Positions 1 through 64,000 of a stretch of DNA of 64,000 bases are shown here, one piece after another. The notes below the pieces were generated by a model, which had not been told where the DNA came from, did not search any database, and was given only the letters and a program-made list of their open reading frames with translations. Every line of letters starts with the position of its first letter. The stretch's first letter is position 1. The DNA is from a virus (Duplodnaviria; Caudoviricetes). A program made the position numbers and the translations under genes. The stretch spans positions 68,414 to 132,413 of IMG/VR virus record IMGVR_UViG_3300033120_000845; one strand, written 5' to 3'.

Positions 1-1
1 T

Positions 2-1495
2 CAAATAGGAGTATCTGAGCAGGATGCAATTATGCAAGGAGTTATGGGAGCAAAGGCTCCAAACTTTACGGGAAATGAAATAAGTTCTCACGAAATAGGG
101 CATTTTTTACAAGATAGGATGTATTATACCACACCTTATCCAAAAACGTTAGAAGGTTTTGAAAAAAAATTATTTTCGAAATACAAAAGTTTCCCTAAAG
201 AGCATCAAGAGGCTATTTTAAACAAACACAAAGATTTTTCAACAAGAAGTACAGCACCTACTAAAATAGATGAAATGTTAGGTGAGTTACAAATAAAGCC
301 CGATTTAGATTATTTTGGACAAAAAAATACAAATTATTTTACAGATGCTAATAAGCAATATGGGACAAACATTGATAATATGGTTGAAAGATTCCCAATG
401 TTTAGAGAGTATCGCCAAGGTATGAGGGACAGTGGGGTCTTGAAAAATAAATGGGATGAAATTACCCCAGAAATGGTAGATGAGTATTATAGTCTAAAAC
501 CAGAAAATAGGTTGAACTCTTTTATGGAGTTGAATGATAAAAATAAAAATCTTTTGAGGGATATTAGTAAAATAGCCCCTGCAATAGCTCCAATATCAGG
601 AGCAGCATACCTATCTACACAAGAAACGCCAACATATCAACAAGGTGGAACAATAGAAGAAGATAAAAAATGGTTACAAAATTGGTATACAAATAGAGTA
701 ATACCTAATATAGATATTCAAAATTTATATTTAGAGGATAAGGATATTTATAAAGATAGGATGACCACTCCACCACCTATTGAAAATGTTGAAAATATTG
801 ATAATAATCCTTATATAACAGGTAGGTATGATTCAAAGGAGAATAAAATATTTTTAACACCCAAATCTGAAAAAAACACTCATTTACATGAATTAACTCA
901 TTACTCCGATAGTTTTCCATCAGCTATGAGAACTGTTCATCAAAATGTAGTTAACCAGAACATTGCCCCTAAAGAAGGGGTTTCAGGTGTATATAAAGAT
1001 AAGTATGAATATTTTACAGACCCAGATGAAGTACATGCTAGGATACAAGTTCTCAGAAAAGAAGCGGGTATAAAACCAAATCAAGAAGTGACTCCCGATT
1101 TTTTAAATAACTTTTTAAAAAGTTATAATGGAGAAGACGAAAATATTAATGACTTATTGAATATAGCTGACCCACCACATTTATTAGAAATGCTTAATTA
1201 TATGGCGGACAATACTAAAGTTAAAAATAGAAGTTTTGCACAACAAGGCGGAGAAATAAAAACAACACCTTACGGACAATGGGAATTCCCAAATCAAATT
1301 ACTAAAGTGCCAAGCAATAACATTACAATGGAGAATGTACCAAGAGCACTAATGGGAATCGCAGATACAGGAGAACAAAGAGTAATGCTTCCTGAAGAAA
1401 AAAATCACATTTTTGAAGGAGCAACAGAAGTGACAGAAGTACCCTTAACTTTTGCACAACTATATAAAATAAAAACAGGTAAAGAATTAAAGTAA
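2..1495 (+). CDS. Virion-associated protein with zincin-like HExxH metallopeptidase motif (5'-partial)
   Basis: Frame is open from the window edge. HLHELTH...DPDEVHARIQ motif; two QQGG motifs; first gene of the large-protein block. Confidence 0.55.
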   Translation, partial: QIGVSEQDAIMQGVMGAKAPNFTGNEISSHEIGHFLQDRMYYTTPYPKTLEGFEKKLFSKYKSFPKEHQEAILNKHKDFSTRSTAPTKIDEMLGELQIKPDLDYFGQKNTNYFTDANKQYGTNIDNMVERFPMFREYRQGMRDSGVLKNKWDEITPEMVDEYYSLKPENRLNSFMELNDKNKNLLRDISKIAPAIAPISGAAYLSTQETPTYQQGGTIEEDKKWLQNWYTNRVIPNIDIQNLYLEDKDIYKDRMTTPPPIENVENIDNNPYITGRYDSKENKIFLTPKSEKNTHLHELTHYSDSFPSAMRTVHQNVVNQNIAPKEGVSGVYKDKYEYFTDPDEVHARIQVLRKEAGIKPNQEVTPDFLNNFLKSYNGEDENINDLLNIADPPHLLEMLNYMADNTKVKNRSFAQQGGEIKTTPYGQWEFPNQITKVPSNNITMENVPRALMGIADTGEQRVMLPEEKNHIFEGATEVTEVPLTFAQLYKIKTGKELK

Positions 1496-4400
1496 TGGAT
1501 AAGAACGATTTCATTTCAAGAAAAATAAGTATTTTAAAAGATGAACACCCTGATTGGTCACACGATAAACTTATCGCGGTGGCTTTTTCGTACTATAATA
1601 AAATGCAACAAGGGGGTATAGTAGATAAAACGCAACTTTTAAATCTAAACTTATCTCAAGACCCATCTTTACCACCAACTACAGCAGTCCCTATGTCATT
1701 TGAAGAACAGCAAAGAACAATTGCACCTCAAATGCCAATTGACCGTATTTTATATAATGTCCAAACACAAGAACCGAAGCAAGGATTACCTGAAGGTACA
1801 TACACTCGCGTAGATTACAAGGGGGGCAGACAAAGCGACTACTTAACCCCTGAAGGGCTGGAAAACTTCAAAAGAATGAATAATTACAGATTATTCATGG
1901 AGCAACAAGCACAGAAGAAAATGCAACAAGGGGGGACATTAAAAATAGAACCTACTTTACCTCCTTATGGACATGAGATAATCAACCCTATAAAATCTGT
2001 ACAAAAAGGAGTTAATCAAGGCAATGAAGGGTATTATGTATATTATGGTGACCCAAATGACCCACAATCAGATAAAGTGTTTTTTACAAATTCTGAGTAT
2101 GAATTAAAAAAATCTCTACAGAAACCGACTTCAATGTATCCGGGTCAATATGAACCACTATTACAAGCATATCTTAAAAAGAATAATGTGAAAATGGAAG
2201 AGGGTGGGTTTATGAATTTACCTGTAATGCAACAAGGAAGTCAATTTTTTGACATCAATTCTCAAACACTTTCTCCCCAACAAGATTTTTCTGTACAAAA
2301 TCAGGACAGACTAAGAAGTTATCATACACCTGCACAACCACAACAAGCAGTGGCGCAACAGTATCCAATAGCACCAAATCAATTCCCTGCTCCGACATTC
2401 CAAAAAGCGGATGTAAATGACATAGAATTACCACAAGGACAAGCACCCTCTCAGCAAGAATACGCATCAACATTAAAAGACGGAATGATGACTGACTATG
2501 GAGAGAATTTAAGATATAACACAGAGCAAGGAACGGTGGGTGAAAGAACACCAACAGGAAAAACTCTAACAAAAGAAGAGTACTTTAATAAAATTAAATT
2601 ATTAAACCCTTATGGTGATGTTGATATTCCTGTGGCTGCTAATATGTTAGGACAATCAATTGGATATGAAGGTGACCAAAAAGGATGGAATGCTGTTCGT
2701 GGTATTGCTTCAGCAGGTAAAATAGTGGCAGGACTTGGTAGAGGAATTCTATCGGGAGTGGCTTCACAAAAATCTTGGAATCAATCTTACCAAGACTATT
2801 TAGCAAATCAAAAAGACCAAGGTAATGTTTATACAGCCTTACAAGAAGGGGGTAAGATTACAGTTGCTGATAGTTTAACAGGTGCGTATACAACTGAAGA
2901 TTTGAATGGAGCAAATGTGGAAGTTGAAAATGGGGAAATTATAAAAGACGGACAAACTCAAGAAGTAACAAAAGCTGTTGGTGAAACACATGAAAATGGA
3001 GGCATCAAAACTAATCTCCCTGACCAATCAAAAGTTATTTCTGACCACACTCAAATCGGCGCAAAAAACGCTAAAAAATATAGAGACGAGTTTGGAGTAA
3101 CGGTTAAAGCCTCTGATACATTTGCTAAGGTGATGGATAAAGTCCAAACTAAAATTGGACTTAAGAAAATTATAAAAGACGAAGCGGACATTATTAAAGA
3201 GATTGACAAAGCAACAACTAAAGGCACAGCAAATGATACTTTAGATGTTAATATGAAATTTCTACAAAGTAAGATGTTAGAGCTACAAGCTAAGAAACAA
3301 CCTTTAGAAGATTTACAAAAAGTTGCTTTTGAATCTGTTTTTGCCGACCAAGAGAGAATTCCGAAAAAGGGAACTAAAGAAGGTGAAGCTCAATTAGGAG
3401 GAATGATGTATAATGACCAAATAATTGGATTATCAAAACAATACAATGTCGCTCCTGAAAGAGTGCAAGAGCTTTTGAAAATGGAAGATGGCGGAGGTAT
3501 TGATTTAAATAATGTCAGAGTATCAAACAGATACGAAGATAAAAATAAATATACATATCAAAACCCTTCAGATACAGATTGGCAAACATTTGGGGATTTA
3601 CTAAAATCCAATCCTAAAGAAGTTTTAGCGGAAATTAAAAGAACACAACCTGAACTTTACGATAAATTCTTAAAGGACGGAAAATATAAAGACCAAAAAA
3701 ACATAGAGGCTTATCAGAAAGGTATTAATGATAATTACACTAAAGTTTTAAAATCAGCAGAAGTAAGATTTGGTAAAGATTCAGAAGCATATAATAAAAT
3801 TAAACAAGATATTGAGGCTTCAAACTTTCTGCCTGTAAAAACAGAATTCAGAAAAGATAAAGGTAAAGAGTTAAATACAGAAGTGAGGGGATTTGATTCT
3901 AAATTCGGTAACTTTACTTCAACTCGTCCAAATTATGAAATCCCAACTCTTCCAAAAGAGGATTATGAAAAAGTAAAAAAGGCAGGGGTAAATTCAAGTT
4001 ATGAGTTGCAAAACAAGTTTCCTGAATTATACGATAAGTATGTTAAAAAAGCAGGATTAGAGGGAGATTTCTATATAGGGCAATTTAATCCTGAAGAAGC
4101 TAAAACAAATACTACCCCAACAGAAAAATCACCTGAAACACTTTATAAAGAAAGAACTTTGACAACAATGCCAATGTTTCCAAGTGATATGATTCTGACT
4201 CCAAGTAATATAATGCCAATTAAAAAGCATGAAATAGCTTTGGAAAGAATGACTCCTGTTAAACAATCTATTGAGCCTAACATCGTAGAAGCGCAAAGAC
4301 AAACACAAGCAGCCGTAAATAATTTCAGTTATCTTCCTGATAATCAAAGAGCAGCGATGTTATCTGAATATATGACAAATCAAGGAAGTGCTGTTAATGA

Positions 4401-4803
4401 TGCCCTAAGTAAAGCCGAACAAACAAATGTTATGGCGCAACAACAAGCAGACCAATTCAACATAGGACAGCGCGCAAAAGAAGATATGATGAATATTCAA
4501 TTTGCTCAAAACTATGAACAAAGAGCTTTAATGGGCTTAGATAATTATGAAAGAAGACTTCAGGGTTATTATAATAAACTAAGCGCAGAGAACAAACAGA
4601 AATATGCTGACACAAGAGATTTGAATTTGTTAAACGCCATGAATGAAAACTTCCAAACAACAGGAAATGACATTGTGTTTATGAATAATCCTTTGATGAT
4701 GCAAGCTAATACTAAAGCCTCGCCATTCACAGCAGAGGAACAAAAACAATGGGCGGCATTAAATAATAAATGGAGAGAGGCTAATAAAGCTAAAAAATCT
4801 TAA
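1495..4803 (+). CDS. Large Gln-rich virion/cargo protein (crAss-like)
   Basis: 1102 aa; repeated MQQGG/MEEGG/LQEGG/MEDGG motifs; EVENGE...GETHENGGI segment of the kind seen in crAss-like structural proteins. Confidence 0.55.
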   Translation: MDKNDFISRKISILKDEHPDWSHDKLIAVAFSYYNKMQQGGIVDKTQLLNLNLSQDPSLPPTTAVPMSFEEQQRTIAPQMPIDRILYNVQTQEPKQGLPEGTYTRVDYKGGRQSDYLTPEGLENFKRMNNYRLFMEQQAQKKMQQGGTLKIEPTLPPYGHEIINPIKSVQKGVNQGNEGYYVYYGDPNDPQSDKVFFTNSEYELKKSLQKPTSMYPGQYEPLLQAYLKKNNVKMEEGGFMNLPVMQQGSQFFDINSQTLSPQQDFSVQNQDRLRSYHTPAQPQQAVAQQYPIAPNQFPAPTFQKADVNDIELPQGQAPSQQEYASTLKDGMMTDYGENLRYNTEQGTVGERTPTGKTLTKEEYFNKIKLLNPYGDVDIPVAANMLGQSIGYEGDQKGWNAVRGIASAGKIVAGLGRGILSGVASQKSWNQSYQDYLANQKDQGNVYTALQEGGKITVADSLTGAYTTEDLNGANVEVENGEIIKDGQTQEVTKAVGETHENGGIKTNLPDQSKVISDHTQIGAKNAKKYRDEFGVTVKASDTFAKVMDKVQTKIGLKKIIKDEADIIKEIDKATTKGTANDTLDVNMKFLQSKMLELQAKKQPLEDLQKVAFESVFADQERIPKKGTKEGEAQLGGMMYNDQIIGLSKQYNVAPERVQELLKMEDGGGIDLNNVRVSNRYEDKNKYTYQNPSDTDWQTFGDLLKSNPKEVLAEIKRTQPELYDKFLKDGKYKDQKNIEAYQKGINDNYTKVLKSAEVRFGKDSEAYNKIKQDIEASNFLPVKTEFRKDKGKELNTEVRGFDSKFGNFTSTRPNYEIPTLPKEDYEKVKKAGVNSSYELQNKFPELYDKYVKKAGLEGDFYIGQFNPEEAKTNTTPTEKSPETLYKERTLTTMPMFPSDMILTPSNIMPIKKHEIALERMTPVKQSIEPNIVEAQRQTQAAVNNFSYLPDNQRAAMLSEYMTNQGSAVNDALSKAEQTNVMAQQQADQFNIGQRAKEDMMNIQFAQNYEQRALMGLDNYERRLQGYYNKLSAENKQKYADTRDLNLLNAMNENFQTTGNDIVFMNNPLMMQANTKASPFTAEEQKQWAALNNKWREANKAKKS

Positions 4804-4855
4804 TTATTTCTGTCAAACTAACCAATTTTCAAAATCTAATTAAATTAACTAATTT

Positions 4856-4886
4856 TGCCCTCTAAACCCATAGGAGGGCATTTTTT
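4856..4886 (+). terminator. Hairpin plus T-tract (putative intrinsic terminator/attenuator)
   Basis: TGCCCTC...GAGGGCA followed by TTTTTT, just before the ATG at 4890. Confidence 0.45.
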
Positions 4887-4889
4887 ATT

Positions 4890-7721
4890 ATGAGCAGTTA
4901 CGTTTCAACACAACCAATCCAATACAATCAAACAACTTCCAACATAAATTTACCGTTAACCAACACGGTACTTTCCACTATGGAAGGAAGATATAATCAG
5001 AATAAAGCGCAAATACAACAAGTGTTAGATGCTTACGGTTCTATTGATTTATTACGAGATGAAGATAAGCAATACTTGGCGGGGAAGCTAAATGATATAA
5101 CAAATGAGATAAATCAGTCAGGAAATAGAAACTTGGCTAAATCTTATGTGGCACAAAATATTTTCAGCAAAGTAAAAACTGTTGCCCAAGATGCCGTTGT
5201 TTTAGATGCTATGGAATCCACTTCAAAGTACAATAACTTTGTGAAGCAGGTGCAGGAAACAAAAGAAAAGAAGCCTGAATTATATAACGATGCAAACTAT
5301 AATTTTGCATTATATGAGGGAGGTTTTAATGACTATATGCAAGGGAAGACTAATAAAGTAGGTACTTTGAATTATACTCCATTTAAAGATGTTCAGAAAA
5401 AATTAAATGATGAGATTTACAAAATAGAACAGCTTTCAAAAGAACAAACTATCCAATATATAGATAATGAGGGGTATATTAAAGAGGTGAAAAAACAAAT
5501 GCTTACTCCTGATGAAGTTAGGCAAATAGCAGCATCAAATTTAAACAATGATGATTTTAAACAGATTGAAATCAATGGTTGGGTAAATACAGGAGGATAT
5601 CAAGACACTTCTATTGTAGATAGTGCAAAAGCCTATGTCAAAGAGAAAGTTGATTATAATAGCGCAAAAGCCCTTTCAATACAAGCTCTGATTGACAATG
5701 GAGGTTTAGATAAGGATACGGAAGCGAGTTATAAAAATCAAGTGCAGGCATATACAAATCAAGTAAAAGAATTAGAAAGGTATGGAAACAGTTTATCTTC
5801 AGTAAAACAAGCGGCAAGCTATGTAGAAAAAGAGAGAACTGTTGAAAATGCAGTTAAAACTTTTGGTGGACTACATGTTCAGAGCACTTCTTGGAAAAAA
5901 AATGATGTGTTTTGGGAACAAAGGAATTATGAATTAAAACAAGCGGAGCTTAAATATCAAATAGAGAAAGATGCAAAAGCAGAAAAAGTAAAACAAGCGG
6001 GTGTATCAGATTTAATTGTCAGTAATTTACCATTAACTTCTGAAGAAATGCCAGATATTGATAATTTAGAATCAAAAGTAGATGCTGAAGCAACTATATA
6101 TCAGACTTCTTATGACACTACATTAAAAGAATACAGAACTAAAATAGAAGACTTATCTAAAAAAGGAGATAAGGAAGCCATTGCAGTAATGGCGCTATAT
6201 AAAGAAAATTTAAAAACTCAGACAGAAGCAGATGCATTTTTTAATGCCGCACAAAAACAGATTCAAACAAATAGTGGACTCAGAATTTTAGAAAACAAAG
6301 ATGGAGTACCTACTAATTATATGAGTTTAATTTCAGATAGCAGAAATAAGTATAAAAAATTAATTGAAGCTAAAGTTCAAGCATCAGAAGAAGCTGAAAA
6401 ACAACATACAGACTCCACTATAAACACAGATGAAACCTTTTCCGCATTTTATAATAATCCAAATACAAAGATGATGTGGAAGGATGTAAACGGAGTTGAA
6501 AAAGCAATGCCTGTTTACAAAGTCCTACAAGCTAATGGATTAATGGATGCAAAGGGTAAGAAAATTGGAGACTTGAATGACAAAAAAGAAGTTTTAAACA
6601 CTCTTAAAAAATCATACTATGCGGATAAGATTTTAACCAGAACAAATGAAAATTCAAGAGATACAAGTTGGAGTTCTGTTAGAGAACTTGCTAAAATGTT
6701 TGGAGAAAAAGCTGACGATGTAACTTTTGGTGGAACGATATGGGAAGATACTGTGACATTTAATCCTAAAACAAAAACAGGACAATTTTTATTACAAGCC
6801 AGAAAAAATGGAGTGTATGACACATTTAATTTTTCTGACCAATCCTTGTCTTCGGATGATGCAACAATCGGCAGATTTTTAAAATCTAATTATAGAGAAA
6901 ATGAATCTTACAAACAAAAACTGAAATCTTTATATGGTAATTTACCTTCTAACAAATCAGTTGGAGTTACAAAAGAGGATAAAACTAACTTTGATAGATT
7001 ATTAGAGGTAGCTAAAAGCGATGCCTCTGAAGATAAATTTGCCATTAATAGTAATGCCAACACTATCAATGTAAAACTTGACGGAGATTATGTTGTAATG
7101 TCACAAGTAGAAGGCACAGGAGAAAAAGCTACAGCTACCCAAACAAGAGTACCAAAAGCAGATTTTATAAAAAATGCGCCGGGATTGGCTCAAAAGTTGG
7201 ATTTTGAAACAGAGGCTTCCTTTTATCAACTAGGAAGGATAGATAACTCAGATTTGGTTTCAGAACCAGTTAAATTTTATGGTAAAGAAACATCATCTAG
7301 GCTCTTTAAATACGGAAGTCAAATAGTTTTAAAAGGAGATATCGAAAAATCCGCTTATCTTAGAAAAGAGGACGCTATAAAAAAAATAAGTGCCTTATAC
7401 CCGGGAAATGAAGAGAGTGTAGAAAAAGTTATAGAAAATTCATCAAAATTCAGTTTGAATGGGGAGGTGGGTAAAAATTTTGATGGAAGCTCCTATTTAA
7501 CAATATATTTAAGAAATAGTGAAGGCGGTATTATAGACCAAACTGAAGTTGATAATATTACTAATGTAGATAATTTTAAACAGATTATTGATGAAATTCC
7601 TCAAGTCTATTATGGATATTTTGCTGAAAGAATATTTAAAGACCAATATTACTCAAAAGCAGCTAGTGGAAGGGACAGTGAAACATATACTAAACTAATG
7701 AAAAATATAAATGGAAAATAA
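4890..7721 (+). CDS. Large virion/cargo (putative ejection) protein
   Basis: 943-aa ORF in the giant-protein block; no catalytic motif recognised. Confidence 0.5.
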   Translation: MSSYVSTQPIQYNQTTSNINLPLTNTVLSTMEGRYNQNKAQIQQVLDAYGSIDLLRDEDKQYLAGKLNDITNEINQSGNRNLAKSYVAQNIFSKVKTVAQDAVVLDAMESTSKYNNFVKQVQETKEKKPELYNDANYNFALYEGGFNDYMQGKTNKVGTLNYTPFKDVQKKLNDEIYKIEQLSKEQTIQYIDNEGYIKEVKKQMLTPDEVRQIAASNLNNDDFKQIEINGWVNTGGYQDTSIVDSAKAYVKEKVDYNSAKALSIQALIDNGGLDKDTEASYKNQVQAYTNQVKELERYGNSLSSVKQAASYVEKERTVENAVKTFGGLHVQSTSWKKNDVFWEQRNYELKQAELKYQIEKDAKAEKVKQAGVSDLIVSNLPLTSEEMPDIDNLESKVDAEATIYQTSYDTTLKEYRTKIEDLSKKGDKEAIAVMALYKENLKTQTEADAFFNAAQKQIQTNSGLRILENKDGVPTNYMSLISDSRNKYKKLIEAKVQASEEAEKQHTDSTINTDETFSAFYNNPNTKMMWKDVNGVEKAMPVYKVLQANGLMDAKGKKIGDLNDKKEVLNTLKKSYYADKILTRTNENSRDTSWSSVRELAKMFGEKADDVTFGGTIWEDTVTFNPKTKTGQFLLQARKNGVYDTFNFSDQSLSSDDATIGRFLKSNYRENESYKQKLKSLYGNLPSNKSVGVTKEDKTNFDRLLEVAKSDASEDKFAINSNANTINVKLDGDYVVMSQVEGTGEKATATQTRVPKADFIKNAPGLAQKLDFETEASFYQLGRIDNSDLVSEPVKFYGKETSSRLFKYGSQIVLKGDIEKSAYLRKEDAIKKISALYPGNEESVEKVIENSSKFSLNGEVGKNFDGSSYLTIYLRNSEGGIIDQTEVDNITNVDNFKQIIDEIPQVYYGYFAERIFKDQYYSKAASGRDSETYTKLMKNINGK

Positions 7722-10548
7722 TAATCCCAATCCTATGGGATTTACACCATTAGATTTTAGTAGTGTAACTCCACAGGAAAATTTACAAAGACAACAATTA
7801 CAATCAGTAGGTACAGCTATAAAAGCAAGCTACTCAGAGGATTATTTAAAACTCCTGAACAAAGCTTCGGGGAATGACCCATTTAAAGATTTTGAGGACA
7901 AACGTGTAAAATTTAAAGATTATACAACCTCTTTTGATGCTGTATATGCGCCCCTTTCTGATAACAATTCGTTTGTTGCAAGGTATGAATCGTATTTACC
8001 AAATGTTAATAACGAAGAGAGGCTTGCACGACAACAATCAGCAGGAGAACAGTGGGCTAACGGATTTAGTAAATTAGGTTTAAAGACATTAACAGCAGTT
8101 GGTGGAGGCACGGTTGGTATCGTAGACTCTTTGGTTACAGGAATAAAAGAAGGTAGCTTATCCGCTGCATATAATAGCGATTTCAATAAGTGGTTAGATG
8201 ACCTAAACACTAAAATGGATTACAAACTCCCAAATTACTACACAGAAGAAGACAGAAATAAAAGTTTCTTCAGTCAAATGGGTACAGTTAATTTTTGGGC
8301 TGATAAAGTGTTTGGAGGACTTTCTTTTACTATTGGTGCAATAGGTTCAGAAGCAATTTGGGCTTCGGTAACAGGAGGTACAAGTTTGTTAGCTAAAGGT
8401 CTTGGTGGAGGGTTAGCAAGATTCAGTTCAAGAGCTATGACACCTGCCGCTACAAGAGAGGCTATGGCGGCGTGGAAAGGGATAGCAACAGCACCAATTA
8501 TAGACGCAACAAACGCCGCTAATTTTGCAGAGTCAGCTATAAGAGGAGCTAATATAGCAAAAGCTTTAGACACAGGTCGTTTCTTAGTGACATCTTCAGG
8601 GTATGAAGCAGGTGTAGAAGCTCGCCAATATATGAAACAGACAGAGGTAGATTGGCTTGAAAACTTTGAAAATACCAATGGTAGACAGCCTGATGCTTCT
8701 GAATTAGCGGGATTCAGAGATAAACTTACTTCAGCAGGGAACGTAGTATTTGCAGCGAATGTTGGAATTGTAGGTCTCTCTAACATGCTAACAATAGGAA
8801 AGTTAGTAAGAGGTAAATCAATTTCACCTGATGTTAACAATGGGTGGATGAATAGAAACTTATTTGGAATAGGATTCACTCAAACAGAGGGTGCTGGAAT
8901 AAGAGCTATAGAAGCCACAACAAAACAAAAATTAGCGGGAAGAGCTTATGGGTTACTAAAAGTAGGAGCGACAGAAGGGGTATTTGAAGAAGGTATGCAA
9001 GGAGTGGCTTCAAGGTCAGCTCAAGATTATATCCTTTCAGCCTATGATGAGAATAAAATAAAACAGGGTTACAATATTATTGACAGTATTGCTCATGGAT
9101 TTAAAGAGTCTTACGGTTCTAAAGAAGGTCTTGAAGAAGTTGGAATTGGTGTTCTTGTAGGTCTTATAGGTGGTGGGGGTACTTCTTTGGCTTCGGGTAA
9201 AGGGTTGTTTAATGAGAAGGGCGTTGAAAGAGATATTGTTCAACAAAGAGTTGAGTACTATAATCAATTTCATGCAGACAATTTAATTGAAGCTCAAAAA
9301 ACCCTTGCAAAAGTTTCCGCAGCATCAGAAAGGTCAGATGTAGCAAAAGCTAATGGAGATTTATTTGGGGAGGTAAGAGCAGATACAGATGTAATGTTAG
9401 CTTCCATAGAAAGAAGTCACCAACTTTTAGATTTAGATAGGACTAAACAACAGTATGCCACAGCTTTAAACACGGTGAATAATGAAGAGTTTGCTAAAGA
9501 AATGGGTATTCCTGTTGAAGAAGTTCAGGCTTGGAAAGAGTCAAAATTAGAACAATTCAACACTTTAGTTGACAATTATGACAAAGGTACAAAAGTAGCT
9601 CAAGCATATTTAGGAGATTTTCAAATCAAAGAGATAGGGGATAAAGAAAATGTAGCGAGAGCTATTGCTTACACCTATGCTTCAGGCATGCAAAGTCAAC
9701 AAGCAGAAAAAGACCTCACCGAGACTATTTCTAAATTAGTTGGAGAGGAGTTTGGACAAGGTAAGTTTGAATCAACAATACAAGCAGATTTACTTTTAGA
9801 TAAAGTTGATAAACAAACTTTGATAGAGTTTGAAAGGTTATCAAAATCGGAGCAAGTTTTAATGACGCGGGAGAAAAAGATAACAGAACAAACCGTTGCT
9901 ACCCCAACAAGCCGAGAAGACAATCAAAAAAAAGCAACTAAAGCAGAGAATGTTAGAAGACAACTTTTAGAAGTTACAGACCAATTAGCAGAAGTACGAG
10001 GTAAAAAACAAGCCCTATCTGAAGTAATTAATCTAAACAACACTTCAAATTTACCATTAACAGTTGAAACTTTAGATAGACAAAAAGGAAACTTAGAGCA
10101 ATTGAAAAGAGCTTTAGAATCTTTAAAAGAAACTAACCCTCACAAGTATGCTTTAATTAACAATTTAATTACCGCACAATCTAAAGCAATTGAATCCACT
10201 AAGTCTTTTGATAATATGTTTAGAGATTTAGCTGACCCTAAAAACAGAGTTACAGTTGTTAGAGGATTTTTAGATAAGCTGTTAAAAGCCAGACAAGGTA
10301 AAGACGATTACACTTTCTTTTCAGATATAGCTAAAACTTATGATGAAAGAGATGAACAGTTTATTGAAAAAGTACCAACACAGGAAGAAGATACAGATAG
10401 AGTAGAATTAGCAGAAGAGGAAACCCAACAGCAAGAGATAAACGCTGAGACAGTTTTTGAAGAGTTGAAGACAACAGAATCTGTAAATAGAAGACAAGAG
10501 TTATTAAAACAATTAGAAGAACTAAACATAATTAAATTAAAATGTTAA
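7711..10548 (+). CDS. Large putative ejection protein with Gly/Ala-rich hydrophobic segments
   Basis: 945 aa; membrane-like GIGVLVGLIGGGG segments; coiled-coil C-half; sole Cys is the last residue. Confidence 0.5.
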   Translation: MENNNPNPMGFTPLDFSSVTPQENLQRQQLQSVGTAIKASYSEDYLKLLNKASGNDPFKDFEDKRVKFKDYTTSFDAVYAPLSDNNSFVARYESYLPNVNNEERLARQQSAGEQWANGFSKLGLKTLTAVGGGTVGIVDSLVTGIKEGSLSAAYNSDFNKWLDDLNTKMDYKLPNYYTEEDRNKSFFSQMGTVNFWADKVFGGLSFTIGAIGSEAIWASVTGGTSLLAKGLGGGLARFSSRAMTPAATREAMAAWKGIATAPIIDATNAANFAESAIRGANIAKALDTGRFLVTSSGYEAGVEARQYMKQTEVDWLENFENTNGRQPDASELAGFRDKLTSAGNVVFAANVGIVGLSNMLTIGKLVRGKSISPDVNNGWMNRNLFGIGFTQTEGAGIRAIEATTKQKLAGRAYGLLKVGATEGVFEEGMQGVASRSAQDYILSAYDENKIKQGYNIIDSIAHGFKESYGSKEGLEEVGIGVLVGLIGGGGTSLASGKGLFNEKGVERDIVQQRVEYYNQFHADNLIEAQKTLAKVSAASERSDVAKANGDLFGEVRADTDVMLASIERSHQLLDLDRTKQQYATALNTVNNEEFAKEMGIPVEEVQAWKESKLEQFNTLVDNYDKGTKVAQAYLGDFQIKEIGDKENVARAIAYTYASGMQSQQAEKDLTETISKLVGEEFGQGKFESTIQADLLLDKVDKQTLIEFERLSKSEQVLMTREKKITEQTVATPTSREDNQKKATKAENVRRQLLEVTDQLAEVRGKKQALSEVINLNNTSNLPLTVETLDRQKGNLEQLKRALESLKETNPHKYALINNLITAQSKAIESTKSFDNMFRDLADPKNRVTVVRGFLDKLLKARQGKDDYTFFSDIAKTYDERDEQFIEKVPTQEEDTDRVELAEEETQQQEINAETVFEELKTTESVNRRQELLKQLEELNIIKLKC

Positions 10549-11045
10549 CACCAAGAAAATTACCTGAAGAAGTTTGCAATTTACTAAATTCAAGACTTTA
10601 TGATGAATATGATGCTCATTATACTTATAGAGCCGCATCAAATTGGCTACAAAATAAGGGGTTTGTAAAAGCCGCTGAATATTTTGCAAAAGAAGCTCAA
10701 GACGAGTTAGAACATGCACAGATATTACAAAAATATATTGTAGATTGGAACGATATGCCGAAATTAATGCCTGTTGAAAACGTACCTTCGGATTTTAGAA
10801 GTTTAATAGAAATCATTGAAAAGGCTTATGAAAAAGAGACCAATCTATACGATTTATACATAGAGACAGCTAAAGAAGTTTTTGAAATGAATGAGCTTGG
10901 AACGTACCAGTTTTTACAACAATTCATCGAAATTCAGAATAACTCTGTAATTGAATATTCAGACATGTTTAATGTTTTAGAGGATGTGGATGTAACAGAT
11001 AAATATAAACTTCTAAAATTAGAGGAATTTTTATTTGGAGAATAA
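10542..11045 (+). CDS. Ferritin (non-heme, FtnA-like)
   Basis: 167 aa; EYDAHYTY..AASNW..GF..AAEYF..EAQDELEHA and YEKE..FLQQFIEIQ ferroxidase-type pattern. Confidence 0.85.
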   Translation: MLTPRKLPEEVCNLLNSRLYDEYDAHYTYRAASNWLQNKGFVKAAEYFAKEAQDELEHAQILQKYIVDWNDMPKLMPVENVPSDFRSLIEIIEKAYEKETNLYDLYIETAKEVFEMNELGTYQFLQQFIEIQNNSVIEYSDMFNVLEDVDVTDKYKLLKLEEFLFGE

Positions 11046-11082
11046 ATTTCTTTTTCTTAACTTTGCCAAATAAAATTATAGA

Positions 11083-14000
11083 ATGGCTTGTGAAATAATT
11101 TACAACGGAAAAACATACACTGAACAAGAGTTCATGCAATTTATAAAAGGAGGAGGATTAGATGTAGTATCTAATCTTACCTCCAAATCTGCTTTACAGA
11201 AAAAGATAAAAGACATTTTAAATGGTACAAGTTATGCGCTCCACTATTTTGGTAATGAAGTAGATGAAATATCCGCAAAAAAACCAACAGAAGAGGAGAT
11301 AACAGAGTACCAAACATTATTAGAAAATAAACAATTTAGGTCTCCAAGATATAAAGAACTTCGTCAAAAACTAAATGATTGGCAAATTATTGACGGAACT
11401 ATGGATAATGAACAAAACTCTTCAATTGCAGATTATGTAGAAATGTATAACTCCATTGAGGAAAATGCCAATAATCCACAACAAGGGGAAGTTACGCAAG
11501 TTACAGAATCTGATTATAATGCATTAGACCAAGTGGATGAATCAACAGAAAGAGGGGGATTTGACCCTTACTCTTCTTTATCTACCCCTGACGTAGCATT
11601 GGCTTACAATCCACCAAATAGTGAAAATAAATTACAATTTTCTTATATTAATATTGAAACTTTAGCTTCCTTTTTTCCTAACCATGAAGTGGTGATGTTG
11701 GATGAAAATGGTATTGAAGTTCCATTTGAGAGTAGAAAAGAAATTGGCACAACTTATGTTTTTAAAGGAGTAAATGAAGATTTCCAAGTGAAGGTGGTGG
11801 ATAAGTCCCGCCTTGAAATGGAAGACTCAGATTTTGCTAAAAATGCTGTCGGAGTTAGAATTAAAACATCGGGAGTAAGTGCGTTTAGGACAGTTTTTAA
11901 AGAAGGTGAACCTGTAAAATCAGATTTTGAATTAAAAGATTTCAGCAGAAGCACTGCAAACTCTTTGGAAAAAGGGGAAGAACTCTCTATAATGGTTGAC
12001 CCAAATAATGAATATAATAGACAGGTGTTGTATGATTTAGAAAATGGTAAGATAACAGAAGAAGAGGCAACAAATAAACTTAACATTGTAATGGTTAAGG
12101 ATGGGAATGTTGTTGGTAATTTTACAGCTATTGGAGAAAAACCAAAAGGCTTTCCAACTTTAGATAAGAACAAAGCAATAAGAGAAGAGGCTTTAAAACA
12201 AGCGCGAGGTTCAGTTACACCTGTAACATTATCAGTCAAAGCTAAAGTTAATATGACATTGGTGGGAAATCCAAATACAAGGTTAAACCCTGATGGAAGC
12301 ATAATAGAACAAGAAATATCAATAGACAGTCTTAATAATATTGTGTCTGTAGGTACAATGACAGATAAAGTAGCAGAAGGAAATCATCCTAAAGACACTG
12401 TGTTTGCTTATGTAAATTCAATGTCTACCAAAAATAAAGGAAAGAAGATACCGTTTGTTGTAATACGTTATAATAATAAAAATATTGCTTTCCCTATTTC
12501 AATTAAAACAGAGAATGTTGATAATTCACAAGCATTGTTGAGTATCATCACGTCTTCTTTATCTCCATCACAAAAATCTTTAAAAACAATTGAGTTATTA
12601 AATTCTTTGAAGGTGGACTATTCTGCAATTGATTTTACAAATCCCGCATGGATTCAATCTCAAGCAACTCAGGAGCTATTAGAAGCTTTAAGGTCTGTAA
12701 CCACACCTACGATAACGATTGACTCTTTAAAAGATAAAAATCAATTGGTGGGTAATACAACTATAGGACTTGATTTAGAAAATTTTCCATTTTTTAATAA
12801 CAAAATTTTATTAGAGCTTCCTGAAATATCTACAAAAGAGCAGATTAAAAAAGAAGAAACAGTAGCTACGGTTCAACCTAAAGTTAAAAAAACTAAAGAT
12901 GCTGTTGTTAATAGAGAAGTATTTATAGATGGAAAATCTACGGGATATTTTGCAGTTCCAACAAGTTCCTCTAATACTCCGGGATATATTATAATAGACA
13001 AAAGAACATATAGTAAATGGAAAACCTTAGATGATGAGCAACAACGAATTGTAGAGAGAGAAGAGACTAACGGAATATCGCAAGAACAGAAAGAAAAACT
13101 TAAAAAAGGAGCTGTAATGAAATTTGCAGCAGAAAAAAGAAAATTATTAGGTTTTCAAATCTCTGATGAATTACAAAAAGTAGATGTGTCTAAAATTCAG
13201 GTTGGGGATACAGCTAAGATTGGGGAAGATTTGTACGAAGTTAAGGGTTTTGCTTTTGGACAACCAATGGTTTCATTAAATGGAGAAAAGTCTAAAAAAT
13301 TAAACAGTTTTAAAAACGAAGTTCAGATACAAGATGGTATTTTAAATGAGAAATCTGCATTGTACGAAAGAGCTTTAAATAACCAAGGTGTAAAACAATT
13401 TGGTTATGGGCTCTCAGAATCAGATGCAATTGAAAGTTTTAAAGAGGAAATTATTTCTCCACAACCAAAAACCAAGGAATCAAAAAAAGCAGAGGCTAAA
13501 CAAGGAGAGAATACAAAAATTGAAAATATTGTATATAATAACGATGAATTTGAAGGCTCGTTTTTAGAGGATTATGAATTCCTTGCACAAGGTAGTGAAA
13601 GTACAGTTTATAGAAGTAAAGATGGTTCGCATGTTATTAAAATATCTGAACCTTATACTTCAAAAGAAGAGAGTCTGTATAAGGCAAGAATCGCTAACAC
13701 TTTATTAAGAGAAATTATTGGTAATTCAGGCTTAGAAGTAATTGGTTATTATGAATATAACGGAGTTAAAAATCCAATATTTAAGCAGAATTATGTAGAA
13801 GGAAGGACATTGTCTAAAAAAGAAGTTGAAGATTATTTAAGAACGGTTAAAGGTGTGATTGAGATAGAGGGTAGTTTCTATTTTAGAAACGCAGGTAAAA
13901 TGTACGCCATAGCTGATTTTACAGATAATGTAATTCAAGATGCAGAGGGTAACATAGTTCCAATAGATTTAGATGTATATGAAGTAACAGACCCTAAATT

Positions 14001-14307
14001 AACAGAAGCCACACCTACAAAAACAGAGAACAGGAGTTTTACAGTTGAGAATCCTTATGGACATATACAAACAATACATTATAAGAATGGAGCTTGGGGT
14101 ACTATAAACTCAAGGACAAAAGAGTTTCAAAAAGAATATCCTAAAAATCAAGAATATTTTGAGTGGTTATATGAAAAATCTTTAAATTCATCAGGCAAGA
14201 TAAAAGAACAGACAGATAATCAATTCAAAAAAGAATTTGAGCAGGAAAAGGCTAATACAGAAACTGCAAAATTAAATAATGAGTTAAACAACGAAGATTG
14301 TAAATAG
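11083..14307 (+). CDS. Large polyvalent-type protein with a C-terminal-half kinase-like domain
   Basis: 1074 aa; FLAQGSESTVYRSKDGSHVIK (Gly-loop/VxK) ... IADFTDNVIQD...IVPIDLD resembles protein-kinase-fold motifs. Confidence 0.55.
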   Translation: MACEIIYNGKTYTEQEFMQFIKGGGLDVVSNLTSKSALQKKIKDILNGTSYALHYFGNEVDEISAKKPTEEEITEYQTLLENKQFRSPRYKELRQKLNDWQIIDGTMDNEQNSSIADYVEMYNSIEENANNPQQGEVTQVTESDYNALDQVDESTERGGFDPYSSLSTPDVALAYNPPNSENKLQFSYINIETLASFFPNHEVVMLDENGIEVPFESRKEIGTTYVFKGVNEDFQVKVVDKSRLEMEDSDFAKNAVGVRIKTSGVSAFRTVFKEGEPVKSDFELKDFSRSTANSLEKGEELSIMVDPNNEYNRQVLYDLENGKITEEEATNKLNIVMVKDGNVVGNFTAIGEKPKGFPTLDKNKAIREEALKQARGSVTPVTLSVKAKVNMTLVGNPNTRLNPDGSIIEQEISIDSLNNIVSVGTMTDKVAEGNHPKDTVFAYVNSMSTKNKGKKIPFVVIRYNNKNIAFPISIKTENVDNSQALLSIITSSLSPSQKSLKTIELLNSLKVDYSAIDFTNPAWIQSQATQELLEALRSVTTPTITIDSLKDKNQLVGNTTIGLDLENFPFFNNKILLELPEISTKEQIKKEETVATVQPKVKKTKDAVVNREVFIDGKSTGYFAVPTSSSNTPGYIIIDKRTYSKWKTLDDEQQRIVEREETNGISQEQKEKLKKGAVMKFAAEKRKLLGFQISDELQKVDVSKIQVGDTAKIGEDLYEVKGFAFGQPMVSLNGEKSKKLNSFKNEVQIQDGILNEKSALYERALNNQGVKQFGYGLSESDAIESFKEEIISPQPKTKESKKAEAKQGENTKIENIVYNNDEFEGSFLEDYEFLAQGSESTVYRSKDGSHVIKISEPYTSKEESLYKARIANTLLREIIGNSGLEVIGYYEYNGVKNPIFKQNYVEGRTLSKKEVEDYLRTVKGVIEIEGSFYFRNAGKMYAIADFTDNVIQDAEGNIVPIDLDVYEVTDPKLTEATPTKTENRSFTVENPYGHIQTIHYKNGAWGTINSRTKEFQKEYPKNQEYFEWLYEKSLNSSGKIKEQTDNQFKKEFEQEKANTETAKLNNELNNEDCK

Positions 14308-17300
14308 ATGAGTTGCGGAATAACATACGATAAAAACGGAAAAATAGTAGAAGTCTTAAATGAGCAAGGAAAACCTTCAAAGCTATATAAAGATGCTCTA
14401 AAAGCCACAGGAAGTGAACAGCAAGCTAAAAGACTTTTTCTGTTGACAAAAACCCCTATGTTTAAAGAAGATGTAATAGATGTTGATAATAAAAGACGTG
14501 CTATTCAGATTAAGAAACAAATTTTAGGGGAAAAAGGTGCGCAAAATCTCGACAGAGTAGAAGAAGCTTCTTTTAGAATGGACAATTTACGAGTTGCTAA
14601 AGATATGGAAAAAGCAGGTAAATCTGCTAAAGAAATTAAATTTGCAACTAATTGGGAAAAAGGGGCAGACTCCAAATGGAGATACGAAGCAGAAGACTTA
14701 CAACTAAAACTTGATGAAGTTGAAGTAGATAGAGAGTATAAATTTATAGACATTGTAAAAGAACAAGGGATTGTGAAAGCATATCCTAAATTAAAAGATG
14801 TTAAAATAAAGTTTGAAGATGGAAAAGGATTACACGGAGCACGAATTACAGGAGATGGCTCACTTATTACTATATTTACCCGAAGAGATTTTGTATTCGG
14901 AGGTGAAGAACACGGGATTGAGTCCCTTCTTGGCATTGAAACACCCAACGGAGGAGGAAGGACATATAGATTATCACGAGTGGATATACGAAGTTTGGAG
15001 CACGAAACAACTCACATTGTACAACAACAGGAAGGTTTCAGTAAAGGAGGCAGTCCAAATGATATTAGAGAAGAAGCCTTTAGATTATCAAAAATTAGTG
15101 GAGAAAGTAGACCACAGGTTATTGTAGATGCTTTGGTTAAGACTCTTAAGAATGAAAAAAATGAGAGGAATAGAAGTATCTTGACGGCGACATTGAGTCA
15201 TTTTGTTAGTAACGATATTTTATTAACAGATGAATATAAGAAAATTGCAGGAGAAGTAGAAGCGCGTTCAGTTGAATCAAGAATAGGATTAACTCCTGAA
15301 CAAAGAAGACAATCGCTGTTATCTGAAGAATTAGGTATTTCTCCAGAAGACCAAATATTTTTAGATGGCGCTTTCGATATGCAAAATTTAATTAACCCCT
15401 TAATTAATCGTTTAGAACAAACAGGATTAGCGGATAATGTATATCAGATGTCTTCTAAGCAAATAGAAGAAAAACTTAGAGATATTGGTATTGATGAAGA
15501 CATAGCTAAACAAATATCTGTGTGGCATGGCTCTCCACACTCCTTTAACCGTTTTACAACTGAAAGAATAGGCACAGGAGAAGGTGCTCAAGCTTTTGGA
15601 TGGGGATTGTATTTTACTGATTTGGAGAGTATTGCTAAGAATTACGCAGAAGTGTTATCAGATTCTTCGCTTGATAATTATATAAAAGAGTTTGATGTTA
15701 AGTTAAATACCAAATATGAAAATTTTCACGATATAGCAAATAATTTATCAGAAGGTAAGTTTTTAAACGAGTCTTGGAGAAAAGAGGCGGATAAGTTAAT
15801 TAAAGGAGAGATTAAATTTTACAAAGATGAATATAAAGATGTAGGTATTTCTGATAAAGAAGCGCAAGAAAATTTAAAATTACTTAATGAGTTAATATTA
15901 GATATAAATAATACGCCTAATAAAAACCTTTATAAAGTATCCCTACACAAAGGTAAAACACCTTCTGAATACACTTGGTTAGAGTGGGATAAACCTATAA
16001 ACAAAGACGAAGCAAAAAAGATAGCAGAAGGCTTTGTAAAAAATAACCCAACTAAGTATGTTGATACAGATGCTCAATATCAAGAATCTTTTAGAGAAGT
16101 TGAAAATGAGGATGGTGATATAGATTTAGTAACTGATATCATAAACTCTAAAGAATCTTTAATCAGGTTTTTTACAGGAATGAATGGGAAAGATATTTAT
16201 GATTTTATAAATGATGGATTTTCTAACGAAATATTATCTCAAGAAGAGGAAATATACCAATCAGTTTATGGAAAAGAGAATAACAATCAAAAAGACACAT
16301 CATTATTTTTACTTGAGAACGGCATTGACGGAATAAAGTACCCAACGGAAAGTATATCTCGTGGAGCGACTTCGGATACAGCAAGAGGGTTCAACTACGT
16401 TGTTTTTGATGAAAATGTTATAACAATAGAAGAACAAATACAATTTCAAAAATTAGGAATTGAGTTAACACCAAATGGGTTTACTTATAAAGGCGATGTA
16501 TATTTAAACAAGGATACTTTAACACAAGACACTCCTATTCACGAGTTTCAACATCTTTTCAGCGATTTCCTAAAGAAAAACAATATAGAAATCTACAATA
16601 GAGGTATTGAACTTGTAAAACAAGAGTTAAGTAAATCAAACAGCGAAATAAAAGACATTATAGGATTTGTAAAAGCAAATCAACCAAAATTAAAAGGTGA
16701 AGCACTTTATGAAGAAATTTTAGCGGAACTTGTTGGGAGACGAGGGGTAGAACTTTTAAATTCCAAAAAGAAATCAGGAATCATTAACTGGATTAAGGAA
16801 GCTTGGTCTGAAATAGCTAAAATGTTAGGGTTGAATAATTATTCAAGTGAACAAGTTGCTAATATGACTTTAAAAGAGTTTGCTGATGCTTCTGCTGTAC
16901 AATTATTGAAAGGAGAAAACATTTCAGAAGAATATCCTTTGAAACAAGTTTATGACTATTACCAAGCTAAAAACTACGAAGGTGAAATTTTAAATGAGTT
17001 TGAAGTTGAAGAGGCTAAAGATGTGATGCTTGTAAATAATATTGAGAATTCTAATAAACTGTTTGATAAATTAACAAAGGCTTTTATTGTTGATGGCGTA
17101 TTTAACCCCACAATAAGCTCTTTAAAAACATTTTATTCTGATTTAGAAGTTAGGAGAGCATTTGAAAGTTTAGGCAGCTTAAAAAGCTTCTATTACAGAT
17201 TTAAGAATACAACGCCGTTTGTAAACAATCAAATTGAGTCTGATAAAAGATTTCTATATAGACGTTCTTTTGAAACAAATAGTTTAGGTAAGTTTTCTTA

Positions 17301-18417
17301 TTACAACCCTTTAATTGAACAAGAGAAGTTTAGATTAGAGTTTGGCGGGATAAAAGATGAAATGAGATTTGAAGATAAAAGTCTGTTTGAACAGTATTCT
17401 AAATTAAAAAGGGTTAAAGTAGTGGACAAAAACAATCAGGAAGTTCCACAAAACAAAACTAAAGAATTTTTAGAAATCACTTTAAAAGATGATAGTGACG
17501 GCTCATTTAGAAGAATGATTCGCACACTTTTAAATGCCCCAACAGAATTATGGAATGACGCGGACGTAAGAAAGTTAAAACAGAAGATATACCAAACAGC
17601 AATTAAGCACTCCTTAGATTTAAAATCATTTGAAGATTTAAATGAAAAAGATTCAAGACAATTGATGACAGCTTTGGTAGATGCTTTTGAAACTTCCGAA
17701 TTAGATAATTTTGCAGAGGTTTATGATGAAATTTTTGCTATAAATAAAAAAGCAAGGGAGTTTGTAACCTCTGAAACAAGACCTGTAGTAAAACTGTATG
17801 ATAAAACAAACGATTATAATTTATTTCAACAGTTTGGGTATCTTCCATTAGGTGATAGAGTTTATTTAAAAACAGATGCTTTGGAAAAATCACTACAGGA
17901 AGTAAAAGATATTTTAGGAGAACCTGATGCAAAACTTGTTAAGAGTATTAATTTAGAAGGTGCTGAGAATGTAGATATTGAGACAATGCAAAAAATGGCA
18001 TTATATTCAAAACGATTTAATACGCTTTTAGAAGATAATACAAAACAAGATGAAAAAGTAAAAGGAGAATTCTTTAGCAATTTGTATGGAGAGTATTTAA
18101 AAAATCCAAATAGTCCAGAATATGAAAATTTTATTTTTACAGAAAAAGGATTAGATTACTACATTAACAAAAAAGATAATATAGATTATAGTAAACCTCC
18201 AATTTACACAGGAAATTATTTTAAAGTATCAGAAACAGAAATTCAGGCAGATGAAATACACCCTGAAATAAGAACACAAGACGGAAGAATATACTATCCT
18301 ACATCTAATAATGTATACTCTATAAACAAAGAAGATTATTTAAATAAATATGAACCTCTTGTAAACAATCAACCAATTGTTATAAGAAAAGGTAAAAATG
18401 ATTTGGATTGTAAATAA
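14308..18417 (+). CDS. Polyvalent protein: LPD23-like region, zincin metallopeptidase, ADP-ribosyltransferase-like domain, second HExxH
   Basis: 1369 aa; ATNWEKGADSKWRYE; LEHETTHIVQQQEGFSKGG...AGEVEAR; VWHGSPHSF..F....IGTGEGAQAFGWGLYFTD...GIDGIKY...NYVVFD; TPIHEFQH. Confidence 0.7.
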   Translation: MSCGITYDKNGKIVEVLNEQGKPSKLYKDALKATGSEQQAKRLFLLTKTPMFKEDVIDVDNKRRAIQIKKQILGEKGAQNLDRVEEASFRMDNLRVAKDMEKAGKSAKEIKFATNWEKGADSKWRYEAEDLQLKLDEVEVDREYKFIDIVKEQGIVKAYPKLKDVKIKFEDGKGLHGARITGDGSLITIFTRRDFVFGGEEHGIESLLGIETPNGGGRTYRLSRVDIRSLEHETTHIVQQQEGFSKGGSPNDIREEAFRLSKISGESRPQVIVDALVKTLKNEKNERNRSILTATLSHFVSNDILLTDEYKKIAGEVEARSVESRIGLTPEQRRQSLLSEELGISPEDQIFLDGAFDMQNLINPLINRLEQTGLADNVYQMSSKQIEEKLRDIGIDEDIAKQISVWHGSPHSFNRFTTERIGTGEGAQAFGWGLYFTDLESIAKNYAEVLSDSSLDNYIKEFDVKLNTKYENFHDIANNLSEGKFLNESWRKEADKLIKGEIKFYKDEYKDVGISDKEAQENLKLLNELILDINNTPNKNLYKVSLHKGKTPSEYTWLEWDKPINKDEAKKIAEGFVKNNPTKYVDTDAQYQESFREVENEDGDIDLVTDIINSKESLIRFFTGMNGKDIYDFINDGFSNEILSQEEEIYQSVYGKENNNQKDTSLFLLENGIDGIKYPTESISRGATSDTARGFNYVVFDENVITIEEQIQFQKLGIELTPNGFTYKGDVYLNKDTLTQDTPIHEFQHLFSDFLKKNNIEIYNRGIELVKQELSKSNSEIKDIIGFVKANQPKLKGEALYEEILAELVGRRGVELLNSKKKSGIINWIKEAWSEIAKMLGLNNYSSEQVANMTLKEFADASAVQLLKGENISEEYPLKQVYDYYQAKNYEGEILNEFEVEEAKDVMLVNNIENSNKLFDKLTKAFIVDGVFNPTISSLKTFYSDLEVRRAFESLGSLKSFYYRFKNTTPFVNNQIESDKRFLYRRSFETNSLGKFSYYNPLIEQEKFRLEFGGIKDEMRFEDKSLFEQYSKLKRVKVVDKNNQEVPQNKTKEFLEITLKDDSDGSFRRMIRTLLNAPTELWNDADVRKLKQKIYQTAIKHSLDLKSFEDLNEKDSRQLMTALVDAFETSELDNFAEVYDEIFAINKKAREFVTSETRPVVKLYDKTNDYNLFQQFGYLPLGDRVYLKTDALEKSLQEVKDILGEPDAKLVKSINLEGAENVDIETMQKMALYSKRFNTLLEDNTKQDEKVKGEFFSNLYGEYLKNPNSPEYENFIFTEKGLDYYINKKDNIDYSKPPIYTGNYFKVSETEIQADEIHPEIRTQDGRIYYPTSNNVYSINKEDYLNKYEPLVNNQPIVIRKGKNDLDCK

Positions 18418-18437
18418 TAAATTCATACTTTTGTCTT

Positions 18438-18614
18438 ATGGATAAAATAATGGAAACTTTAAAAGCACTCGGATTTAATGTGGAGAATAAAACTCCCGAA
18501 GAGTGCTTTTCTCTTTTAATAGAGGAATATATTCTACTTTGTCAAGAAATAGAAAAGAGTAACGAAGAACAATTTAAAAAAGAAATACAAAGACTTTTAA
18601 AACCAAATAATTAA
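18438..18614 (+). CDS. Small hypothetical protein (58 aa, below the ORF-track cutoff)
   Basis: MDKIMETLKALGFNVENK...; fills the intergenic gap; its stop overlaps the next ATG (TAATG). Confidence 0.55.
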   Translation: MDKIMETLKALGFNVENKTPEECFSLLIEEYILLCQEIEKSNEEQFKKEIQRLLKPNN

Positions 18615-21600
18615 TGGCTTGTCAAATAGTGTATGATAAACAAGGTAAAATAAAACTTGTTTTAGATAAACAGAAAAGAGAATCTAAGATTTACAATCAA
18701 TTAAAGAGTCATCCTATGATAGATGACCCACTAACAGCGTATACGAACTTTCCTGAAGATATTAAGGATGAGTCTGCGTATAATGTTATACATAAAGTTG
18801 GAGATAAATTTTACAACTCTTATAAAGAGGCTTTAAAAGCCACGAATGAAAATGGTAAGATTGAAATTGTTTTTCAAGGAGAGGGACAGACTAAAGTGTT
18901 GTCCACAATTACAAAATCTACTGATGTAGAGACAAAAGACGGTTTTATTAATTTTTATATTGAAAATAATTTAATCGCTGATAAAAGGAAAAATGGAAAA
19001 TTAACAGGGCAAGGAATTTCAAATAAAGAAAGGCTTTTTAATGCTTTAGAGATTCAAAGATTGGCAGTTTCTACATTGGGAGTGGATTCGTTTAACTTAG
19101 ACTATTATTCATTTGAAATTTCAGAACCAACTTTAGGGAAAACAAAACTGACTCTTAAAAATGGAGAAGAAGTTTTTGTATCGCCCGAAGAAATCACAAA
19201 TATTAACGATTTTAGAAATCCCGAAGAAGCAAATATAGTAAAAAACTATAAAGAGCCTGTATATCGAGATTTACCAAAACCTCAGTCACAATCTGAGGAA
19301 AGTTTGCAACTAAAATTAATGGATGTTCTTAATAACTTAGGAGTATCTGTTATGTCAATTACAGACTATACTAAAAGATATAGAATTAAAAACGGTGTTA
19401 ATCCTTCTGCAAGAGCTTTAGCTGATATTGCTAATGGTGTAATTGCTTTGGAAGAAGGTGTTGCCACTATAGAAGATTTTATTGAAGAGGTGGCTCATTT
19501 TATTGAAAGCGCAACTTCGGCAGAGAAAAAAGAAAACATCCTTAGAAATATTCATAAAACTAAGGAATATATTGAACATGCGGAGGCTTACAGAACTATT
19601 TATTCCGAAGATTATTCAGGAGAAGAATTAGAAAATATTGTGAGAAGAGAAGTTCTTGGAAAAGTGATAAAAAATTCCATTCAAGAAAACGAGCAAAGAA
19701 ACGAAACGGAAAGAAATATTCTTCAAAGAGCTTTTGATTTAATTGTAGATTTCGTAAATAGTATTACCTCCAATAATGAGCTTAAAATATATTTGAATGA
19801 TATTAACGATGCCATAGAACAAAATACTTCGGGACTAATTGACAGGAAAAACATCAACTCAATCTACACATTTTATTCTACTGCCAAAAGTCCTATTACA
19901 AAAGAAGTTTTAAGAATTATTGGACATTTGAATAATGTAAGAACAAATCTACCAAAAACAGACATAGCTTCCATTGTTAAAATAGAGCAACAAATTAATA
20001 CTTCAGAAGAGGTGTATAGTGTTGTGGCACTTTTAGATGTAATTAACCATGCTGTAAAAAAACTACAAAACGCTTTAAAAGATTCAGAAGTGAATAATAA
20101 AGATTATGCTTTCACTTTAGAAGAAACCTCTTTATATTTTGAAACTTTGAATATTGCGGAATCATTGCCAAGAATTGCAGAGGCTTTAAGGTCACAACCG
20201 TTTGAAATCGGCAAAAAAGATTTAAAAGAAGCAACTATCTCAAGATTGCAAGAGGTTAAACAAAATCTTGACACATTAAAAGCACAGAAAGAATCTATTG
20301 TAAATACCACCACTAAAAGAATTGTGGATGAATTGATGCGAGATAGTAATAATCAGCAATCAAGGGAATATTATGAAGAAGCTATTATAAGAGCAAAAAA
20401 TGATGCAACAATCTTGTCTTCAACATTTGGAACTTTAGCAAACTCCACTGATGGTATGTTAAATATTATTGGTAAATTATTAGTTTCGATGACGGGTCAG
20501 GCACATAGAAATATGTATAATGATTATCAAGATTATGTCAATCAAATGGAATCTTTAGGATTTAAAGCTAAGGATGTTGCTGAGTTTTTGGACGGAAACT
20601 ATATGATTTCTGAATTCAATTTAACAGAATTTGATAATGATAATGACAAGGATTTTATCCCTGCTTATAGAGAAATAACACAAGATAGTGAAATAACAGA
20701 TGAAGAAATTATTAAGCAAAAAAATAGCAATTCTTTAAAAATTGATAGCGATATTTTCCAACAAGTTTCTGCGCGAGCTATGGAACTTTCAGATGTCAGA
20801 GTGGAGAAAAGTAGAAAGCCCGAATTCTATGAAAAAATTGAGCAACGTTATCAAAACGCAGGAATAGAAAAAGACAGCCCCACAAGAGCATATCTCAGTG
20901 TATTCCTATCGGAAGTTAGCAAGTTTAAAAATAAAGCAACAGATGAGAACGGCAAAACAGACTACACAAAACTATCCTTACAAGAGTATGAAACTCTAAA
21001 ACAGTTACAACAAGACAGAAAACTAAAAAAGGATTATTTTGATATTACATCAGGAGAACTTAAAAAAGGATTAGAATACAAAGGGCTTGATGAAAAAGGA
21101 AAACCTATTTATACTTTAGCTGATACTAATGTTTCTGATGAGGCGCGTATTGCTTTTGAGTTAAATAAATTAGATGCCCTCACTTTAGAGGAACTTAAAC
21201 AAGGCGGTGATAGAGACAATACAAAAGCATTAAGAGATTTCAAAGATAGTTTAAAAGGACTAAGTAGAGAAGCACAAGTTAGATTTATTGAAGTGAATGC
21301 CACTTTAGGTTTTACAGAGGCTTATTATGAAGCAATTCAAGCTAAGGTTTTAAATGAAGACGGAAGCGTGTCTGACAAGCCGAGTATTCTATCTCAAATG
21401 TTAGAGCAAGGTAAGGATGAGCAAGCTAAAAGATTAGCGGAGATTAATTCTCAAATTAATACTTTACTTAAGGCTTACACAAGTAAAACAAACCCAACAG
21501 AAATTGTTGCCGATGATATTCCTGAAACAACAAAAGAATTAATCAGACAATTACATTCTGAACGCACAGCTATTATTCAAGATTTTTCGGGCGAAACATT

Positions 21601-24112
21601 TGAAACAGAAAGACAAATTGATTTAATAACCGACACTAATGAGTCGTTCAATAAGGAATTAGATAAATACGAAAATTATAAAGATAAACTTCAATTTATA
21701 ATGGATAATACAACAGATGCTGATGCTATGTTGATTAGAAAAATGGAAGTATATTTTGATGAGTTTTTAAAAGGCAATAGAACAAAACCGCCAAAGTCTT
21801 TAGAGCGTTTTTATAGTGGGCAAGAAACAAAAGAAAAAGTTATTTTAGAATATGCGAAAACTAAAGTGTTGCCATACTATAAGAGAACAGCCTCTGATGA
21901 GTATTTCGAGATAGTAAACCGTTTAAAGAATAGCTCGGAAGACATTAATAAAATTATTGATGATATTAATAACTCTGAATTTTTAAAATTACAGCCAAAT
22001 CCATCGTTCTTCACAAAAGAGGAAGATGACAGTTTGAATCCAAATTACAGACCAAACCTAAGAACAGGATGGAGACAACCAAAGGCTTCTTTATATAGAA
22101 ATGCTGACTTTTTTAAACTTTTCGGCGAGGGTACAAAAACAGACGACAAAGGATTTATTATTGTAGAAACAGCATCTAACAAGAAAAAGGCAGAATTTTA
22201 TAACGCCACTTTAGCATTCAGATTTAAAACTTTAGATTATATGGATGTGTCTAAAGGATATAACTATTACACCGCGCCACAAATTAGGGCAAAAGGAGTG
22301 GAAAGATGGGCTAAAATATTTAATGTAGACAATTTGAAGGGTGCTGTTAAAGACCTTACAACATTTACGGAGGACGATATGATTTTAGGGGACAACTCTT
22401 TAGGAACAGACATTAGAATCATTCCTAAAATGTACACTCGAAAATTAGATGACCCTGAAGATATGTCTAAAAACTTATTCACTTCTATGATGATGCAACA
22501 TAATGAGGCAACGTTAAGGGATAGTAGGGTTAAGTATTTAGGACAGATTAATTCTGTTATGGAAACTATTCAGACAAGAGAGCAGTTTAAAGGCAAGCCT
22601 GCTGAAACAACTAATGCTTACAAACAAGCTAAGTCAGCAGTTGATTATGCGGTGTTTGGCAAACAACAAGAGTTCACAATGCCTGTAAAAACAGCTTTAG
22701 GGGAATTTGATGCTGTTAAAGTGTTGCAAGGATTTAGTAGTTTAATTAGGTTTAAAAACTTAGGTGGGTCGGTTGTAATTCCTCTAACATCTGCAATGTC
22801 GGCAAAAGTTGTACAGCAAATTGAAAGAGTAGTTGGGCAATATTACGAGTCTAACACTTACAATTTAGCAACAAAGGATTTCTTAAAACATGTTGCAAAA
22901 GGAACATCTGAGGCGGGTAAAATAAACCAGTCGGCTTACATTAACGTAGCGGGAAGATATTTTGGTTCTTTTGATATGGAAGAGGGGATTAAAAACTCTA
23001 ATTATAGTCCATTTCTAAAAAATCTACCAAGAAGTACAATGGCTTTATATTCTGCCTCAATGTATGGCTTGTTTGGAAAAAACTTATTCTACACATTTAA
23101 AAATACAAGAGTAGTAGATGGTGGTGTAACGACATATCAGAAGTTTAGAGCTAATAACATCGCGCTAAAAGAAAGTGAAATCAAGCAAAAGTGGAAACAA
23201 TATGAAAATGCCACAATTGATAACTATTTCGAGGTAAAAGATGGTAAGATAGTTTGGAATACAGAAAAATTAGGAAAGGATGTTGTGGACTTCAATATTG
23301 AAGACATTGAGAATTCCATTAGAGCGCAAGTGAAAAACCTTAATATCCGAGTGGATAACCAATTATCTAAAGAGGATAAGGTATTGGCTCAAAGACATGG
23401 ATTACTAAATTTATTGATGATTCACCGAGGATGGTTGGTAGCAGCCACAGAAAACAGATTTAAAGGAATGCACCACAATACACAAACGGATATGTGGGAA
23501 GAAGGAAGCTACCGTTCTTTTTATAATTATTTAGGCGGGGTGATAAAAGAATGGAGAAGAAATGGACATAGTGTAGTTAAAGCATTTAAAACAGAGTGGG
23601 ATAACGCAGGTAAATTAGATAATCCCGAATTAACCTATTTGAGAAGAAGTAATCTTAAAAGAGTTGGTATTGAATTCGCAGTTTTAAATACTTTAGCTTT
23701 AGTTTCATTAGTTATACAAGGATATGCAGATGATGACGAAAACAAAGATTTGTATGCTTTACAAATGACTAATCTACTTCTTTACAGAACAGCTTTGGAA
23801 AGTAACTCAGCTTCATTTGGAATTGGAAGTTCATACTCATCTGTAATTGATGACCCACTATTAGCTTGGCAGACTGCAAAAGATTTATCAAAAGTTACAG
23901 ATATTTTTGATTCAGGTGAAATTAGTACAGGAGCTTGGTCAGGTTACACTAAAGGGGAGCAATTCCTATTCAAGAATACGCCATTATTAAAGCAATATAA
24001 GGACATGAGCAATCCATATGAAAAATTCAACTCAACGAAGTATTTTTCAGAGGTTAGAAATAATCAAATGGCAACAGTTCCTTTGTATAATTTCTTAAAT
24101 AAAGAAGAATAA
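18614..24112 (+). CDS. Giant virion/ejection-type protein
   Basis: 1832 aa; degenerate zincin-like IEEVAH; N-terminus similar to that of 14308-18417; hydrophobic helix near the C-terminus. Confidence 0.55.
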   Translation: MACQIVYDKQGKIKLVLDKQKRESKIYNQLKSHPMIDDPLTAYTNFPEDIKDESAYNVIHKVGDKFYNSYKEALKATNENGKIEIVFQGEGQTKVLSTITKSTDVETKDGFINFYIENNLIADKRKNGKLTGQGISNKERLFNALEIQRLAVSTLGVDSFNLDYYSFEISEPTLGKTKLTLKNGEEVFVSPEEITNINDFRNPEEANIVKNYKEPVYRDLPKPQSQSEESLQLKLMDVLNNLGVSVMSITDYTKRYRIKNGVNPSARALADIANGVIALEEGVATIEDFIEEVAHFIESATSAEKKENILRNIHKTKEYIEHAEAYRTIYSEDYSGEELENIVRREVLGKVIKNSIQENEQRNETERNILQRAFDLIVDFVNSITSNNELKIYLNDINDAIEQNTSGLIDRKNINSIYTFYSTAKSPITKEVLRIIGHLNNVRTNLPKTDIASIVKIEQQINTSEEVYSVVALLDVINHAVKKLQNALKDSEVNNKDYAFTLEETSLYFETLNIAESLPRIAEALRSQPFEIGKKDLKEATISRLQEVKQNLDTLKAQKESIVNTTTKRIVDELMRDSNNQQSREYYEEAIIRAKNDATILSSTFGTLANSTDGMLNIIGKLLVSMTGQAHRNMYNDYQDYVNQMESLGFKAKDVAEFLDGNYMISEFNLTEFDNDNDKDFIPAYREITQDSEITDEEIIKQKNSNSLKIDSDIFQQVSARAMELSDVRVEKSRKPEFYEKIEQRYQNAGIEKDSPTRAYLSVFLSEVSKFKNKATDENGKTDYTKLSLQEYETLKQLQQDRKLKKDYFDITSGELKKGLEYKGLDEKGKPIYTLADTNVSDEARIAFELNKLDALTLEELKQGGDRDNTKALRDFKDSLKGLSREAQVRFIEVNATLGFTEAYYEAIQAKVLNEDGSVSDKPSILSQMLEQGKDEQAKRLAEINSQINTLLKAYTSKTNPTEIVADDIPETTKELIRQLHSERTAIIQDFSGETFETERQIDLITDTNESFNKELDKYENYKDKLQFIMDNTTDADAMLIRKMEVYFDEFLKGNRTKPPKSLERFYSGQETKEKVILEYAKTKVLPYYKRTASDEYFEIVNRLKNSSEDINKIIDDINNSEFLKLQPNPSFFTKEEDDSLNPNYRPNLRTGWRQPKASLYRNADFFKLFGEGTKTDDKGFIIVETASNKKKAEFYNATLAFRFKTLDYMDVSKGYNYYTAPQIRAKGVERWAKIFNVDNLKGAVKDLTTFTEDDMILGDNSLGTDIRIIPKMYTRKLDDPEDMSKNLFTSMMMQHNEATLRDSRVKYLGQINSVMETIQTREQFKGKPAETTNAYKQAKSAVDYAVFGKQQEFTMPVKTALGEFDAVKVLQGFSSLIRFKNLGGSVVIPLTSAMSAKVVQQIERVVGQYYESNTYNLATKDFLKHVAKGTSEAGKINQSAYINVAGRYFGSFDMEEGIKNSNYSPFLKNLPRSTMALYSASMYGLFGKNLFYTFKNTRVVDGGVTTYQKFRANNIALKESEIKQKWKQYENATIDNYFEVKDGKIVWNTEKLGKDVVDFNIEDIENSIRAQVKNLNIRVDNQLSKEDKVLAQRHGLLNLLMIHRGWLVAATENRFKGMHHNTQTDMWEEGSYRSFYNYLGGVIKEWRRNGHSVVKAFKTEWDNAGKLDNPELTYLRRSNLKRVGIEFAVLNTLALVSLVIQGYADDDENKDLYALQMTNLLLYRTALESNSASFGIGSSYSSVIDDPLLAWQTAKDLSKVTDIFDSGEISTGAWSGYTKGEQFLFKNTPLLKQYKDMSNPYEKFNSTKYFSEVRNNQMATVPLYNFLNKEE

Positions 24113-24120
24113 TTTAAATT

Positions 24121-24150
24121 TCCCTTGTAAAAATTTGCAAGGGATTTTTT
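24121..24150 (+). terminator. Intrinsic terminator after the giant-protein operon
   Basis: TCCCTTGTAA...TTGCAAGGGA followed by TTTTTT. Confidence 0.65.
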
Positions 24151-24165
24151 ATTTTACTATATTTG
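24135..24165 (+). promoter_or_regulatory. Bacteroidota sigma-A-type promoter
   Basis: TTG-N20-TATATTTG, overlapping the terminator, upstream of the endonuclease gene. Confidence 0.7.
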
Positions 24166-24183
24166 CAAATAAAATAAATCAAT

Positions 24184-24957
24184 ATGTCACCAAAGAAAGG
24201 AAAAAACAGCCCCTATTTTAAAGACAAGACAGGTGAAAAACACATTACTAACGAGGGATATGAGATAGAAATTGTAGAATATTTTGGAGCATTCGATTGT
24301 ACAATAGTATTCAGTGATGTATATAAGGCGGTATTATATAATGTACACTATAGCAATATTAAAATAGGTCAAGTTAGAAATCCATATCATCCTGCTCTCT
24401 ATGGGATAGGGTATTATGGACAAGGTAAATATGAACATTACAAAGATAAAACTCCTACTATATGTTGTCGTAGATGGAGAAGTTTAATAGAGAGAAGTGG
24501 TTCAATTAAACTTAAAGAGATATATACTACTTACAAAGACGTTACCGTTTGTGAAGAGTGGAAATGTTTTCAAAACTTTGCAGAGTGGTTTGAGAAAAAC
24601 TATATCGATGGGTGGGACTTAGATAAAGATATTTTAGTAAAAGGAAACAAAGTTTATAGCCCTGAAACTTGCTGTTTTATACCACATGAAGTCAATTCAA
24701 TGATTGTTAAATCTGATAAAAATAGAGGAGAATGCCCCATAGGTGTTAGAAAAATATACAACAGATTTCAAGCAAGAATTAATAAAGGAGACCAATTAAT
24801 AAATTTAGGACGATTTGATAAAAAAGAAGAAGCCTTCCGAGCATATAAAATCGCAAAAGAGGATTACATTAAAGAAGTGGCGGACAAATATAAGCACCAA
24901 TTACCCGAAAAAGTTTATGAAGCACTTTACAACTACCAAGTAGAAATAACAGATTAA
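24184..24957 (+). CDS. HNH-like homing endonuclease with AP2-type C-terminal domain
   Basis: VCEEWKCFQNFAEWF...WDLDKDILVKGNKVYSPETCCFIP; GVRK..NRFQARI....INLGRF...EEAFRAY. Confidence 0.7.
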   Translation: MSPKKGKNSPYFKDKTGEKHITNEGYEIEIVEYFGAFDCTIVFSDVYKAVLYNVHYSNIKIGQVRNPYHPALYGIGYYGQGKYEHYKDKTPTICCRRWRSLIERSGSIKLKEIYTTYKDVTVCEEWKCFQNFAEWFEKNYIDGWDLDKDILVKGNKVYSPETCCFIPHEVNSMIVKSDKNRGECPIGVRKIYNRFQARINKGDQLINLGRFDKKEEAFRAYKIAKEDYIKEVADKYKHQLPEKVYEALYNYQVEITD

Positions 24958-24958
24958 T

Positions 24959-25177
24959 ATGAGAAATAAAGGGAAAACGCGCCAAGAAATAGAACAATTA
25001 AAAGAATCGCTTGATGAAGGTAAGAAAGTATTGTGTTATGGACTGTTAGAGTCAAATAGATATTTAGACCAACTCGGTAAAGAATATTTAGCAGAAGAGG
25101 TGTTTAGAACAGAGTTTAATATTGAAACAGAACAAGAGGTAAAGACTTTAATTGGTAATAGGCTTTATAAAATATGA
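24959..25177 (+). CDS. Hypothetical protein
   Basis: Tightly packed ORF in the + operon. Confidence 0.5.
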   Translation: MRNKGKTRQEIEQLKESLDEGKKVLCYGLLESNRYLDQLGKEYLAEEVFRTEFNIETEQEVKTLIGNRLYKI

Positions 25178-25641
25178 GCGCAGTAGCTTTTACAGGAAAT
25201 AGGGATATAAAACCCGAAAAACAATTGATGTGGCATCTTCATGACGTAATTGTTGACCACATAGAAAACAAAGGATGTGATGTATTCTATAACGGTTTAG
25301 CCATTGGTTTTGATTTTCACTCCGCAAGAATAGTAATAAAACTAAAAGAAAAATATCCTCACATAAAGTTGATTGGTTGCGTCCCATGTAAAGACCAAGA
25401 TAAACTTTGGAGTAAAGAGGATAAGGAAATGTATCAACACATTCTAAAAAACTGCGATAGTATAGTTTATGTAAGTGAAGAAGAATATAAACCTTATCTC
25501 ATGCAACGCAGAAATGAGTACATGATAATGCATTGCCAATATGTAATAAGTGTTTATAATTACAGCGGTAAAGGAGGAACGTTTCAAACTTTAAATTTTG
25601 CCGAGAAAAAAGATAAAGAAATAACAATTATAAAACCGTAA
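25174..25641 (+). CDS. SLOG-superfamily protein (YspA/DUF1273-like)
   Basis: VAFTGNR...GLAIGFD...LIGCVPCKDQDKLW...MQRRNEYMI...GGTFQT. Confidence 0.8.
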   Translation: MSAVAFTGNRDIKPEKQLMWHLHDVIVDHIENKGCDVFYNGLAIGFDFHSARIVIKLKEKYPHIKLIGCVPCKDQDKLWSKEDKEMYQHILKNCDSIVYVSEEEYKPYLMQRRNEYMIMHCQYVISVYNYSGKGGTFQTLNFAEKKDKEITIIKP

Positions 25642-25771
25642 AAATGAAAACAATAATTAAAAGAACAGAAAAAGGAAGCTATCAAATAGATAATATTAAA
25701 GTAAATACAACTTATATTATAACACATTTAGAAGGAGAAGAACCTAAAATAGAAGAAAAAGAAAACTAAAA

Positions 25772-25969
25772 ATGTTAGAATTTAAAAATCCAATCCCAAT
25801 AATAGTAAAAGAAACGGGACAAGAAGGATATGCTATATACACAACAAATAATGGAACTTACGAAAATGATTGTTGGACAATAGTGTTATGTAAAGGAGGA
25901 GACATTATAACAGTGACTGTTGACCAAATTAAAACACATTGTAACAAAACTTTTGGAATAGAGAAATGA
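25772..25969 (+). CDS. Hypothetical protein
   Basis: ORF in the + operon; stop overlaps next start. Confidence 0.5.
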   Translation: MLEFKNPIPIIVKETGQEGYAIYTTNNGTYENDCWTIVLCKGGDIITVTVDQIKTHCNKTFGIEK

Positions 25970-26247
25970 GGAGCAGTAGAGAAAAGCAAATAAATAGGTA
26001 CGTTTCAGATTGGTGTTGGAATAATTTAGGCGGAGATATAGATTGGGATAATAATGTTTATGCCCACGTTCTGAAAGGAGTAGAAATCGCCGAAAAAGAA
26101 TTTAAAAAGAAGATTAAAGACAAGTACAACGCTTTAAACTCACAACTACAAGAAACAGAACACATAAAACTAGGTAAAAGAGTTAATTTAGAAAAAGTGG
26201 CGGAATTAAAAGTCAAATTAGAATTATTAAAACAATTGATGAAATGA
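25966..26247 (+). CDS. Hypothetical protein (last + strand gene before the convergent strand switch)
   Basis: 93-aa ORF. Confidence 0.5.
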   Translation: MRSSREKQINRYVSDWCWNNLGGDIDWDNNVYAHVLKGVEIAEKEFKKKIKDKYNALNSQLQETEHIKLGKRVNLEKVAELKVKLELLKQLMK

Positions 26248-26280
26248 AATATAGAAAATTAAAAAGCAAACCCTCTTCCT

Positions 26281-26466
26281 TTATTTGGTTGAGGGTTTTC
26301 TGTATTCTGTTATTTTTGGACTACTTGTTAAATACCATTTACCATCTTTATCGAGGTATGTTCTGCAAGGCTTCTTATCTTCTTTTTTCCAAGGTTTTCT
26401 CTGTGTGGTTAAAATCCTCTCCAATTCTGCTCGTGCCTCTTCCTCTGTATCAAAAGCTATTTTCAT
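26281..26466 (-). CDS. Hypothetical protein
   Basis: 61 aa; start overlaps the stop of the upstream - strand gene. Confidence 0.5.
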   Translation of the reverse strand: MKIAFDTEEEARAELERILTTQRKPWKKEDKKPCRTYLDKDGKWYLTSSPKITEYRKPSTK

Positions 26467-26741
26467 AGTTCCTCTTTTTCATTAATAACTTCTATTTTAT
26501 AACCCTCTTCTTTCTGCATATATTTAAGAATAATACCTAAATACAATGCTTCAGAGTAATTCAATTTACCAATTTTCTCTGTTCTGTATTTTAATTCGTT
26601 GCCTGTATTTCTCACTTTAAAAGCAAGTGTGTTTGGATGTGACCATTCAGGGTCGCCGGGAGAATAGAATAAACAATAGTCTTGTTCATTTATTTCAAGA
26701 TAAAAACTATTTACACTATCTACAATTATTTCTTTTCTCAT
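26463..26741 (-). CDS. Hypothetical protein
   Basis: Coupled small ORF. Confidence 0.5.
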   Translation of the reverse strand: MRKEIIVDSVNSFYLEINEQDYCLFYSPGDPEWSHPNTLAFKVRNTGNELKYRTEKIGKLNYSEALYLGIILKYMQKEEGYKIEVINEKEEL

Positions 26742-26947
26742 AATGTGTCTCCAACTTTAAATTTACCTTTCTCATCAAAAAATTGCATTTTAATTCCGTT
26801 CTTGTCTTGATACTCGTACCTGCTATATTTTGTTGAGTTGATGCAAGGGTCGGATAGTATTATTGTAAAAGGTTTTTCTAATGGTTTTTGACTACAACTA
26901 ATCGCCGCCAAAGAAATAAGAACAACGATAATAACTCTATAATTCAT
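26738..26947 (-). CDS. Putative small lipoprotein
   Basis: MNYRVIIVVLISLAAISC lipobox-like signal. Confidence 0.5.
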   Translation of the reverse strand: MNYRVIIVVLISLAAISCSQKPLEKPFTIILSDPCINSTKYSRYEYQDKNGIKMQFFDEKGKFKVGDTL

Positions 26948-27167
26948 CTTTCAAATTTTTTAAAAATTTATCTGCATATACTCCTGCTCTCTTAACAGAA
27001 GATTCATAACTGTCTTTACTATGAGAAACATAATTTATCTCGTATACTAATGTTTCCACTAAATTACATAAAGTAACTAAATTGTTAAACCTTTCACCAT
27101 CTCTTGAAGCGTCTCCTGCTGGGTTAATGTTTCCCACCAATTTTAAAACTATTTCTCTTATTTCCAT
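26937..27167 (-). CDS. Hypothetical protein
   Basis: Coupled small ORF. Confidence 0.5.
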   Translation of the reverse strand: MEIREIVLKLVGNINPAGDASRDGERFNNLVTLCNLVETLVYEINYVSHSKDSYESSVKRAGVYADKFLKNLKDEL

Positions 27168-27389
27168 ATTTCTAATTTATTTAATTTTATAAATATAAAT
27201 TGTATCTATTGTTTTACCATCAGTTGTTAATAATTTTTCAGGTGTAATAATGACATTGCTTCTAATTTCTTGTGTGTCACCTGAAAAAGTAAAAATAGCA
27301 ATACCCCCTGCCATAATCATACCAACAACCCAACCTGCTGTAAAAATGTCAAATTCTCTCATGTTATAAATTTTTAAAAGTTTATGTAG

Positions 27390-27420
27390 CAAATATAAAT
27401 ATAATAAATGATATAAACAA
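27390..27420 (-). promoter_or_regulatory. Bacteroidota-type promoter
   Basis: Minus strand TTG-N20-TATATTTG. Confidence 0.65.
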
Positions 27421-27512
27421 GCAAACTACGTAAATATTTTAAAATTTCGCCGAAAAAAGAATAAAGAACGGAAAACAAAAAAGCCCCTCTATTAAGAAAG
27501 GCTTAGTGTTAG

Positions 27513-28475
27513 TTAATTTGGAGTAGCAATTGTAATGTTTTTACCTTTAGGTTTAGCTGTTCTACTTCTACCAATACTTCCACACTTCCCGCATCGACAA
27601 GCATCGTATTGGTTAGTATAGGTAGTGTAAACACCTTCCCATTTTAAATCTGTTGAACCACAACTATGGCAAGAATGGATGTCCTCCGCAACAAATAAGC
27701 CGACATTAGGGTGAGGCTTGATATAAGGCAGTAATGCTAAATATACATCTTCTAATAGACGAACATCTTGAATATTATAAGTTTCCATTTCTGTTAGAGC
27801 TTCGTTTTCTCCTTGCATACATCGTTTCCATAAATCAAAACCTCCTGTAGATAGTTTTTCACCCAATCCTAAGAACTTTCCAATATAGTCAAGTTTGTTA
27901 GACGTAATATTAAACCTTCTTCGAGCATGAATTAGGGTATCAATAACTTGATAAGGCATTGGTGGTGTAAGACCATTTTTAAGGAATCTTGTATTTATGC
28001 GTTTAATGTCAAACTTTAAAGCGTTATGAGCCACAACCACATCAGCTTCCTCTAATAACTCCCACAAACTTTTTGAAATACGCTCATCGTTTTCATTTAA
28101 CACTTCTTCCGAAGTAAGTTTATCTGACATGACTTTATCATCAAAAAGCCATTTAGCAGACCAAGTAAGCATAAACCAATCTGATTCAAGCATATTTAAA
28201 GAATGTCCTAAATTTACATTCCAAATTCCCCAAACATAACTTTTCAGAGGAGCTGTTTCTATATCGAAGACTAAAATTTTCATTGAATGCTTTGGTGTAG
28301 TTATTTCTTCACTGTAACTTTCCTTTGCCCCAACTCTATCAAGCCACTTAGAAGCCGACCTTCTTACAGAATCTGAATAAGGTATGCTATTAGCTTCACA
28401 ATAAGCTTTGGCAGCTCTTGTAATGTTTTCTTCTCTATCGTAGAGATTTTGTAATTGATTTAAATTAAATTCCAT
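27513..28475 (-). CDS. DEDD/RNase H-like 3'-5' exonuclease with C-terminal Zn ribbon
   Basis: ILVFDIETAP, VAHNALKFDI, IDTL, YNIQDV; CHSC...CGKC. Confidence 0.8.
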   Translation of the reverse strand: MEFNLNQLQNLYDREENITRAAKAYCEANSIPYSDSVRRSASKWLDRVGAKESYSEEITTPKHSMKILVFDIETAPLKSYVWGIWNVNLGHSLNMLESDWFMLTWSAKWLFDDKVMSDKLTSEEVLNENDERISKSLWELLEEADVVVAHNALKFDIKRINTRFLKNGLTPPMPYQVIDTLIHARRRFNITSNKLDYIGKFLGLGEKLSTGGFDLWKRCMQGENEALTEMETYNIQDVRLLEDVYLALLPYIKPHPNVGLFVAEDIHSCHSCGSTDLKWEGVYTTYTNQYDACRCGKCGSIGRSRTAKPKGKNITIATPN

Positions 28476-28835
28476 CTATTCTTTATTAGTTAATTTATCT
28501 AAACTCTCTTCAATCATTTCAGAGAGACAAGTTCCACCATTATAAAATCGCATAAAATAAGTATACCCATTTTCATCATCGCCTTCCAATTCTTGAATAT
28601 CCTCGTAAGGGTCTAATTCTTTATGTTCTACGTTGAAATAGAGTTTTCCCGCAGAATAAAAATAAGTTTCATATAAATCACAGTTTCCTAAAAACCCTTG
28701 AATACTCTCATCTTCATCCCACCAATCTTCTTTAAACTTATCGCCTAAAACTCTTTTTAAATAGTCTTTATCGGCTTCATTTTCTAATCTTTTTTGTAAA
28801 ATAATCTTACCACTGTGGCTTTCGTAATCACTCAT
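28476..28835 (-). CDS. Hypothetical protein
   Basis: 119-aa ORF abutting the next gene. Confidence 0.55.
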   Translation of the reverse strand: MSDYESHSGKIILQKRLENEADKDYLKRVLGDKFKEDWWDEDESIQGFLGNCDLYETYFYSAGKLYFNVEHKELDPYEDIQELEGDDENGYTYFMRFYNGGTCLSEMIEESLDKLTNKE

Positions 28836-29086
28836 ATACTTTTTGTTTAGTTATTATTTTCTTTTCTCGGCGAAATAATCTTCACCATTTACCGTTAATT
28901 TGATTAATAATTAATTCTGTATCTATTTTTATTATTTGCGCGTAGTAAGGTGGTGTATAAATACTCATCTAATCCTCACTTAAAATTCGTAATACTGTGT
29001 AACAATCACTTCTATCAAACTGCTCATGTGATTCATCATAAGTATAACTTTCATCCATTTCTTCTTCCATCTCTTCTAACCACTCT

Positions 29087-29326
29087 TTAAATCTTAATTT
29101 CATTTCTATATTTTCTTATTAAATTAAATATTTCTGTTAAGTTCTCAAATTCAAATCCTTTGTTCATATATCCTACTGTGAAGTAGTGTTCAGAAGCAAA
29201 CTTCTCTTTTACTTTTTTGCCGCAAATCGTGTCTAAATACACCCAAGGATAATTGGCAAAGTATGTTGTGTCAATCCCTATTTTAAGAAGCCTATTTCTA
29301 AATATTGTTAGCTTATCCATTTTCAA
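29087..29326 (-). CDS. Hypothetical protein
   Basis: Small ORF in the - operon. Confidence 0.5.
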   Translation of the reverse strand: MKMDKLTIFRNRLLKIGIDTTYFANYPWVYLDTICGKKVKEKFASEHYFTVGYMNKGFEFENLTEIFNLIRKYRNEIKI

Positions 29327-29841
29327 CTTTATAATTTAATTCAAGTGCCTTGTCTAAACTAATAAAACAATCTTCATTTGGGATATAGCATGTATTTTCT
29401 CTAAAAGTACTCCACATATATTGTTTCCAATCTTTGTTGTATTTGTGCATTATCAATTTAAATTTATCTATTGATGTTAGTTGTATACAAGTTTTCATTT
29501 TAATTTATTTAATATTTCCCCTCTTTTCTCAAAATCGGCGGATAAAAAATTACAAACCAATTCACTCAACTGATTCTCTAATACAATATCCATTCTAACA
29601 GGAGTTAAATCTCCATATTTACCAATTTCTTTAATGTCTACTTTATACTCTTTCATTCTTCAACATTCTTAATAATTCATCTTCACTAACATCTTTCATA
29701 ATTTCATCACAATCTGCATGAGATTTTCCAATTAAATAATATTGTTTTAAATTATCTTCAATTGGTTCATCTTTTCCTATCCATACAGATAGTAACCCTT
29801 TATGGTAAGCGTTTAAAATTTCGTTGTCTGTCATATATTTA

Positions 29842-30192
29842 TTATTTTAATTTCTCTCTAATTATTTTTGAAAAATGTTCAGGTGTTAAATTTTTATTCT
29901 GTTTCATAGCTTTTCGCGCCCAAATTAACTCGTTGTTAAAATCTCTTCTATGTGCGTAATAATCTGCCGTAAGCATAGGTATAGCCCACTTTCTATTCTT
30001 TTTCTTAAACTTATTATGACAACAAACACCGCCTATAAACCCGTCTCTTGTAACATAAACCTCATCATCATAAGAACCACAAGTACTAAAAGCAATGGTA
30101 TAATAACCATCTTTATCCGCCTCTTTAGTCATAAATATAAATTTATCTGAATATATTCGCTCCCAACCTAATAAAGTTAATTCATTTTTCAT
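29842..30192 (-). CDS. Hypothetical protein
   Basis: 116-aa ORF in the - operon. Confidence 0.5.
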   Translation of the reverse strand: MKNELTLLGWERIYSDKFIFMTKEADKDGYYTIAFSTCGSYDDEVYVTRDGFIGGVCCHNKFKKKNRKWAIPMLTADYYAHRRDFNNELIWARKAMKQNKNLTPEHFSKIIREKLK

Positions 30193-30606
30193 AATCTCAG
30201 TATGTGGGTATTATAATAGTTTTTACTTTTAATTTTTCTTGCGAGGCTTTTGCTTCATCTAATGAATCGAATGTACCTAACAAAATAAAAGTATTTTTAC
30301 TAAGAGTCTCTACGTCATCGAAGAAAAGATACTCCTCCAATTGAAATAAGCTGAATTTATTATGAACTGTGTCCTTCATATTCTTCTAAAAATTTATTAA
30401 ATAACTCCTCTTTACTGAAAACATTTCCAAACAAATTATCTTTAAAATGCTCGCCTTCTACACCCAAGGGTTCAAAATTTCGCGCACAAAAAGAAATAAA
30501 ACTGATAGAAAAATCCTTACACACATCAAAAGCAATATTAACATTAGCTTCTGTATTGTGGTCTGATAAATGAGATAGTAGTTTATCTCTTAATTCTTGT
30601 TTTAGT

Positions 30607-30957
30607 TTATTCATAGTTCCCTTTTGCTTTACGGACAATTGGTTCTAAAACTTCTATAATCTTAACATTGTTTTCTTTCTGTATTTCTAAAACCCGCTCA
30701 TAATTTAAAGTAAACCATTGTTGATTACCAAAACCTGTCTCTTTTACATTAAACCACATACAATCTTCAGAATCATCATAATTATTGTGATAGTTATAGC
30801 TCTCATTAGATGCAATCCAACCCCAACCTTCAACTATATCATTAGTATCTAAGTCAATGGAGAAGGCTCTTACTTTAGATTTACCTATTAACTTCTTTAG
30901 CTCTTCTATGCCCTCATAATTAGAAGGTCTTTTTAAATAATTAATTTCTACTTTCAT
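30607..30957 (-). CDS. Hypothetical protein
   Basis: 116 aa; directly downstream of a promoter-like motif at 30979-31009. Confidence 0.5.
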   Translation of the reverse strand: MKVEINYLKRPSNYEGIEELKKLIGKSKVRAFSIDLDTNDIVEGWGWIASNESYNYHNNYDDSEDCMWFNVKETGFGNQQWFTLNYERVLEIQKENNVKIIEVLEPIVRKAKGNYE

Positions 30958-31110
30958 AATTCCTTAATTTCTATAATACGAAGATAGTTATTTAATTTAA
31001 TATTTGCAACTTTTTCTACTAAATTTTCTTCAGTTTTTTTATCGCGGCAAAAAAGTTTAATTTTACTTTTATATTCTACGGGTTGAAGAAGTGTCAGTAA
31101 TTTTTCTGTT

Positions 31111-32028
31111 TTATTCATCTTTTTTATTTTTTATGGGAGTTGGATAATTCAACCCCTTATTAAATAACGTCAATGAGGTCTTTAAATATCCGTCAATATT
31201 GGTTCTAATATAGTTATGATTTCTAATACTGTCTTCTATGACTTCCCACATATTATCTGAATCTATGCCATAAAAACTACACAATCCTCCAGCGGTAAAA
31301 CTACAAGAAACTATTGAATTGTGGGCATTTTCCTCTATCCTGTCAAACAAATGTTTCACTAAACTAAAGCATTTCTCGACATCCTCTTCACTAACATCTT
31401 TAGCAACTTCTATCTCTCCGATATGAGGAACAAAACCCCCGTCCTTATAACCACGTTTAATAATACCAACTGCATCTTCCCTAAATTTAGCATTTGGGTC
31501 ATAACTGTTGTAGAGTGGTTGGGTGAGTCGTTCATTACAGAAGTCTAAGTTTCTAAACTTGTCTAAATCGTGCGCAATTCCGTACCAAAGAGATTTGTAA
31601 TGTAGGACACTTGTAGGAGTTTCACCCAAAAGAAATATGAATTTACAGCCTGTGGAACTGGGCGAATTAAAGGCAAAAATACAATCTTTTCTTTTTTCAA
31701 AAACATAATCTCTTAATATATCGCAATATTCAACATCATCATATTCAAAAACTGCAAGAGGAAGGTAGGATTCGATTGATTCATAATTTCTGATAGGATT
31801 AAAAATAGCAGAAGGTGTTGTAAAAAATAATCTCTCTGCTTTTAATCGGTTTTTCTCTTCTTTATCTCCCCTCGCACCTGCTTCTTGAATCAATTTAAAT
31901 GCTTCAATCATTTCAGGTTTAGGTGAGATAATGCTGTTTATCAGTTGGGAAAGTGTAATAAATCCGTCAGGACGTACATTTTTTATACCACGAGTATACC
32001 ACTGAAATTTTAAATCTAAGTATGACAT
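31111..32028 (-). CDS. BT4734-like/VirE N-terminal domain protein (putative primase-polymerase)
   Basis: LKAERLFFTTPSAIF..RN; VFEYDD; FAFNSPSSTGCKFIF; SYDPNA. Confidence 0.65.
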   Translation of the reverse strand: MSYLDLKFQWYTRGIKNVRPDGFITLSQLINSIISPKPEMIEAFKLIQEAGARGDKEEKNRLKAERLFFTTPSAIFNPIRNYESIESYLPLAVFEYDDVEYCDILRDYVFEKRKDCIFAFNSPSSTGCKFIFLLGETPTSVLHYKSLWYGIAHDLDKFRNLDFCNERLTQPLYNSYDPNAKFREDAVGIIKRGYKDGGFVPHIGEIEVAKDVSEEDVEKCFSLVKHLFDRIEENAHNSIVSCSFTAGGLCSFYGIDSDNMWEVIEDSIRNHNYIRTNIDGYLKTSLTLFNKGLNYPTPIKNKKDE

Positions 32029-32352
32029 CTATTTTTTCTTTTTCCAAAATTTAAGCTTTTTTGACGATAGGTAAATATCTAATAATTCTTCACAAGTGGT
32101 TTTAAAATCCATCTTATTATCTAAACAGAATTTCTCTAATTCCTTAACTTCTTTAGTCTGTTTTTTATTTTTTATCGCGCGAAAAAGTGATAAAACGTAT
32201 TCAGTATTATCCCAATAAGCCTCCTTTTCAACCTCTTTAAAATGTAAAGCAGGCTCTTTACACCATTCACCTCTAACTCTAATATCACTCAATTGAATAG
32301 AGCCATTACTATTTTCAATTGCTCTATAAACTGTTACATCTCTTTCCATCAC
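32029..32352 (-). CDS. Hypothetical protein
   Basis: Coupled ORF. Confidence 0.5.
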   Translation of the reverse strand: MMERDVTVYRAIENSNGSIQLSDIRVRGEWCKEPALHFKEVEKEAYWDNTEYVLSLFRAIKNKKQTKEVKELEKFCLDNKMDFKTTCEELLDIYLSSKKLKFWKKKK

Positions 32353-32747
32353 CTACTTAAAATTAAATATCCGCTAAAAATAAGACTTCCATATAAAGCC
32401 ACTTTAGTCCAAATTGTTTTATTGTTTGCTCTTTTTAAATCTTTTTCAAGATTAGTAATCTGTTTGTCTTTGTTACTTTTAATTTCTTCTTGTAATTTAT
32501 TTTCGCGCGAAAAAGTTGAAATAATAGCATCATTAACCTCATTTTTCTTCTCTAATTGACTCACAAGAATCTTATATTGTTTAACTTCTTCCAAACAATA
32601 ATCATAACTCACTAAATCTTTTATAACTAAACGTGCTGTTGTGTTAGATAAGATTACTTTTGTAGTGTCTGTCTGTGCTTTTACTTCTTTCGCGCCGAAA
32701 AACAATAAAAACAAAAATATAAATTTATTTATCATATCTTTTTTCAA
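32349..32747 (-). CDS. Membrane/exported coiled-coil protein (possible lysis accessory)
   Basis: N-terminal signal, coiled coil, C-terminal hydrophobic segment. Confidence 0.4.
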   Translation of the reverse strand: MKKDMINKFIFLFLLFFGAKEVKAQTDTTKVILSNTTARLVIKDLVSYDYCLEEVKQYKILVSQLEKKNEVNDAIISTFSRENKLQEEIKSNKDKQITNLEKDLKRANNKTIWTKVALYGSLIFSGYLILSR

Positions 32748-33054
32748 AATACTCTGTTAATGATTTGTTTCCCATTTTACTCACCTCACTTGTTTTTTTA
32801 TCTCTTTCTATAGTGATGTTGTTAATAGTTGTTTTTGATGTCGCAATTTGAGAGGACAAACTATCTTTTTGTTGTTGATATTTATCCCTTTCTTTTTTAA
32901 TCTCTTTGATTTCTGCCTCTTTAGCTGAATTTTCTTTCTTTAGATTTTCATTTTCCATTACTTTAGTTTCGCCGCGAAAAAGACTAAAACCAAGAGAAAC
33001 AAACAAACCAAAACAGATGATTAGAAGCACTTTATTTATTTTATTATTTTCCAT
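32725..33054 (-). CDS. Membrane-anchored coiled-coil protein (possible spanin-like)
   Basis: N-terminal TM followed by a coiled coil; overlaps the next gene. Confidence 0.4.
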   Translation of the reverse strand: MENNKINKVLLIICFGLFVSLGFSLFRGETKVMENENLKKENSAKEAEIKEIKKERDKYQQQKDSLSSQIATSKTTINNITIERDKKTSEVSKMGNKSLTEYFEKRYDK

Positions 33055-33056
33055 GT

Positions 33057-33884
33057 TTAAATTTTAATGTTTTGTAAAGGGGATTGTATTTTACTAATTG
33101 TAGAATGAGAAATATGTAAATATATAGATGTGGTTTTAACAGAACTGTGACCAAGTAAGCGTTGTATCATGTTGATATCAATTCCTGCATCACACATGTG
33201 GCTTGCTGAACAATGTCTAACCAAATGTGTATAGACTCTTTTGTCTAATCCTGCCTTTGTAGCTAATTGTTTAACAACTTGTAACACACTTCTTGAAGAA
33301 TATTGTTCTGAAAATTGCCCGCCAAAAATAAAAGACTTAGTTTTAAATTCGCGGTAATATTCCTCCATTAATTTTAGTAATGTGTCGTTCAATCCCACTT
33401 GCCTGTTTTTTCCACCCTTAGCATTTAGTATATAAATAATCATTCTACTTCTATCAATATTTTCCCACCTTAAATTAATGAGTTCTGAAACACGCAAAGA
33501 ACAAGAGTATAAAAGTGCTAAAATTAACTTATGCTTCCTATTCTCACACATATCAAACATTTTTTGAATTTCCTCTACAGAGAGAATGATTGGCAAGCTT
33601 TTATCTTTCTTTGTATAAGGTATATTTTTAAACTTTTGTTTTTGATTTAAACAAATATCATAAAATAACTTTATAGCAGAATGATAGTTTCTTTGAGTAT
33701 TAGCTTTTATGCAATTGCTTAAAAAATGTTTAATGTCTTGTTCATTGATATTCTTAGGGTGGTCTTTATTAATAGTGGATAAAAACACATCAATGCAACT
33801 ACTGTAATTTTTAATACTGTTTTCTCTATATCCTCTTCGTTTCATTTCCTGAATGAAAGTTTGTTTGTGTTCAGAAGTTTTCAT
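33057..33884 (-). CDS. Tyrosine recombinase/integrase (candidate cassette integrase)
   Basis: N-terminal SAM-like domain (RRGYRENSIKNY); intact catalytic set LRVSE, AKGGKNR, HLVRH, LGH, TTSIY; no IntI-specific insertion visible before the HxxR box. Confidence 0.9.
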   Translation of the reverse strand: MKTSEHKQTFIQEMKRRGYRENSIKNYSSCIDVFLSTINKDHPKNINEQDIKHFLSNCIKANTQRNYHSAIKLFYDICLNQKQKFKNIPYTKKDKSLPIILSVEEIQKMFDMCENRKHKLILALLYSCSLRVSELINLRWENIDRSRMIIYILNAKGGKNRQVGLNDTLLKLMEEYYREFKTKSFIFGGQFSEQYSSRSVLQVVKQLATKAGLDKRVYTHLVRHCSASHMCDAGIDINMIQRLLGHSSVKTTSIYLHISHSTISKIQSPLQNIKI

Positions 33885-33886
33885 TG

Positions 33887-33944
33887 TTAAGTATTGATTT
33901 TATTAGTGTTTTAGAGTGTGTAATACATATTTATGTTAGGCGAT
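33887..33944 (+). other. attI-like primary site of cassette array 1
   Basis: 27-bp motif TTAAGTATTGATTTTATTAGTGTTTTA (33887-33913; 26/27 identical at 62895-62921), then GTT core at 33935 with no preceding hairpin; immediately upstream of the integrase start. Confidence 0.65.
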
Positions 33945-34289
33945 ATTTGGACACAACTCGTTTAACAAATCGAAAGACTTATTAAAATTCTCAAATATTG
34001 GTTCTATATCGTTCCCTGTACTTTCTCCATTTAAGAAAAACTCGCAACTAATACTTTTTTCTTGGCACAAATATTTTATAGCCGAAACAAAGTCTGGACT
34101 ATTTGAATAAAAGTCCATTGATTTATTTAACGACAATGCTTTTTGTGCTTGTATCACCTCATTTAGTGGGTGCAACTGATGCCTACACTTATCTTCAATG
34201 GAAACTCCACAGTAAACACGAATAAAAACATCGCCTAACACAGGTTTTGTGCTATTGCTTTGCTCGGTGTTTAAATTTTGCTCAGTCAT
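33936..34289 (-). CDS. Cassette 1 hypothetical protein
   Basis: Starts inside the attC-like loop; TAA stop is the complement of the GTTA core. Confidence 0.7.
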   Translation of the reverse strand: MTEQNLNTEQSNSTKPVLGDVFIRVYCGVSIEDKCRHQLHPLNEVIQAQKALSLNKSMDFYSNSPDFVSAIKYLCQEKSISCEFFLNGESTGNDIEPIFENFNKSFDLLNELCPNIA

Positions 34290-34371
34290 AATATGTAATG
34301 TTTAGTGTTTAAATTAAAATTTGTTTTATTTTTGGTCGCAACAGACACAAAGCCTGAAAACGTTAGTGGCA
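34230..34371 (+). repeat. attC-like site 1
   Basis: ATCGCCTAAC-a-CAGGTTTTGTGCTATTGC...GCAACAGACACAAAGCCTG-aaaac-GTTAGTGGCA. Confidence 0.85.
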
Positions 34372-34374
34372 ATT

Positions 34375-35079
34375 TTAAGAAGCGTTCGTGTCAATAACAA
34401 TCGGTTCTATAAATGTACCAAGTTCATATTTTTTATTCTCTCCTTTTGGATAAGGTTTAATTTGATAATTAAGTTTTTTCATATACTCTTTTCTTTTAGT
34501 TTTACTTGTTGCAAAATAAATGTATCGGTGTTTAGCACTTCTGTATTTTCTTAAACCTTTTTGTTTTTCATTATCGTAGTGCCTTGAATGTTTTCCACCT
34601 TCAACATATTTGTCAGTTCTCGCTTTTGTCATTCCTGTATAAATCCAATTTGTAGCTTGATAAATATATCCGTTATGGTTCATTTGAGTATCAGCATAAG
34701 AAACTAAAATTAAATCTTTTGCTTTCAATTCATTTAGACACCAAGCCACAAATTTAGATAGTTGTATTTCAATTTCGCCATCAACACAAAGTCGGTTTAA
34801 TTCAAATACCTTTTCGCTATATTCTTTTCCACAAACTCCAATACATAAACTATTACTTGCAGGTTTACCAAATGTGCATACTGCTTTTAAGACATCTTTT
34901 TCATAATAACCAAAAGAAAAAGTAATACTCGGTTTTCTACCTGAATAGTGGCGAGGTAATAAAAAATCAACCGCTTGTTTATACGTTATTGAAGAAAAAC
35001 TGCCACTAACACTGCATATACGCAATGTGGGGTTTAGTGCTTCAACAATGTTTTGGTTTTCAAATAAACTTTTTTGCAT
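34375..35079 (-). CDS. Cassette 2: Mom-like (GNAT-fold) DNA adenine-modification protein
   Basis: FLLPRHYSGR, VCTFGKPAS, FELNRL, VSYADTQMNHNGYIYQATNWIYTG, KHRYIY. Confidence 0.75.
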   Translation of the reverse strand: MQKSLFENQNIVEALNPTLRICSVSGSFSSITYKQAVDFLLPRHYSGRKPSITFSFGYYEKDVLKAVCTFGKPASNSLCIGVCGKEYSEKVFELNRLCVDGEIEIQLSKFVAWCLNELKAKDLILVSYADTQMNHNGYIYQATNWIYTGMTKARTDKYVEGGKHSRHYDNEKQKGLRKYRSAKHRYIYFATSKTKRKEYMKKLNYQIKPYPKGENKKYELGTFIEPIVIDTNAS

Positions 35080-35137
35080 AATTTAAATTTTAGTTTTTAT
35101 AAGTCCCACACTGCGTATATGCTTTTACGTTAGCGGA
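35001..35137 (+). repeat. attC-like site 2
   Basis: TGCCACTAAC-act-GCATATACGCAATGTGGG...CCCACACTGCGTATATGC-ttttac-GTTAGCGGA. Confidence 0.85.
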
Positions 35138-35141
35138 GATA

Positions 35142-35780
35142 TTATTCACGTTTTGTTAAATAAGACTTTAAATGCTCACGATATTCAGGAGTTCTATTTT
35201 TCACAAGAAAATCAATAGTTTTATTCATTTCAATTTTACGATACTCATCTATTCCAATTTCTCTCATTTTTAAAATCACATCGCCTGTTACTCCAAAACA
35301 ACAATCTTCATAATCCGATTGGTTTTTATAATTGTACATTTTAGTTTTGTCTATTTCAATTTCTGAATTGACCAAGCCTTCTAAAGTTGGAAGTTTTTTA
35401 TATCTTTCTATTCTTTCTTTTTTTCTTTGTAAACCTTCAAATATTAAATCCAAGCAATGTTCTTTAGTGTATCCGTAAACGTGTTGTGAAGCCGTTGAAA
35501 AAGAACTATAAATAGAATCACTATAATTAGTTTCTTGCGGATGCCTTTCTTCTACTTTTATTTCCTCATCTAATATTAAATCAAGATATTGCTCTTTAGT
35601 GTGTTTATGGACATACTCATTTAAGTATATTTCTTTTAATTCATTTTGAACTTTTTTAGCAACATCATAATCTAAAAATTCTTTTCTTAAATTTACAAGA
35701 TAATCCTTTCTACAAATACCATCCGCTAACACAGGTTTTGTGCTATTGCTTTGTTCGGTGTTTTCTGAATGTTTGGTCAT
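35142..35780 (-). CDS. Cassette 3 hypothetical protein
   Basis: Starts in the att loop; N-terminus NTEQSNSTKPVL shared with cassette 1. Confidence 0.7.
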   Translation of the reverse strand: MTKHSENTEQSNSTKPVLADGICRKDYLVNLRKEFLDYDVAKKVQNELKEIYLNEYVHKHTKEQYLDLILDEEIKVEERHPQETNYSDSIYSSFSTASQHVYGYTKEHCLDLIFEGLQRKKERIERYKKLPTLEGLVNSEIEIDKTKMYNYKNQSDYEDCCFGVTGDVILKMREIGIDEYRKIEMNKTIDFLVKNRTPEYREHLKSYLTKRE

Positions 35781-35859
35781 AATCTGTATTTTTAGTGTTT
35801 AAATTAATGTTTTGGTCTATTTTTACGCAACAGACACAAAGCCTGATAACGTTAGCAAA
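35722..35859 (+). repeat. attC-like site 3 (near-copy of site 1)
   Basis: TCCGCTAAC-a-CAGGTTTTGTGCTATTGC...GCAACAGACACAAAGCCTG-ataac-GTTAGCAAA. Confidence 0.85.
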
Positions 35860-36304
35860 CAGTTAATTCACGGCCTGTTAAAGCGAAATAAAAGTTTTGA
35901 AGTTGATGAACATATTTTACAACATCAAAAAAAGTAGAGCCTTGAAATCTTAATCCAAAAGTTTTTAAATTATGTTTTGGCAAAAAATAATCAAATCTTG
36001 TGTCTTTTTTCAACTCGTATCTTAATGTAAACTCGTTATCAATTATTTTTTCAAATCCGAATTTCATTAACCATTCCTCATTTATTTCAATCGGTTGATA
36101 ATCTTCGTTCATTTCGTGTTTTATTCCAAAAATCCGTAAATCATCATAGTCAATTTCTGAAACTTCAAGCCATTCTTTGCGTTCATCCATTTTATCAACA
36201 ATTCTATAATTTATCAAATTACCTATTCTAAACTCCTTATCCGTAACCGATTTGCTAACATCGGTTTTGACTAATGCCTTACTTGGTTTTGTGCTTTTAC
36301 TCAT
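35852..36304 (-). CDS. Cassette 4: Bacteroidota-phage-type hypothetical protein
   Basis: EFRIGNL...QPIEINEEWLMKFGF...VHQLQNFYFALTGREL; stop within the GTTA core. Confidence 0.7.
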   Translation of the reverse strand: MSKSTKPSKALVKTDVSKSVTDKEFRIGNLINYRIVDKMDERKEWLEVSEIDYDDLRIFGIKHEMNEDYQPIEINEEWLMKFGFEKIIDNEFTLRYELKKDTRFDYFLPKHNLKTFGLRFQGSTFFDVVKYVHQLQNFYFALTGRELTVC

Positions 36305-36389
36305 TGGTTTTTAATTTAAAAATTAGTTTGTGCTTTTGTGTCTAGTCTTTAATTTACGGCACTAGACAAAGCCGAGAACCGTTATGCAC
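36251..36389 (+). repeat. attC-like site 4
   Basis: TTTGCTAAC-a-TCGGTTTTGACTAATGCC...GGCACTAGACAAAGCCGA-gaacc-GTTATGCAC. Confidence 0.85.
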
Positions 36390-36408
36390 AAGCACTACGT
36401 TATCGTTT

Positions 36409-37155
36409 TCAAATGAAATTTACGTTATAGACTAAATCCTTTTCTTCCTTGTTTATAATGTATTTTCCTGCTTCAAAATCACTTCTTACCCATTTAGCAA
36501 GAAAATCTACTTCGCCTTTTCTTTCAACTCTATAAACCATTCCTTCGGGTTTTTCATCAGGTGTAATTCCGTATGTTTTTTTGTTTAGTTCTGGTAATAT
36601 ATTTTCAACAGTTTCTGATTTTCCTCTGTGTAATAGTCTTGGAAGTTGTATTTCATATTTATTATAAAAACTATCCAAAACATCAAAACTGCTTCTTTGG
36701 TTATTTGCTGTAAAATGGTCAAAGAAAACTATCGGTTGTAATCGGGTATCAATATTATATTTAATTCCGTGTGCTTGCGCTAACCATTCTCCTGTAATTC
36801 TTTCTCCATTTTTTAACAAATCCATCCAAGTCATTATATTTTTATAAACCCAATCACTAAATAAATGATGTTGCTTGTAAGGGCTTGTATTTGCAATATA
36901 TCCACTTCTAGTAAGTGCAACTATTCTATTGTCAATTTTTCCAATTCCTACATTAGAACCGTCATATTTTTCAAAGACAAAAATTTCATCGTTTTTATCT
37001 CTAACTTTTACAGTTAAAATTCTTTCTTGTCCTTTATCTATAAAATGGTCGCCAGTTCCTAAATTACTATTTGATAAATGAGGAATTGAACCGTAATTTT
37101 TAATACCTAATGGTTTCATAAGTTCATTTATTTTTAAAATACCGTGCCAGTGCAT
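36409..37155 (-). CDS. Cassette 5: ATP-dependent RNA ligase-family protein (start may be 37119)
   Basis: Motif I EKYDGSN; GEW; FFD; PEGMVYR; AKWVR. Confidence 0.8.
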   Translation of the reverse strand: MHWHGILKINELMKPLGIKNYGSIPHLSNSNLGTGDHFIDKGQERILTVKVRDKNDEIFVFEKYDGSNVGIGKIDNRIVALTRSGYIANTSPYKQHHLFSDWVYKNIMTWMDLLKNGERITGEWLAQAHGIKYNIDTRLQPIVFFDHFTANNQRSSFDVLDSFYNKYEIQLPRLLHRGKSETVENILPELNKKTYGITPDEKPEGMVYRVERKGEVDFLAKWVRSDFEAGKYIINKEEKDLVYNVNFI

Positions 37156-37287
37156 AACAGCAATTTTGCGCTATTACCGTTTTAGGCTTTGGGTTATGTT
37201 AATTTTGTATTTGTTAATATTATTTCTTAATCAATGATTTCGGCTTTCTTATCGGTAACAGTCGCAAAGTTGCAAAACGTTATGCGC
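37150..37287 (+). repeat. attC-like site 5
   Basis: GTGCATAAC-a-GCAATTTTGCGCTATTACCG...CGGTAACAGTCGCAAAGTTGC-aaaac-GTTATGCGC. Confidence 0.85.
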
Positions 37288-38301
37288 AACCTTTCGTAAT
37301 CGTTTCCATAATACGATTTTGCGCTATATCGAAATAGTTTTTATCCATTTCTATTCCAATAAATTTACGGTTAGTGTTTACGCAAGCTACTCCAGTACTA
37401 CCTGAACCCATAGTAAAATCTAAAACAGTTTCACTTTCATTTGTATATGTTTTTATTAAGTACTCCATTAAATCTAATGGTTTTTGTGTTGGATGTACCC
37501 TTAGTTTAACCCTAAAATTAAAATTAAGTATATTGGTATTTCCAAAAGTACTGTTGTAAACTTCCTCTATTTCTTTATATTCAAATAAACCTAATGGTTC
37601 TTTTAATTTATTCCACATTTCCATAGTAGGAACTTGTCCGCATTTATTATTCCCAGTATAAATACTCCACATTCCACCTCCATTTTTAGCAACTCCAAGT
37701 AGACTATGAAAATCATCTTTACCTAAACCGTATTTTAAACAAGCTTCTTTTTTATTACTTTTGCTATTTTTGGTCTTGCATTTTTAGTATTCACATTTAT
37801 CAGCTCACATATATTTGGGTGCATTTTATATTTACCAATATTCCTGCCACCTAAAACTTGTTTTCCTTTATTTATAAACAGTAATTCTCTGTGTATTAAG
37901 TTGTTTTTTAATAAATTTGGATATATAAACTCTTGGGTTTTATGTGAACCAAATATAATTAATCTGCCACCACTTCGTAATGTTCTTGAACATTCTGTTA
38001 TTACACTATTAAAAAAAATATTAGCTTCATTAAATGTTTTATTGTCCCACGATTCATTAACCATACCAATGTAAGGTGGGTCAACAATAACAGCATCAAT
38101 ACTTCCATCAGGTATTTTCTTCATCAATTCAAGACAATTTCCGTTCCACAATTCAGGCAGCGCATAACAGCGGTTTGGAGCAATTGCCGTTTCATTTTCA
38201 AATAAACTTTCTTGCATAATATCAAATTTTGTTTTCATAATTAATTTTTCGGTACGGCAACTGCACCAAGCCGTAGGCGTTATAATAAACTTAACACACA
38301 A
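37280..38301 (-). CDS. Cassette 6: beta-class N6A/N4C DNA methyltransferase split by a -1 frameshift at 37747-37753 (true start probably near 38217-38238)
   Basis: Upstream ORF has GNCLELMK..IDAVIVDPPY; downstream ORF has HPTQKP..VLDFTMGSGSTG..FIGIE; the -1 frame is open across the junction. Confidence 0.8.
38160..38285 (+). repeat. attC-like site 6
   Basis: GCGCATAAC-ag-CGGTTTGGAGCAATTGCCGT...ACGGCAACTGCACCAAGCCG-taggc-GTTATAA. Confidence 0.85.
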
Positions 38302-38498
38302 TCTGTAATGTCATCTAAATCCTCATCGCTAATAAGAGTAATTATGTTAGTAAAGCTGTCAGAAACCATAACTTCCCTAATATCAAATTCTGCTCTACTA
38401 TTTGAATATTCTTCATAAGGATAATAATATCCTGTAATTGTTAGGGGTATTCCTCCTTTGAATACAACTTCTACTGTTTCTAAGTTTTTTGCCGCCAT
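38280..38498 (-). CDS. Hypothetical protein bordering the array
   Basis: 72 aa; stop lies in the last GTTA core. Confidence 0.55.
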   Translation of the reverse strand: MAAKNLETVEVVFKGGIPLTITGYYYPYEEYSNSRAEFDIREVMVSDSFTNIITLISDEDLDDITDCVLSLL

Positions 38499-38521
38499 AG
38501 TTATTTTCTATTTTTCTTTTA

Positions 38522-38552
38522 CAAATCTACAATAAATATTTTAAACTACCTA
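38522..38552 (-). promoter_or_regulatory. Promoter-like element reading into the cassette array from its distal end
   Basis: Minus strand TAG-N20-TAGATTTG (-7 matches TAnnTTTG; -33 imperfect). Confidence 0.5.
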
Positions 38553-38577
38553 ATGATTAGATTAATTTATAATCTTT

Positions 38578-38892
38578 CTAAATAATTTCCTTGTATTTTA
38601 ATTTCTTTCCGCGCAAAATATCACCAATGAATTTGTCAATATTCCACTGCCTTAAAACTTTACTCCAAGCTTTTACTTTAAGTTTATATTCTTCTTCTGT
38701 TAAGTGTGGATGATGATTCTCTCTGTTCATAATATTATTCCAGTGCTCATTGATTACAATATCCAATTCTTTAGCTTTTTCCGCCAAAAAATCTTTATAA
38801 AGTTCTTCAACATTATCACACTTAACTTCCCAAACATTATTGATATAAGAAGTTTCGCAGAGTGAATCATAACGTTTTGTAATGTAAATCAT
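38578..38892 (-). CDS. Hypothetical protein
   Basis: Packed ORF. Confidence 0.5.
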   Translation of the reverse strand: MIYITKRYDSLCETSYINNVWEVKCDNVEELYKDFLAEKAKELDIVINEHWNNIMNRENHHPHLTEEEYKLKVKAWSKVLRQWNIDKFIGDILRGKKLKYKEII

Positions 38893-38894
38893 AT

Positions 38895-39281
38895 TTATAA
38901 ATAATCAAAAAAATTAGTACTCTTCTTTAAGTCATCAAATCCTTCTAAATACTCATCAGCTTTTTCTAAATATTCTGTTTTATATTTTTTCCACAATAAT
39001 AATTCTTCTTCTAAATCTTTTATTTTCTTGTCAAAATGTTCGGCAACCTCTTTCTTATTAAAACAGCATTCAAAGTTAGATATAACACCCCAAAACTTTT
39101 TATAATTGTTATTTACTAACTTATCAAAGAATATTTTAGAGCTGTAAAACTTATTTTTACTTTTAAGTTCTTCTGAATTAAGAGATTCTTTTTCAAATTC
39201 AGTGTAGTCTCTAATCACTACAAAATTTCCAAATCTACCTTCTTTAGTGTAAAACACTATTTTACCTTCGTCTTTTTTCAT
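38895..39281 (-). CDS. Hypothetical protein
   Basis: Packed ORF. Confidence 0.5.
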   Translation of the reverse strand: MKKDEGKIVFYTKEGRFGNFVVIRDYTEFEKESLNSEELKSKNKFYSSKIFFDKLVNNNYKKFWGVISNFECCFNKKEVAEHFDKKIKDLEEELLLWKKYKTEYLEKADEYLEGFDDLKKSTNFFDYL

Positions 39282-39562
39282 TTTTCTAAAATATAACTTC
39301 TAACTAATTTTAATAAATTGTGTTCTTTTCTCAACTCTTTTTCCGTCCAATCGTTTTTACCAAGTTTCAAGTCATAATATTCGCCCCAATAATAAAGTTT
39401 TATAGAGTCAAAATCGTCTAATAAATCAAATGATAGAAAAGATAAATCAGATACAGTTAAATCCCCACTACCTAAATATGCTGAATCTTTAATATCTTTA
39501 TAATAGTGCAATACTTCTTCAAAATGATTATTTTCGGAAGCTAAGAATGTTATTGTTTTCAT
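39278..39562 (-). CDS. Hypothetical protein
   Basis: Packed ORF. Confidence 0.5.
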   Translation of the reverse strand: MKTITFLASENNHFEEVLHYYKDIKDSAYLGSGDLTVSDLSFLSFDLLDDFDSIKLYYWGEYYDLKLGKNDWTEKELRKEHNLLKLVRSYILEK

Positions 39563-39563
39563 A

Positions 39564-39965
39564 TTATAAATTATTTAGAAATTCTTTTAACTCTTCACTC
39601 TGGTCGGCAAGAAAAACTGAAGATAAATCCCAATCCATAACTATTTTATACATTTCTTTCTTAAAGGACGTAGAAGTAGTTGCATTAGATTTTTTCTTCC
39701 AATATTCTAAAACATCATTTAATTTAATGGGGTGGTAAATAATATCAAAATCAGTTTGTATCCATTTTGAAGCATCTTCACTTATAATCATATCAAACTC
39801 CCAAACCTTACCGTATCTGTATTCGTAACTGTCAAAGACTTCTTCCTCAAATTGTTGGTCAAATATATTCCAATGAGGTCTATAAATGACAGCACCATCT
39901 GTTAACTCTTTTAATCTTGGTAAAGCTTCTCTAATTTTATTTTCTAATTCCTGTATCATAATCAA
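39564..39965 (-). CDS. Hypothetical protein
   Basis: Packed ORF. Confidence 0.5.
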   Translation of the reverse strand: MIMIQELENKIREALPRLKELTDGAVIYRPHWNIFDQQFEEEVFDSYEYRYGKVWEFDMIISEDASKWIQTDFDIIYHPIKLNDVLEYWKKKSNATTSTSFKKEMYKIVMDWDLSSVFLADQSEELKEFLNNL

Positions 39966-40306
39966 TTATCTAAAAATTCATCAATCTGTTCTTTTAAATC
40001 TTCTATTGTATTACTTGTAAATGGAGGCATTGTTTCATCTTCTAAAGCTAAAGTTAATACTTCATCTAAATCGTAATGGTATAATTTATAAAAGCCTATA
40101 GGAGTGTCAGGATAAACTGTTAGTTCAATAACAGTGTTTGCTTCCACCATTCCATCGTAAACTTCTTGTGAAATATCATTAAGATATTTTTCGTTTGGGT
40201 AGCTCTTTAAATATTCTTCTGCCGTTTGATAGTCATCTCTGTGTAGATTTATTTCTAAAGATATGCTACCTTTTGTTTTTTCTATTAATTGTTGTAGTTT
40301 GTTCAT
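39962..40306 (-). CDS. Hypothetical protein
   Basis: Downstream of a promoter-like motif at 40325-40355. Confidence 0.5.
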   Translation of the reverse strand: MNKLQQLIEKTKGSISLEINLHRDDYQTAEEYLKSYPNEKYLNDISQEVYDGMVEANTVIELTVYPDTPIGFYKLYHYDLDEVLTLALEDETMPPFTSNTIEDLKEQIDEFLDN

Positions 40307-40494
40307 GTTTCTTAATTTTTTTTGTAAAGATATAAATAAAAATAATACGGTGCAAGTAAAAAGCGAAAATATTATAATAAAGTTAAAAATTAATAATAAA
40401 CTTGATTGGTTTATTGTGCAAAAACAGGTTTATTATTGCGCGAAAAAAGATTAAAAACAGAAAAAAGAGCCTTAATTAGACTCTTTTAGTGTAG

Positions 40495-40713
40495 TTATGA
40501 TTTCTTGGACACTTTAATTAAACTTCCACAACCAATATTAAAACCTATACCGTCATCCAACTCAGTAAAGGATATAATATCTTCTGATACACCTTTCATA
40601 GTTAAATGATTAACTAACATTTCTAAATTCTCAGGTCTTACATATTCTGAAAACATGTCTACAACTTCCATATTTGTGTAGCACTTGTTGTTTGTTAAAA
40701 TAAATGTTTGCAT
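40495..40713 (-). CDS. Hypothetical protein
   Basis: 72 aa; followed by a terminator-like hairpin near 40462-40488. Confidence 0.5.
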   Translation of the reverse strand: MQTFILTNNKCYTNMEVVDMFSEYVRPENLEMLVNHLTMKGVSEDIISFTELDDGIGFNIGCGSLIKVSKKS

Positions 40714-40715
40714 AA

Positions 40716-41423
40716 TTATTTCATTATTATTGAAGTGATATTGTCGTAAACATGCTCCTTTCTAGGGATAAGTAAATAATCCTTTACTACATTAGTTTTT
40801 TGATATGGGGTCATTAACACAAAGTTTTCATCGTCTTTAAAATTAAAGTATGCCTCTTCTAATTCTAAAGGCATTATTTTATAATCATAACATTTTAAAT
40901 CGAGTTTTCTCATCATTTTAGATAGAATCATGGCTCCATTCCATTTAGAAATATACAAGTAAGAAAAAACTCTTCCATCTTTTTTAGTTTCTGTGAGTAT
41001 TGAAGGATAAATACCTAATTTATTAAAAAATGGGAGCAGTACTTTTTCTTCAATGTTCCTATCTAAAGCGTGGGTATTTATATTGTAAAAATTATTTGTT
41101 TTATGTCTTGACCCGTCATCCATCATCCAAAGAGCTATGCCTAACTCGTCTAATTCATTTACAATATCTTGATAAGTGTAATCTAATAATTTCCTACCAA
41201 AATCAGACACCCTACAAGAAATACTAAAAATAGGAGCTTTTTTAAAACCTTGATTCATACTTTCTCTCACTTCTGCGGTACATAGATTTCCCAGCAATTT
41301 CTTTTTTAATTCCATGTACTCTTTGTGTACACAATTAAAGCTCATAGCCCCTGTCTTGTGCAAGCTGCCATCTCCTAAAATTCCGCTTAACATTATTTGT
41401 TTTTGTTCGTTTGTTATTTCCAT
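40716..41423 (-). CDS. Free-standing LAGLIDADG homing endonuclease
   Basis: Two motifs, MLSGILGDGSL and IALWMMDDGS. Confidence 0.85.
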   Translation of the reverse strand: MEITNEQKQIMLSGILGDGSLHKTGAMSFNCVHKEYMELKKKLLGNLCTAEVRESMNQGFKKAPIFSISCRVSDFGRKLLDYTYQDIVNELDELGIALWMMDDGSRHKTNNFYNINTHALDRNIEEKVLLPFFNKLGIYPSILTETKKDGRVFSYLYISKWNGAMILSKMMRKLDLKCYDYKIMPLELEEAYFNFKDDENFVLMTPYQKTNVVKDYLLIPRKEHVYDNITSIIMK

Positions 41424-41542
41424 TTTGTTTTATAAAACGCAGAAAGTTCCAAAGAGTGCAACGCAACTACACATCTAAGGAACTCCTACTTATTTTAAAT
41501 ACTTTCAATTGAAACTGAATGTTGCGTAAACAATTTCAAAAA

Positions 41543-41573
41543 CAAAGGTATGAAATTTTACTTAATTGTGCAA
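41543..41573 (-). promoter_or_regulatory. Bacteroidota-type promoter
   Basis: TTG-N20-TACCTTTG. Confidence 0.65.
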
Positions 41574-41595
41574 ACTACTTAACTTTAGTTTAACA

Positions 41596-43614
41596 CTAAT
41601 GCGTTTCAGATATATTACTTCCCACTTGGGTTTCACATGCTAACTCTACATTTAATCTCAATTGACTATTAACCCTTCTCATTGCTTCACTAATAATATC
41701 AATAGTTTTTTGAGTATTTGATTCTTCTACAATATACGCTGAATCGTCATGTGATTGAGTTACAGGAAAAATTCCCATCTGAGTACAATTCCATACCCAC
41801 ATGTTGAAGCAATAAACTGCGCTAGACTGGTTTATAATACTGAAAATATCTTTTGAGTTCCTACAATAATAGTAGAATTTTGAAATAGGGTTATATATCC
41901 AAGTCTCATCCCCAACTTTTTTTGAAATAAAGCTATTTGTTACTTCTTTTACTGCAAAATGAATTTGCCAATACGAATCTATAAGTTTTTGTGCTTCTTT
42001 TTTAGATATTTCTAAAGTTCTGCCTAAAGTCTCACTGCCTACAAGGTAGAGTGAGCTATAGTTACAAGTTTTCCCCTTACTTCTAACATTTTTCAATTTT
42101 TTCATTAAATCATTTTGCTCCGCCTCAGGTAAAGAAAGTAATTTTCTAACTTCATCCGTTGGTTTATAAAGTTCACTAAAGGTTTCAACATCTAAGTTAG
42201 GGTTGTCTTTCACAGCGGATTTAAATATATAGAAAACCTCCTCATCCGAAGACATTAGCCCTGCAAAAACAGAAATTTCGCAATGGGGGTCAAAGTAAGG
42301 CATTTGTGTTTTTTTAATTCTCTCAGGATTGATAAAAAACGTATAATGGTCTGACGTTCTACTTTCAATACCTGAAAGGTCACTCTGAACAATTTTCTTC
42401 CCTTCTCCCGCTATAAGGCACTCTCTAATCCATTTTCCATCCCTAATATCTCCTTTTCCTGTATAACGAGGAAGATTCACCAAAACGGAGTGCATCCACC
42501 TCATAGAAACGGCTAAGGCTTGTAAACCTTGAGAAATCATTTCATTTTCATCCATTTTAGAAAGAAATGATTTTAATATACCTATCCTATGAGTGAGAAT
42601 TGTAAGTCCATCAAAAGCTTCAATAGCAGGCTCTTTATCAATTAGCTTTAAAACACTTGAACAAAGCATTTTATCCTCTGTCATAATCTGCTCAACTACC
42701 TTAGTTTCATTAGTTTCTTTATCCCTATTGTGTTTAAATGTTTTTGGACTCCATCCCAAAAGATAAAGCCAGTCTTTTTTTTGTTTTACGGAATTTGGAT
42801 TAGGCTCTTCCCAAGATATAATTTCTTCAATTTCACCATCGTAATTATCAGACAAATTGCATCCTTTAATTAATGTCATCCATTTTTCTCCAGCCACTGA
42901 AAGACTTCCATCTTTTTTATACAAGGAGTTTGGCTTCTTTCTCTTAACTTTTACAGGAATTTTAGGCATTGCTTTTCTAAGCTGCTCTAATTTTTCTTCC
43001 TTTAATGATTCAAAGTATGCAAGATTTTTTTTAGTCTTATCAACATCAACTTTTATCTTCTGCTTCTCTTGCATAAAAGAGCAGTCCATAATCCAATTTA
43101 ATAGGTTTATAAGTCTTATTTTATCTTTTGAGCTATCTTCATACATTAAGTCAAGTTTAGCTCTTAAATCTTCCCAAAGTAGTATATTAATCTTTACATC
43201 TTCTTCACAACGATGGACATATTCTTCATAAGACAAGTTTTCCCAATCTGTTATTTTTGGTTTTGGTACTCCATAATCTTCTCCGAATGATTCTAAGCCG
43301 AATTTTTTCCCCTCTTTTGCACGAGTTGGATAAAGCCACCAAGCCAAAGCTAAGGAATCAATAACAGTTGCTGTAACAGTGATATTGTGTATTTTTTCCA
43401 AAACAGGCTTGTCGTATCGTCTTCCATTATGCATTACAATAATGTTTTCAGGATTACAGAATACTTTTTCTACATCTTCTTTTTTATCTGTAGATTTTAT
43501 TACCCATTTTCCTTCGCTGTTTTTATAGCCGACAGATAGTACATGCATCTTTGTCACTTGCTCAATTAACCCATCAGTTTCGCAGTCTGCAACAAAAATC
43601 TTATCTAAATTCAT
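41596..43614 (-). CDS. polA: Family A DNA polymerase with 3'-5' exonuclease
   Basis: Exo motifs ADCETDG, HNGRRYD, RCEEDV; pol motif A SDLSGIESR, motif B RSKGKTCNYSSLY, motif C QSHDD. Confidence 0.92.
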   Translation of the reverse strand: MNLDKIFVADCETDGLIEQVTKMHVLSVGYKNSEGKWVIKSTDKKEDVEKVFCNPENIIVMHNGRRYDKPVLEKIHNITVTATVIDSLALAWWLYPTRAKEGKKFGLESFGEDYGVPKPKITDWENLSYEEYVHRCEEDVKINILLWEDLRAKLDLMYEDSSKDKIRLINLLNWIMDCSFMQEKQKIKVDVDKTKKNLAYFESLKEEKLEQLRKAMPKIPVKVKRKKPNSLYKKDGSLSVAGEKWMTLIKGCNLSDNYDGEIEEIISWEEPNPNSVKQKKDWLYLLGWSPKTFKHNRDKETNETKVVEQIMTEDKMLCSSVLKLIDKEPAIEAFDGLTILTHRIGILKSFLSKMDENEMISQGLQALAVSMRWMHSVLVNLPRYTGKGDIRDGKWIRECLIAGEGKKIVQSDLSGIESRTSDHYTFFINPERIKKTQMPYFDPHCEISVFAGLMSSDEEVFYIFKSAVKDNPNLDVETFSELYKPTDEVRKLLSLPEAEQNDLMKKLKNVRSKGKTCNYSSLYLVGSETLGRTLEISKKEAQKLIDSYWQIHFAVKEVTNSFISKKVGDETWIYNPISKFYYYCRNSKDIFSIINQSSAVYCFNMWVWNCTQMGIFPVTQSHDDSAYIVEESNTQKTIDIISEAMRRVNSQLRLNVELACETQVGSNISETH

Positions 43615-43617
43615 ATC

Positions 43618-43809
43618 CTATTCTTTTTTTATATACCCTTTAAATTTAAACAACTTATAAAACTCAACTTCTTCTCTGCAATACTTCTTACCACTTTCTA
43701 TCTGCACATAAATTATTGCTTTTTCCCATTTTCGCGTATGAGGATTTTTCATCTCTACTTCTTCTTGAATGTAGTAGTCTTTTTGTTTGTATGTGTAGTG
43801 TTTTTTCAT
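43618..43809 (-). CDS. Small DUF1653-like protein
   Basis: YTYKQKDY...AIIYVQ....KYCREEVEFYKLF. Confidence 0.45.
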   Translation of the reverse strand: MKKHYTYKQKDYYIQEEVEMKNPHTRKWEKAIIYVQIESGKKYCREEVEFYKLFKFKGYIKKE

Positions 43810-44068
43810 CTGTTTTTATAAAGTTCACTTTGTTCTCAATCTTTTTTCGCGGCAAAATTATACTCTTCAATCATCTTTTCCATCTTTTGCCGAAATTACT
43901 GTCTCTGAATACAAGGACACATAAAATTTAAGTCTTTTTCTTCACATTCACAGTAATATTTATCCTCGCCTTCTTCTAAAGTTTCCGCCCACTTATCAAT
44001 TATAAAATCTTCTGTGATTAATTTATCTTTTAATCTTTCTATATCTTGTTCTGTTAGTATGTATGTTT

Positions 44069-44344
44069 TCATAACATTTTATCAATTAAAGGTAAACATT
44101 CTTTAAGTTTTGTATTTAACTCAAGCATTTCCATATCCCCTGTTGAATCTAATGGATATACTTTTAAAGATAAATTTATAATCTTTTTCAACAAAATTAA
44201 TTCATAAGTTAAATCACCTTCTCCGCCAAAGTTTAAAGCCATGTCAGCAATTTGCTCAACATTGTCATCAGTCATATTATTTATTATAGCATATTCTATA
44301 TCTTTTATGCGTAATGACGTAACCATTTCAATTTTATTCTCCAT
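44069..44344 (-). CDS. Hypothetical protein
   Basis: Packed ORF. Confidence 0.5.
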   Translation of the reverse strand: MENKIEMVTSLRIKDIEYAIINNMTDDNVEQIADMALNFGGEGDLTYELILLKKIINLSLKVYPLDSTGDMEMLELNTKLKECLPLIDKML

Positions 44345-44562
44345 ATTGTTTCTTTAACTGTTATAGTTTTTTACGTTCTCTTTTTTCTTTTGCTTTTAAT
44401 TTCTTTTCCGCCGCGATTTTAGTTTCTAAAGTTTTAAAAGTTGGTTCAAGAGGATGTTTCCAATATTCCATTAACAAATGTGTGGGAGCTTTTTCAAGTC
44501 CTTTATAGAAACTTTTTATAATTAGTTCAGCTTTTAAGTCTTCTATAATCTTTATTAGTTTC

Positions 44563-44829
44563 TTATTTCTCATAATCTAAAAATATTTTCAAAGTTTCTC
44601 CGTTATCTTGTTCTTGTATTTCACAGTTTTTTACATTGTAGTTTGCATATACTCTTCCCTTATCTTTTTGTATTACTTCTACTCTGTTTATTTTTTCTTT
44701 GTTTTCAGTTTTTTGCGCCAAAGAAAAAGCATCAAAAAACATCTTCTTATATTCTTTCTCGTGCAAGTTAAACATATAAGTTGACATTTGCAAGTTTTCT
44801 TCTTTATATTTATTCCAAATTTCTTCCAT
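44563..44829 (-). CDS. Hypothetical protein
   Basis: Packed ORF. Confidence 0.5.
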   Translation of the reverse strand: MEEIWNKYKEENLQMSTYMFNLHEKEYKKMFFDAFSLAQKTENKEKINRVEVIQKDKGRVYANYNVKNCEIQEQDNGETLKIFLDYEK

Positions 44830-45568
44830 CTTCTAAATTTGATAAAACTTCAAACTTTACTTGTGCATAAATAATACCTCTACAGATAACTTTGTTAAAA
44901 GAATCTTTTATGTCTTTTAAACTGTATTGTGGTTTATTTTCCCTAATTAACTTCTCAACAGTTTCTTTGTTTTTAAACCTTTTTCCGTCATATTTACTAT
45001 TCTTATGATGTTCATAGCAAGTTTCAACACACTTAAATTTAACATCGTCATAAATATAGAAAGTGTCTCCTTCTTTAATTACTCCTCCGTCTTCTGTTGT
45101 ATAAGATTTATGTTTTTCAATATACTTTTGAGCGGATTCGTAAGTAGAGAACGCCCTTCCTTCTATTTGCTGTGTATTTTCTTTAGTAGCAAAACTTGTG
45201 AACCAAATTTCAAAATTATCACAAACAGTAAATATATTATCTCCTTCAAAAATATCCACGCCATCTGATGTTGTAAATAAAATCTCTTTTATAAACGGTT
45301 CAAAATACTTTTCCTGTCCCTCATACCAATGACTAAAAGGATGCCCATTAAAAATATTATCAAGATGCACAATTTTGCCTATTTTCCAAGCAATTCCGTC
45401 ATCATTCCAAATACCATTTGGATTTTCTATTAATTTAAATTTTTTAACTTCATCCCAATATTCTAAATTTGGATGTCCTTCAATAACTAAATTCTCAATC
45501 TTCATACATCCATCTCTGTATGTCATTATAGAACCGTTTGTTTTATGTTTGTACGCTTTAGTTTCCAT
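44810..45568 (-). CDS. Hypothetical protein with an internal tandem duplicated module
   Basis: FTTSDGVDIFEGD and YTTEDGGVIKEGD repeats. Confidence 0.55.
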   Translation of the reverse strand: METKAYKHKTNGSIMTYRDGCMKIENLVIEGHPNLEYWDEVKKFKLIENPNGIWNDDGIAWKIGKIVHLDNIFNGHPFSHWYEGQEKYFEPFIKEILFTTSDGVDIFEGDNIFTVCDNFEIWFTSFATKENTQQIEGRAFSTYESAQKYIEKHKSYTTEDGGVIKEGDTFYIYDDVKFKCVETCYEHHKNSKYDGKRFKNKETVEKLIRENKPQYSLKDIKDSFNKVICRGIIYAQVKFEVLSNLEDGRNLE

Positions 45569-45800
45569 TTTTCAATATTTTTAATTCGTGATTCATTACA
45601 CTCAACTGACTTTCTGCCACACTTCTTAAATCAGCATTTATTTCTCTTACTAATTCTATTTCGGCGCGAATAAGATTAAAAACAACAGTTGATTTTTCCT
45701 CATCTAAAACAGAATCTAATTTCTCTTTAATTACTTCTAATCCTTTATCTAATAGTCTACAAGTTTTAGGGTATGGAAGTCTAATGTGTTCTATTTTCAT
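45558..45800 (-). CDS. Hypothetical coiled-coil protein, paralog of 50914-51144
   Basis: Shares GLEVIKEKLDSVLDE.KSTVVFNLI.AEIE and AESQLSVMN. Confidence 0.6.
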   Translation of the reverse strand: MKIEHIRLPYPKTCRLLDKGLEVIKEKLDSVLDEEKSTVVFNLIRAEIELVREINADLRSVAESQLSVMNHELKILKNGN

Positions 45801-46215
45801 TTTCTACGATTTCAATTAATTTTTCTAAACAAGCTTGACGAGCTTTTTCGTAAGTATTATAAAAAGAACTATAGAAATCTCCTAATTTTAGATTAAATCG
45901 GTATAATTCTTTTTCCACCTCATCATCATAATATTTGTACACCCAAGAATCTAAATTATATTTTTCCCTAAACCAATCAAAAGTTTGTTGAAAAAGTGGT
46001 GCTATACATATTTCAGAATCGTTTTTATAAATAACATCTAATTCCGAGTTAGTTCTCTTTTCCCAAGTAGCGTCTTGGTCATACCACGTAACTTTAGGAT
46101 TAGAGAAATGAAATCCTAAACAAGGTTCATCAAAACCTAATTCTTTAAGTTTTAAAGCTAATTCATAAGGTATAAATTCTTTTTCCATATTGTTTATTAT
46201 AATATTCGTTAGCAA
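45781..46215 (-). CDS. Bacteroidota-phage-type hypothetical protein
   Basis: FIPYELALKLKELGFDEPC...APLFQQTFDWFREKY. Confidence 0.6.
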   Translation of the reverse strand: MLTNIIINNMEKEFIPYELALKLKELGFDEPCLGFHFSNPKVTWYDQDATWEKRTNSELDVIYKNDSEICIAPLFQQTFDWFREKYNLDSWVYKYYDDEVEKELYRFNLKLGDFYSSFYNTYEKARQACLEKLIEIVENENRTH

Positions 46216-46297
46216 ATTTAATAGCTTCTTTTAATTTTGTGATGAATGTTTCATCGTATATAAAGTTTTTCATAATATTTGTTTTATTTTTCTTCTA

Positions 46298-46327
46298 CAA
46301 AGATAGTGATTATTTTCTTACCTCCAA
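46298..46327 (-). promoter_or_regulatory. Bacteroidota-type promoter
   Basis: TTG-N19-TATCTTTG. Confidence 0.6.
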
Positions 46328-46428
46328 ATAAAAATTGTAAATTTTCTTTATTTTTCGTCGTAAAAAAGAAATTTAGAAATAGTCTAAATAAAAAACAGCC
46401 TATAAATAAATACAGACTGTTGATTATA

Positions 46429-47532
46429 TTAAAAAGGAGATTTATTATCGTCCTGTAAATCATTAAAATTTGGTTCAAAAGCCTGAAGATTTTGAGGAGC
46501 TTCGAATACAGGTAGTGTTGTGAATGTTGGAGTTGAAATAGTTGTTTTTTTCCTATCTTCTCTAACTTTATCCGCATTTGGTATATTAATCTCTTCTGCG
46601 TAAATATCTAAGTACAGTCCTTCCGCTTCACGACATTTTAAAAGATGGACATAGTTAACAGCGTAAGTTTCCAGAGATACTCTCCCATTTTTATCCTCTT
46701 CTAAGAAATATTTACTCAAATTTGGATACCTCTCTGGGTCAACCTTAGTATACTCTTTTATACCTAACTTTTGAGGACTTATCATAATAGCTACATAATC
46801 AGCCACCTGAAATGTAAATTGAGAATAATATATATCGCTTGCAGTAGGTTGAGACATTATATTTTTGTCTTGTGCCCTCTTAGCCATATCTGAGTTAGTT
46901 TGTGAAAGTAAAATAAAAATAACATTCTCATAAGTCATTTTTAAATCTACAATCTTCTCAATAAAATGCTCTATGATGGTGTTTTTTGGCTCTCCCCTAT
47001 CTCCTTGAACCAAAGCAAGGTGGTCGACAGTTATTACTACAGAGGATTTATTTTTGTTAGCTTCTAAAAATTCCTTACACCCTTCAAAAAATTTGGAAGG
47101 TGTTGTAGGAACTTGTGAAATACTTACCCTATCATCTTGTAAAGATTTAAAATACTCATTTGCTAAATTTTTCTCTTCTTCCGTAAACTGCTCTAATAGT
47201 ATTTCCTTTTTTGTTTTAGATTTAATATTCTTTGAAAGCCCACGTAAAATTAAACTGATAACCCTCATTTCTAATGATATATGAAGAACAGCAAAATTAT
47301 CTGAAGTAGGGTTTAGCGACTTGTTTAAAATATTATCAGTCATTTTAGCTAATTGGAAACTTTTACCAACACCTGAGCCTGCTGAATAAACTATAACTGA
47401 CCCGTTAACCACAGGAAATAAATCATCAAAATACGGAAGTCCTGTTTTTACAACACCTTTCTCTCCATTTTGATATTGCTTAATTTCTTTGAATGCTTTT
47501 TCTGTTAGGTCTTTAAACTTTTGTATTTGCAT
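46429..47532 (-). CDS. DnaB-like (SF4) replicative helicase
   Basis: KTGLPYFD; Walker A SAGSGVGKS; ISLEM; Walker B VVITVDHL; LLSQTN; QVADY; LKCRE. Confidence 0.85.
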   Translation of the reverse strand: MQIQKFKDLTEKAFKEIKQYQNGEKGVVKTGLPYFDDLFPVVNGSVIVYSAGSGVGKSFQLAKMTDNILNKSLNPTSDNFAVLHISLEMRVISLILRGLSKNIKSKTKKEILLEQFTEEEKNLANEYFKSLQDDRVSISQVPTTPSKFFEGCKEFLEANKNKSSVVITVDHLALVQGDRGEPKNTIIEHFIEKIVDLKMTYENVIFILLSQTNSDMAKRAQDKNIMSQPTASDIYYSQFTFQVADYVAIMISPQKLGIKEYTKVDPERYPNLSKYFLEEDKNGRVSLETYAVNYVHLLKCREAEGLYLDIYAEEINIPNADKVREDRKKTTISTPTFTTLPVFEAPQNLQAFEPNFNDLQDDNKSPF

Positions 47533-48134
47533 TAGTCGTATATCTCAAAACTGTTATCTAATCTCTCTTTGTTTTTTAAATAGTGCTTATAAAGCCAACT
47601 ATCGTGAATATCAGGTTTAGCTTCATAACATATAGTTTTTCCTCTGTCAGATGTGAATTTTTTAGGATAGAATAAAGTAAACTCTAAAACTTTTGAAGCC
47701 TCATCTACATATTCATCTTTTAAGAAATCAATAAATAATTTAACCAAGTTATTTTTTTGTATCCCTGTTTCATGCTTAAACCATGCTAAATATTTTTTAA
47801 CTCTATTAGGATTTCCAATCTCTTTATTTTTTTCAATATAATAATTTGAAAGCCATGTGAAAAGTTTATCCTCTTCATCGGAGGCTATAGGTTCTGTTAA
47901 AATAGTGTTTAAAAGTTTTTTACCTTTATTTGATAACCTTAGTTTTAAGCGTACATCTTCATTAGCCTTCCCTTTGATATAAGTTACAAGAGAAGATTCT
48001 TCTAAACGCTTTAAAACATCGTCAGGTAGTGTTTCTAACACTCTTTTTTCAACTTGTTTTGCCGCAACAAGATAGTAAATATCAGAGGGCTCTAATTCAC
48101 TTCTAAAAAAACTGTCAAAATTAATATACATCAC
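47532..48134 (-). CDS. Hypothetical protein (possible winged-helix replication protein)
   Basis: Coupled to the helicase; LEESSLVTYIK...LRLSNKGKKLL wing-like segment. Confidence 0.45.
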   Translation of the reverse strand: MMYINFDSFFRSELEPSDIYYLVAAKQVEKRVLETLPDDVLKRLEESSLVTYIKGKANEDVRLKLRLSNKGKKLLNTILTEPIASDEEDKLFTWLSNYYIEKNKEIGNPNRVKKYLAWFKHETGIQKNNLVKLFIDFLKDEYVDEASKVLEFTLFYPKKFTSDRGKTICYEAKPDIHDSWLYKHYLKNKERLDNSFEIYD

Positions 48135-48228
48135 AAAAACAATTTATTAATTACATAATAACAGCACCACACTTCTAAAGCTATCACACTTATATATCCT
48201 AAAATTTCAAGTGCGAATAATAATCTTT

Positions 48229-48522
48229 TCATAATGATATTGATAAAAACTCTTTTATAATATTTTCTTTTAAAGATTTCATAATATTATTAATATCAGA
48301 AGTTATCTGTTTCTCTTCTTTAATCTTTTTTCTGCCGATTTTAACACCCTTAAAAAATATTTCATACTCGGTAGAAGTATTAAAATAATCAACTATTAAT
48401 ACAGAGTCTTCTAAAGTGACTTTAGTTACTAAGTTGGTGTATTTACCAAATTCTACTGAAATATTTTTAAATTCTGTATTTTTCATTAAAGTGTAGAAAA
48501 TGTCTAATTCTTTATTTTCCAT
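48229..48522 (-). CDS. Hypothetical protein
   Basis: Coupled ORF. Confidence 0.5.
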   Translation of the reverse strand: MENKELDIFYTLMKNTEFKNISVEFGKYTNLVTKVTLEDSVLIVDYFNTSTEYEIFFKGVKIGRKKIKEEKQITSDINNIMKSLKENIIKEFLSISL

Positions 48523-48902
48523 TACACTAAATCATTTAATACCACAGGTTTAAATCCTTTTGGTTTTATCACTTTACCCACTGAATTTTTCAAAGGTTTT
48601 CCATCGACTAACTTTGACATATTGTTCTCATGTACTCGGTTAAAGGCTTCTTCAAATACATGTTGCAATCCATGAGCGTTTATAGTACCCATTAAAATAT
48701 AAAATTGGTCTACTAAGCTATCCAATGTTTCCACTAAATCTTCTGTCTCTGTGGCTTCCTCATACTCTTCCAACTCTTCATAAGCTAAATCAAATCTTAA
48801 CCTGCTTTCGTTTTCTGTTAACATTGTTGGTTCGTGGCTAACCTCTTGGTCAAAAACCTCTTGAAATCCCCTTACTTTATTTAAAGCTTCTTTTAATTCC
48901 AT
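48522..48902 (-). CDS. MazG-like/PRA-PH nucleotide pyrophosphohydrolase
   Basis: EELEE..DSLVDQFY..VHENNMSK..GKVIKPKGF. Confidence 0.85.
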   Translation of the reverse strand: MELKEALNKVRGFQEVFDQEVSHEPTMLTENESRLRFDLAYEELEEYEEATETEDLVETLDSLVDQFYILMGTINAHGLQHVFEEAFNRVHENNMSKLVDGKPLKNSVGKVIKPKGFKPVVLNDLV

Positions 48903-49208
48903 TTTATTTATAATATTTACTTTTCTTAAATAGTTTACGAAGTAGGCTTATTTGTTCTTGGTTGAATTTGAATACACCTAAATCTGTTTTTAATTTTTTA
49001 TGCGCGAAAATATAATTTATTTCTATTTCGGATAATTTATACTTTAACATTTCTCTGTTGTTTAATATAATTCTCCGCCTCAAGTAAATTACCTGTAAAG
49101 ACAACTTCTACATATACTTCATCGAATTCTTCTGTATAAGATAGAACATTATATCTATTCTTTTTAACCCATGAAATTCTATATTTTTGCATAGTTTTTT
49201 ATTTTTTA

Positions 49209-49239
49209 CAAATATACTTAATTTTATTTTCCTGTGCAA
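49209..49239 (-). promoter_or_regulatory. Bacteroidota-type promoter
   Basis: TTGCAC start; TTG-N20-TATATTTG. Confidence 0.7.
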
Positions 49240-49424
49240 TACAAAGTCTCAAAAAAGATTAAAAAATATCTAACTTTCTCAATTCTTTTCTCAACAACAC
49301 TCTTTCATAAGGAGATAGAAGTCTTTCTAAGTCTAATATTGTTTGAATGTTTTGTGTTATTTCTGTTTCTTTCTTTTCTTCGCCGAAATTTGATTCCTCC
49401 CAATATTTTAAACTATCGCTCATA

Positions 49425-49766
49425 TTATCTATTTTGGTACTTTCTAACTCTGTTTTTAATTTTCTGAAATTCTTCTAATGTTTTAAATTCATCGTTCTTT
49501 AAACTATATGGTAAATCAAACATTTTCATCTCTTTCTTTAAATGAGGTTCTAATTTAACTAAATCCCACTTGTCTAATGGAATTAATACTCCCATTTCTA
49601 TAAGCTCTATTGGGCGAAATTGGTAGCTAATATAGTAATTTGTTTTATTTTTGTTTGTGGCGCACTTAACCCATCCGAAATAAAAGCTGTTGCAAAATAC
49701 ATCCCCCTCTTTCACATTGAAAAATTCGCTAAATACTACATCTCTTGCTATTTTGTAAAATTTCAT
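49425..49766 (-). CDS. Hypothetical protein
   Basis: Packed ORF. Confidence 0.5.
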   Translation of the reverse strand: MKFYKIARDVVFSEFFNVKEGDVFCNSFYFGWVKCATNKNKTNYYISYQFRPIELIEMGVLIPLDKWDLVKLEPHLKKEMKMFDLPYSLKNDEFKTLEEFQKIKNRVRKYQNR

Positions 49767-49773
49767 ATCATTA

Positions 49774-50022
49774 TTATTTATATTTTTCGTATTTATAAAT
49801 TGAATTTAAAGTTTTAAATGTTTGTTCGTCAATGATTTCTGTTACAGGAGAAGTACTAATTCCTTGATTTTGATAATTAATATATCCTAAATTAAATCTC
49901 TCACCTATTTGTGGCGGTTTAATAAATCCCCCGACATGGAAAGGCTTAGACTCACCAAATGTAGAATTTTCATGAAAAGGGTTTTCCACATTCCCTATTT
50001 TTGTAATTTTATATGTTTCCAT
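49774..50022 (-). CDS. Hypothetical protein
   Basis: Coupled to thyA; STSPVTEI...FKTLNSIY. Confidence 0.55.
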   Translation of the reverse strand: METYKITKIGNVENPFHENSTFGESKPFHVGGFIKPPQIGERFNLGYINYQNQGISTSPVTEIIDEQTFKTLNSIYKYEKYK

Positions 50023-50921
50023 TATATTGCTATTTCTAAATTTTTACTAAGTTTTTCAATTCCCCCTAAACCACTGATTTTAAAATCTTCCCATTTGTGC
50101 TCATAGAAATTCTTTGGTTCACAAATTAATTCCATTTTAGGTTGTAATCCTGTTGGTTCTCTGTCTAAAATCTCTTCCATTGCTTCTAAATGTCTGTCAT
50201 AAATATGTTCATTAAAAACAATATGTTGAAAATTTCTTACTTTATGCGTGATTTCTGTTTTGAAAGTTAGGTGGTTTGCTATCATCATTGCCAACATTAC
50301 ATATTCTGATGGGTTTATGGAAGCTGTCATTAATAAATCTCTGCTTCTTTGTGATAAATTAAAATCAATGTATCTAATATCACCGTCTTCTTCAATACTC
50401 CAATCAGTTCTGAAAGCACACGGTGGTAACGGTTTAGGTACTGAATTCAAATCTTCTTCTTGCCATAAATCTATTGTTAATCTACGACTTTCCCAATTGT
50501 GCTCCATATCGTAAAGAAGTTTATTCATTAAATCATATTTCTTTACAATATATCCATAGGTTTTTCCAATATCTGAATGAGTGTAAAACTTTTCTCCATT
50601 TTTTAATATCATGTAATTTTTTGTAACTATAAAATCTCTCCACCATGAATGAATACTTAGGTGAGCATCTTCAATAATATTTGACTGTTTTAGGTAAATC
50701 CACTCCATTTCGTAAAAACAGCCTTTTAATGCGGTTGTTCTTAAAGTGCTTATTGGAAACTCCCCTTTTAAAATATCATAATCATATACTCTTTGCCTCA
50801 CTTGTTTATAGTGTGCAGGAGTTCCGTCAGTCCATTTTGTTCTTGGGTTTTTACTCCATGTCCCTCTATATTTAATATCTAAAATGGTATTTTTTAAATA
50901 ATTATCTGCTTTGTTACTCAT
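50022..50921 (-). CDS. thyA: Thymidylate synthase (ThyA family)
   Basis: GKTYG, SRRL, LPPCAF, LSQRSRD, HIYDRH. Confidence 0.9.
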   Translation of the reverse strand: MSNKADNYLKNTILDIKYRGTWSKNPRTKWTDGTPAHYKQVRQRVYDYDILKGEFPISTLRTTALKGCFYEMEWIYLKQSNIIEDAHLSIHSWWRDFIVTKNYMILKNGEKFYTHSDIGKTYGYIVKKYDLMNKLLYDMEHNWESRRLTIDLWQEEDLNSVPKPLPPCAFRTDWSIEEDGDIRYIDFNLSQRSRDLLMTASINPSEYVMLAMMIANHLTFKTEITHKVRNFQHIVFNEHIYDRHLEAMEEILDREPTGLQPKMELICEPKNFYEHKWEDFKISGLGGIEKLSKNLEIAI

Positions 50922-51144
50922 TCTTTAATTTATCATTCATTACACTTAACTGACTTTCTGCTGCTGTTCTCATGTTGGAGTTCAGTTCTCTTAGTTTTTC
51001 TATTTCCGCCGAAATAAGATTAAAAACAACAGTTGATTTTCCCTCATCCAAAACAGAATCTAACTTTTCTTTAATTACTTCTAATCCTTCATCTATTAAA
51101 GGACAAGTCATTTTAAAATCAAGTTTTACATGTTCTATTTTCAT
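50914..51144 (-). CDS. Hypothetical coiled-coil protein, paralog of 45558-45800
   Basis: Clear nucleotide and protein similarity. Confidence 0.6.
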   Translation of the reverse strand: MKIEHVKLDFKMTCPLIDEGLEVIKEKLDSVLDEGKSTVVFNLISAEIEKLRELNSNMRTAAESQLSVMNDKLKNE

Positions 51145-51446
51145 AATTTACAAATTACATATCCCCCTAAAACCGCCAAAAGAATAAAAACAAAACTCCA
51201 CACAAACAGAATCTCTCTATTTAAAACAGTTTTATTTTCTATCTTCTCCAATTCTTTCATTTTTTCTCGCGCCAAAAAATAATCGTTAAAAGGAACTTCT
51301 CCTCCAATAAGTCCTATATATTTATGCCAAACACTTATATTACATATCCAATAGGTTTCTTGAATTAAATATTCTTCTTTGTTTTCAGTGATTTTTAGTA
51401 TCTCATACTCTTTTTTCGCGCGAATTTTATCCCAAAGTATTTTCAT
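51141..51446 (-). CDS. Hypothetical membrane protein
   Basis: C-terminal TM segment. Confidence 0.5.
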   Translation of the reverse strand: MKILWDKIRAKKEYEILKITENKEEYLIQETYWICNISVWHKYIGLIGGEVPFNDYFLAREKMKELEKIENKTVLNREILFVWSFVFILLAVLGGYVICKL

Positions 51447-51714
51447 AATCTTCTAAATAATTATCCTTATTAAACTTACTCATCCATTGTAATGTGTTTC
51501 TTTCACAGTTATTTTCAAAACTTTTTTCAGGAAATGAAGTTGTTTTATGAAAGTCATACCCATATTTACTTGCTTCAACCATGTCTTTTTCTGTGTAAAA
51601 ATTATTTTGCGCCCATTCCACAGCTAAAGAAATCATTTGGTCAAAGTTATCCTTTAATAGTGTATCGGGGTCAGGATGTACCTCGCCAATATATTTTATA
51701 AATTTATTGTTCAT
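51427..51714 (-). CDS. Hypothetical protein
   Basis: Packed ORF. Confidence 0.5.
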   Translation of the reverse strand: MNNKFIKYIGEVHPDPDTLLKDNFDQMISLAVEWAQNNFYTEKDMVEASKYGYDFHKTTSFPEKSFENNCERNTLQWMSKFNKDNYLEDYENTLG

Positions 51715-51716
51715 AA

Positions 51717-51983
51717 TTATTGGTTATATATAAGATTAAACTTCTCCAACTGTTCATTATAATAACTTAAAACACTTTCAGTATTTGATATTTGTCGCAA
51801 TAAAAGATACTTTAGATATCTCACCGCTTCTTCTTTAGTATCAAAACTTTTTACCCAATTTGTGTTTAAAGCCTCTCTATTTATTTCATTTATCCAATAA
51901 AAAGACAGAGACTTTTTTACATAACTTGTTTCCAAAATTTCTAAATTCATATCTGTACGAACTTGATAAATTTTATTTTCCAT
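51717..51983 (-). CDS. Hypothetical protein
   Basis: Packed ORF. Confidence 0.5.
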   Translation of the reverse strand: MENKIYQVRTDMNLEILETSYVKKSLSFYWINEINREALNTNWVKSFDTKEEAVRYLKYLLLRQISNTESVLSYYNEQLEKFNLIYNQ

Positions 51984-51985
51984 AA

Positions 51986-52312
51986 TTAAATTTTTTTACA
52001 ATTATACCACCCTTCTTTACTTTCAATAAATTTTCCAATACAATTAAAATATAATGAATTGTCTGAAAAATAATCTCTTTTATCAATTAATAATCCGTTA
52101 CATAATTTTATTTTCTTCTGTTCTATTTCTTTTATTAACTGTTTGTTTCCTTTCTCTTTTAATTCTTTTTCTCGAGAAAAAATAAAATCTAAAACTAATA
52201 ATTGTTTCATTATAAAAGGCTCAACATAATATTTCTCTTGTACAACCCTTGGTTCAGACTTAATAGCACTTCTAACTGTGAATTGGTATTTATCTAATAT
52301 TTTCATAGTCAT
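51986..52312 (-). CDS. Hypothetical protein
   Basis: Packed ORF. Confidence 0.5.
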   Translation of the reverse strand: MTMKILDKYQFTVRSAIKSEPRVVQEKYYVEPFIMKQLLVLDFIFSREKELKEKGNKQLIKEIEQKKIKLCNGLLIDKRDYFSDNSLYFNCIGKFIESKEGWYNCKKI

Positions 52313-52583
52313 CTTTAATTAAAAACTGATTACATCCAAAATCTTTCAAGGTAATTAACTCTGCTTTATAGTCTGACCCATCTTGAACAAAAGCCCTATC
52401 CTTCTTATTTTCTTCGCGCAAAACTCTAAAACAATCCCATGAATCTTCTACTTCTTCATCTGTCCATTCTGTAGATTCCCAAAACATTTTAACTCTTGTG
52501 CACAGCCCTGTTTTCATATTTTTAATTGGACGACTGTCGGTAACTTCCCAAAATTTACAATTTAAACATATATTTCTTTCCAT
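52290..52583 (-). CDS. Hypothetical Cys-containing protein
   Basis: CLNCKFW..GLC..FGC; start moved to MERNIC, downstream of a -7 promoter element near 52603. Confidence 0.5.
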   Translation of the reverse strand: MERNICLNCKFWEVTDSRPIKNMKTGLCTRVKMFWESTEWTDEEVEDSWDCFRVLREENKKDRAFVQDGSDYKAELITLKDFGCNQFLIKDDYENIR

Positions 52584-52842
52584 AACTTTTATTTTTCTTT
52601 TACAAATATACAATTTTCGCGCGGAATAAAAAAGAAAGTTCAAATAAATTTTCACAAAAACAGAAGAAAAAATACTAATTTAAATTAAATCTAAATTACG
52701 AATGTTAATGAGTGGACAAAAGAAAACCCCACTAAAAGCAATCTTGCGATTATTAATAATGGGGTTAGTTTGATTATAAAAATCCTTTTAAAAATAAAGT
52801 GAGAATCCAATCCTCACGTCCGAGGTAACTGTACATGTCTTA

Positions 52843-54969
52843 TTACTTAATTGGGCAAGCTCCATTGTCACATCCACCTAATTCTTCAAAGTCTTCTTCT
52901 TTCAATTCTACAGAAGTAATAGGTTTAACTTTTGAAGACATTTCTAAATACTGTGCTTCTGTAATAGGTTCAAAAGGTGCTTGTTGAAAACCATGTCCTG
53001 AGTATAATAAGAAGCTTAAAGTTTTAAAATTGTCTTTAAAATTATCTTCTAAATACTGTTTTAATACAGGTAACTCTTCTTTCTTATAATAAGCTGTAAC
53101 AGACACTGAATTATCTGACCAATTTTTCTGCATAAATTTAACCTTTTCAAGTTGCTCAAAAACAGTCATATCATCAGCAGAAATTGTTCCGTCAGGGTAT
53201 TTACAAGGAAACTCTACAACCATTGTGCTCCTATCGTCTGTCCCATCAAAATTCTTTTGAGGCTCTACGTGATACCCGTTAGCTCTACAAACATCGATTA
53301 ATGGAGACCCTGATTGCATTCTGATTCTTCTAATATAATACTGCCCTGATGTTGCGGGATGTACGCCTGAAGTACACCCTGCTAATAAAGACAGAGACCC
53401 ACTTGGCTTAACTGTTGTTAATTTAATACTTGCATTGAATCCCATAGCTTTAGAATATTCTTTATCATAAGCTCTTAAATATTTATAGCAACCATCTAAC
53501 CAACTAAGCTGTTTATCTGTACACATCATTACACCTGTAATACCAATACCCATACGCATATTCTTATGTACGATATCTTCTGTATCTTTTTGGTGACAAC
53601 TTAATGCCAGAGAGTGTTTATTAACTCTATACAACATAGTAGCTACTTTCAATAATTCTTCATACGAAGTGATATTAGGTAAGTAAATTTCAGCTAGGCA
53701 GCATGTTTCAAAACTAGCTAAAGATTGTTCCGCACCAAATTTGTTACTCTACTAATAGAGGATAAGTCATTTCTGCTTATCTCTGCAATTTCAGTTTGTT
53801 ATATTTGCAGTTCGGACTATACCACCTTCTCATTGAGAAGCCCCTTGGTAGTCTCTGAGGGCTTGCATTTCTGCCTATCCCTGCTGATTATCCTCTTCAG
53901 GACTTCCCAGCATATTCAGGGTTATTCGTAATACATCGCTGTATTAAGCCGCTAGCGTTAACGGATTGTATCCTTCCACATCAGGGTCAGGGTATTCATA
54001 TTCTCCTAATCTACCTACTTTCCTAGATAACTCTAAATTAATTAAACCGTAAGGCTCTCCTTGTTCATAAGTATCCCAAAATTCTTGAGGTAAATCTTTA
54101 ACATCTTGTACATCAATAGAATTGTTAGACATTGCTCTCCAATTAGGTACATTACCTAAATCCCATCTTTTAGCTTTTAAATATTCTAAATCATCATAAT
54201 CGCCAATAGCTATTTGAGCACTTCTTCTGATATTTCCTGCGACTACAATCATACCAATGATATTCATAATATCTAAACAGTCTATGGGTCTTAATTGCTT
54301 TCCTCTTCTCTTATCTAACACACCTTGTATTAAATCAATACCCTCTACTAAAATACTCGCTCCTGAAGAAACTCCTCCAAAGCCTTTAATTAATTCTCCT
54401 TTTCCTCTGATTAATTGAGTACTGTAAGTAAAACTTTCTCCTGAATAAAAATAAGACTTTAAAACTTTCCCTAATAATTTAACCCACCCTTCTCGTGTAT
54501 CAGGAACGATAAAATCAGCTTGTTTATCATCGAGCCTTACTATTTTTGGTTTTTTCTTTTGTAATTTAGGTAGCTTATATACGTGCTCTTTTTTAATTGA
54601 GTAACCTACCCCTGAACCCAACATAAGCATGTCCATCGCCCAAGTGAAAGGTTTAATTGGATTATCAATAACAACAAAAGCACAATTTTGTAAAGAGGGT
54701 AATCCTAATCGGTCAACTGTTTCTGTACCCAATTGCCACATAAATCTCCCCGCTACCGAGCCTTTCATATTGTGGCGCATATCCCTATAGAATTCTTTCT
54801 CTTCAGGTAATAAATTTAATTTTAATTGTTTTTCAATACCTTTTAACTCTCTTTCAACTGTGTCTGAGAATTCCTCTGTTGTTCCATCTTTTTTTGTTCT
54901 TGCATACGTCCTCTTGTAGGTAATGTAGCCGAGCTCACCCCATTTAACGGGTCTTTTTTCAATTTCCAT
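52843..54969 (-). CDS. nrdJ: Class II (adenosylcobalamin-dependent, monomeric RTPR-type) ribonucleotide reductase; exons 54969-53961 and 53735-52843
   Basis: TYKRTY, LQNCAF, GSGVG, VVAGNIRRSA; spliced NPCAEQ; TTVKPSG; DNSVSVT; C-terminal CDNGACPIK; joined length 633 aa. Confidence 0.9.
53736..53960 (-). ncRNA. Group I self-splicing intron (225 nt, no ORF)
   Basis: 5' exon ends in U, intron ends in G; P1 CCGU/GCGG; P ATGCTGGGAA, Q AATCAGCAG, R CTCAGAGACTAC, S GGTATAGTCC; removal restores AAT CCG T|GT GCG GAA (NPCAE). Confidence 0.92.
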
Positions 54970-55010
54970 TTTCTGCTTATATATTTATTTAATTTAGTTA
55001 CTTTTTTAGT

Positions 55011-55044
55011 TAAAAAACGCCCCAAAGAAATTCATCTGAGGGGC
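55011..55044 (-). terminator. Terminator-like hairpin upstream of nrdJ
   Basis: Minus strand GCCCCTCAGA...TTTGGGGC followed by GTTTTTT. Confidence 0.55.
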
Positions 55045-55180
55045 ATTATTGTTTTCTCATCTTTAAATTACTGAGAATTTGTTTTAGGAATCTCTGTTCC
55101 TTTTATTTTTTTACGGCGATGCTCCTTTGTAAAGGACTGTTCATGTCGTAGCTATCTCGGACAGCTTTTTATTTCTTATG

Positions 55181-55211
55181 CAAATATACAACTATTATTT
55201 TAATCCCACAA
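55181..55211 (-). promoter_or_regulatory. Bacteroidota-type promoter
   Basis: TTG-N20-TATATTTG. Confidence 0.7.
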
Positions 55212-55258
55212 ATAAATTAGTTCATTAAAAATATTTCTGTGGTTGTGAGGTTTTTTAT

Positions 55259-55564
55259 CTATTCCCAATTGCGATATTTACTTTTAAATTCTTTTAAAAT
55301 TTCTAAAGTTTCTTTTTGTACCTCTAACATCTCTACTATTTGAGGAAGAATTATTTGTTTTAAATCAGTATACTTCTCTAATGCTTGAGCTACAGTTGGG
55401 AAATAAAATCTCTCTTCTGCTGTGTATTCTGTTTCTAATCCTTCTTTACTAATTCTTTTTTGCGGAAAATGTTGTACTAAGCAAACCCCTCTTCCCCCGT
55501 CTGTCTTTAGATAATGAGATTTGTCTATTATAATTTTATCTGTTTTTTTAAATAAGTTGTTCAT
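55259..55564 (-). CDS. Hypothetical protein
   Basis: 101-aa ORF. Confidence 0.5.
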   Translation of the reverse strand: MNNLFKKTDKIIIDKSHYLKTDGGRGVCLVQHFPQKRISKEGLETEYTAEERFYFPTVAQALEKYTDLKQIILPQIVEMLEVQKETLEILKEFKSKYRNWE

Positions 55565-55823
55565 GTTTTGTGTATTTTATTGTTTCTGTTTCTATCCAAA
55601 AATGTTTGTGCTTTTGGTCATCATAATCGAAAATCTCACTCCTGATAAATTCTACAAAATCTAAATCAACCTCACCAAATTCATAAACTGTTAATTCAAA
55701 AGAGTCTTCATCCTCATACTTTGATAGATTTTCAATGATGTCTTTAACTAAAACTCCGTTGTGTCTTTCCATGAATTCTAAAGCGTCATAGTCGCCGTAA
55801 TTACTTAAATAGAGTACTCTCAT
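55548..55823 (-). CDS. Hypothetical protein
   Basis: Likely start MRVLYL. Confidence 0.5.
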   Translation of the reverse strand: MRVLYLSNYGDYDALEFMERHNGVLVKDIIENLSKYEDEDSFELTVYEFGEVDLDFVEFIRSEIFDYDDQKHKHFWIETETIKYTKHEQLI

Positions 55824-56376
55824 ATTTATTTTTAATTTTTTCCGCAAATAAAAAAGAAACAGAAGATAATTTACTCAAACAATAAAACGTTTTTCGTGCG
55901 CCTATACCTTAGAGCAGTAAAGTAAACTATTTTTAGAGCAACTTCTGTTTAATCTACAACTTACAAGATAGCTTCTCTTGTCAATCACTTTGTTGTCAGC
56001 TTTGTGGAGAAATGGAGCATCGACTTCCCTTACCACTTCCTGCCCTCGATATTACGCAAGCACAGTACAAATCCCCCTTTTTTATAAAACCTACCTAATT
56101 ATGCCACCAAAAATAAACACTATCATTCATAAGCTACGAACTTACAAAATCAATCTCCTACATATCAGAGCATAAGGATGTTTATTTCTAACTTAAAACT
56201 ATTACTTGGCTTGTGATGTAATATTGTAACTATTATTTACCTTTAATATCCTAGTATACCACGGAAATATTACTTGTTTCTTGTTAGTTAGATAGGTTTT
56301 GTTTTTCCCACCACATGTTTTTGAGTTTCAAACTTTTTATTACTAATTAGTTTTTTGTGGTGAGAATAGTTTTAAC

Positions 56377-56586
56377 TTATTCAAACACTTTTTTGTACAC
56401 TTCACTTATTCCTACTCCTGCAAAAAATGCTAAAACATAAACACTTATAGTAGCTAATATTTTAAATGTTGGGTCGTAAATAGACTCTCTTTTTTCAATG
56501 TATTACCAACTTTCAGGCATAAAAAACGGATAGAAAATCAATACCACTGTAAGTATTGAAAATAATAACACTTTAAATTTTTTCAT
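56377..56586 (-). pseudogene. Small two-TM membrane protein interrupted by an in-frame TAA at 56503-56505
   Basis: MKKFKVLLFSILTVVLIFYPFFMPESW*YIEKRESIYDPTFKILATISVYVLAFFAGVGISEVYKKVFE; directly after a promoter. Confidence 0.5.
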
Positions 56587-56608
56587 AGTTTTCTTTATTT
56601 TTCTTTTA

Positions 56609-56639
56609 CAAATATATAAATAATTTATTTAATGTGCAA
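56609..56639 (-). promoter_or_regulatory. Bacteroidota-type promoter
   Basis: TTGCAC start; TTG-N20-TATATTTG. Confidence 0.7.
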
Positions 56640-56651
56640 GAGAAAATTGAT

Positions 56652-57362
56652 TTATTTTTTGAAATATTTTTTATAAACAGAAAAATACTCTGCTATTTCT
56701 TTACATACAGATACTACCTCATTCCTTAAATATTCCTCCACATCCTCTTTTCTATACGGAGTTGGTATGTAGTCAATCTTCCCTGTTAATCTAAGGCAAT
56801 TTTTATCTCCTATCTGTAAATTGTTTCCTTTTCGGTCTAAGTGATTAACTTGACAACCTCCAATACTGAAACCTTCTAATTCTCTTTGATATGCATATAT
56901 ACGAGTTTGATAATATTTTTTCATGTCCCCATATTTTTCCATCATACTTTTAGAAGCTCCTGTCTTTAAATCCTCAATCCACCTTAAACCTTCACTATCA
57001 TATTCGTGGTCGCTGAATCCTTGCAAAACGCAATCTTTCAACCCGAACGGCTCTAAGTCAATCACTACTTCCGCCTCGAACTTAGAAGAATCATGTTTTA
57101 ATAAAGTGTCAATCGTTTTCATATCAAAATCTGACAAATTATCATCTTTTTCGCCGTCAGAAAAATAAGTTCCGACAAGATTTCCAAAAAAAGCAAACAT
57201 TCCACTTTTTGAAGGTATCCCTAAAAAATAACCTTGGACATATTGCTCTTTATATTCTTTAAAAGAGTTTAACTGAGAATAGCTTATTTTGTACTTATTT
57301 TTATGTTGAGGGTAATTACCTAACTCGTTTTCATATTTCTTAGGTAGCTCTATTTTTTCCAC
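56652..57362 (-). CDS. PD-(D/E)xK nuclease (RecB/Cas4-like fold)
   Basis: ISYSQL; FEAEV; QGFSD; IEDLKTG; YQTRIYAY. Confidence 0.75.
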   Translation of the reverse strand: MEKIELPKKYENELGNYPQHKNKYKISYSQLNSFKEYKEQYVQGYFLGIPSKSGMFAFFGNLVGTYFSDGEKDDNLSDFDMKTIDTLLKHDSSKFEAEVVIDLEPFGLKDCVLQGFSDHEYDSEGLRWIEDLKTGASKSMMEKYGDMKKYYQTRIYAYQRELEGFSIGGCQVNHLDRKGNNLQIGDKNCLRLTGKIDYIPTPYRKEDVEEYLRNEVVSVCKEIAEYFSVYKKYFKK

Positions 57363-58300
57363 AATTCTTCTTTTAGTTGTTCTATAATTTGGTCAATTTC
57401 TTTTTGATTAATCACTTTCCCGAAATTTGGGTCTATTTCAGCTAAAGATGCCCTAATCAAATTTAAAATAATCTCTTTATCCTTCTCACTTCCTTTCTTT
57501 TTGTCGAAAATTTTCTTAAAGGTTTCTTTTGATTCTCTTGTAATTTTTTTCACAAGAGCTATTTTCTGTAATAAAGGTAATTCAATAGCCGCTACCTCTC
57601 CTTCCAATTCCACTACATTTGAAACTACCTCTTTTAACGGTTGTTCTCCTTCTGCTTTTCTGTGGATGTTAACCATAGCTATTATTTCGTTGATAGAACT
57701 TCTGTCCAGTTCGTTTTCGCCGCCCTCAGATTTATATGTGGTATAAACATCTTCCCCATCAACAAAATCCGCAGGTAAATTATAAATATAAGCCCATTCC
57801 GCTAAAGAATTAGAGAACCATGAGCATCCCTTTAAATAAGATTGCAAGTCTAAGCAAGTTAAGCTCCAAGGCTTTTTTCCAAAATGTTGTAAATCCTTTG
57901 GATAATCGCTTAAAATGCCATTTTTAGAAGCTCTTGTTGTAATAAATGGTAGTGAGAAATCTGCGTTCCACACAACTGTCTTAAAACCTTTAAAACGGTC
58001 TTCGTTGTACAGATTTAAGAACCTTTGTATAATTTCTTTTTCGCCGCCTTTTAAAACTAAAGTAGAAATAACACCATCTTCTTTACAATACGCAATAGTA
58101 ATACTGTAAATTTTAGCGAATAAAGGATTTTTACTTGACTCTTTATAATATTTCTGATAAGTTTCTGCTTCTGTTAATGGTGTATTTGTATTAAAATCTT
58201 TACCATACTTATTTTTAAATAAAGCAAATTCTTGTGAATCTACTTTAATATCTTCCGTATTAGGAATACTTGTTATTTTAATGTATATATTTTTTTCCAT
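57350..58300 (-). CDS. PolB-type 3'-5' exonuclease-like protein, apparently lacking catalytic acidic residues
   Basis: NPLFAKIYSI..GEKEIIQRF..VVWNADFSLPFI..RA..KPW...LDL; IKITSI where FDIET is expected. Confidence 0.5.
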   Translation of the reverse strand: MEKNIYIKITSIPNTEDIKVDSQEFALFKNKYGKDFNTNTPLTEAETYQKYYKESSKNPLFAKIYSITIAYCKEDGVISTLVLKGGEKEIIQRFLNLYNEDRFKGFKTVVWNADFSLPFITTRASKNGILSDYPKDLQHFGKKPWSLTCLDLQSYLKGCSWFSNSLAEWAYIYNLPADFVDGEDVYTTYKSEGGENELDRSSINEIIAMVNIHRKAEGEQPLKEVVSNVVELEGEVAAIELPLLQKIALVKKITRESKETFKKIFDKKKGSEKDKEIILNLIRASLAEIDPNFGKVINQKEIDQIIEQLKEELWKK

Positions 58301-58302
58301 AC

Positions 58303-58713
58303 CTACAAATTTCTCGAATTTTTATATTGCTCTTTGAATTTAACTACAGCTTCTTTTAAATCTTCAGCTCTTAAAAAGCAGAGGCGCGTACTAACACCAG
58401 AAAAAGCGTGGTAATTAATGCAGTCGTCGTAAGCGAAGTTTTTTCCTAAATAAAAATAAGGGTAGTACTTTCTTTGATTGGTATTATCCCAATCACATTT
58501 AACTCCTTTGTTATAAAAGTTCACAATCATTCTCTCCACTTCTTGAAATTTTGCAAACTCTGAAACATTTTTATAAAGTTCTTCAAAAGCTCCTTCTGTA
58601 GTATTATGATACGTATAAACTTCATCCATTGGATTTTGTTTTTTAGCGTTTTCAATTAGCTCGTTTAATTCTGACAAAGAAAATTCTTTACCATTGATAT
58701 TAATTTTTTCCAT
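58303..58713 (-). CDS. DGR target protein 1 (136 aa)
   Basis: Contains VR1 encoding FAYDDCINYHAFSGVSTRLC. Confidence 0.85.
   Translation of the reverse strand: MEKININGKEFSLSELNELIENAKKQNPMDEVYTYHNTTEGAFEELYKNVSEFAKFQEVERMIVNFYNKGVKCDWDNTNQRKYYPYFYLGKNFAYDDCINYHAFSGVSTRLCFLRAEDLKEAVVKFKEQYKNSRNL
58379..58438 (-). repeat. DGR variable repeat VR1
   Basis: 10 mismatches to TR in 60 nt, all at TR adenines. Confidence 0.92.
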
Positions 58714-59645
58714 AATATTTTTCTGTTAAATTTATTGAATCACAAGCAGATAACCAGCCTTTATAAGATGGTAACGACTTAAGATTATTCCTCTTCTTTA
58801 TAAATTTTTTCTTAATTGTTTTTCTTAATAATGTATGTGTATGATAGTGTTTGAATCCTAAAAAGTCAATTCCGCGTTTTTCAACAGGAAATACTTGATA
58901 ACTTTTATTTATTTCTAAATTTAACTCTTTTAACTTAACTCTCATTTTAAATAAAACTTCGTGTAGGGACTCTTTACTGTTTGATAAAATAACTAAATCA
59001 TCGCAGTACCTGAAGTAATATCTGATTTTTAATTCTTGTTTTAAATAGTGGTCAAAATCATTTAAATATACGTTAGCTAATATTTGGCTTAATAAGTTAC
59101 CAAGAGGTAGTCCTTTAGCAGAGTCTATAATCTCGTCTAATAATTTTAAAGTCGGTTTACATTTTATTTTTCGCCTAATTTTAGTTTTTAATATTTCATT
59201 ATTTATTGAAGGATAGAATTTTTTAATGTCTATTTTTAAACAAAATTTTGTACCATCGATGTCTTTCAAAACCCTTCTTAAATTATAAGAACATTTATGA
59301 ACACCTCTTCCTTTTATCGAACTATAAGTGTCAGCAACAAATGTTGGTGTGAATATAGATTCAATTTGTAAATATATCCCCCAATGCATAATCCTGTCAG
59401 GGATAATAAGGTAACCTTGAAATTACTCTATGTTTAGGTTCAAAAATTTCAAAGTCATTATAGTGTGAAGTTTTGTATTCTCCATTAATTAATATATTAT
59501 TTAAATGTAATATATTTTGTTCTTCGTTTTCAAGATGTATTTTAACCCCTTTCTGCTTTAGTTTCCCCCTTCTTGCTCGTTTATCTGCCTGTTTTAAATT
59601 TTCTATACTAATAATCTTACTATAAATATTTCCTGTTCTTCTCAT
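58700..59645 (-). CDS. DGR reverse transcriptase, split by a +1 frameshift at 59397-59402 (joined length about 314 aa)
   Basis: EPKHRVISRLPYYP|DRIMH; KIDIKKFYPSI; GLPLGNLLSQ; YFRYCDD; IDFLGF. Confidence 0.92.
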
Positions 59646-59747
59646 ACTCTGTTTAAGAAGGTTGTTTTCGATTACTCTACTAACAACCTATTAAGGCTTC
59701 TTTTTATTTTTCACCATGTTGGTGAGGTTAATATACTTTTTAAATAA

Positions 59748-59808
59748 ACATAGGTGCGTACTAACATCAGAATTAGTGTTGTAATTATTGTAGTCGTTGT
59801 AAGCGAAG
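59748..59808 (-). repeat. DGR template repeat TR (non-coding)
   Basis: CTTCGCTTACAACGACTACAATAATTACAACACTAATTCTGATGTTAGTACGCACCTATGT, AAY-rich; hairpin TCACCA-TGT-TGGTGA at 59711-59725 between TR and RT. Confidence 0.92.
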
Positions 59809-59823
59809 GGTGCTACAACTATA

Positions 59824-60294
59824 TTAACCTTGTAACATAAATGACTTAAAAATTTTAACAAACTCTTTGTTTTTTCCTATGTATTCACATAAATATCTTG
59901 ATTTCAGACAGAGGCGCGCACTAACATCAGAATGAGCGTCGTAAAAATTGTAGTCGTAGTAAGCGAAGCCATCTTCTTGCATTTTCCACCAAATTTGATA
60001 TTTATATTCTGAAGAATCCTTCCAATCAAAGACATACTTTTCGTTTAAAGATTTCACTATAACAATAGCTTCTTGTTGACTTACAACGTGAGGAGATAAT
60101 CCAACAACAGATTGTAATAATTTTAATTGAGTTACTTCTTCATCCTCATCACCCAAGTAACTAACGGCATCGTTTAATGTTTTAATTCTTTCTGTAATAT
60201 CTTTGACTACTTCTTTAAAGGTCAGTTTACCTGTGTTTTTATCAAAACTGTCTACTTCATATCCTTGTGGGATTTCAATCTTTACTTCTTTCAT
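59824..60294 (-). CDS. DGR target protein 2 (156 aa)
   Basis: Contains VR2 encoding FAYYDYNFYDAHSDVSARLC. Confidence 0.85.
   Translation of the reverse strand: MKEVKIEIPQGYEVDSFDKNTGKLTFKEVVKDITERIKTLNDAVSYLGDEDEEVTQLKLLQSVVGLSPHVVSQQEAIVIVKSLNEKYVFDWKDSSEYKYQIWWKMQEDGFAYYDYNFYDAHSDVSARLCLKSRYLCEYIGKNKEFVKIFKSFMLQG
59908..59968 (-). repeat. DGR variable repeat VR2
   Basis: 9 mismatches to TR in 61 nt, all at TR adenines. Confidence 0.92.
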
Positions 60295-60334
60295 AATTTT
60301 TTATTTTTTTGTTTAAATACTCATTCTTCGTTTA

Positions 60335-60365
60335 CAAATATATGTATTTATATTTTAATGTGCAA
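60335..60365 (-). promoter_or_regulatory. Promoter of the DGR operon
   Basis: TTGCAC start; TTG-N20-TATATTTG. Confidence 0.7.
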
Positions 60366-60391
60366 ATTTTTTTATTCTTTTTTCGCGGAAT

Positions 60392-60676
60392 TTATTCCTC
60401 ATTTTTAAATCGCCCACAAAAATTATAAGTTTTATAGACATGTTCTAAATACCAAACAATGCCGTTCTCATCTACTCTTAGATTACGAGGTTTCTTAAGT
60501 TTTCTTGAACGTTCTATTACACCAATTCTGACCAATTCTTTCCACTGTTCAAAGCTACAATCTTCATAGTTTTCTCCGTGGCGAATTTTATATACTTCTT
60601 CTATTTGTTCGGGCGAATATCCGTATTTTTCTAATCTTTGTTTGTATTCTTCCCAAGGTTGTTTACTGCTGTTCAT
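60392..60676 (-). CDS. Hypothetical protein
   Basis: 94-aa ORF. Confidence 0.5.
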   Translation of the reverse strand: MNSSKQPWEEYKQRLEKYGYSPEQIEEVYKIRHGENYEDCSFEQWKELVRIGVIERSRKLKKPRNLRVDENGIVWYLEHVYKTYNFCGRFKNEE

Positions 60677-60818
60677 TTTCTACAATTTCAATTAATTTTT
60701 CTAAACATACTATTCTACAAAGATTTCTTGCTCATTTTCTTGCCATTCCACAGGGGCTTTTTATTTATTTCTGCAATTTGTTCTTTTGTTAATTCCATGA
60801 TTTTCTTATTTTCTTTAG

Positions 60819-60849
60819 CAAATATATATCTTTATTTTTAATTGTGCAA
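60819..60849 (-). promoter_or_regulatory. Bacteroidota-type promoter
   Basis: TTGCAC start; TTG-N20-TATATTTG. Confidence 0.7.
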
Positions 60850-60962
60850 ATTATTTTTGTAATTTATAATGATTTTAGATAAGTTATTTTATTCACTTTT
60901 AAACATGACAATAAACTTCGACTTTCATCGAAGAATTTTTATTATTACCTACTATAGGGAGC

Positions 60963-61853
60963 TTACTGCTCAGATAAGAAATGGCAAAAATCAAACTGTA
61001 AGTAGTCTAACTTTTCTACTTTCTCTTTTACAGGGAAGTTTGTTGTTGTGAATTCGGGGATTAACTCTCTGAACAGTTTACCTTCAGAATACATTAAAGA
61101 AATATCCACATTGAATTTTAATTCTCTGTATTCTTTATATGTGCATTTTCTTAAGTATTTAAACTTTCTTCTTGTTTTTATTATTCCCGCGCCAACCAAC
61201 TTCTTCTTCCAGTAGAAACCGTTAGATTTAGTTTTTGTTTCACCAAATTTTAATTTAGAAAAACCATAATTACTCATTACTGTTTTAGCATTAAATGAAC
61301 TTCTATCTTCAGCATACGTTAAATCACTATCATTCCAAGAGTCTTTAAAATTAATCTCTTTTTGTGACAGTCTGTATCCTTTAGATATTCTCCCTATTAC
61401 TTTATTCTGCTCGTAACGTCTATCTATTCGATTTTTTTGTATTTGTTCCGCGCGAATTATCCTCACTCTAAAACTGAATAATTTAGTTTCGGAAAAAGTA
61501 CCTACTTCGATTGGAACTCTTTTTGGTCTTCTTAGACCGCAATATCTCTTATTAATTTTATTAACTCCCACCAAAACAAAATTACCAACAGAATCAAAAC
61601 GGCACAATTCTAATTTCTGCAACTCTTTAATGTATTTTCTTAAAGTAGTTACAGACAGATTAGTTTTATCTTTTAATGTGTGGTAAATGTTTCTGTTTTT
61701 CTCTTTGTAGATTTTTATTGCGGATTTTTTCTTCGTGATATTTTCTATTCTCTTAGCAAACTTTAGCATAGCGTAAACCGCCACCAAACTATCCCCGCCT
61801 TCGGAGAAAAGTTCAGCATAAAGTTTAGAATTTATGTTAATGTAGTTTTGCAT
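60963..61853 (-). CDS. Basic helix-turn-helix DNA-binding protein
   Basis: LKDKTNLSVTTLRKYIKELQKLEL HTH-like segment; start moved to MQNYIN. Confidence 0.55.
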   Translation of the reverse strand: MQNYININSKLYAELFSEGGDSLVAVYAMLKFAKRIENITKKKSAIKIYKEKNRNIYHTLKDKTNLSVTTLRKYIKELQKLELCRFDSVGNFVLVGVNKINKRYCGLRRPKRVPIEVGTFSETKLFSFRVRIIRAEQIQKNRIDRRYEQNKVIGRISKGYRLSQKEINFKDSWNDSDLTYAEDRSSFNAKTVMSNYGFSKLKFGETKTKSNGFYWKKKLVGAGIIKTRRKFKYLRKCTYKEYRELKFNVDISLMYSEGKLFRELIPEFTTTNFPVKEKVEKLDYLQFDFCHFLSEQ

Positions 61854-62038
61854 AGTAAAAATAGCTAAAAATAAAAAACCCTTATAAACGAAAGTTGAGA
61901 CCAAGAGCCACCACGCATCTTAAAATCTCAACCTTACAATTTATAAGAGTAATCTTATTTATATTTGTCGATTTTTTAGTGGTGGATAAAATCTATACTT
62001 CCAATAAGTAGCGAAACGGATTTTCCCATTTCTGACCG

Positions 62039-62069
62039 CAAATATACAATACATACTTCAATTAAACAA
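62039..62069 (-). promoter_or_regulatory. Bacteroidota-type promoter
   Basis: TTG-N20-TATATTTG. Confidence 0.65.
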
Positions 62070-62211
62070 ATTGGTTAGTTTTATATAAATAATTATTTTT
62101 TAAAAATGTCTTTCCACGAATCGTTTAATGTTATAAACCACGCAATTAATACCATTCCTCCCACTATAATAGCTGCTATTTGAGCACCTTCTGATAAATT
62201 TTCCATAATTT

Positions 62212-62610
62212 TTAATTGATAGGGTTAGCTAATTGCATGACAGAGAAATTTAAATCTACAAATCTCACACCGTATATTTCTTCTTTAAATACTTGAAGAT
62301 ATATTTCCTCCCCTGATTTATCATCTAAAAGATGTAATTCTGCGTATTCTAAACCGTTTTTTGTTTTGTCATATTTTGTTTCCGCTATTTGTGTTAAATT
62401 ATAGACAGTATTTGCTATATAAAACTTAACTTTATCGTTTTTGTTTCCATAGTTAAAAAAGATTCTTGTTTCTAAGTTTTTCCATTCAGTTTTTTCTCCC
62501 GCCGAATTAGTAAACATCGCTATTGTGTAACTTTTTACAAATTGCTGTTTTTCTTGTGCCCGCGCGAAAAAAGTTAAAAACAGAAGGACTAATAAGATTA
62601 ATTTTTTCAT
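62212..62610 (-). CDS. Exported protein with signal peptide
   Basis: MKKLILLVLLFLTFFARA-Q. Confidence 0.6.
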   Translation of the reverse strand: MKKLILLVLLFLTFFARAQEKQQFVKSYTIAMFTNSAGEKTEWKNLETRIFFNYGNKNDKVKFYIANTVYNLTQIAETKYDKTKNGLEYAELHLLDDKSGEEIYLQVFKEEIYGVRFVDLNFSVMQLANPIN

Positions 62611-62630
62611 AATATTTGGTTTTGTGTTTT

Positions 62631-62879
62631 TTAAAAAGGACATTCATTTTCTCCAAATGTGCTTACTGTTATATTTATTTCTTTTGTTAATTGTTTTAAC
62701 TTATTTATAGTCATTTTCCGCCGCGAAATATTAAAAACAAAGGTAGAAGAAAAACAATACATTGGAATCTCTTTCAAACTATAACTTCTTCTGTTTTTAG
62801 TATAAGGAAGTCTGTATAGTTTCTTTTTATACCAACCATAAGGTGTTCCATTATATTCAAAACCATATTTAAAAATCAT
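62631..62879 (-). CDS. Hypothetical basic protein at the position equivalent to the integrase in array 1
   Basis: 82 aa; start lies just downstream (- strand) of the 27-bp motif. Confidence 0.5.
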   Translation of the reverse strand: MIFKYGFEYNGTPYGWYKKKLYRLPYTKNRRSYSLKEIPMYCFSSTFVFNISRRKMTINKLKQLTKEINITVSTFGENECPF

Positions 62880-62894
62880 ACTATTGTGGTAATT

Positions 62895-62956
62895 TTAAGT
62901 GTTGATTTTATTAGTGTTTTACCACATTGGTTGCGTCAATGAGCGAGTTAAACGAT
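62895..62956 (+). other. attI-like site of cassette array 2
   Basis: TTAAGTGTTGATTTTATTAGTGTTTTA (62895-62921), then GTTAAACGAT at 62947. Confidence 0.6.
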
Positions 62957-62967
62957 AGTTTTTCAAA

Positions 62968-63399
62968 CTATACGGATAAACCTAATTGATTAATAGCATT
63001 AGTGTTTAATTCAAACTCAAAATCGAATCCTAATAAATCCTCAACAAGTTCATTTTTGCTTATCCAAAATCTTTCTTCGCCATCACTATCTTTGTATGTA
63101 GTTTCGAACATATTTTCCCCAACTTCAAAATCTGTGAAACAATCAAAGAAAACGCTTCCTTTTGCTTCATTATAAACCCCTAATTCGGCTTTATAGTCAA
63201 ATTCAGTGGAAAAATGGATTCTTTCAGGTTCTTCCAAAATTCTTTCCGATTCATCTGTTACAGCAAACATTTTAAGTGTTATAGGCTGTTTTAAAAAATT
63301 AGCGTAATTACTAATCTTTGTAAGCATTTTTACCTCGTCATAAGGTGGATTTTCATTTAATAAATTCAAACAAAAATCTGTCATTGGAATTAGTTTCAT
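62968..63399 (-). CDS. Cassette hypothetical protein (Bacteroidota-phage type)
   Basis: MKLIPMTDF...NYANFLKQP..LKMF. Confidence 0.65.
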   Translation of the reverse strand: MKLIPMTDFCLNLLNENPPYDEVKMLTKISNYANFLKQPITLKMFAVTDESERILEEPERIHFSTEFDYKAELGVYNEAKGSVFFDCFTDFEVGENMFETTYKDSDGEERFWISKNELVEDLLGFDFEFELNTNAINQLGLSV

Positions 63400-63422
63400 A
63401 ATCTATTTGTGTTAATTAAACC

Positions 63423-63522
63423 ATCGTTTAACAAAGGTTTGGCGCAATAAAGCCAACACCTTCTGATTAATATTCTTGTTTTTCTAAGGCTTTACTTCGC
63501 CAAGCCTCTGGACGTTATAAGC
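63423..63522 (+). repeat. attC-like site 7
   Basis: ATCGTTTAAC-aa-AGGTTTGGCGCAATAAAGCC...GGCTTTACTTCGCCAAGCCT-ctggac-GTTATAAGC. Confidence 0.85.
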
Positions 63523-64000
63523 AAGCTGCTACGTTCCTGCTCCGAATGAAAGTTCCCCATTGTTCAGCCATAGCTTTTGCCACCCCACTAAAAGTTTTTG
63601 AGCTTTCCTTTTGGCTTATATTTACAAATTGGTATTTCTGTCCTCGTTTCTTCCCTCCTGTATTGCTCGGCAAATACGGCTTATAGTTGCTCTTAATATC
63701 AGTCGGCTTTAATAGTGGCAAATTTTTCAACCACAATAATGTTCGCTTACTAAATTCGTGTCCATATTCGTAGGGCTGTATCGCTTGGTCTTGTTTTGGC
63801 AATTCAACTACTTTTAATGGTGTTGGATTTTCAATAGCAATATATTCAATCGGTGCATTTAGTAGTTGTAAAAACAAGTCCTTAGCTTCCATTGCTTTTG
63901 CGTATCTGTCTTGGCACAAATTTCCTGCCGTTGGATACATCCATCTTGCTCCAGCCCTACTCATATAAGTACAAGGTGGGTGTGCAATCATCATATCATA
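63515..64000 (-). CDS. Cassette gene: C5-cytosine DNA methyltransferase-like protein (5'-partial)
   Basis: DMMIAHPPCTY, IAIENP, IQPYEYGH..SKRTLLWL, SKTFSGVAKAMAEQWG; stop within the GTTA core. Confidence 0.75.
   Translation of the reverse strand, partial: YDMMIAHPPCTYMSRAGARWMYPTAGNLCQDRYAKAMEAKDLFLQLLNAPIEYIAIENPTPLKVVELPKQDQAIQPYEYGHEFSKRTLLWLKNLPLLKPTDIKSNYKPYLPSNTGGKKRGQKYQFVNISQKESSKTFSGVAKAMAEQWGTFIRSRNVAACL

Follow-up and report, generated by a model that had tools for sequence, protein, structure and literature searches.

An Avd-less DGR with two small targets and an interrupted reverse transcriptase in the replication module of a Bacteroidota-type phage

Layout of the locus and its repeats

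The window, the whole stretch of 64,000 nt analysed here, is part of a 132-kb Bacteroidota-type phage record. It holds a promoter-like site, a 156-aa target, a template repeat (TR), a reverse transcriptase (RT) and a 136-aa target, which follow one another in the order given by the earlier note, all on the minus strand:

60335..60366, minus strand: promoter-like site of the Bacteroidota sigma-A type, TTTGCAC-N-TATATTTG (from repeat family D2 and a regex scan)
59824..60294, minus strand: 156-aa target, the upstream target (phrog_11581; assigned to PC_00007 of Roux et al.)
59909..59968, minus strand: variable repeat (VR) of the 156-aa target, 9 mismatches to TR
59909-59917, minus strand: IMH-like end of this VR, its last 9 nt (GCGCCTCTG)
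59749..59808, minus strand: TR, 60 nt with 20 adenines
59749-59757, minus strand: IMH*-like end of TR, its last 9 nt (GCACCTATG)
59646..59748, minus strand: TR-RT spacer, a conserved structured RNA (from covariation in an alignment and comparison with Rfam)
59397..59645, minus strand: RT N-terminal piece, 82 aa, stop TGA, matching phrog_1423 positions 96-174
59396..59402, minus strand: RT frameshift site CCC_TGA_C, one extra C compared with CCT GAC of relatives
58700..59389, minus strand: RT C-terminal piece, 229 aa as called from ATG, matching RVT_1 and phrog_1423
58303..58713, minus strand: 136-aa target, the downstream target, whose start overlaps the RT stop by 14 nt
58379..58438, minus strand: VR of the 136-aa target, 10 mismatches to TR
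58379-58387, minus strand: IMH-like end of this VR

The RT region as a whole runs from 59645 to 58700 on the minus strand. The promoter-like site is ~40 nt 5' of the 156-aa target and is a candidate promoter that follows the Bacteroidota sigma-A consensus; a second copy is located at 60819-60850, and the regex scan gave seven such sites in the 132-kb record. The targets, which had been placed in an early region, are both inside the replication module, with ~34 kb between them and the closest genes identified as virion structural (which end at ~7.7 kb and are on the opposite strand). We discarded a 56-aa ORF that spans the TR (59691-59861) as a candidate accessory gene, because it represents the template's copy of the C-terminal coding sequence of the target.

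Differences almost only at TR adenines are a hallmark of DGRs, and both VRs show this pattern. Over the 60-nt core, a repeat as short as first described, the TR differs from the VR of the 156-aa ORF at 9 positions and from that of the 136-aa ORF at 10, and all 19 mismatches fall on the 20 TR adenines (joint hypergeometric p = 2.8e-11), in agreement with the earlier count. The TR encodes FAYNDYNNYNTNSDVSTHLC with five AAY codons. Its variable capacity of 18 adenines in 13 codons corresponds to ~7e10 DNA variants and ~5e10 protein variants per target, and no adenine substitution in the TR can give rise to a stop codon. In each VR ~40% of the variable adenines differ from the TR; active DGRs are reported to have a density of roughly 50%, and the closeness of the two values counts in favour of a genuine DGR. 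The VRs end 27 codons (156-aa target) and 24 codons (136-aa target) before the stop codon, close to the 25 or so stated before, and lie at 0.76 and 0.75 of the protein length. The search for further VRs that had been proposed gave no third VR across the 132-kb record, and exact-TR searches of viral and metagenome contigs returned no close relative.

Both VRs end in GCGCCTCTG and the TR ends in GCACCTATG, so that CGC CTC in the VRs stands against CAC CTA in the TR. Among the related loci inspected (~45 loci), every VR has the last TR adenines altered in the same manner, and the target family keeps Arg-Leu-Cys with hardly any exception. What had been noted as a resemblance to IMH and IMH* is thus a fixed 3' boundary, with IMH in the VR and IMH* in the TR. 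A BPP-1-like hairpin was not found downstream of either VR (z -0.64 and +1.12).

The TR and RT are separated by 103 nt, which leaves no room for an ORF. In the spacer RNA, a hairpin (CACC-loop-GGTG) and AAAAAT precede an 8-bp stem (AGGTTGTT/AACAACCT), inside which are GTA, a small hairpin and GAA. Compensatory changes are found in 12 of the 13 predicted pairs (alignment A3, 53 loci), and the window copy retains all invariant positions. The same succession of hairpin, A-run and long stem enclosing GTA, small hairpin and GAA is found in Rfam RT-17 (RF03020) and RT-14 (RF02921), and the match spans the full model length immediately 5' of the RT start, as in the window. The window copy differs in scoring below both gathering scores (34.4 bits vs 48.1 for RT-14; 25.7 bits vs 40.4 for RT-17); that of RT-17 is passed by three of the 13 relatives searched, namely L046 (52.7), L017 (41.9) and L022 (41.4). 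The spacer is a structured RNA of the RT-17/RT-14 type that is common to the relatives.

Avd is present in ~74% of DGRs and is not strictly defining. The genome-wide search for it that the earlier note had called for was empty: PF05635 and TIGR02436 match nothing at E <= 1 in the 132-kb record. As the record is ~92% complete, Avd is likely absent from the phage as a whole, as had been claimed for the locus. The implied rarity of such a DGR did not hold, because Avd-less TR-RT cassettes (architecture A) make up ~29% of known DGRs (Wu et al. 2018) and the target family is already in a published catalogue. In 54 of 64 relatives a small 98-aa OB-fold-like gene, which has no match in a PDB sequence-profile search, overlaps the RT stop; the place that it holds in most relatives is occupied here by the 136-aa target. 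ORFs found between TR and RT in five relatives are mutually unrelated and were rejected as a conserved accessory gene.

The interrupted reverse transcriptase

The window RT is the only RT in the 132-kb record. Its C-terminal piece matches RVT_1 at 3.3e-21 and phrog_1423 at 4.5e-80, and in translation it retains GxxxSQ (LGNLLSQ) and YxDD (YCDD); identity to 64 RTs of relatives having TR/VR pairs is ~50%. An RT of the DGR clade with both motifs therefore adjoins the TR, although its gene is split. The split had gone unmentioned in the earlier note: the RT is not one ORF but has an 82-aa and a 229-aa piece, which lie in different frames because one base, an extra C at CCC_TGA_C, has been inserted between them. 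The N- and C-terminal pieces are collinear in all 64 relatives, and the insertion is found in none of these 64 related RTs.

A +1 slip of tRNA-Pro at CCC_TGA_C would give the conserved LPYYPDRIMH, in the manner of the prfB-like shifty stop of a programmed +1 frameshift. Since the shift is absent from all 64 homologs, it is not a conserved programmed site, and a frameshifted RT whose frameshift is not kept in relatives makes the current activity of the DGR uncertain. As the sequence stands, full-length RT could be made only through a +1 ribosomal slip at CCC_UGA_C, so that this copy of the DGR would be either active at low level or inactivated not long ago. In a quick tree, the window RT falls in a supported clade with those of L011 and L035, two loci that share the layout of target, TR, RT and target, and its terminal branch (1.59) is the longest in the tree (median 0.28).

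The frameshift, unique among the 64 relatives, and the long branch raise the question of whether the DGR is a recently dead relic, in which the RT was inactivated by the insertion and the VRs preserve, unchanged since, the outcome of earlier retrohoming. For crAss-like phages, DGR cassettes are reported commonly to have RT genes that are fragmented or deleted (PMC11054128), which would fit such a history. However, neither VR has a single non-adenine mismatch over 60 nt, both halves of the RT are open apart from this and retain the catalytic motifs, and no invariant position of the spacer RNA has been lost. Moreover, the inserted base gives rise to a shifty-stop context, where the conserved sequence would be recovered exactly by a +1 slip. 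The branch itself is only modestly longer, because the root-to-tip lengths of the sister taxa are ~1.1-1.2. We therefore regard a dead relic as rather unlikely, if a serious contender.

An assembly or sequencing error, with the RT intact in the real phage, could likewise account for a single extra base in a short C run when all relatives are in frame. We think this unlikely, since the window is rich in intact ORFs of great length (up to 1832 aa), which suggests that indel errors are rare in this assembly, and a run of three bases is atypical as an error site.

The target family and its relatives

The target-family profile matches 5,188 representative proteins (clusters). From their sequences, the two targets are assigned to PC_00007, which is classified as 'Phage_other' in DGR clade 1 with RT cluster REF_DGR_[t122]FP929032.1, and includes the references t120 and t121 of Wu et al. 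2018, both of VR class 'CLec3' and without an accessory gene (Roux et al. 2021, PMC8144416). We assessed homology by eye and by searching for motifs rather than by a scored alignment: the catalogue sequences 2585424986/7, 2588220293/4 and t121, labelled PC_00007, show the same W-x-D...KY...GFS...GSRLCFKS...F..Y layout, and both targets, like t120 and t121, are proteins of 120-160 aa with the VR at ~0.75. Adenine-biased TR/VR pairs were found in 66 of 80 related loci, with targets of 120-160 aa and VRs that end 21-27 codons before the stop. The family is found in three phage architectures, and in the checked examples of each its genes lie in the same orientation among early, replication or DNA-modification genes, and in no case among structural genes. 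In Mu-like relatives the targets are in the early operon; in Bacteroides phage BI-TP1 (LoVEphage-like) the family member lies in a methyltransferase-rich accessory region, and the same TR also serves a tail protein.

The PC_00007 systems share with the window DGR the targets of ~120-160 aa with the VR at ~0.75 followed by ...GSRLC(F/L)K, the adjoining TR and RT, the occurrence in phages of Bacteroidota (FCB group) and the lack of Avd. They differ in that their targets are in tandem upstream of the RT, whereas here the targets flank the RT and the downstream one overlaps its stop. Their phages are Mu-like and of roughly 40 kb, compared with a 132-kb phage with its own replication module; their repeats are 70-89 nt rather than 60 nt, and the RT is frameshifted only in the window copy.

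The prototype DGR of BPP-1 (mtd-avd-TR-brt) has in common with the window the adenine-specific transfer from TR to VR, the IMH/IMH*-type 3' differences, the AAY-rich template codons and a structured spacer RNA between TR and RT. In contrast to BPP-1, the window DGR has no Avd and no hairpin after the VR, ~25 further codons follow the VR, and two small proteins encoded in the replication module take the place of a tail-fibre protein; the fold predicted for the 156-aa target gave no match to the Mtd lectin fold.

Also related is a system of gut temperate phages, in which second, RT-distal DGR targets are located beside counter-defence genes (Nature 2025, PMC12629997). One of these, BI-TP1 gp84, is of the same target family (28% identity over residues 22-157), and its mismatches to the TR are adenine-only. 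The neighbours in these phages are, as here, DNA-modification or replication genes. There, a tail protein is diversified from the TR as well and the small target is remote, at a distance of 57 kb, whereas in the window the small proteins are the only targets and flank the RT. The Hankyphage DGR (PMC6199706), with a 2225-aa lectin target, and the tentaclins (PMC10743442) have different targets and were rejected as equivalents. The DGR class is thus already catalogued, the counter-defence link was already proposed in print in 2025, and the window DGR opens no new category. What it contributes is a member of the class from a large phage that has its own replication module; with neither Avd nor the OB-fold helper, its layout is the most compact one.

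Properties and possible role of the targets

Both targets are soluble and mildly acidic, with no hydrophobic stretch and pI of 5.1 and 5.8, in line with the earlier description of small proteins lacking a signal peptide. Neither target, nor any of 127 family members, has a Pfam match, PDB sequence-profile searches gave no match for either target, the ESM Atlas returned only unnamed viral clusters and BFVD only uncharacterised phage proteins. A lectin fold had been raised as a point for structure prediction. AlphaFold2 gave one confident model, that of the 156-aa target (pLDDT 88.6, pTM 0.79), which matches no solved fold, lectin or other, and whose variable patch is of low confidence (pLDDT 54-74). 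In this model, a helical N-terminal part is followed by an irregular patch with the variable residues and by two C-terminal helices. A non-lectin fold is tentatively suggested by this one predicted model with its low-confidence patch.

Taking the locus as a whole, it is very probably a genuine DGR of the catalogued Avd-less class, situated in the replication module, with an interrupted RT and with targets that are likely non-virion intracellular binders. By this account, a host-type promoter would transcribe the 156-aa target, TR, spacer RNA, RT and 136-aa target within a longer operon. If BPP-1 serves as a guide, the RT would bind the TR-spacer RNA, begin cDNA synthesis in the spacer and copy the TR with misincorporation opposite adenines. 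The cDNA would then replace the homologous 3' segment of either target, and the IMH-like end, which is GCGCCTCTG in the VRs and GCACCTATG in the TR, would set the 3' limit of replacement, so that the invariant Arg-Leu-Cys after the variable patch would never be overwritten.

Small soluble targets encoded with early, replication or DNA-modification genes point to hypervariable intracellular binders, and the targets are most likely non-virion binding proteins made within the infected cell. The best-studied phage DGRs, including those characterised experimentally, vary receptor-binding tail proteins. By this precedent, the targets might be adhesins or host-recognition proteins that are associated with the virion although their genes lie outside the structural module, and that serve tropism switching as in BPP-1: their variable segment, and only this segment, is similar in sequence to 'CLec3' repeats of tail proteins, and in BI-TP1 an Mtd-like tail protein and a family member are both diversified from one TR, so that a role in host recognition is conceivable. 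We consider this improbable, as the genes keep to their non-structural neighbourhood in examples of three architectures, only 1.6% of PC_00007 members are predicted to be structural (Roux et al. 2021, PMC8144416), and proteins of 120-160 aa have no recognisable attachment domain.

For intracellular binders, a role in counter-defence or host takeover is a plausible guess, and we put it forward tentatively. It is doubtful that all parts of a more specific proposal hold together, in which the targets would be non-lectin scaffolds diversified by the DGR to bind variable host defence or takeover targets, at a rate throttled by the CCC_UGA_C frameshift in the RT. The class is widespread in its 5,188 representative clusters and diversifies small soluble proteins instead of tail proteins, and the natural RT frameshift of the window copy could serve to ask how much RT a DGR needs.

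Layout of the cassette and adenine-specific variation

The diversity-generating retroelement (DGR) carries two target ORFs, as the earlier note had described, and we find in addition that its reverse transcriptase (RT) gene is frameshifted, in two pieces with one extra C. Every part lies on the minus strand, in the following order of transcription.

60335-60366, minus strand: promoter-like site TTTGCAC-N-TATATTTG of the Bacteroidota sigma-A type, found by pattern match
60294-59824, minus strand: 156-aa target ORF
59808-59749, minus strand: template repeat (TR), 60 nt
between TR and RT, minus strand: spacer, 103 nt
59645-59397 and 59389-58700, minus strand: RT, two pieces
58713-58303, minus strand: 136-aa target ORF, its start overlapping the RT stop by 14 nt

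Genes for a 3'-5' exonuclease homolog and a PD-(D/E)XK nuclease family match (weak, under the Pfam cut-off) follow directly 3' of the cassette with no gap. The sigma-A-type pattern, TTTGCA-N17-23-TAnnTTTG, occurs seven times in the 132-kb record and each copy precedes a gene start; besides the copy at the cassette, these lie at 60819-60850 (minus strand), 41543-41574 (minus strand), 24134-24165 (plus strand) and at three places elsewhere in the record. Two of the seven belong to a 47-nt direct repeat.

The 60-nt core of the TR contains 20 adenines. The variable repeat (VR) of the 156-aa ORF differs from it at 9 positions and that of the 136-aa ORF at 10, and all 19 mismatches fall on TR adenines (joint hypergeometric p = 2.8e-11), which bears out the adenine-only pattern of the earlier note. 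Since the two VRs are unlike each other at several of these positions, they have been rewritten independently. That not a single non-adenine mismatch is found suggests that retrohoming was recent. The changed fraction, 7 or 8 of 18 variable adenines per VR, is near the mutational density of roughly 50% given for active DGRs (PMC11601372). Translated in the frame of the targets, the TR reads FAYNDYNNYNTNSDVSTHLC with five AAY codons, and no adenine substitution in it can create a stop codon. Excluding the two 3'-most adenines, the 18 variable adenines lie in 13 codons and allow ~7e10 DNA or ~5e10 protein variants. A search of the whole 132-kb record found no third VR, and no close relative came up when viral and metagenome contigs were searched with the exact TR.

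At the 3' end, both VRs read CGC CTC (Arg-Leu) versus CAC CTA (His-Leu) in the TR. The last TR adenines are altered identically in every VR of every one of the ~45 related loci inspected (TR ...GTCAGCTCNCACCTATGC versus VR ...GTCGGCTCNCGCCTTTGC), and Arg-Leu-Cys is nearly invariant across the target protein family. We therefore regard these, on the aligned repeats, as fixed differences that would lie outside the transferred segment. In the prototype DGR of Bordetella phage BPP-1, IMH and IMH* are likewise fixed differences outside the transferred segment, so that the proposed resemblance to these boundary elements holds.

The frameshifted RT, the spacer RNA and the lack of Avd

The two RT pieces match consecutive stretches of phrog_1423 (positions 96-174 and 181-435); the RVT_1 match is at 3.3e-21, and the LGNLLSQ and YCDD motifs are kept. 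In all 64 RT-bearing related loci, the two parts share a reading frame and are separated by four codons. The site reads TAT TAT CCC TGA CAG G in the window versus TAT TAT CCT GAC AGA in the relatives, which amounts to one extra C. If tRNA-Pro slipped by +1 at the UGA-C stop, from CCC to CCU, the product would carry exactly the conserved LPYYPDRIMH. CCC_UGA is shift-prone in E. coli, and prfB uses a +1 shift at CUU_UGA_C. Because none of the 64 relatives has the frameshift, CCC_UGA_C does not count as a conserved programmed site; we take it for a lineage-specific insertion that chances to form a classic shifty-stop context. The extra base may be a sequencing error, but with many long intact ORFs in the window, of up to 1832 aa, this is not our first guess. 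Among crAss-like phages, fragmented RT genes have been reported to be common in DGR cassettes (PMC11054128).

The TR and the RT are 92-117 nt apart in 57 of 62 loci. Alignment of 53 spacers reveals a hairpin (CCTTGCC-N4-GGCAA), then AAAAAT and a longer stem enclosing GGTA, a small hairpin and GAA, with compensatory changes at 12 of 13 predicted pairs. The window spacer keeps every invariant position and the same fold. The RNA is of the Rfam RT-14/RT-17 type; the window copy falls under the gathering threshold, and three relatives are over it. By analogy with BPP-1, in which cDNA synthesis is primed within the spacer, the RT probably binds this RNA and uses it for priming. Neither window VR has a hairpin downstream. 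In five loci (L015, L016, L025, L030 and L058), the otherwise constant 92-117 nt are stretched to ~470-515 nt, and mutually unrelated ORFs of 65-136 aa sit between TR and RT.

That no accessory protein (Avd) is evident was confirmed: Pfam and NCBIfam Avd models gave no match in the whole 132-kb record, and the 103-nt gap is too short for an ORF. This lack is not unusual, since architecture A (TR-RT with no accessory gene) makes up 29% of DGRs and a whole RT lineage is without avd (Wu et al. 2018; PMC5758913). A conserved, basic, OB-fold-like ORF of 98 aa (phrog_19665) is found at L022:8016-8312 and in 53 other related loci, where it overlaps the RT stop, the overlap being 14 nt in the majority. 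We regard it as a candidate Avd substitute in this class of DGR; it is missing from the window's genome, and no description of it was found in the literature searched.

The target family and its predicted fold

The 156-aa protein has 12 homologs of ~150 aa in a 90%-clustered collection and 180 relatives confirmed by tblastn in viral contigs, and a family profile built from 127 members matches 5,188 representative proteins at E <= 0.001. There is no Pfam model for the family, which is phrog_11581 in PHROGs with no function assigned there. Among 80 related loci, 64 have the same RT (~50% identity) just downstream and 66 have adenine-biased TR/VR pairs. In the 80 loci, 135 VR-bearing ORFs were identified; most are of 120-160 aa, and their VRs end 21-27 codons ahead of the stop. 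Usually two or three targets stand in tandem, followed by the TR and then by the RT. The window and loci L011 and L035 instead have a single target upstream and another that overlaps the RT stop, and in a quick RT tree these three group together with support (SH-aLRT 98), with the other 56 RTs as their sister group. Synteny of the window with L035 (a 141-kb contig) extends past the cassette. The two window targets are paralogs, with 36% identity over their C-terminal halves. Some members of 250-350 aa (P0017-P0030 of the profile matches) have two domain copies, which reflects either tandem fusion or the merging of gene calls. Locus L013 has, besides two adjacent targets, a third VR-bearing member 5.8 kb upstream of its TR (L013:986-1519).

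Plainly homologous targets, e.g. 2585424986/7 and 2588220293/4, are listed in Supplementary Data 8 of Roux et al. 2021. The tables of that study place them in target cluster PC_00007, class 'Phage_other', DGR clade 1 and RT cluster REF_DGR_[t122], and give the relative VR position as 0.69-0.82; its supplementary note describes PC_00007 as 'non-structural/unknown' and puts the share of predicted structural members at 1.6% (PMC8144416). The reference DGRs t120 and t121 of Wu et al. also have small targets of this family, with the VR class label CLec3. The class of DGR, its lack of Avd and even the counter-defence idea are already in the literature.

Both window targets are soluble and mildly acidic (computed pI 5.1 and 5.8) and, in agreement with the earlier note, neither has a signal peptide, nor a membrane segment (maximum Kyte-Doolittle 19-residue mean 1.14). 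An AlphaFold2 model of the 156-aa protein from the 127-sequence alignment is confident (pLDDT 88.6, pTM 0.79). The chain begins with a beta-hairpin, continues in helices up to residue 83 and an irregular segment (84-130), and ends in two helices; conserved W91, K98, Y99 and W102 lie in the irregular segment, as does the variable patch (pLDDT 54-74). The variable segment, G-x-GFS...VGSRLCF, resembles the CLec3 repeats that end crAss tail targets (...GSRLVYRP). In a profile-profile comparison, only its 28 columns align (probability 32%). Our reading of model and alignment is that a CLec3-like variable segment would be set in a different small scaffold, and the targets may hold a minimal lectin-like subdomain.

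Genomic setting of the targets

On one side of the cassette lie a DNA methyltransferase gene and HTH-like genes, on the other exonuclease and nuclease genes; the genes for ribonucleotide reductase, thymidylate synthase, a DnaB-like helicase and DNA polymerase belong to the same minus-strand block. The identified virion structural genes fall within ~1.5-7.7 kb of the window and are encoded on the plus strand. In annotated relatives of ~40 kb, which are Mu-like transposable phages, the cassette is the last part of the early operon, behind MuA-like, MuB-like, ATPase and DUF3164 genes; it is convergent with the head and tail morphogenesis genes and faces them. In the LoVEphage-like Bacteroides phage BI-TP1 (PQ571265.1; L088:3869-4453 and L092), family member gp84 lies 57 kb away from the RT, with methyltransferase, PAPS-reductase, radical-SAM and ASCH genes around it. 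Even so, all 14 mismatches between its 112-nt VR and the TR fall on TR adenines, and this TR, beside the RT, also serves the adjacent Mtd-like tail protein gp12.

The family is thus found in three unrelated phage architectures, and none of the examples checked, drawn from all three, has a small target within the structural module. This supports, but does not prove, that they are non-structural. The interpretation in the earlier note is partly supported: the targets are small, soluble proteins encoded alongside non-structural genes, with a putative role in anti-defence or host takeover.

Elsewhere in the window, the ribonucleotide reductase gene is split (52843-54969, minus strand) into ORFs at 53944-54969 and 52843-53652, which correspond to the N-terminal and C-terminal parts of phrog_367 and are ~290 nt apart; an intron, a remnant of an intein or homing endonuclease, or a break may account for the split. 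A LAGLIDADG homing endonuclease (40716-41423, minus strand) adjoins the DNA polymerase gene (41596-43614), and an HNH endonuclease (24184-24957, plus strand) lies just past the block of giant plus-strand genes.

Follow-up and report, generated by a model that had tools for sequence, protein, structure and literature searches.

Positions 62895–64000 of the analysed window (the whole stretch of DNA under analysis, 64,000 nucleotides long) are best explained as the insertion-site end of an integron-like cassette array, here called array 2, which a phage recombinase would serve in trans. We put the probability of this reading at about 0.6. The boundaries of the cassettes, their mobility, the structure of their hairpin sites, the conservation of the insertion site attI2 and of a 27-bp motif within it, and the presence of a single recombinase gene are shown by the data presented below.

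The window covers the final 64 kb of a linear 132,413-bp IMG/VR record that is 92% complete and has 31% G+C. The record encodes giant virion proteins, a DNA polymerase, a DnaB-type helicase and a ribonucleotide reductase, promoter-like TAnnTTTG boxes are repeated on the minus strand of the window, and the nearest cultured-phage kin of its recombinase are found in Polaribacter and Cellulophaga phages (29–35% identity). Because of the gene content, the TAnnTTTG boxes and the recombinase kin, we infer that the source is probably a large tailed phage with a Bacteroidota host. As a check of the assembly, an independent Logan contig is 100% identical to the window across 53883–63495. Elsewhere the window holds a diversity-generating retroelement (58303–60365) with a 229-aa reverse transcriptase (RVT_1), adjoined by a 66-nt repeat in three copies (58373, 59743 and 59903; 77–100% identity). 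The early or replication gene region has a 185-nt direct repeat (45580–45764 and 50924–51108, 82% identical) and a 36-nt repeat (45796–45831 and 60672–60707, 97% identical).

Position 62947 is a true cassette junction. The crossover core of attI2, G/TTAAAC (62947–62953, plus strand; the slash marks the breakpoint here and below), reads GTTAAACGAT over ten bases from 62947, the exact reverse complement of 63423–63432. It is exactly here that homology to Logan contig L021, from another metagenome run, stops. The first cassette of array 2, consisting of a body and its own hairpin site (62948–63514, plus strand, with bounds set by integron convention), is 99.8% identical over 571 nt to L021:2951–3521. 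In L021 this copy sits between two other cassettes in a different array, and the homology is bounded exactly by TAA/C cores. The cassette carries a 143-aa gene on the minus strand (62968–63399), inverted with respect to the top strand of the site, whose product belongs to phrog_12560, of unknown function; a protein atlas search with this protein was uninformative. The crossover-proximal half of attI2 (62922–62946, plus strand) forms no hairpin and includes a GTTGCGT direct repeat at 62930. This repeat was considered as the true crossover and rejected, as it has no inverse partner downstream.

The second cassette begins at 63515 with a DNA methyltransferase gene on the minus strand (63515–64000, phrog_757), the stop codon of which is the TTA of the core. 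The gene is truncated by the contig end; the contig stops at window position 64000, so the far end of this cassette lies outside the window. A 93% identical copy of the methyltransferase cassette is found at the other end of the record (record 61–548), where its exact start is G/TTATAAGC and the hairpin arm before it is a different one. The cassette also turns up nearly unchanged in a wastewater, a freshwater and a soil run, unrelated to one another, on contigs whose left flanks differ and all depart at 63512–63514; one freshwater left flank reads TTACATATAATA/GTTA, an integrase-type insertion site. The cassettes are thus discrete mobile units with boundaries at the G/TT core, where the homology breakpoints of both the first cassette and the methyltransferase cassette fall. 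The contigs that show cassette context come from these three runs; roughly 20 further runs, which contain about a quarter of the sequence words, are left out of the evidence. No recombination joints were reported in the sequencing-run data, which consist of contigs only and are uninformative on excised circles or rare variants.

Each cassette also carries a mark of its own site. Its first eight bases, counted from GTT, and the opening box of its hairpin are exact inverses of each other, a match seen in six cassettes of array 1, one of array 2 and five at the record start. Because of the homology breakpoints, the right-hand hairpin belongs to the cassette body to its left; it follows from the same breakpoints that the plus strand is the top strand of the sites and that the cargo genes are inverted. 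Some cassettes are common to arrays of the attI1 type, which adjoin an integrase gene, and of the attI2 type. With regard to cargo, the sixth cassette of array 1 (window 37280–38301) encodes an N6/N4 DNA methyltransferase that is split into a 188-aa N-terminal and a 130-aa C-terminal ORF, and a fragment of about 100 aa resembling the N-terminal GTP-binding motif of EF-Tu is encoded by a cassette in two arrays (L004 1230–1556 and L021 2600–2954).

The attC-like hairpin site of the first cassette spans 97 nt from its TAAC box to its GTTA box (63425–63521, plus strand) and folds better than all 200 shuffles on both strands, with z of about –2.8 to –3.0. Hairpin sites in array 1 are longer (126–138 nt). 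Some sites are closely similar to each other: 63429–63524 is 96% identical to record 1986–2081, and two array 1 sites are 73–76% identical. We aligned 22 sites from this record and four related contigs. The TAAC and GTTA boxes are invariant in all 22, and between them lies a variable stem of about 15 bp in which 92% of stem cells are paired, compared to 33–43% in slid-partner controls. Covariation is seen in 14 of the 15 variable stem pairs, a score that none of 500 shuffles reaches. The unpaired spacers are asymmetric, with 2 nt on the TAAC side and 6–7 nt on the GTTA side. Rfam has no known family that matches these sites.

A covariance model built from the 22 sites, R1, scores the array 2 site at 72.9 bits and finds 16 sites plus one partial site on the record. 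Five of these and the partial one belong to the record start, one stands alone at about 15.5 kb, an inverted array at 17.8–19.7 kb holds three, array 1 six and array 2 one. Within an array all hairpin sites share one orientation. The default filters of Infernal missed some known sites, so negative results with R1 are weak. The solo site (record 15527–15658) and the inverted third array (record 17777–19733, with GTTG/CAAC cores, the slash here separating the two core types) lie outside the window, and neither has a 27-bp motif nearby.

Array 2 is not small and very probably goes on at the opposite contig end. The last bases of the contig fall in sequence that both methyltransferase copies have in identical form, and a freshwater contig goes beyond 63997 with the sequence of the record-start copy. 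The simplest reading, and a likely one, is that the genome is circular or permuted and that the assembly broke at the repeated cassette. In that case array 2 and the record-start array are likely a single array of at least seven cassettes, which would probably finish near record position 2749, beside a TAnnTTTG box at about 2830. The window itself holds one complete array 2 site; if the contig start is continuous with the contig end, the array has six and a partial one. On contig data alone, the two methyltransferase copies may be either tandem cassettes or strain variants. These results bear on three claims of the initial annotation, which had been made from sequence alone. The complete cassette that it placed at 62947–63513, with a hairpin shorter than those of array 1, held and is refined to 62948–63514, with a hairpin of 97 nt against 126–138 nt. 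The start of another cassette also held (63515, the DNA methyltransferase). Its prediction that a GCTTATAAC core and a hairpin would follow the methyltransferase is met at the far end of the 93% identical record-start copy (record 743–843), not within the window.

The 27-bp motif at 62895–62921 (plus strand) forms the distal module of attI2 and aligns with 15 other insertion sites. Its other copy (33887–33913) lies in attI1 (33887–33941, plus strand), the insertion site of array 1, which continues with a TACATAT-type proximal half and a G/TTAGGC core at 33935. The two copies are identical at 26 of 27 positions. The identity between the two loci is limited to these 27 bp; the flanks are unrelated and do not align. 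A third copy is lacking from the window and from the full 132,413-bp record when up to three mismatches are allowed, and the chance expectation in the window is zero in 100 shuffles. From the end of the motif to the G of GTT the distance is 22 in array 1 (33913 to 33935) and 26 in array 2 (62921 to 62947). Measured as spacing between motif and crossover, it is about 21–22 bp in the integrase-adjacent attI1 type and 25 bp in two attI2 sites. The motif at 62895–62921 holds two direct core-like octamers, at 62896 and 62911 with a 15-bp spacing, similar to the distal part of the crossover core. They recall DR1 and DR2, the accessory direct repeats of the attI1 site of class 1 integrons. This copy is also bracketed by an 8-bp inverted repeat (62885–62892 and 62919–62926).

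The motif region can be aligned over 16 insertion sites, both integrase-adjacent and integrase-less (the second window copy and the 15 others), and at least 14 related phage contigs have the motif conserved in their insertion sites. The contigs with the motif in attI1 encode recombinases of 40–86% identity. Its 8-mer core is not enriched genome-wide (17 copies against about 11 expected). The motif is not a general signal of this genome and is likely a feature of the insertion site, although we have no binding data. The two copies within this genome differ at a single position, whereas attI1 sites of relatives with 80–86% identical recombinases have diverged far more; the near-identity may reflect constraint by a genome-specific factor, or homogenization. 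A scan for the proximal half of attI1 gave 73 stretches. About two dozen of these are true sites beside hairpin arrays, and a recombinase with 40–80% identity adjoins them wherever the contig reaches far enough. One identical attI1 in closely related contigs is followed by at least four different first cassettes. An exact 20-mer of the motif matched eight stretches (six distinct), and only in contigs L009 and L011 is the match linked to an array. The other matches had no R1 site where this was searched (L008 and L012 were left out), and their number is no more than chance would give for an AT-rich 20-mer. On the 24-kb contig L011 the exact 20-mer is accompanied by an attI1 core and a single cassette, and no recombinase is encoded there. 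In most of the aligned sites the motif is located 0–25 nt upstream of a start codon, in gene direction.

The attI2 site is conserved in a relative, G002, whose recombinase is 85–86% identical. G002 has a second array about 11 kb from its recombinase gene on the same contig, with the same AAC/TCG junction, a flank that can be aligned with 62890–62946, and the motif in a shortened form. The junction is followed by a gene for a 91-aa protein that is 41% identical to the product of an 82-aa gene (62631–62879, minus strand) located downstream of array 2 in gene direction, and in the same position. The first cassette at the G002 junction differs from that of array 2. The junction is the same with another first cassette, and therefore the same point has received different cassettes in two lineages; position 62947 is a conserved primary insertion point. 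The proximal half of attI2 differs from that of attI1 and is nevertheless conserved in the G002 orthologue. We consider it likely that attI2 is modular, with a locus-specific proximal 25 bp and a distal 27-bp module in common with integrase-adjacent attI1. Compared with shuffles, neither insertion-site region folds into a hairpin.

The 82-aa gene occupies the place held by the recombinase gene in array 1 and does not encode a recombinase. Its product has no significant family match, and an exact look-up returned only the Logan contig that already matches this window. A search of IMG/VR for close relatives of this gene and of its 313-aa neighbour found nothing. Distant homologues of the 82-aa protein on contigs L099–L102 have no clear arrays upstream, so no empty attI2 site was found among them, and a scan with the attI2 pattern matched G002 alone. 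Separately, a GC-rich TTCGCGCG-like word occurs at window positions 32175, 32504, 32690, 32968, 62560 and 62717. These words lie in the signal-peptide region of small minus-strand genes, downstream of both the recombinase and the 82-aa genes, and in at least one of them, a 143-aa gene at 62212–62643, the word encodes an FFARA-type segment.

The only tyrosine recombinase of the record, and the only match to PF00589, is encoded at 33057–33884 on the minus strand (275 aa), 29 kb from array 2, and no recombinase gene lies nearer to that array. It matches PF00589 at 1.3e-36 and PF13495 at 6.6e-14, and its catalytic domain is intact. The XerA model NF040815 scores 206.8 bits, just below its cut-off of 220, and the integron-integrase models score far lower (TIGR02249, 165 bits against a cut-off of 265; NF011946, 83 against 435), so that the protein is below all NCBIfam cut-offs. 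The best solved relatives are archaeal XerA (4A8E and 5HXY), with VchIntIA also close. The catalytic region aligns with XerA and IntI; compared to VchIntIA (2A3V), the phage protein has 20 residues where IntI has 62 and is about 42 residues shorter at the integron-specific insertion. By its catalytic domain, its N-terminal SAM-like domain and its best matches (XerA, XerD) the protein is a member of the Xer family, which does not imply a role in chromosome dimer resolution. Its own family comprises more than 2,000 protein clusters at E < 1e-30; the best 120 clusters are of 242–279 aa, on contigs of up to 132 kb, and are called XerD where named. Because of its constant position next to attI1 and because some cassettes are common to attI1- and attI2-type arrays, this recombinase probably acts on all arrays. 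The assignment is inferred, as there are no data on binding or on action in trans. In addition, with a linear record that is 92% complete, it remains possible that a second recombinase is encoded in the missing part.

Several further claims of the initial annotation concern the motif and its enzyme. The recurrence of the motif at 26 of 27 positions, the spacings of 22 and 26 to the GTT cores and the presence of an 82-aa gene in the integrase position were all confirmed. That the motif is part of the primary integration site is supported by the 16-site alignment and by G002, in the absence of binding data. That one recombinase serves several arrays in trans is supported as an inference, by the single recombinase gene and by the cassettes common to both types of site. 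The claims would have been refuted by a motif that is common or unlinked to arrays, and this is not the case, the motif being unique in the record and its core not enriched. No empty attI2 site was found near the distant homologues of the 82-aa gene; the G002 site is occupied by a different first cassette.

The mechanism that we propose is the following. Cassettes are cut and joined at G/TT, each with an imperfect hairpin of 97–138 nt running from a TAAC to a GTTA box, and with cargo genes on the opposite strand, some of which have their stop codon in the core. Array 2 is anchored at attI2 without a recombinase gene beside it. The single Xer-like recombinase (33057–33884) is predicted to bind the core together with the shared module's core-like repeats, and to insert and excise folded cassette sites at attI1, attI2 and the other arrays in trans. 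Beyond the contig break, array 2 would probably go on as the five-site array of the contig start. A TAnnTTTG-type promoter at the far end of the array probably drives its expression in the direction of attI2. The acting enzyme, its binding to the motif and the direction of expression are inferred.

Some observations weigh against this mechanism. No experiment and no read-level joint shows recombination by this enzyme, and the recombinase lacks the IntI insertion. In IntI, this specific insertion contacts extrahelical bases of attC. The cultured Polaribacter phage P12002L keeps two arrays and has no tyrosine recombinase, so cassettes can persist, and may move, without a resident enzyme. The proximal halves of attI1 and attI2 differ, and one enzyme would have to accept both. 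Finally, the motif is just upstream of start codons in most sites and could be an expression signal. A rival explanation, which remains possible, takes up this last point: the motif would be a promoter, an operator or an A-rich 5′ leader for the gene after each array, recurring since the recombinase and 82-aa genes are controlled alike and having no role in recombination, and the cassettes would still be mobile. In its favour, nearly all aligned sites have a start codon 0–25 nt downstream of the motif, and two hairpin loops of array 1 contain start codons with weaker look-alikes 19–20 nt upstream. The A-rich character of Bacteroidota leaders, which have no Shine-Dalgarno sequence, also counts for this rival. 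Against it, the distance to the crossover is kept (21–22 bp; 25 bp in attI2) while the distance to the gene varies: in L011 the next ORF is 64 nt away, and one group of relatives has 16 nt more between the motif and the integrase start. The motif is absent from all other genes of the record and does not match the TAnnTTTG promoter of the window, and its two direct repeats resemble the crossover core.

The remaining alternatives fit the data less well. Array 2 could be a passive store without a working insertion site, similar to the integrase-less attC clusters of bacteria (CALINs), with cassettes moved by enzymes of the host or of co-infecting phages and with the motif left over from an old duplication of the attI1 region. 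The lack of a recombinase beside array 2 and the two arrays kept by P12002L without any such enzyme fit this explanation, and bacterial IntI1 can recombine phage attC sites (Qi et al. 2023, PMC9892861). However, G002 keeps the junction and its flank but has another first cassette there, a sign that this exact point was used repeatedly; the 99.8% identity of the first cassette to a copy elsewhere indicates recent exchange; and motif copies matching at 26 of 27 positions, compared to the drifted attI1 of relatives, point to constraint or homogenization rather than decay. We consider the passive store unlikely. Less likely still is that homologous recombination between conserved hairpin regions shuffles the cassettes with no site-specific enzyme, a process that has reportedly been proposed in similar form for the promoter/stem-loop modules of T4-type phages. 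Some sites are indeed near-identical between unrelated cassettes (96%, and 73–76% for the array 1 pair), but the breakpoints fall at the G/TT core even where the adjoining hairpin arms are unrelated. Homologous recombination also does not predict that the first 8–10 nt of a cassette are inverse to its own hairpin box; the inverse cassette starts are the signature of circular excision and reinsertion. An assembly artefact, in which a chimeric contig end would make array 2 foreign to the genome that encodes the recombinase, is all but ruled out. The contig does end in a repeated cassette, and IMG/VR and Logan contigs break at repeated sites. Nevertheless, the complete identity of the independent Logan contig described above extends into array 2, and G002 has its recombinase and the orthologous attI2 array on one contig.

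The system is similar to a classical integron in several respects. The cassettes are bounded by G/TTRRRY cores and start with the inverse of the RYYYAAC-type box of their own imperfect hairpin, array 1 has a hairpin-free primary site with extra core-like direct repeats beside a recombinase gene, and the enzyme is a tyrosine recombinase of the Xer/IntI branch. There are also clear differences. The phage recombinase has no IntI-specific insertion and is under the integron-integrase cut-offs, the cargo genes are inverted with respect to the site and several of them start inside the hairpin loop, the site spacers are asymmetric (2 nt against 6–7 nt), no promoter is evident at the insertion site and TAnnTTTG promoters are located at the far ends of the arrays, and the genome has at least two different insertion sites, one of them without a recombinase gene. 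Judged by the definition of an integron used by IntegronFinder, the attC-like sites with conserved structure and variable sequence, the G/TT crossover and the occurrence of cassettes in different contexts qualify. An IntI-specific domain, an attI beside the integrase (for array 2) and co-oriented genes read from an attI promoter are not present. A CALIN is defined by at least two attC sites that have no integron integrase in the neighbouring few kb. Array 2 may or may not fit this definition, depending on whether it extends beyond its one complete site in the window; its nearest recombinase is 29 kb away, and unlike a CALIN as defined it has a recognizable conserved primary site.

Clusters of attC sites in phages have been described before. 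Qi et al. 2023 (PMC9892861) reported integrase-less attC clusters with methyltransferase cargo in virulent phages including P12002L, and found that bacterial IntI1 recombines several of the phage attC sites, which were treated as components of bacterial integrons. No phage recombinase, phage insertion site or repeated leader was described in that study. The arrays of P12002L are similar to those of the present phage in lacking an adjacent integrase, in carrying methyltransferase and Mom-like cargo and in having genes opposite to the site orientation. In P12002L (L098), a cultured lytic phage, we find a 77-bp leader twice, at 29172–29248 and 37198–37274, with 97% identity; each copy ends in G/TTA and precedes methyltransferase or Mom-like cassettes. 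This repeated leader before two arrays parallels the repeated 27-bp motif. P12002L differs in having shorter sites, and R1 misses its methyltransferase clusters, with one weak hit in P12002L. It has no tyrosine recombinase homologue, and the present phage encodes one. R1 also found no sites upstream of the integrase of Polaribacter phage Freya_10; the records of Freya_1 to Freya_10 differ by up to 5 kb upstream of the integrase.

Two systems based on Xer enzymes offer further parallels. In CTX phage, folded single-stranded DNA is recombined by host XerC/D at dif, bringing the whole genome into the chromosome. By analogy, a Xer-type enzyme without the IntI insertion could here pair a folded hairpin with a double-stranded site, with the inferred difference that small cassettes would move within and between phage genomes by a phage enzyme. 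The pdif sites of Acinetobacter plasmids, acted on by XerC/D, are 28-bp double-stranded sites in alternating orientation. Small gene modules bounded by Xer-type sites in many contexts are a feature in common with the phage cassettes, but the 97–138-nt hairpins in uniform orientation do not conform to the pdif pattern of 28 bp, with two 11-bp arms, a 6-bp spacer and alternating orientation. Integrons are defined by one integrase and one adjacent primary site. In the literature searched as full text we found no description of a phage platform with several insertion sites; attC clusters in phages are already published, and such a platform is not. The system is an integron-kind variant, and not a member of the family defined by IntI.

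A bolder reading, on which we see about as much to favour as to doubt when its parts are taken jointly, is that a widespread family of phages operates an integron of its own, independent of IntI. Several dispersed arrays in one genome would be serviced in trans by a short Xer-like recombinase through a shared distal module and locus-specific cores, anti-restriction and other cassettes would be traded among relatives across wastewater, freshwater and soil, and the recombination hairpin would double as the start region of the inverted cargo genes. Two insertion sites that share one module and differ in the other offer a handle on the function of accessory sites. If the reading is true, the principle of the integron evolved or survives without an IntI-specific domain, on a platform that is split across the genome. 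It would explain the rapid exchange of methyltransferases, Mom-like genes and other probable counter-defence genes among large lytic phages, and the published phage attC clusters would be parts of a phage-owned system rather than debris of bacterial integrons.
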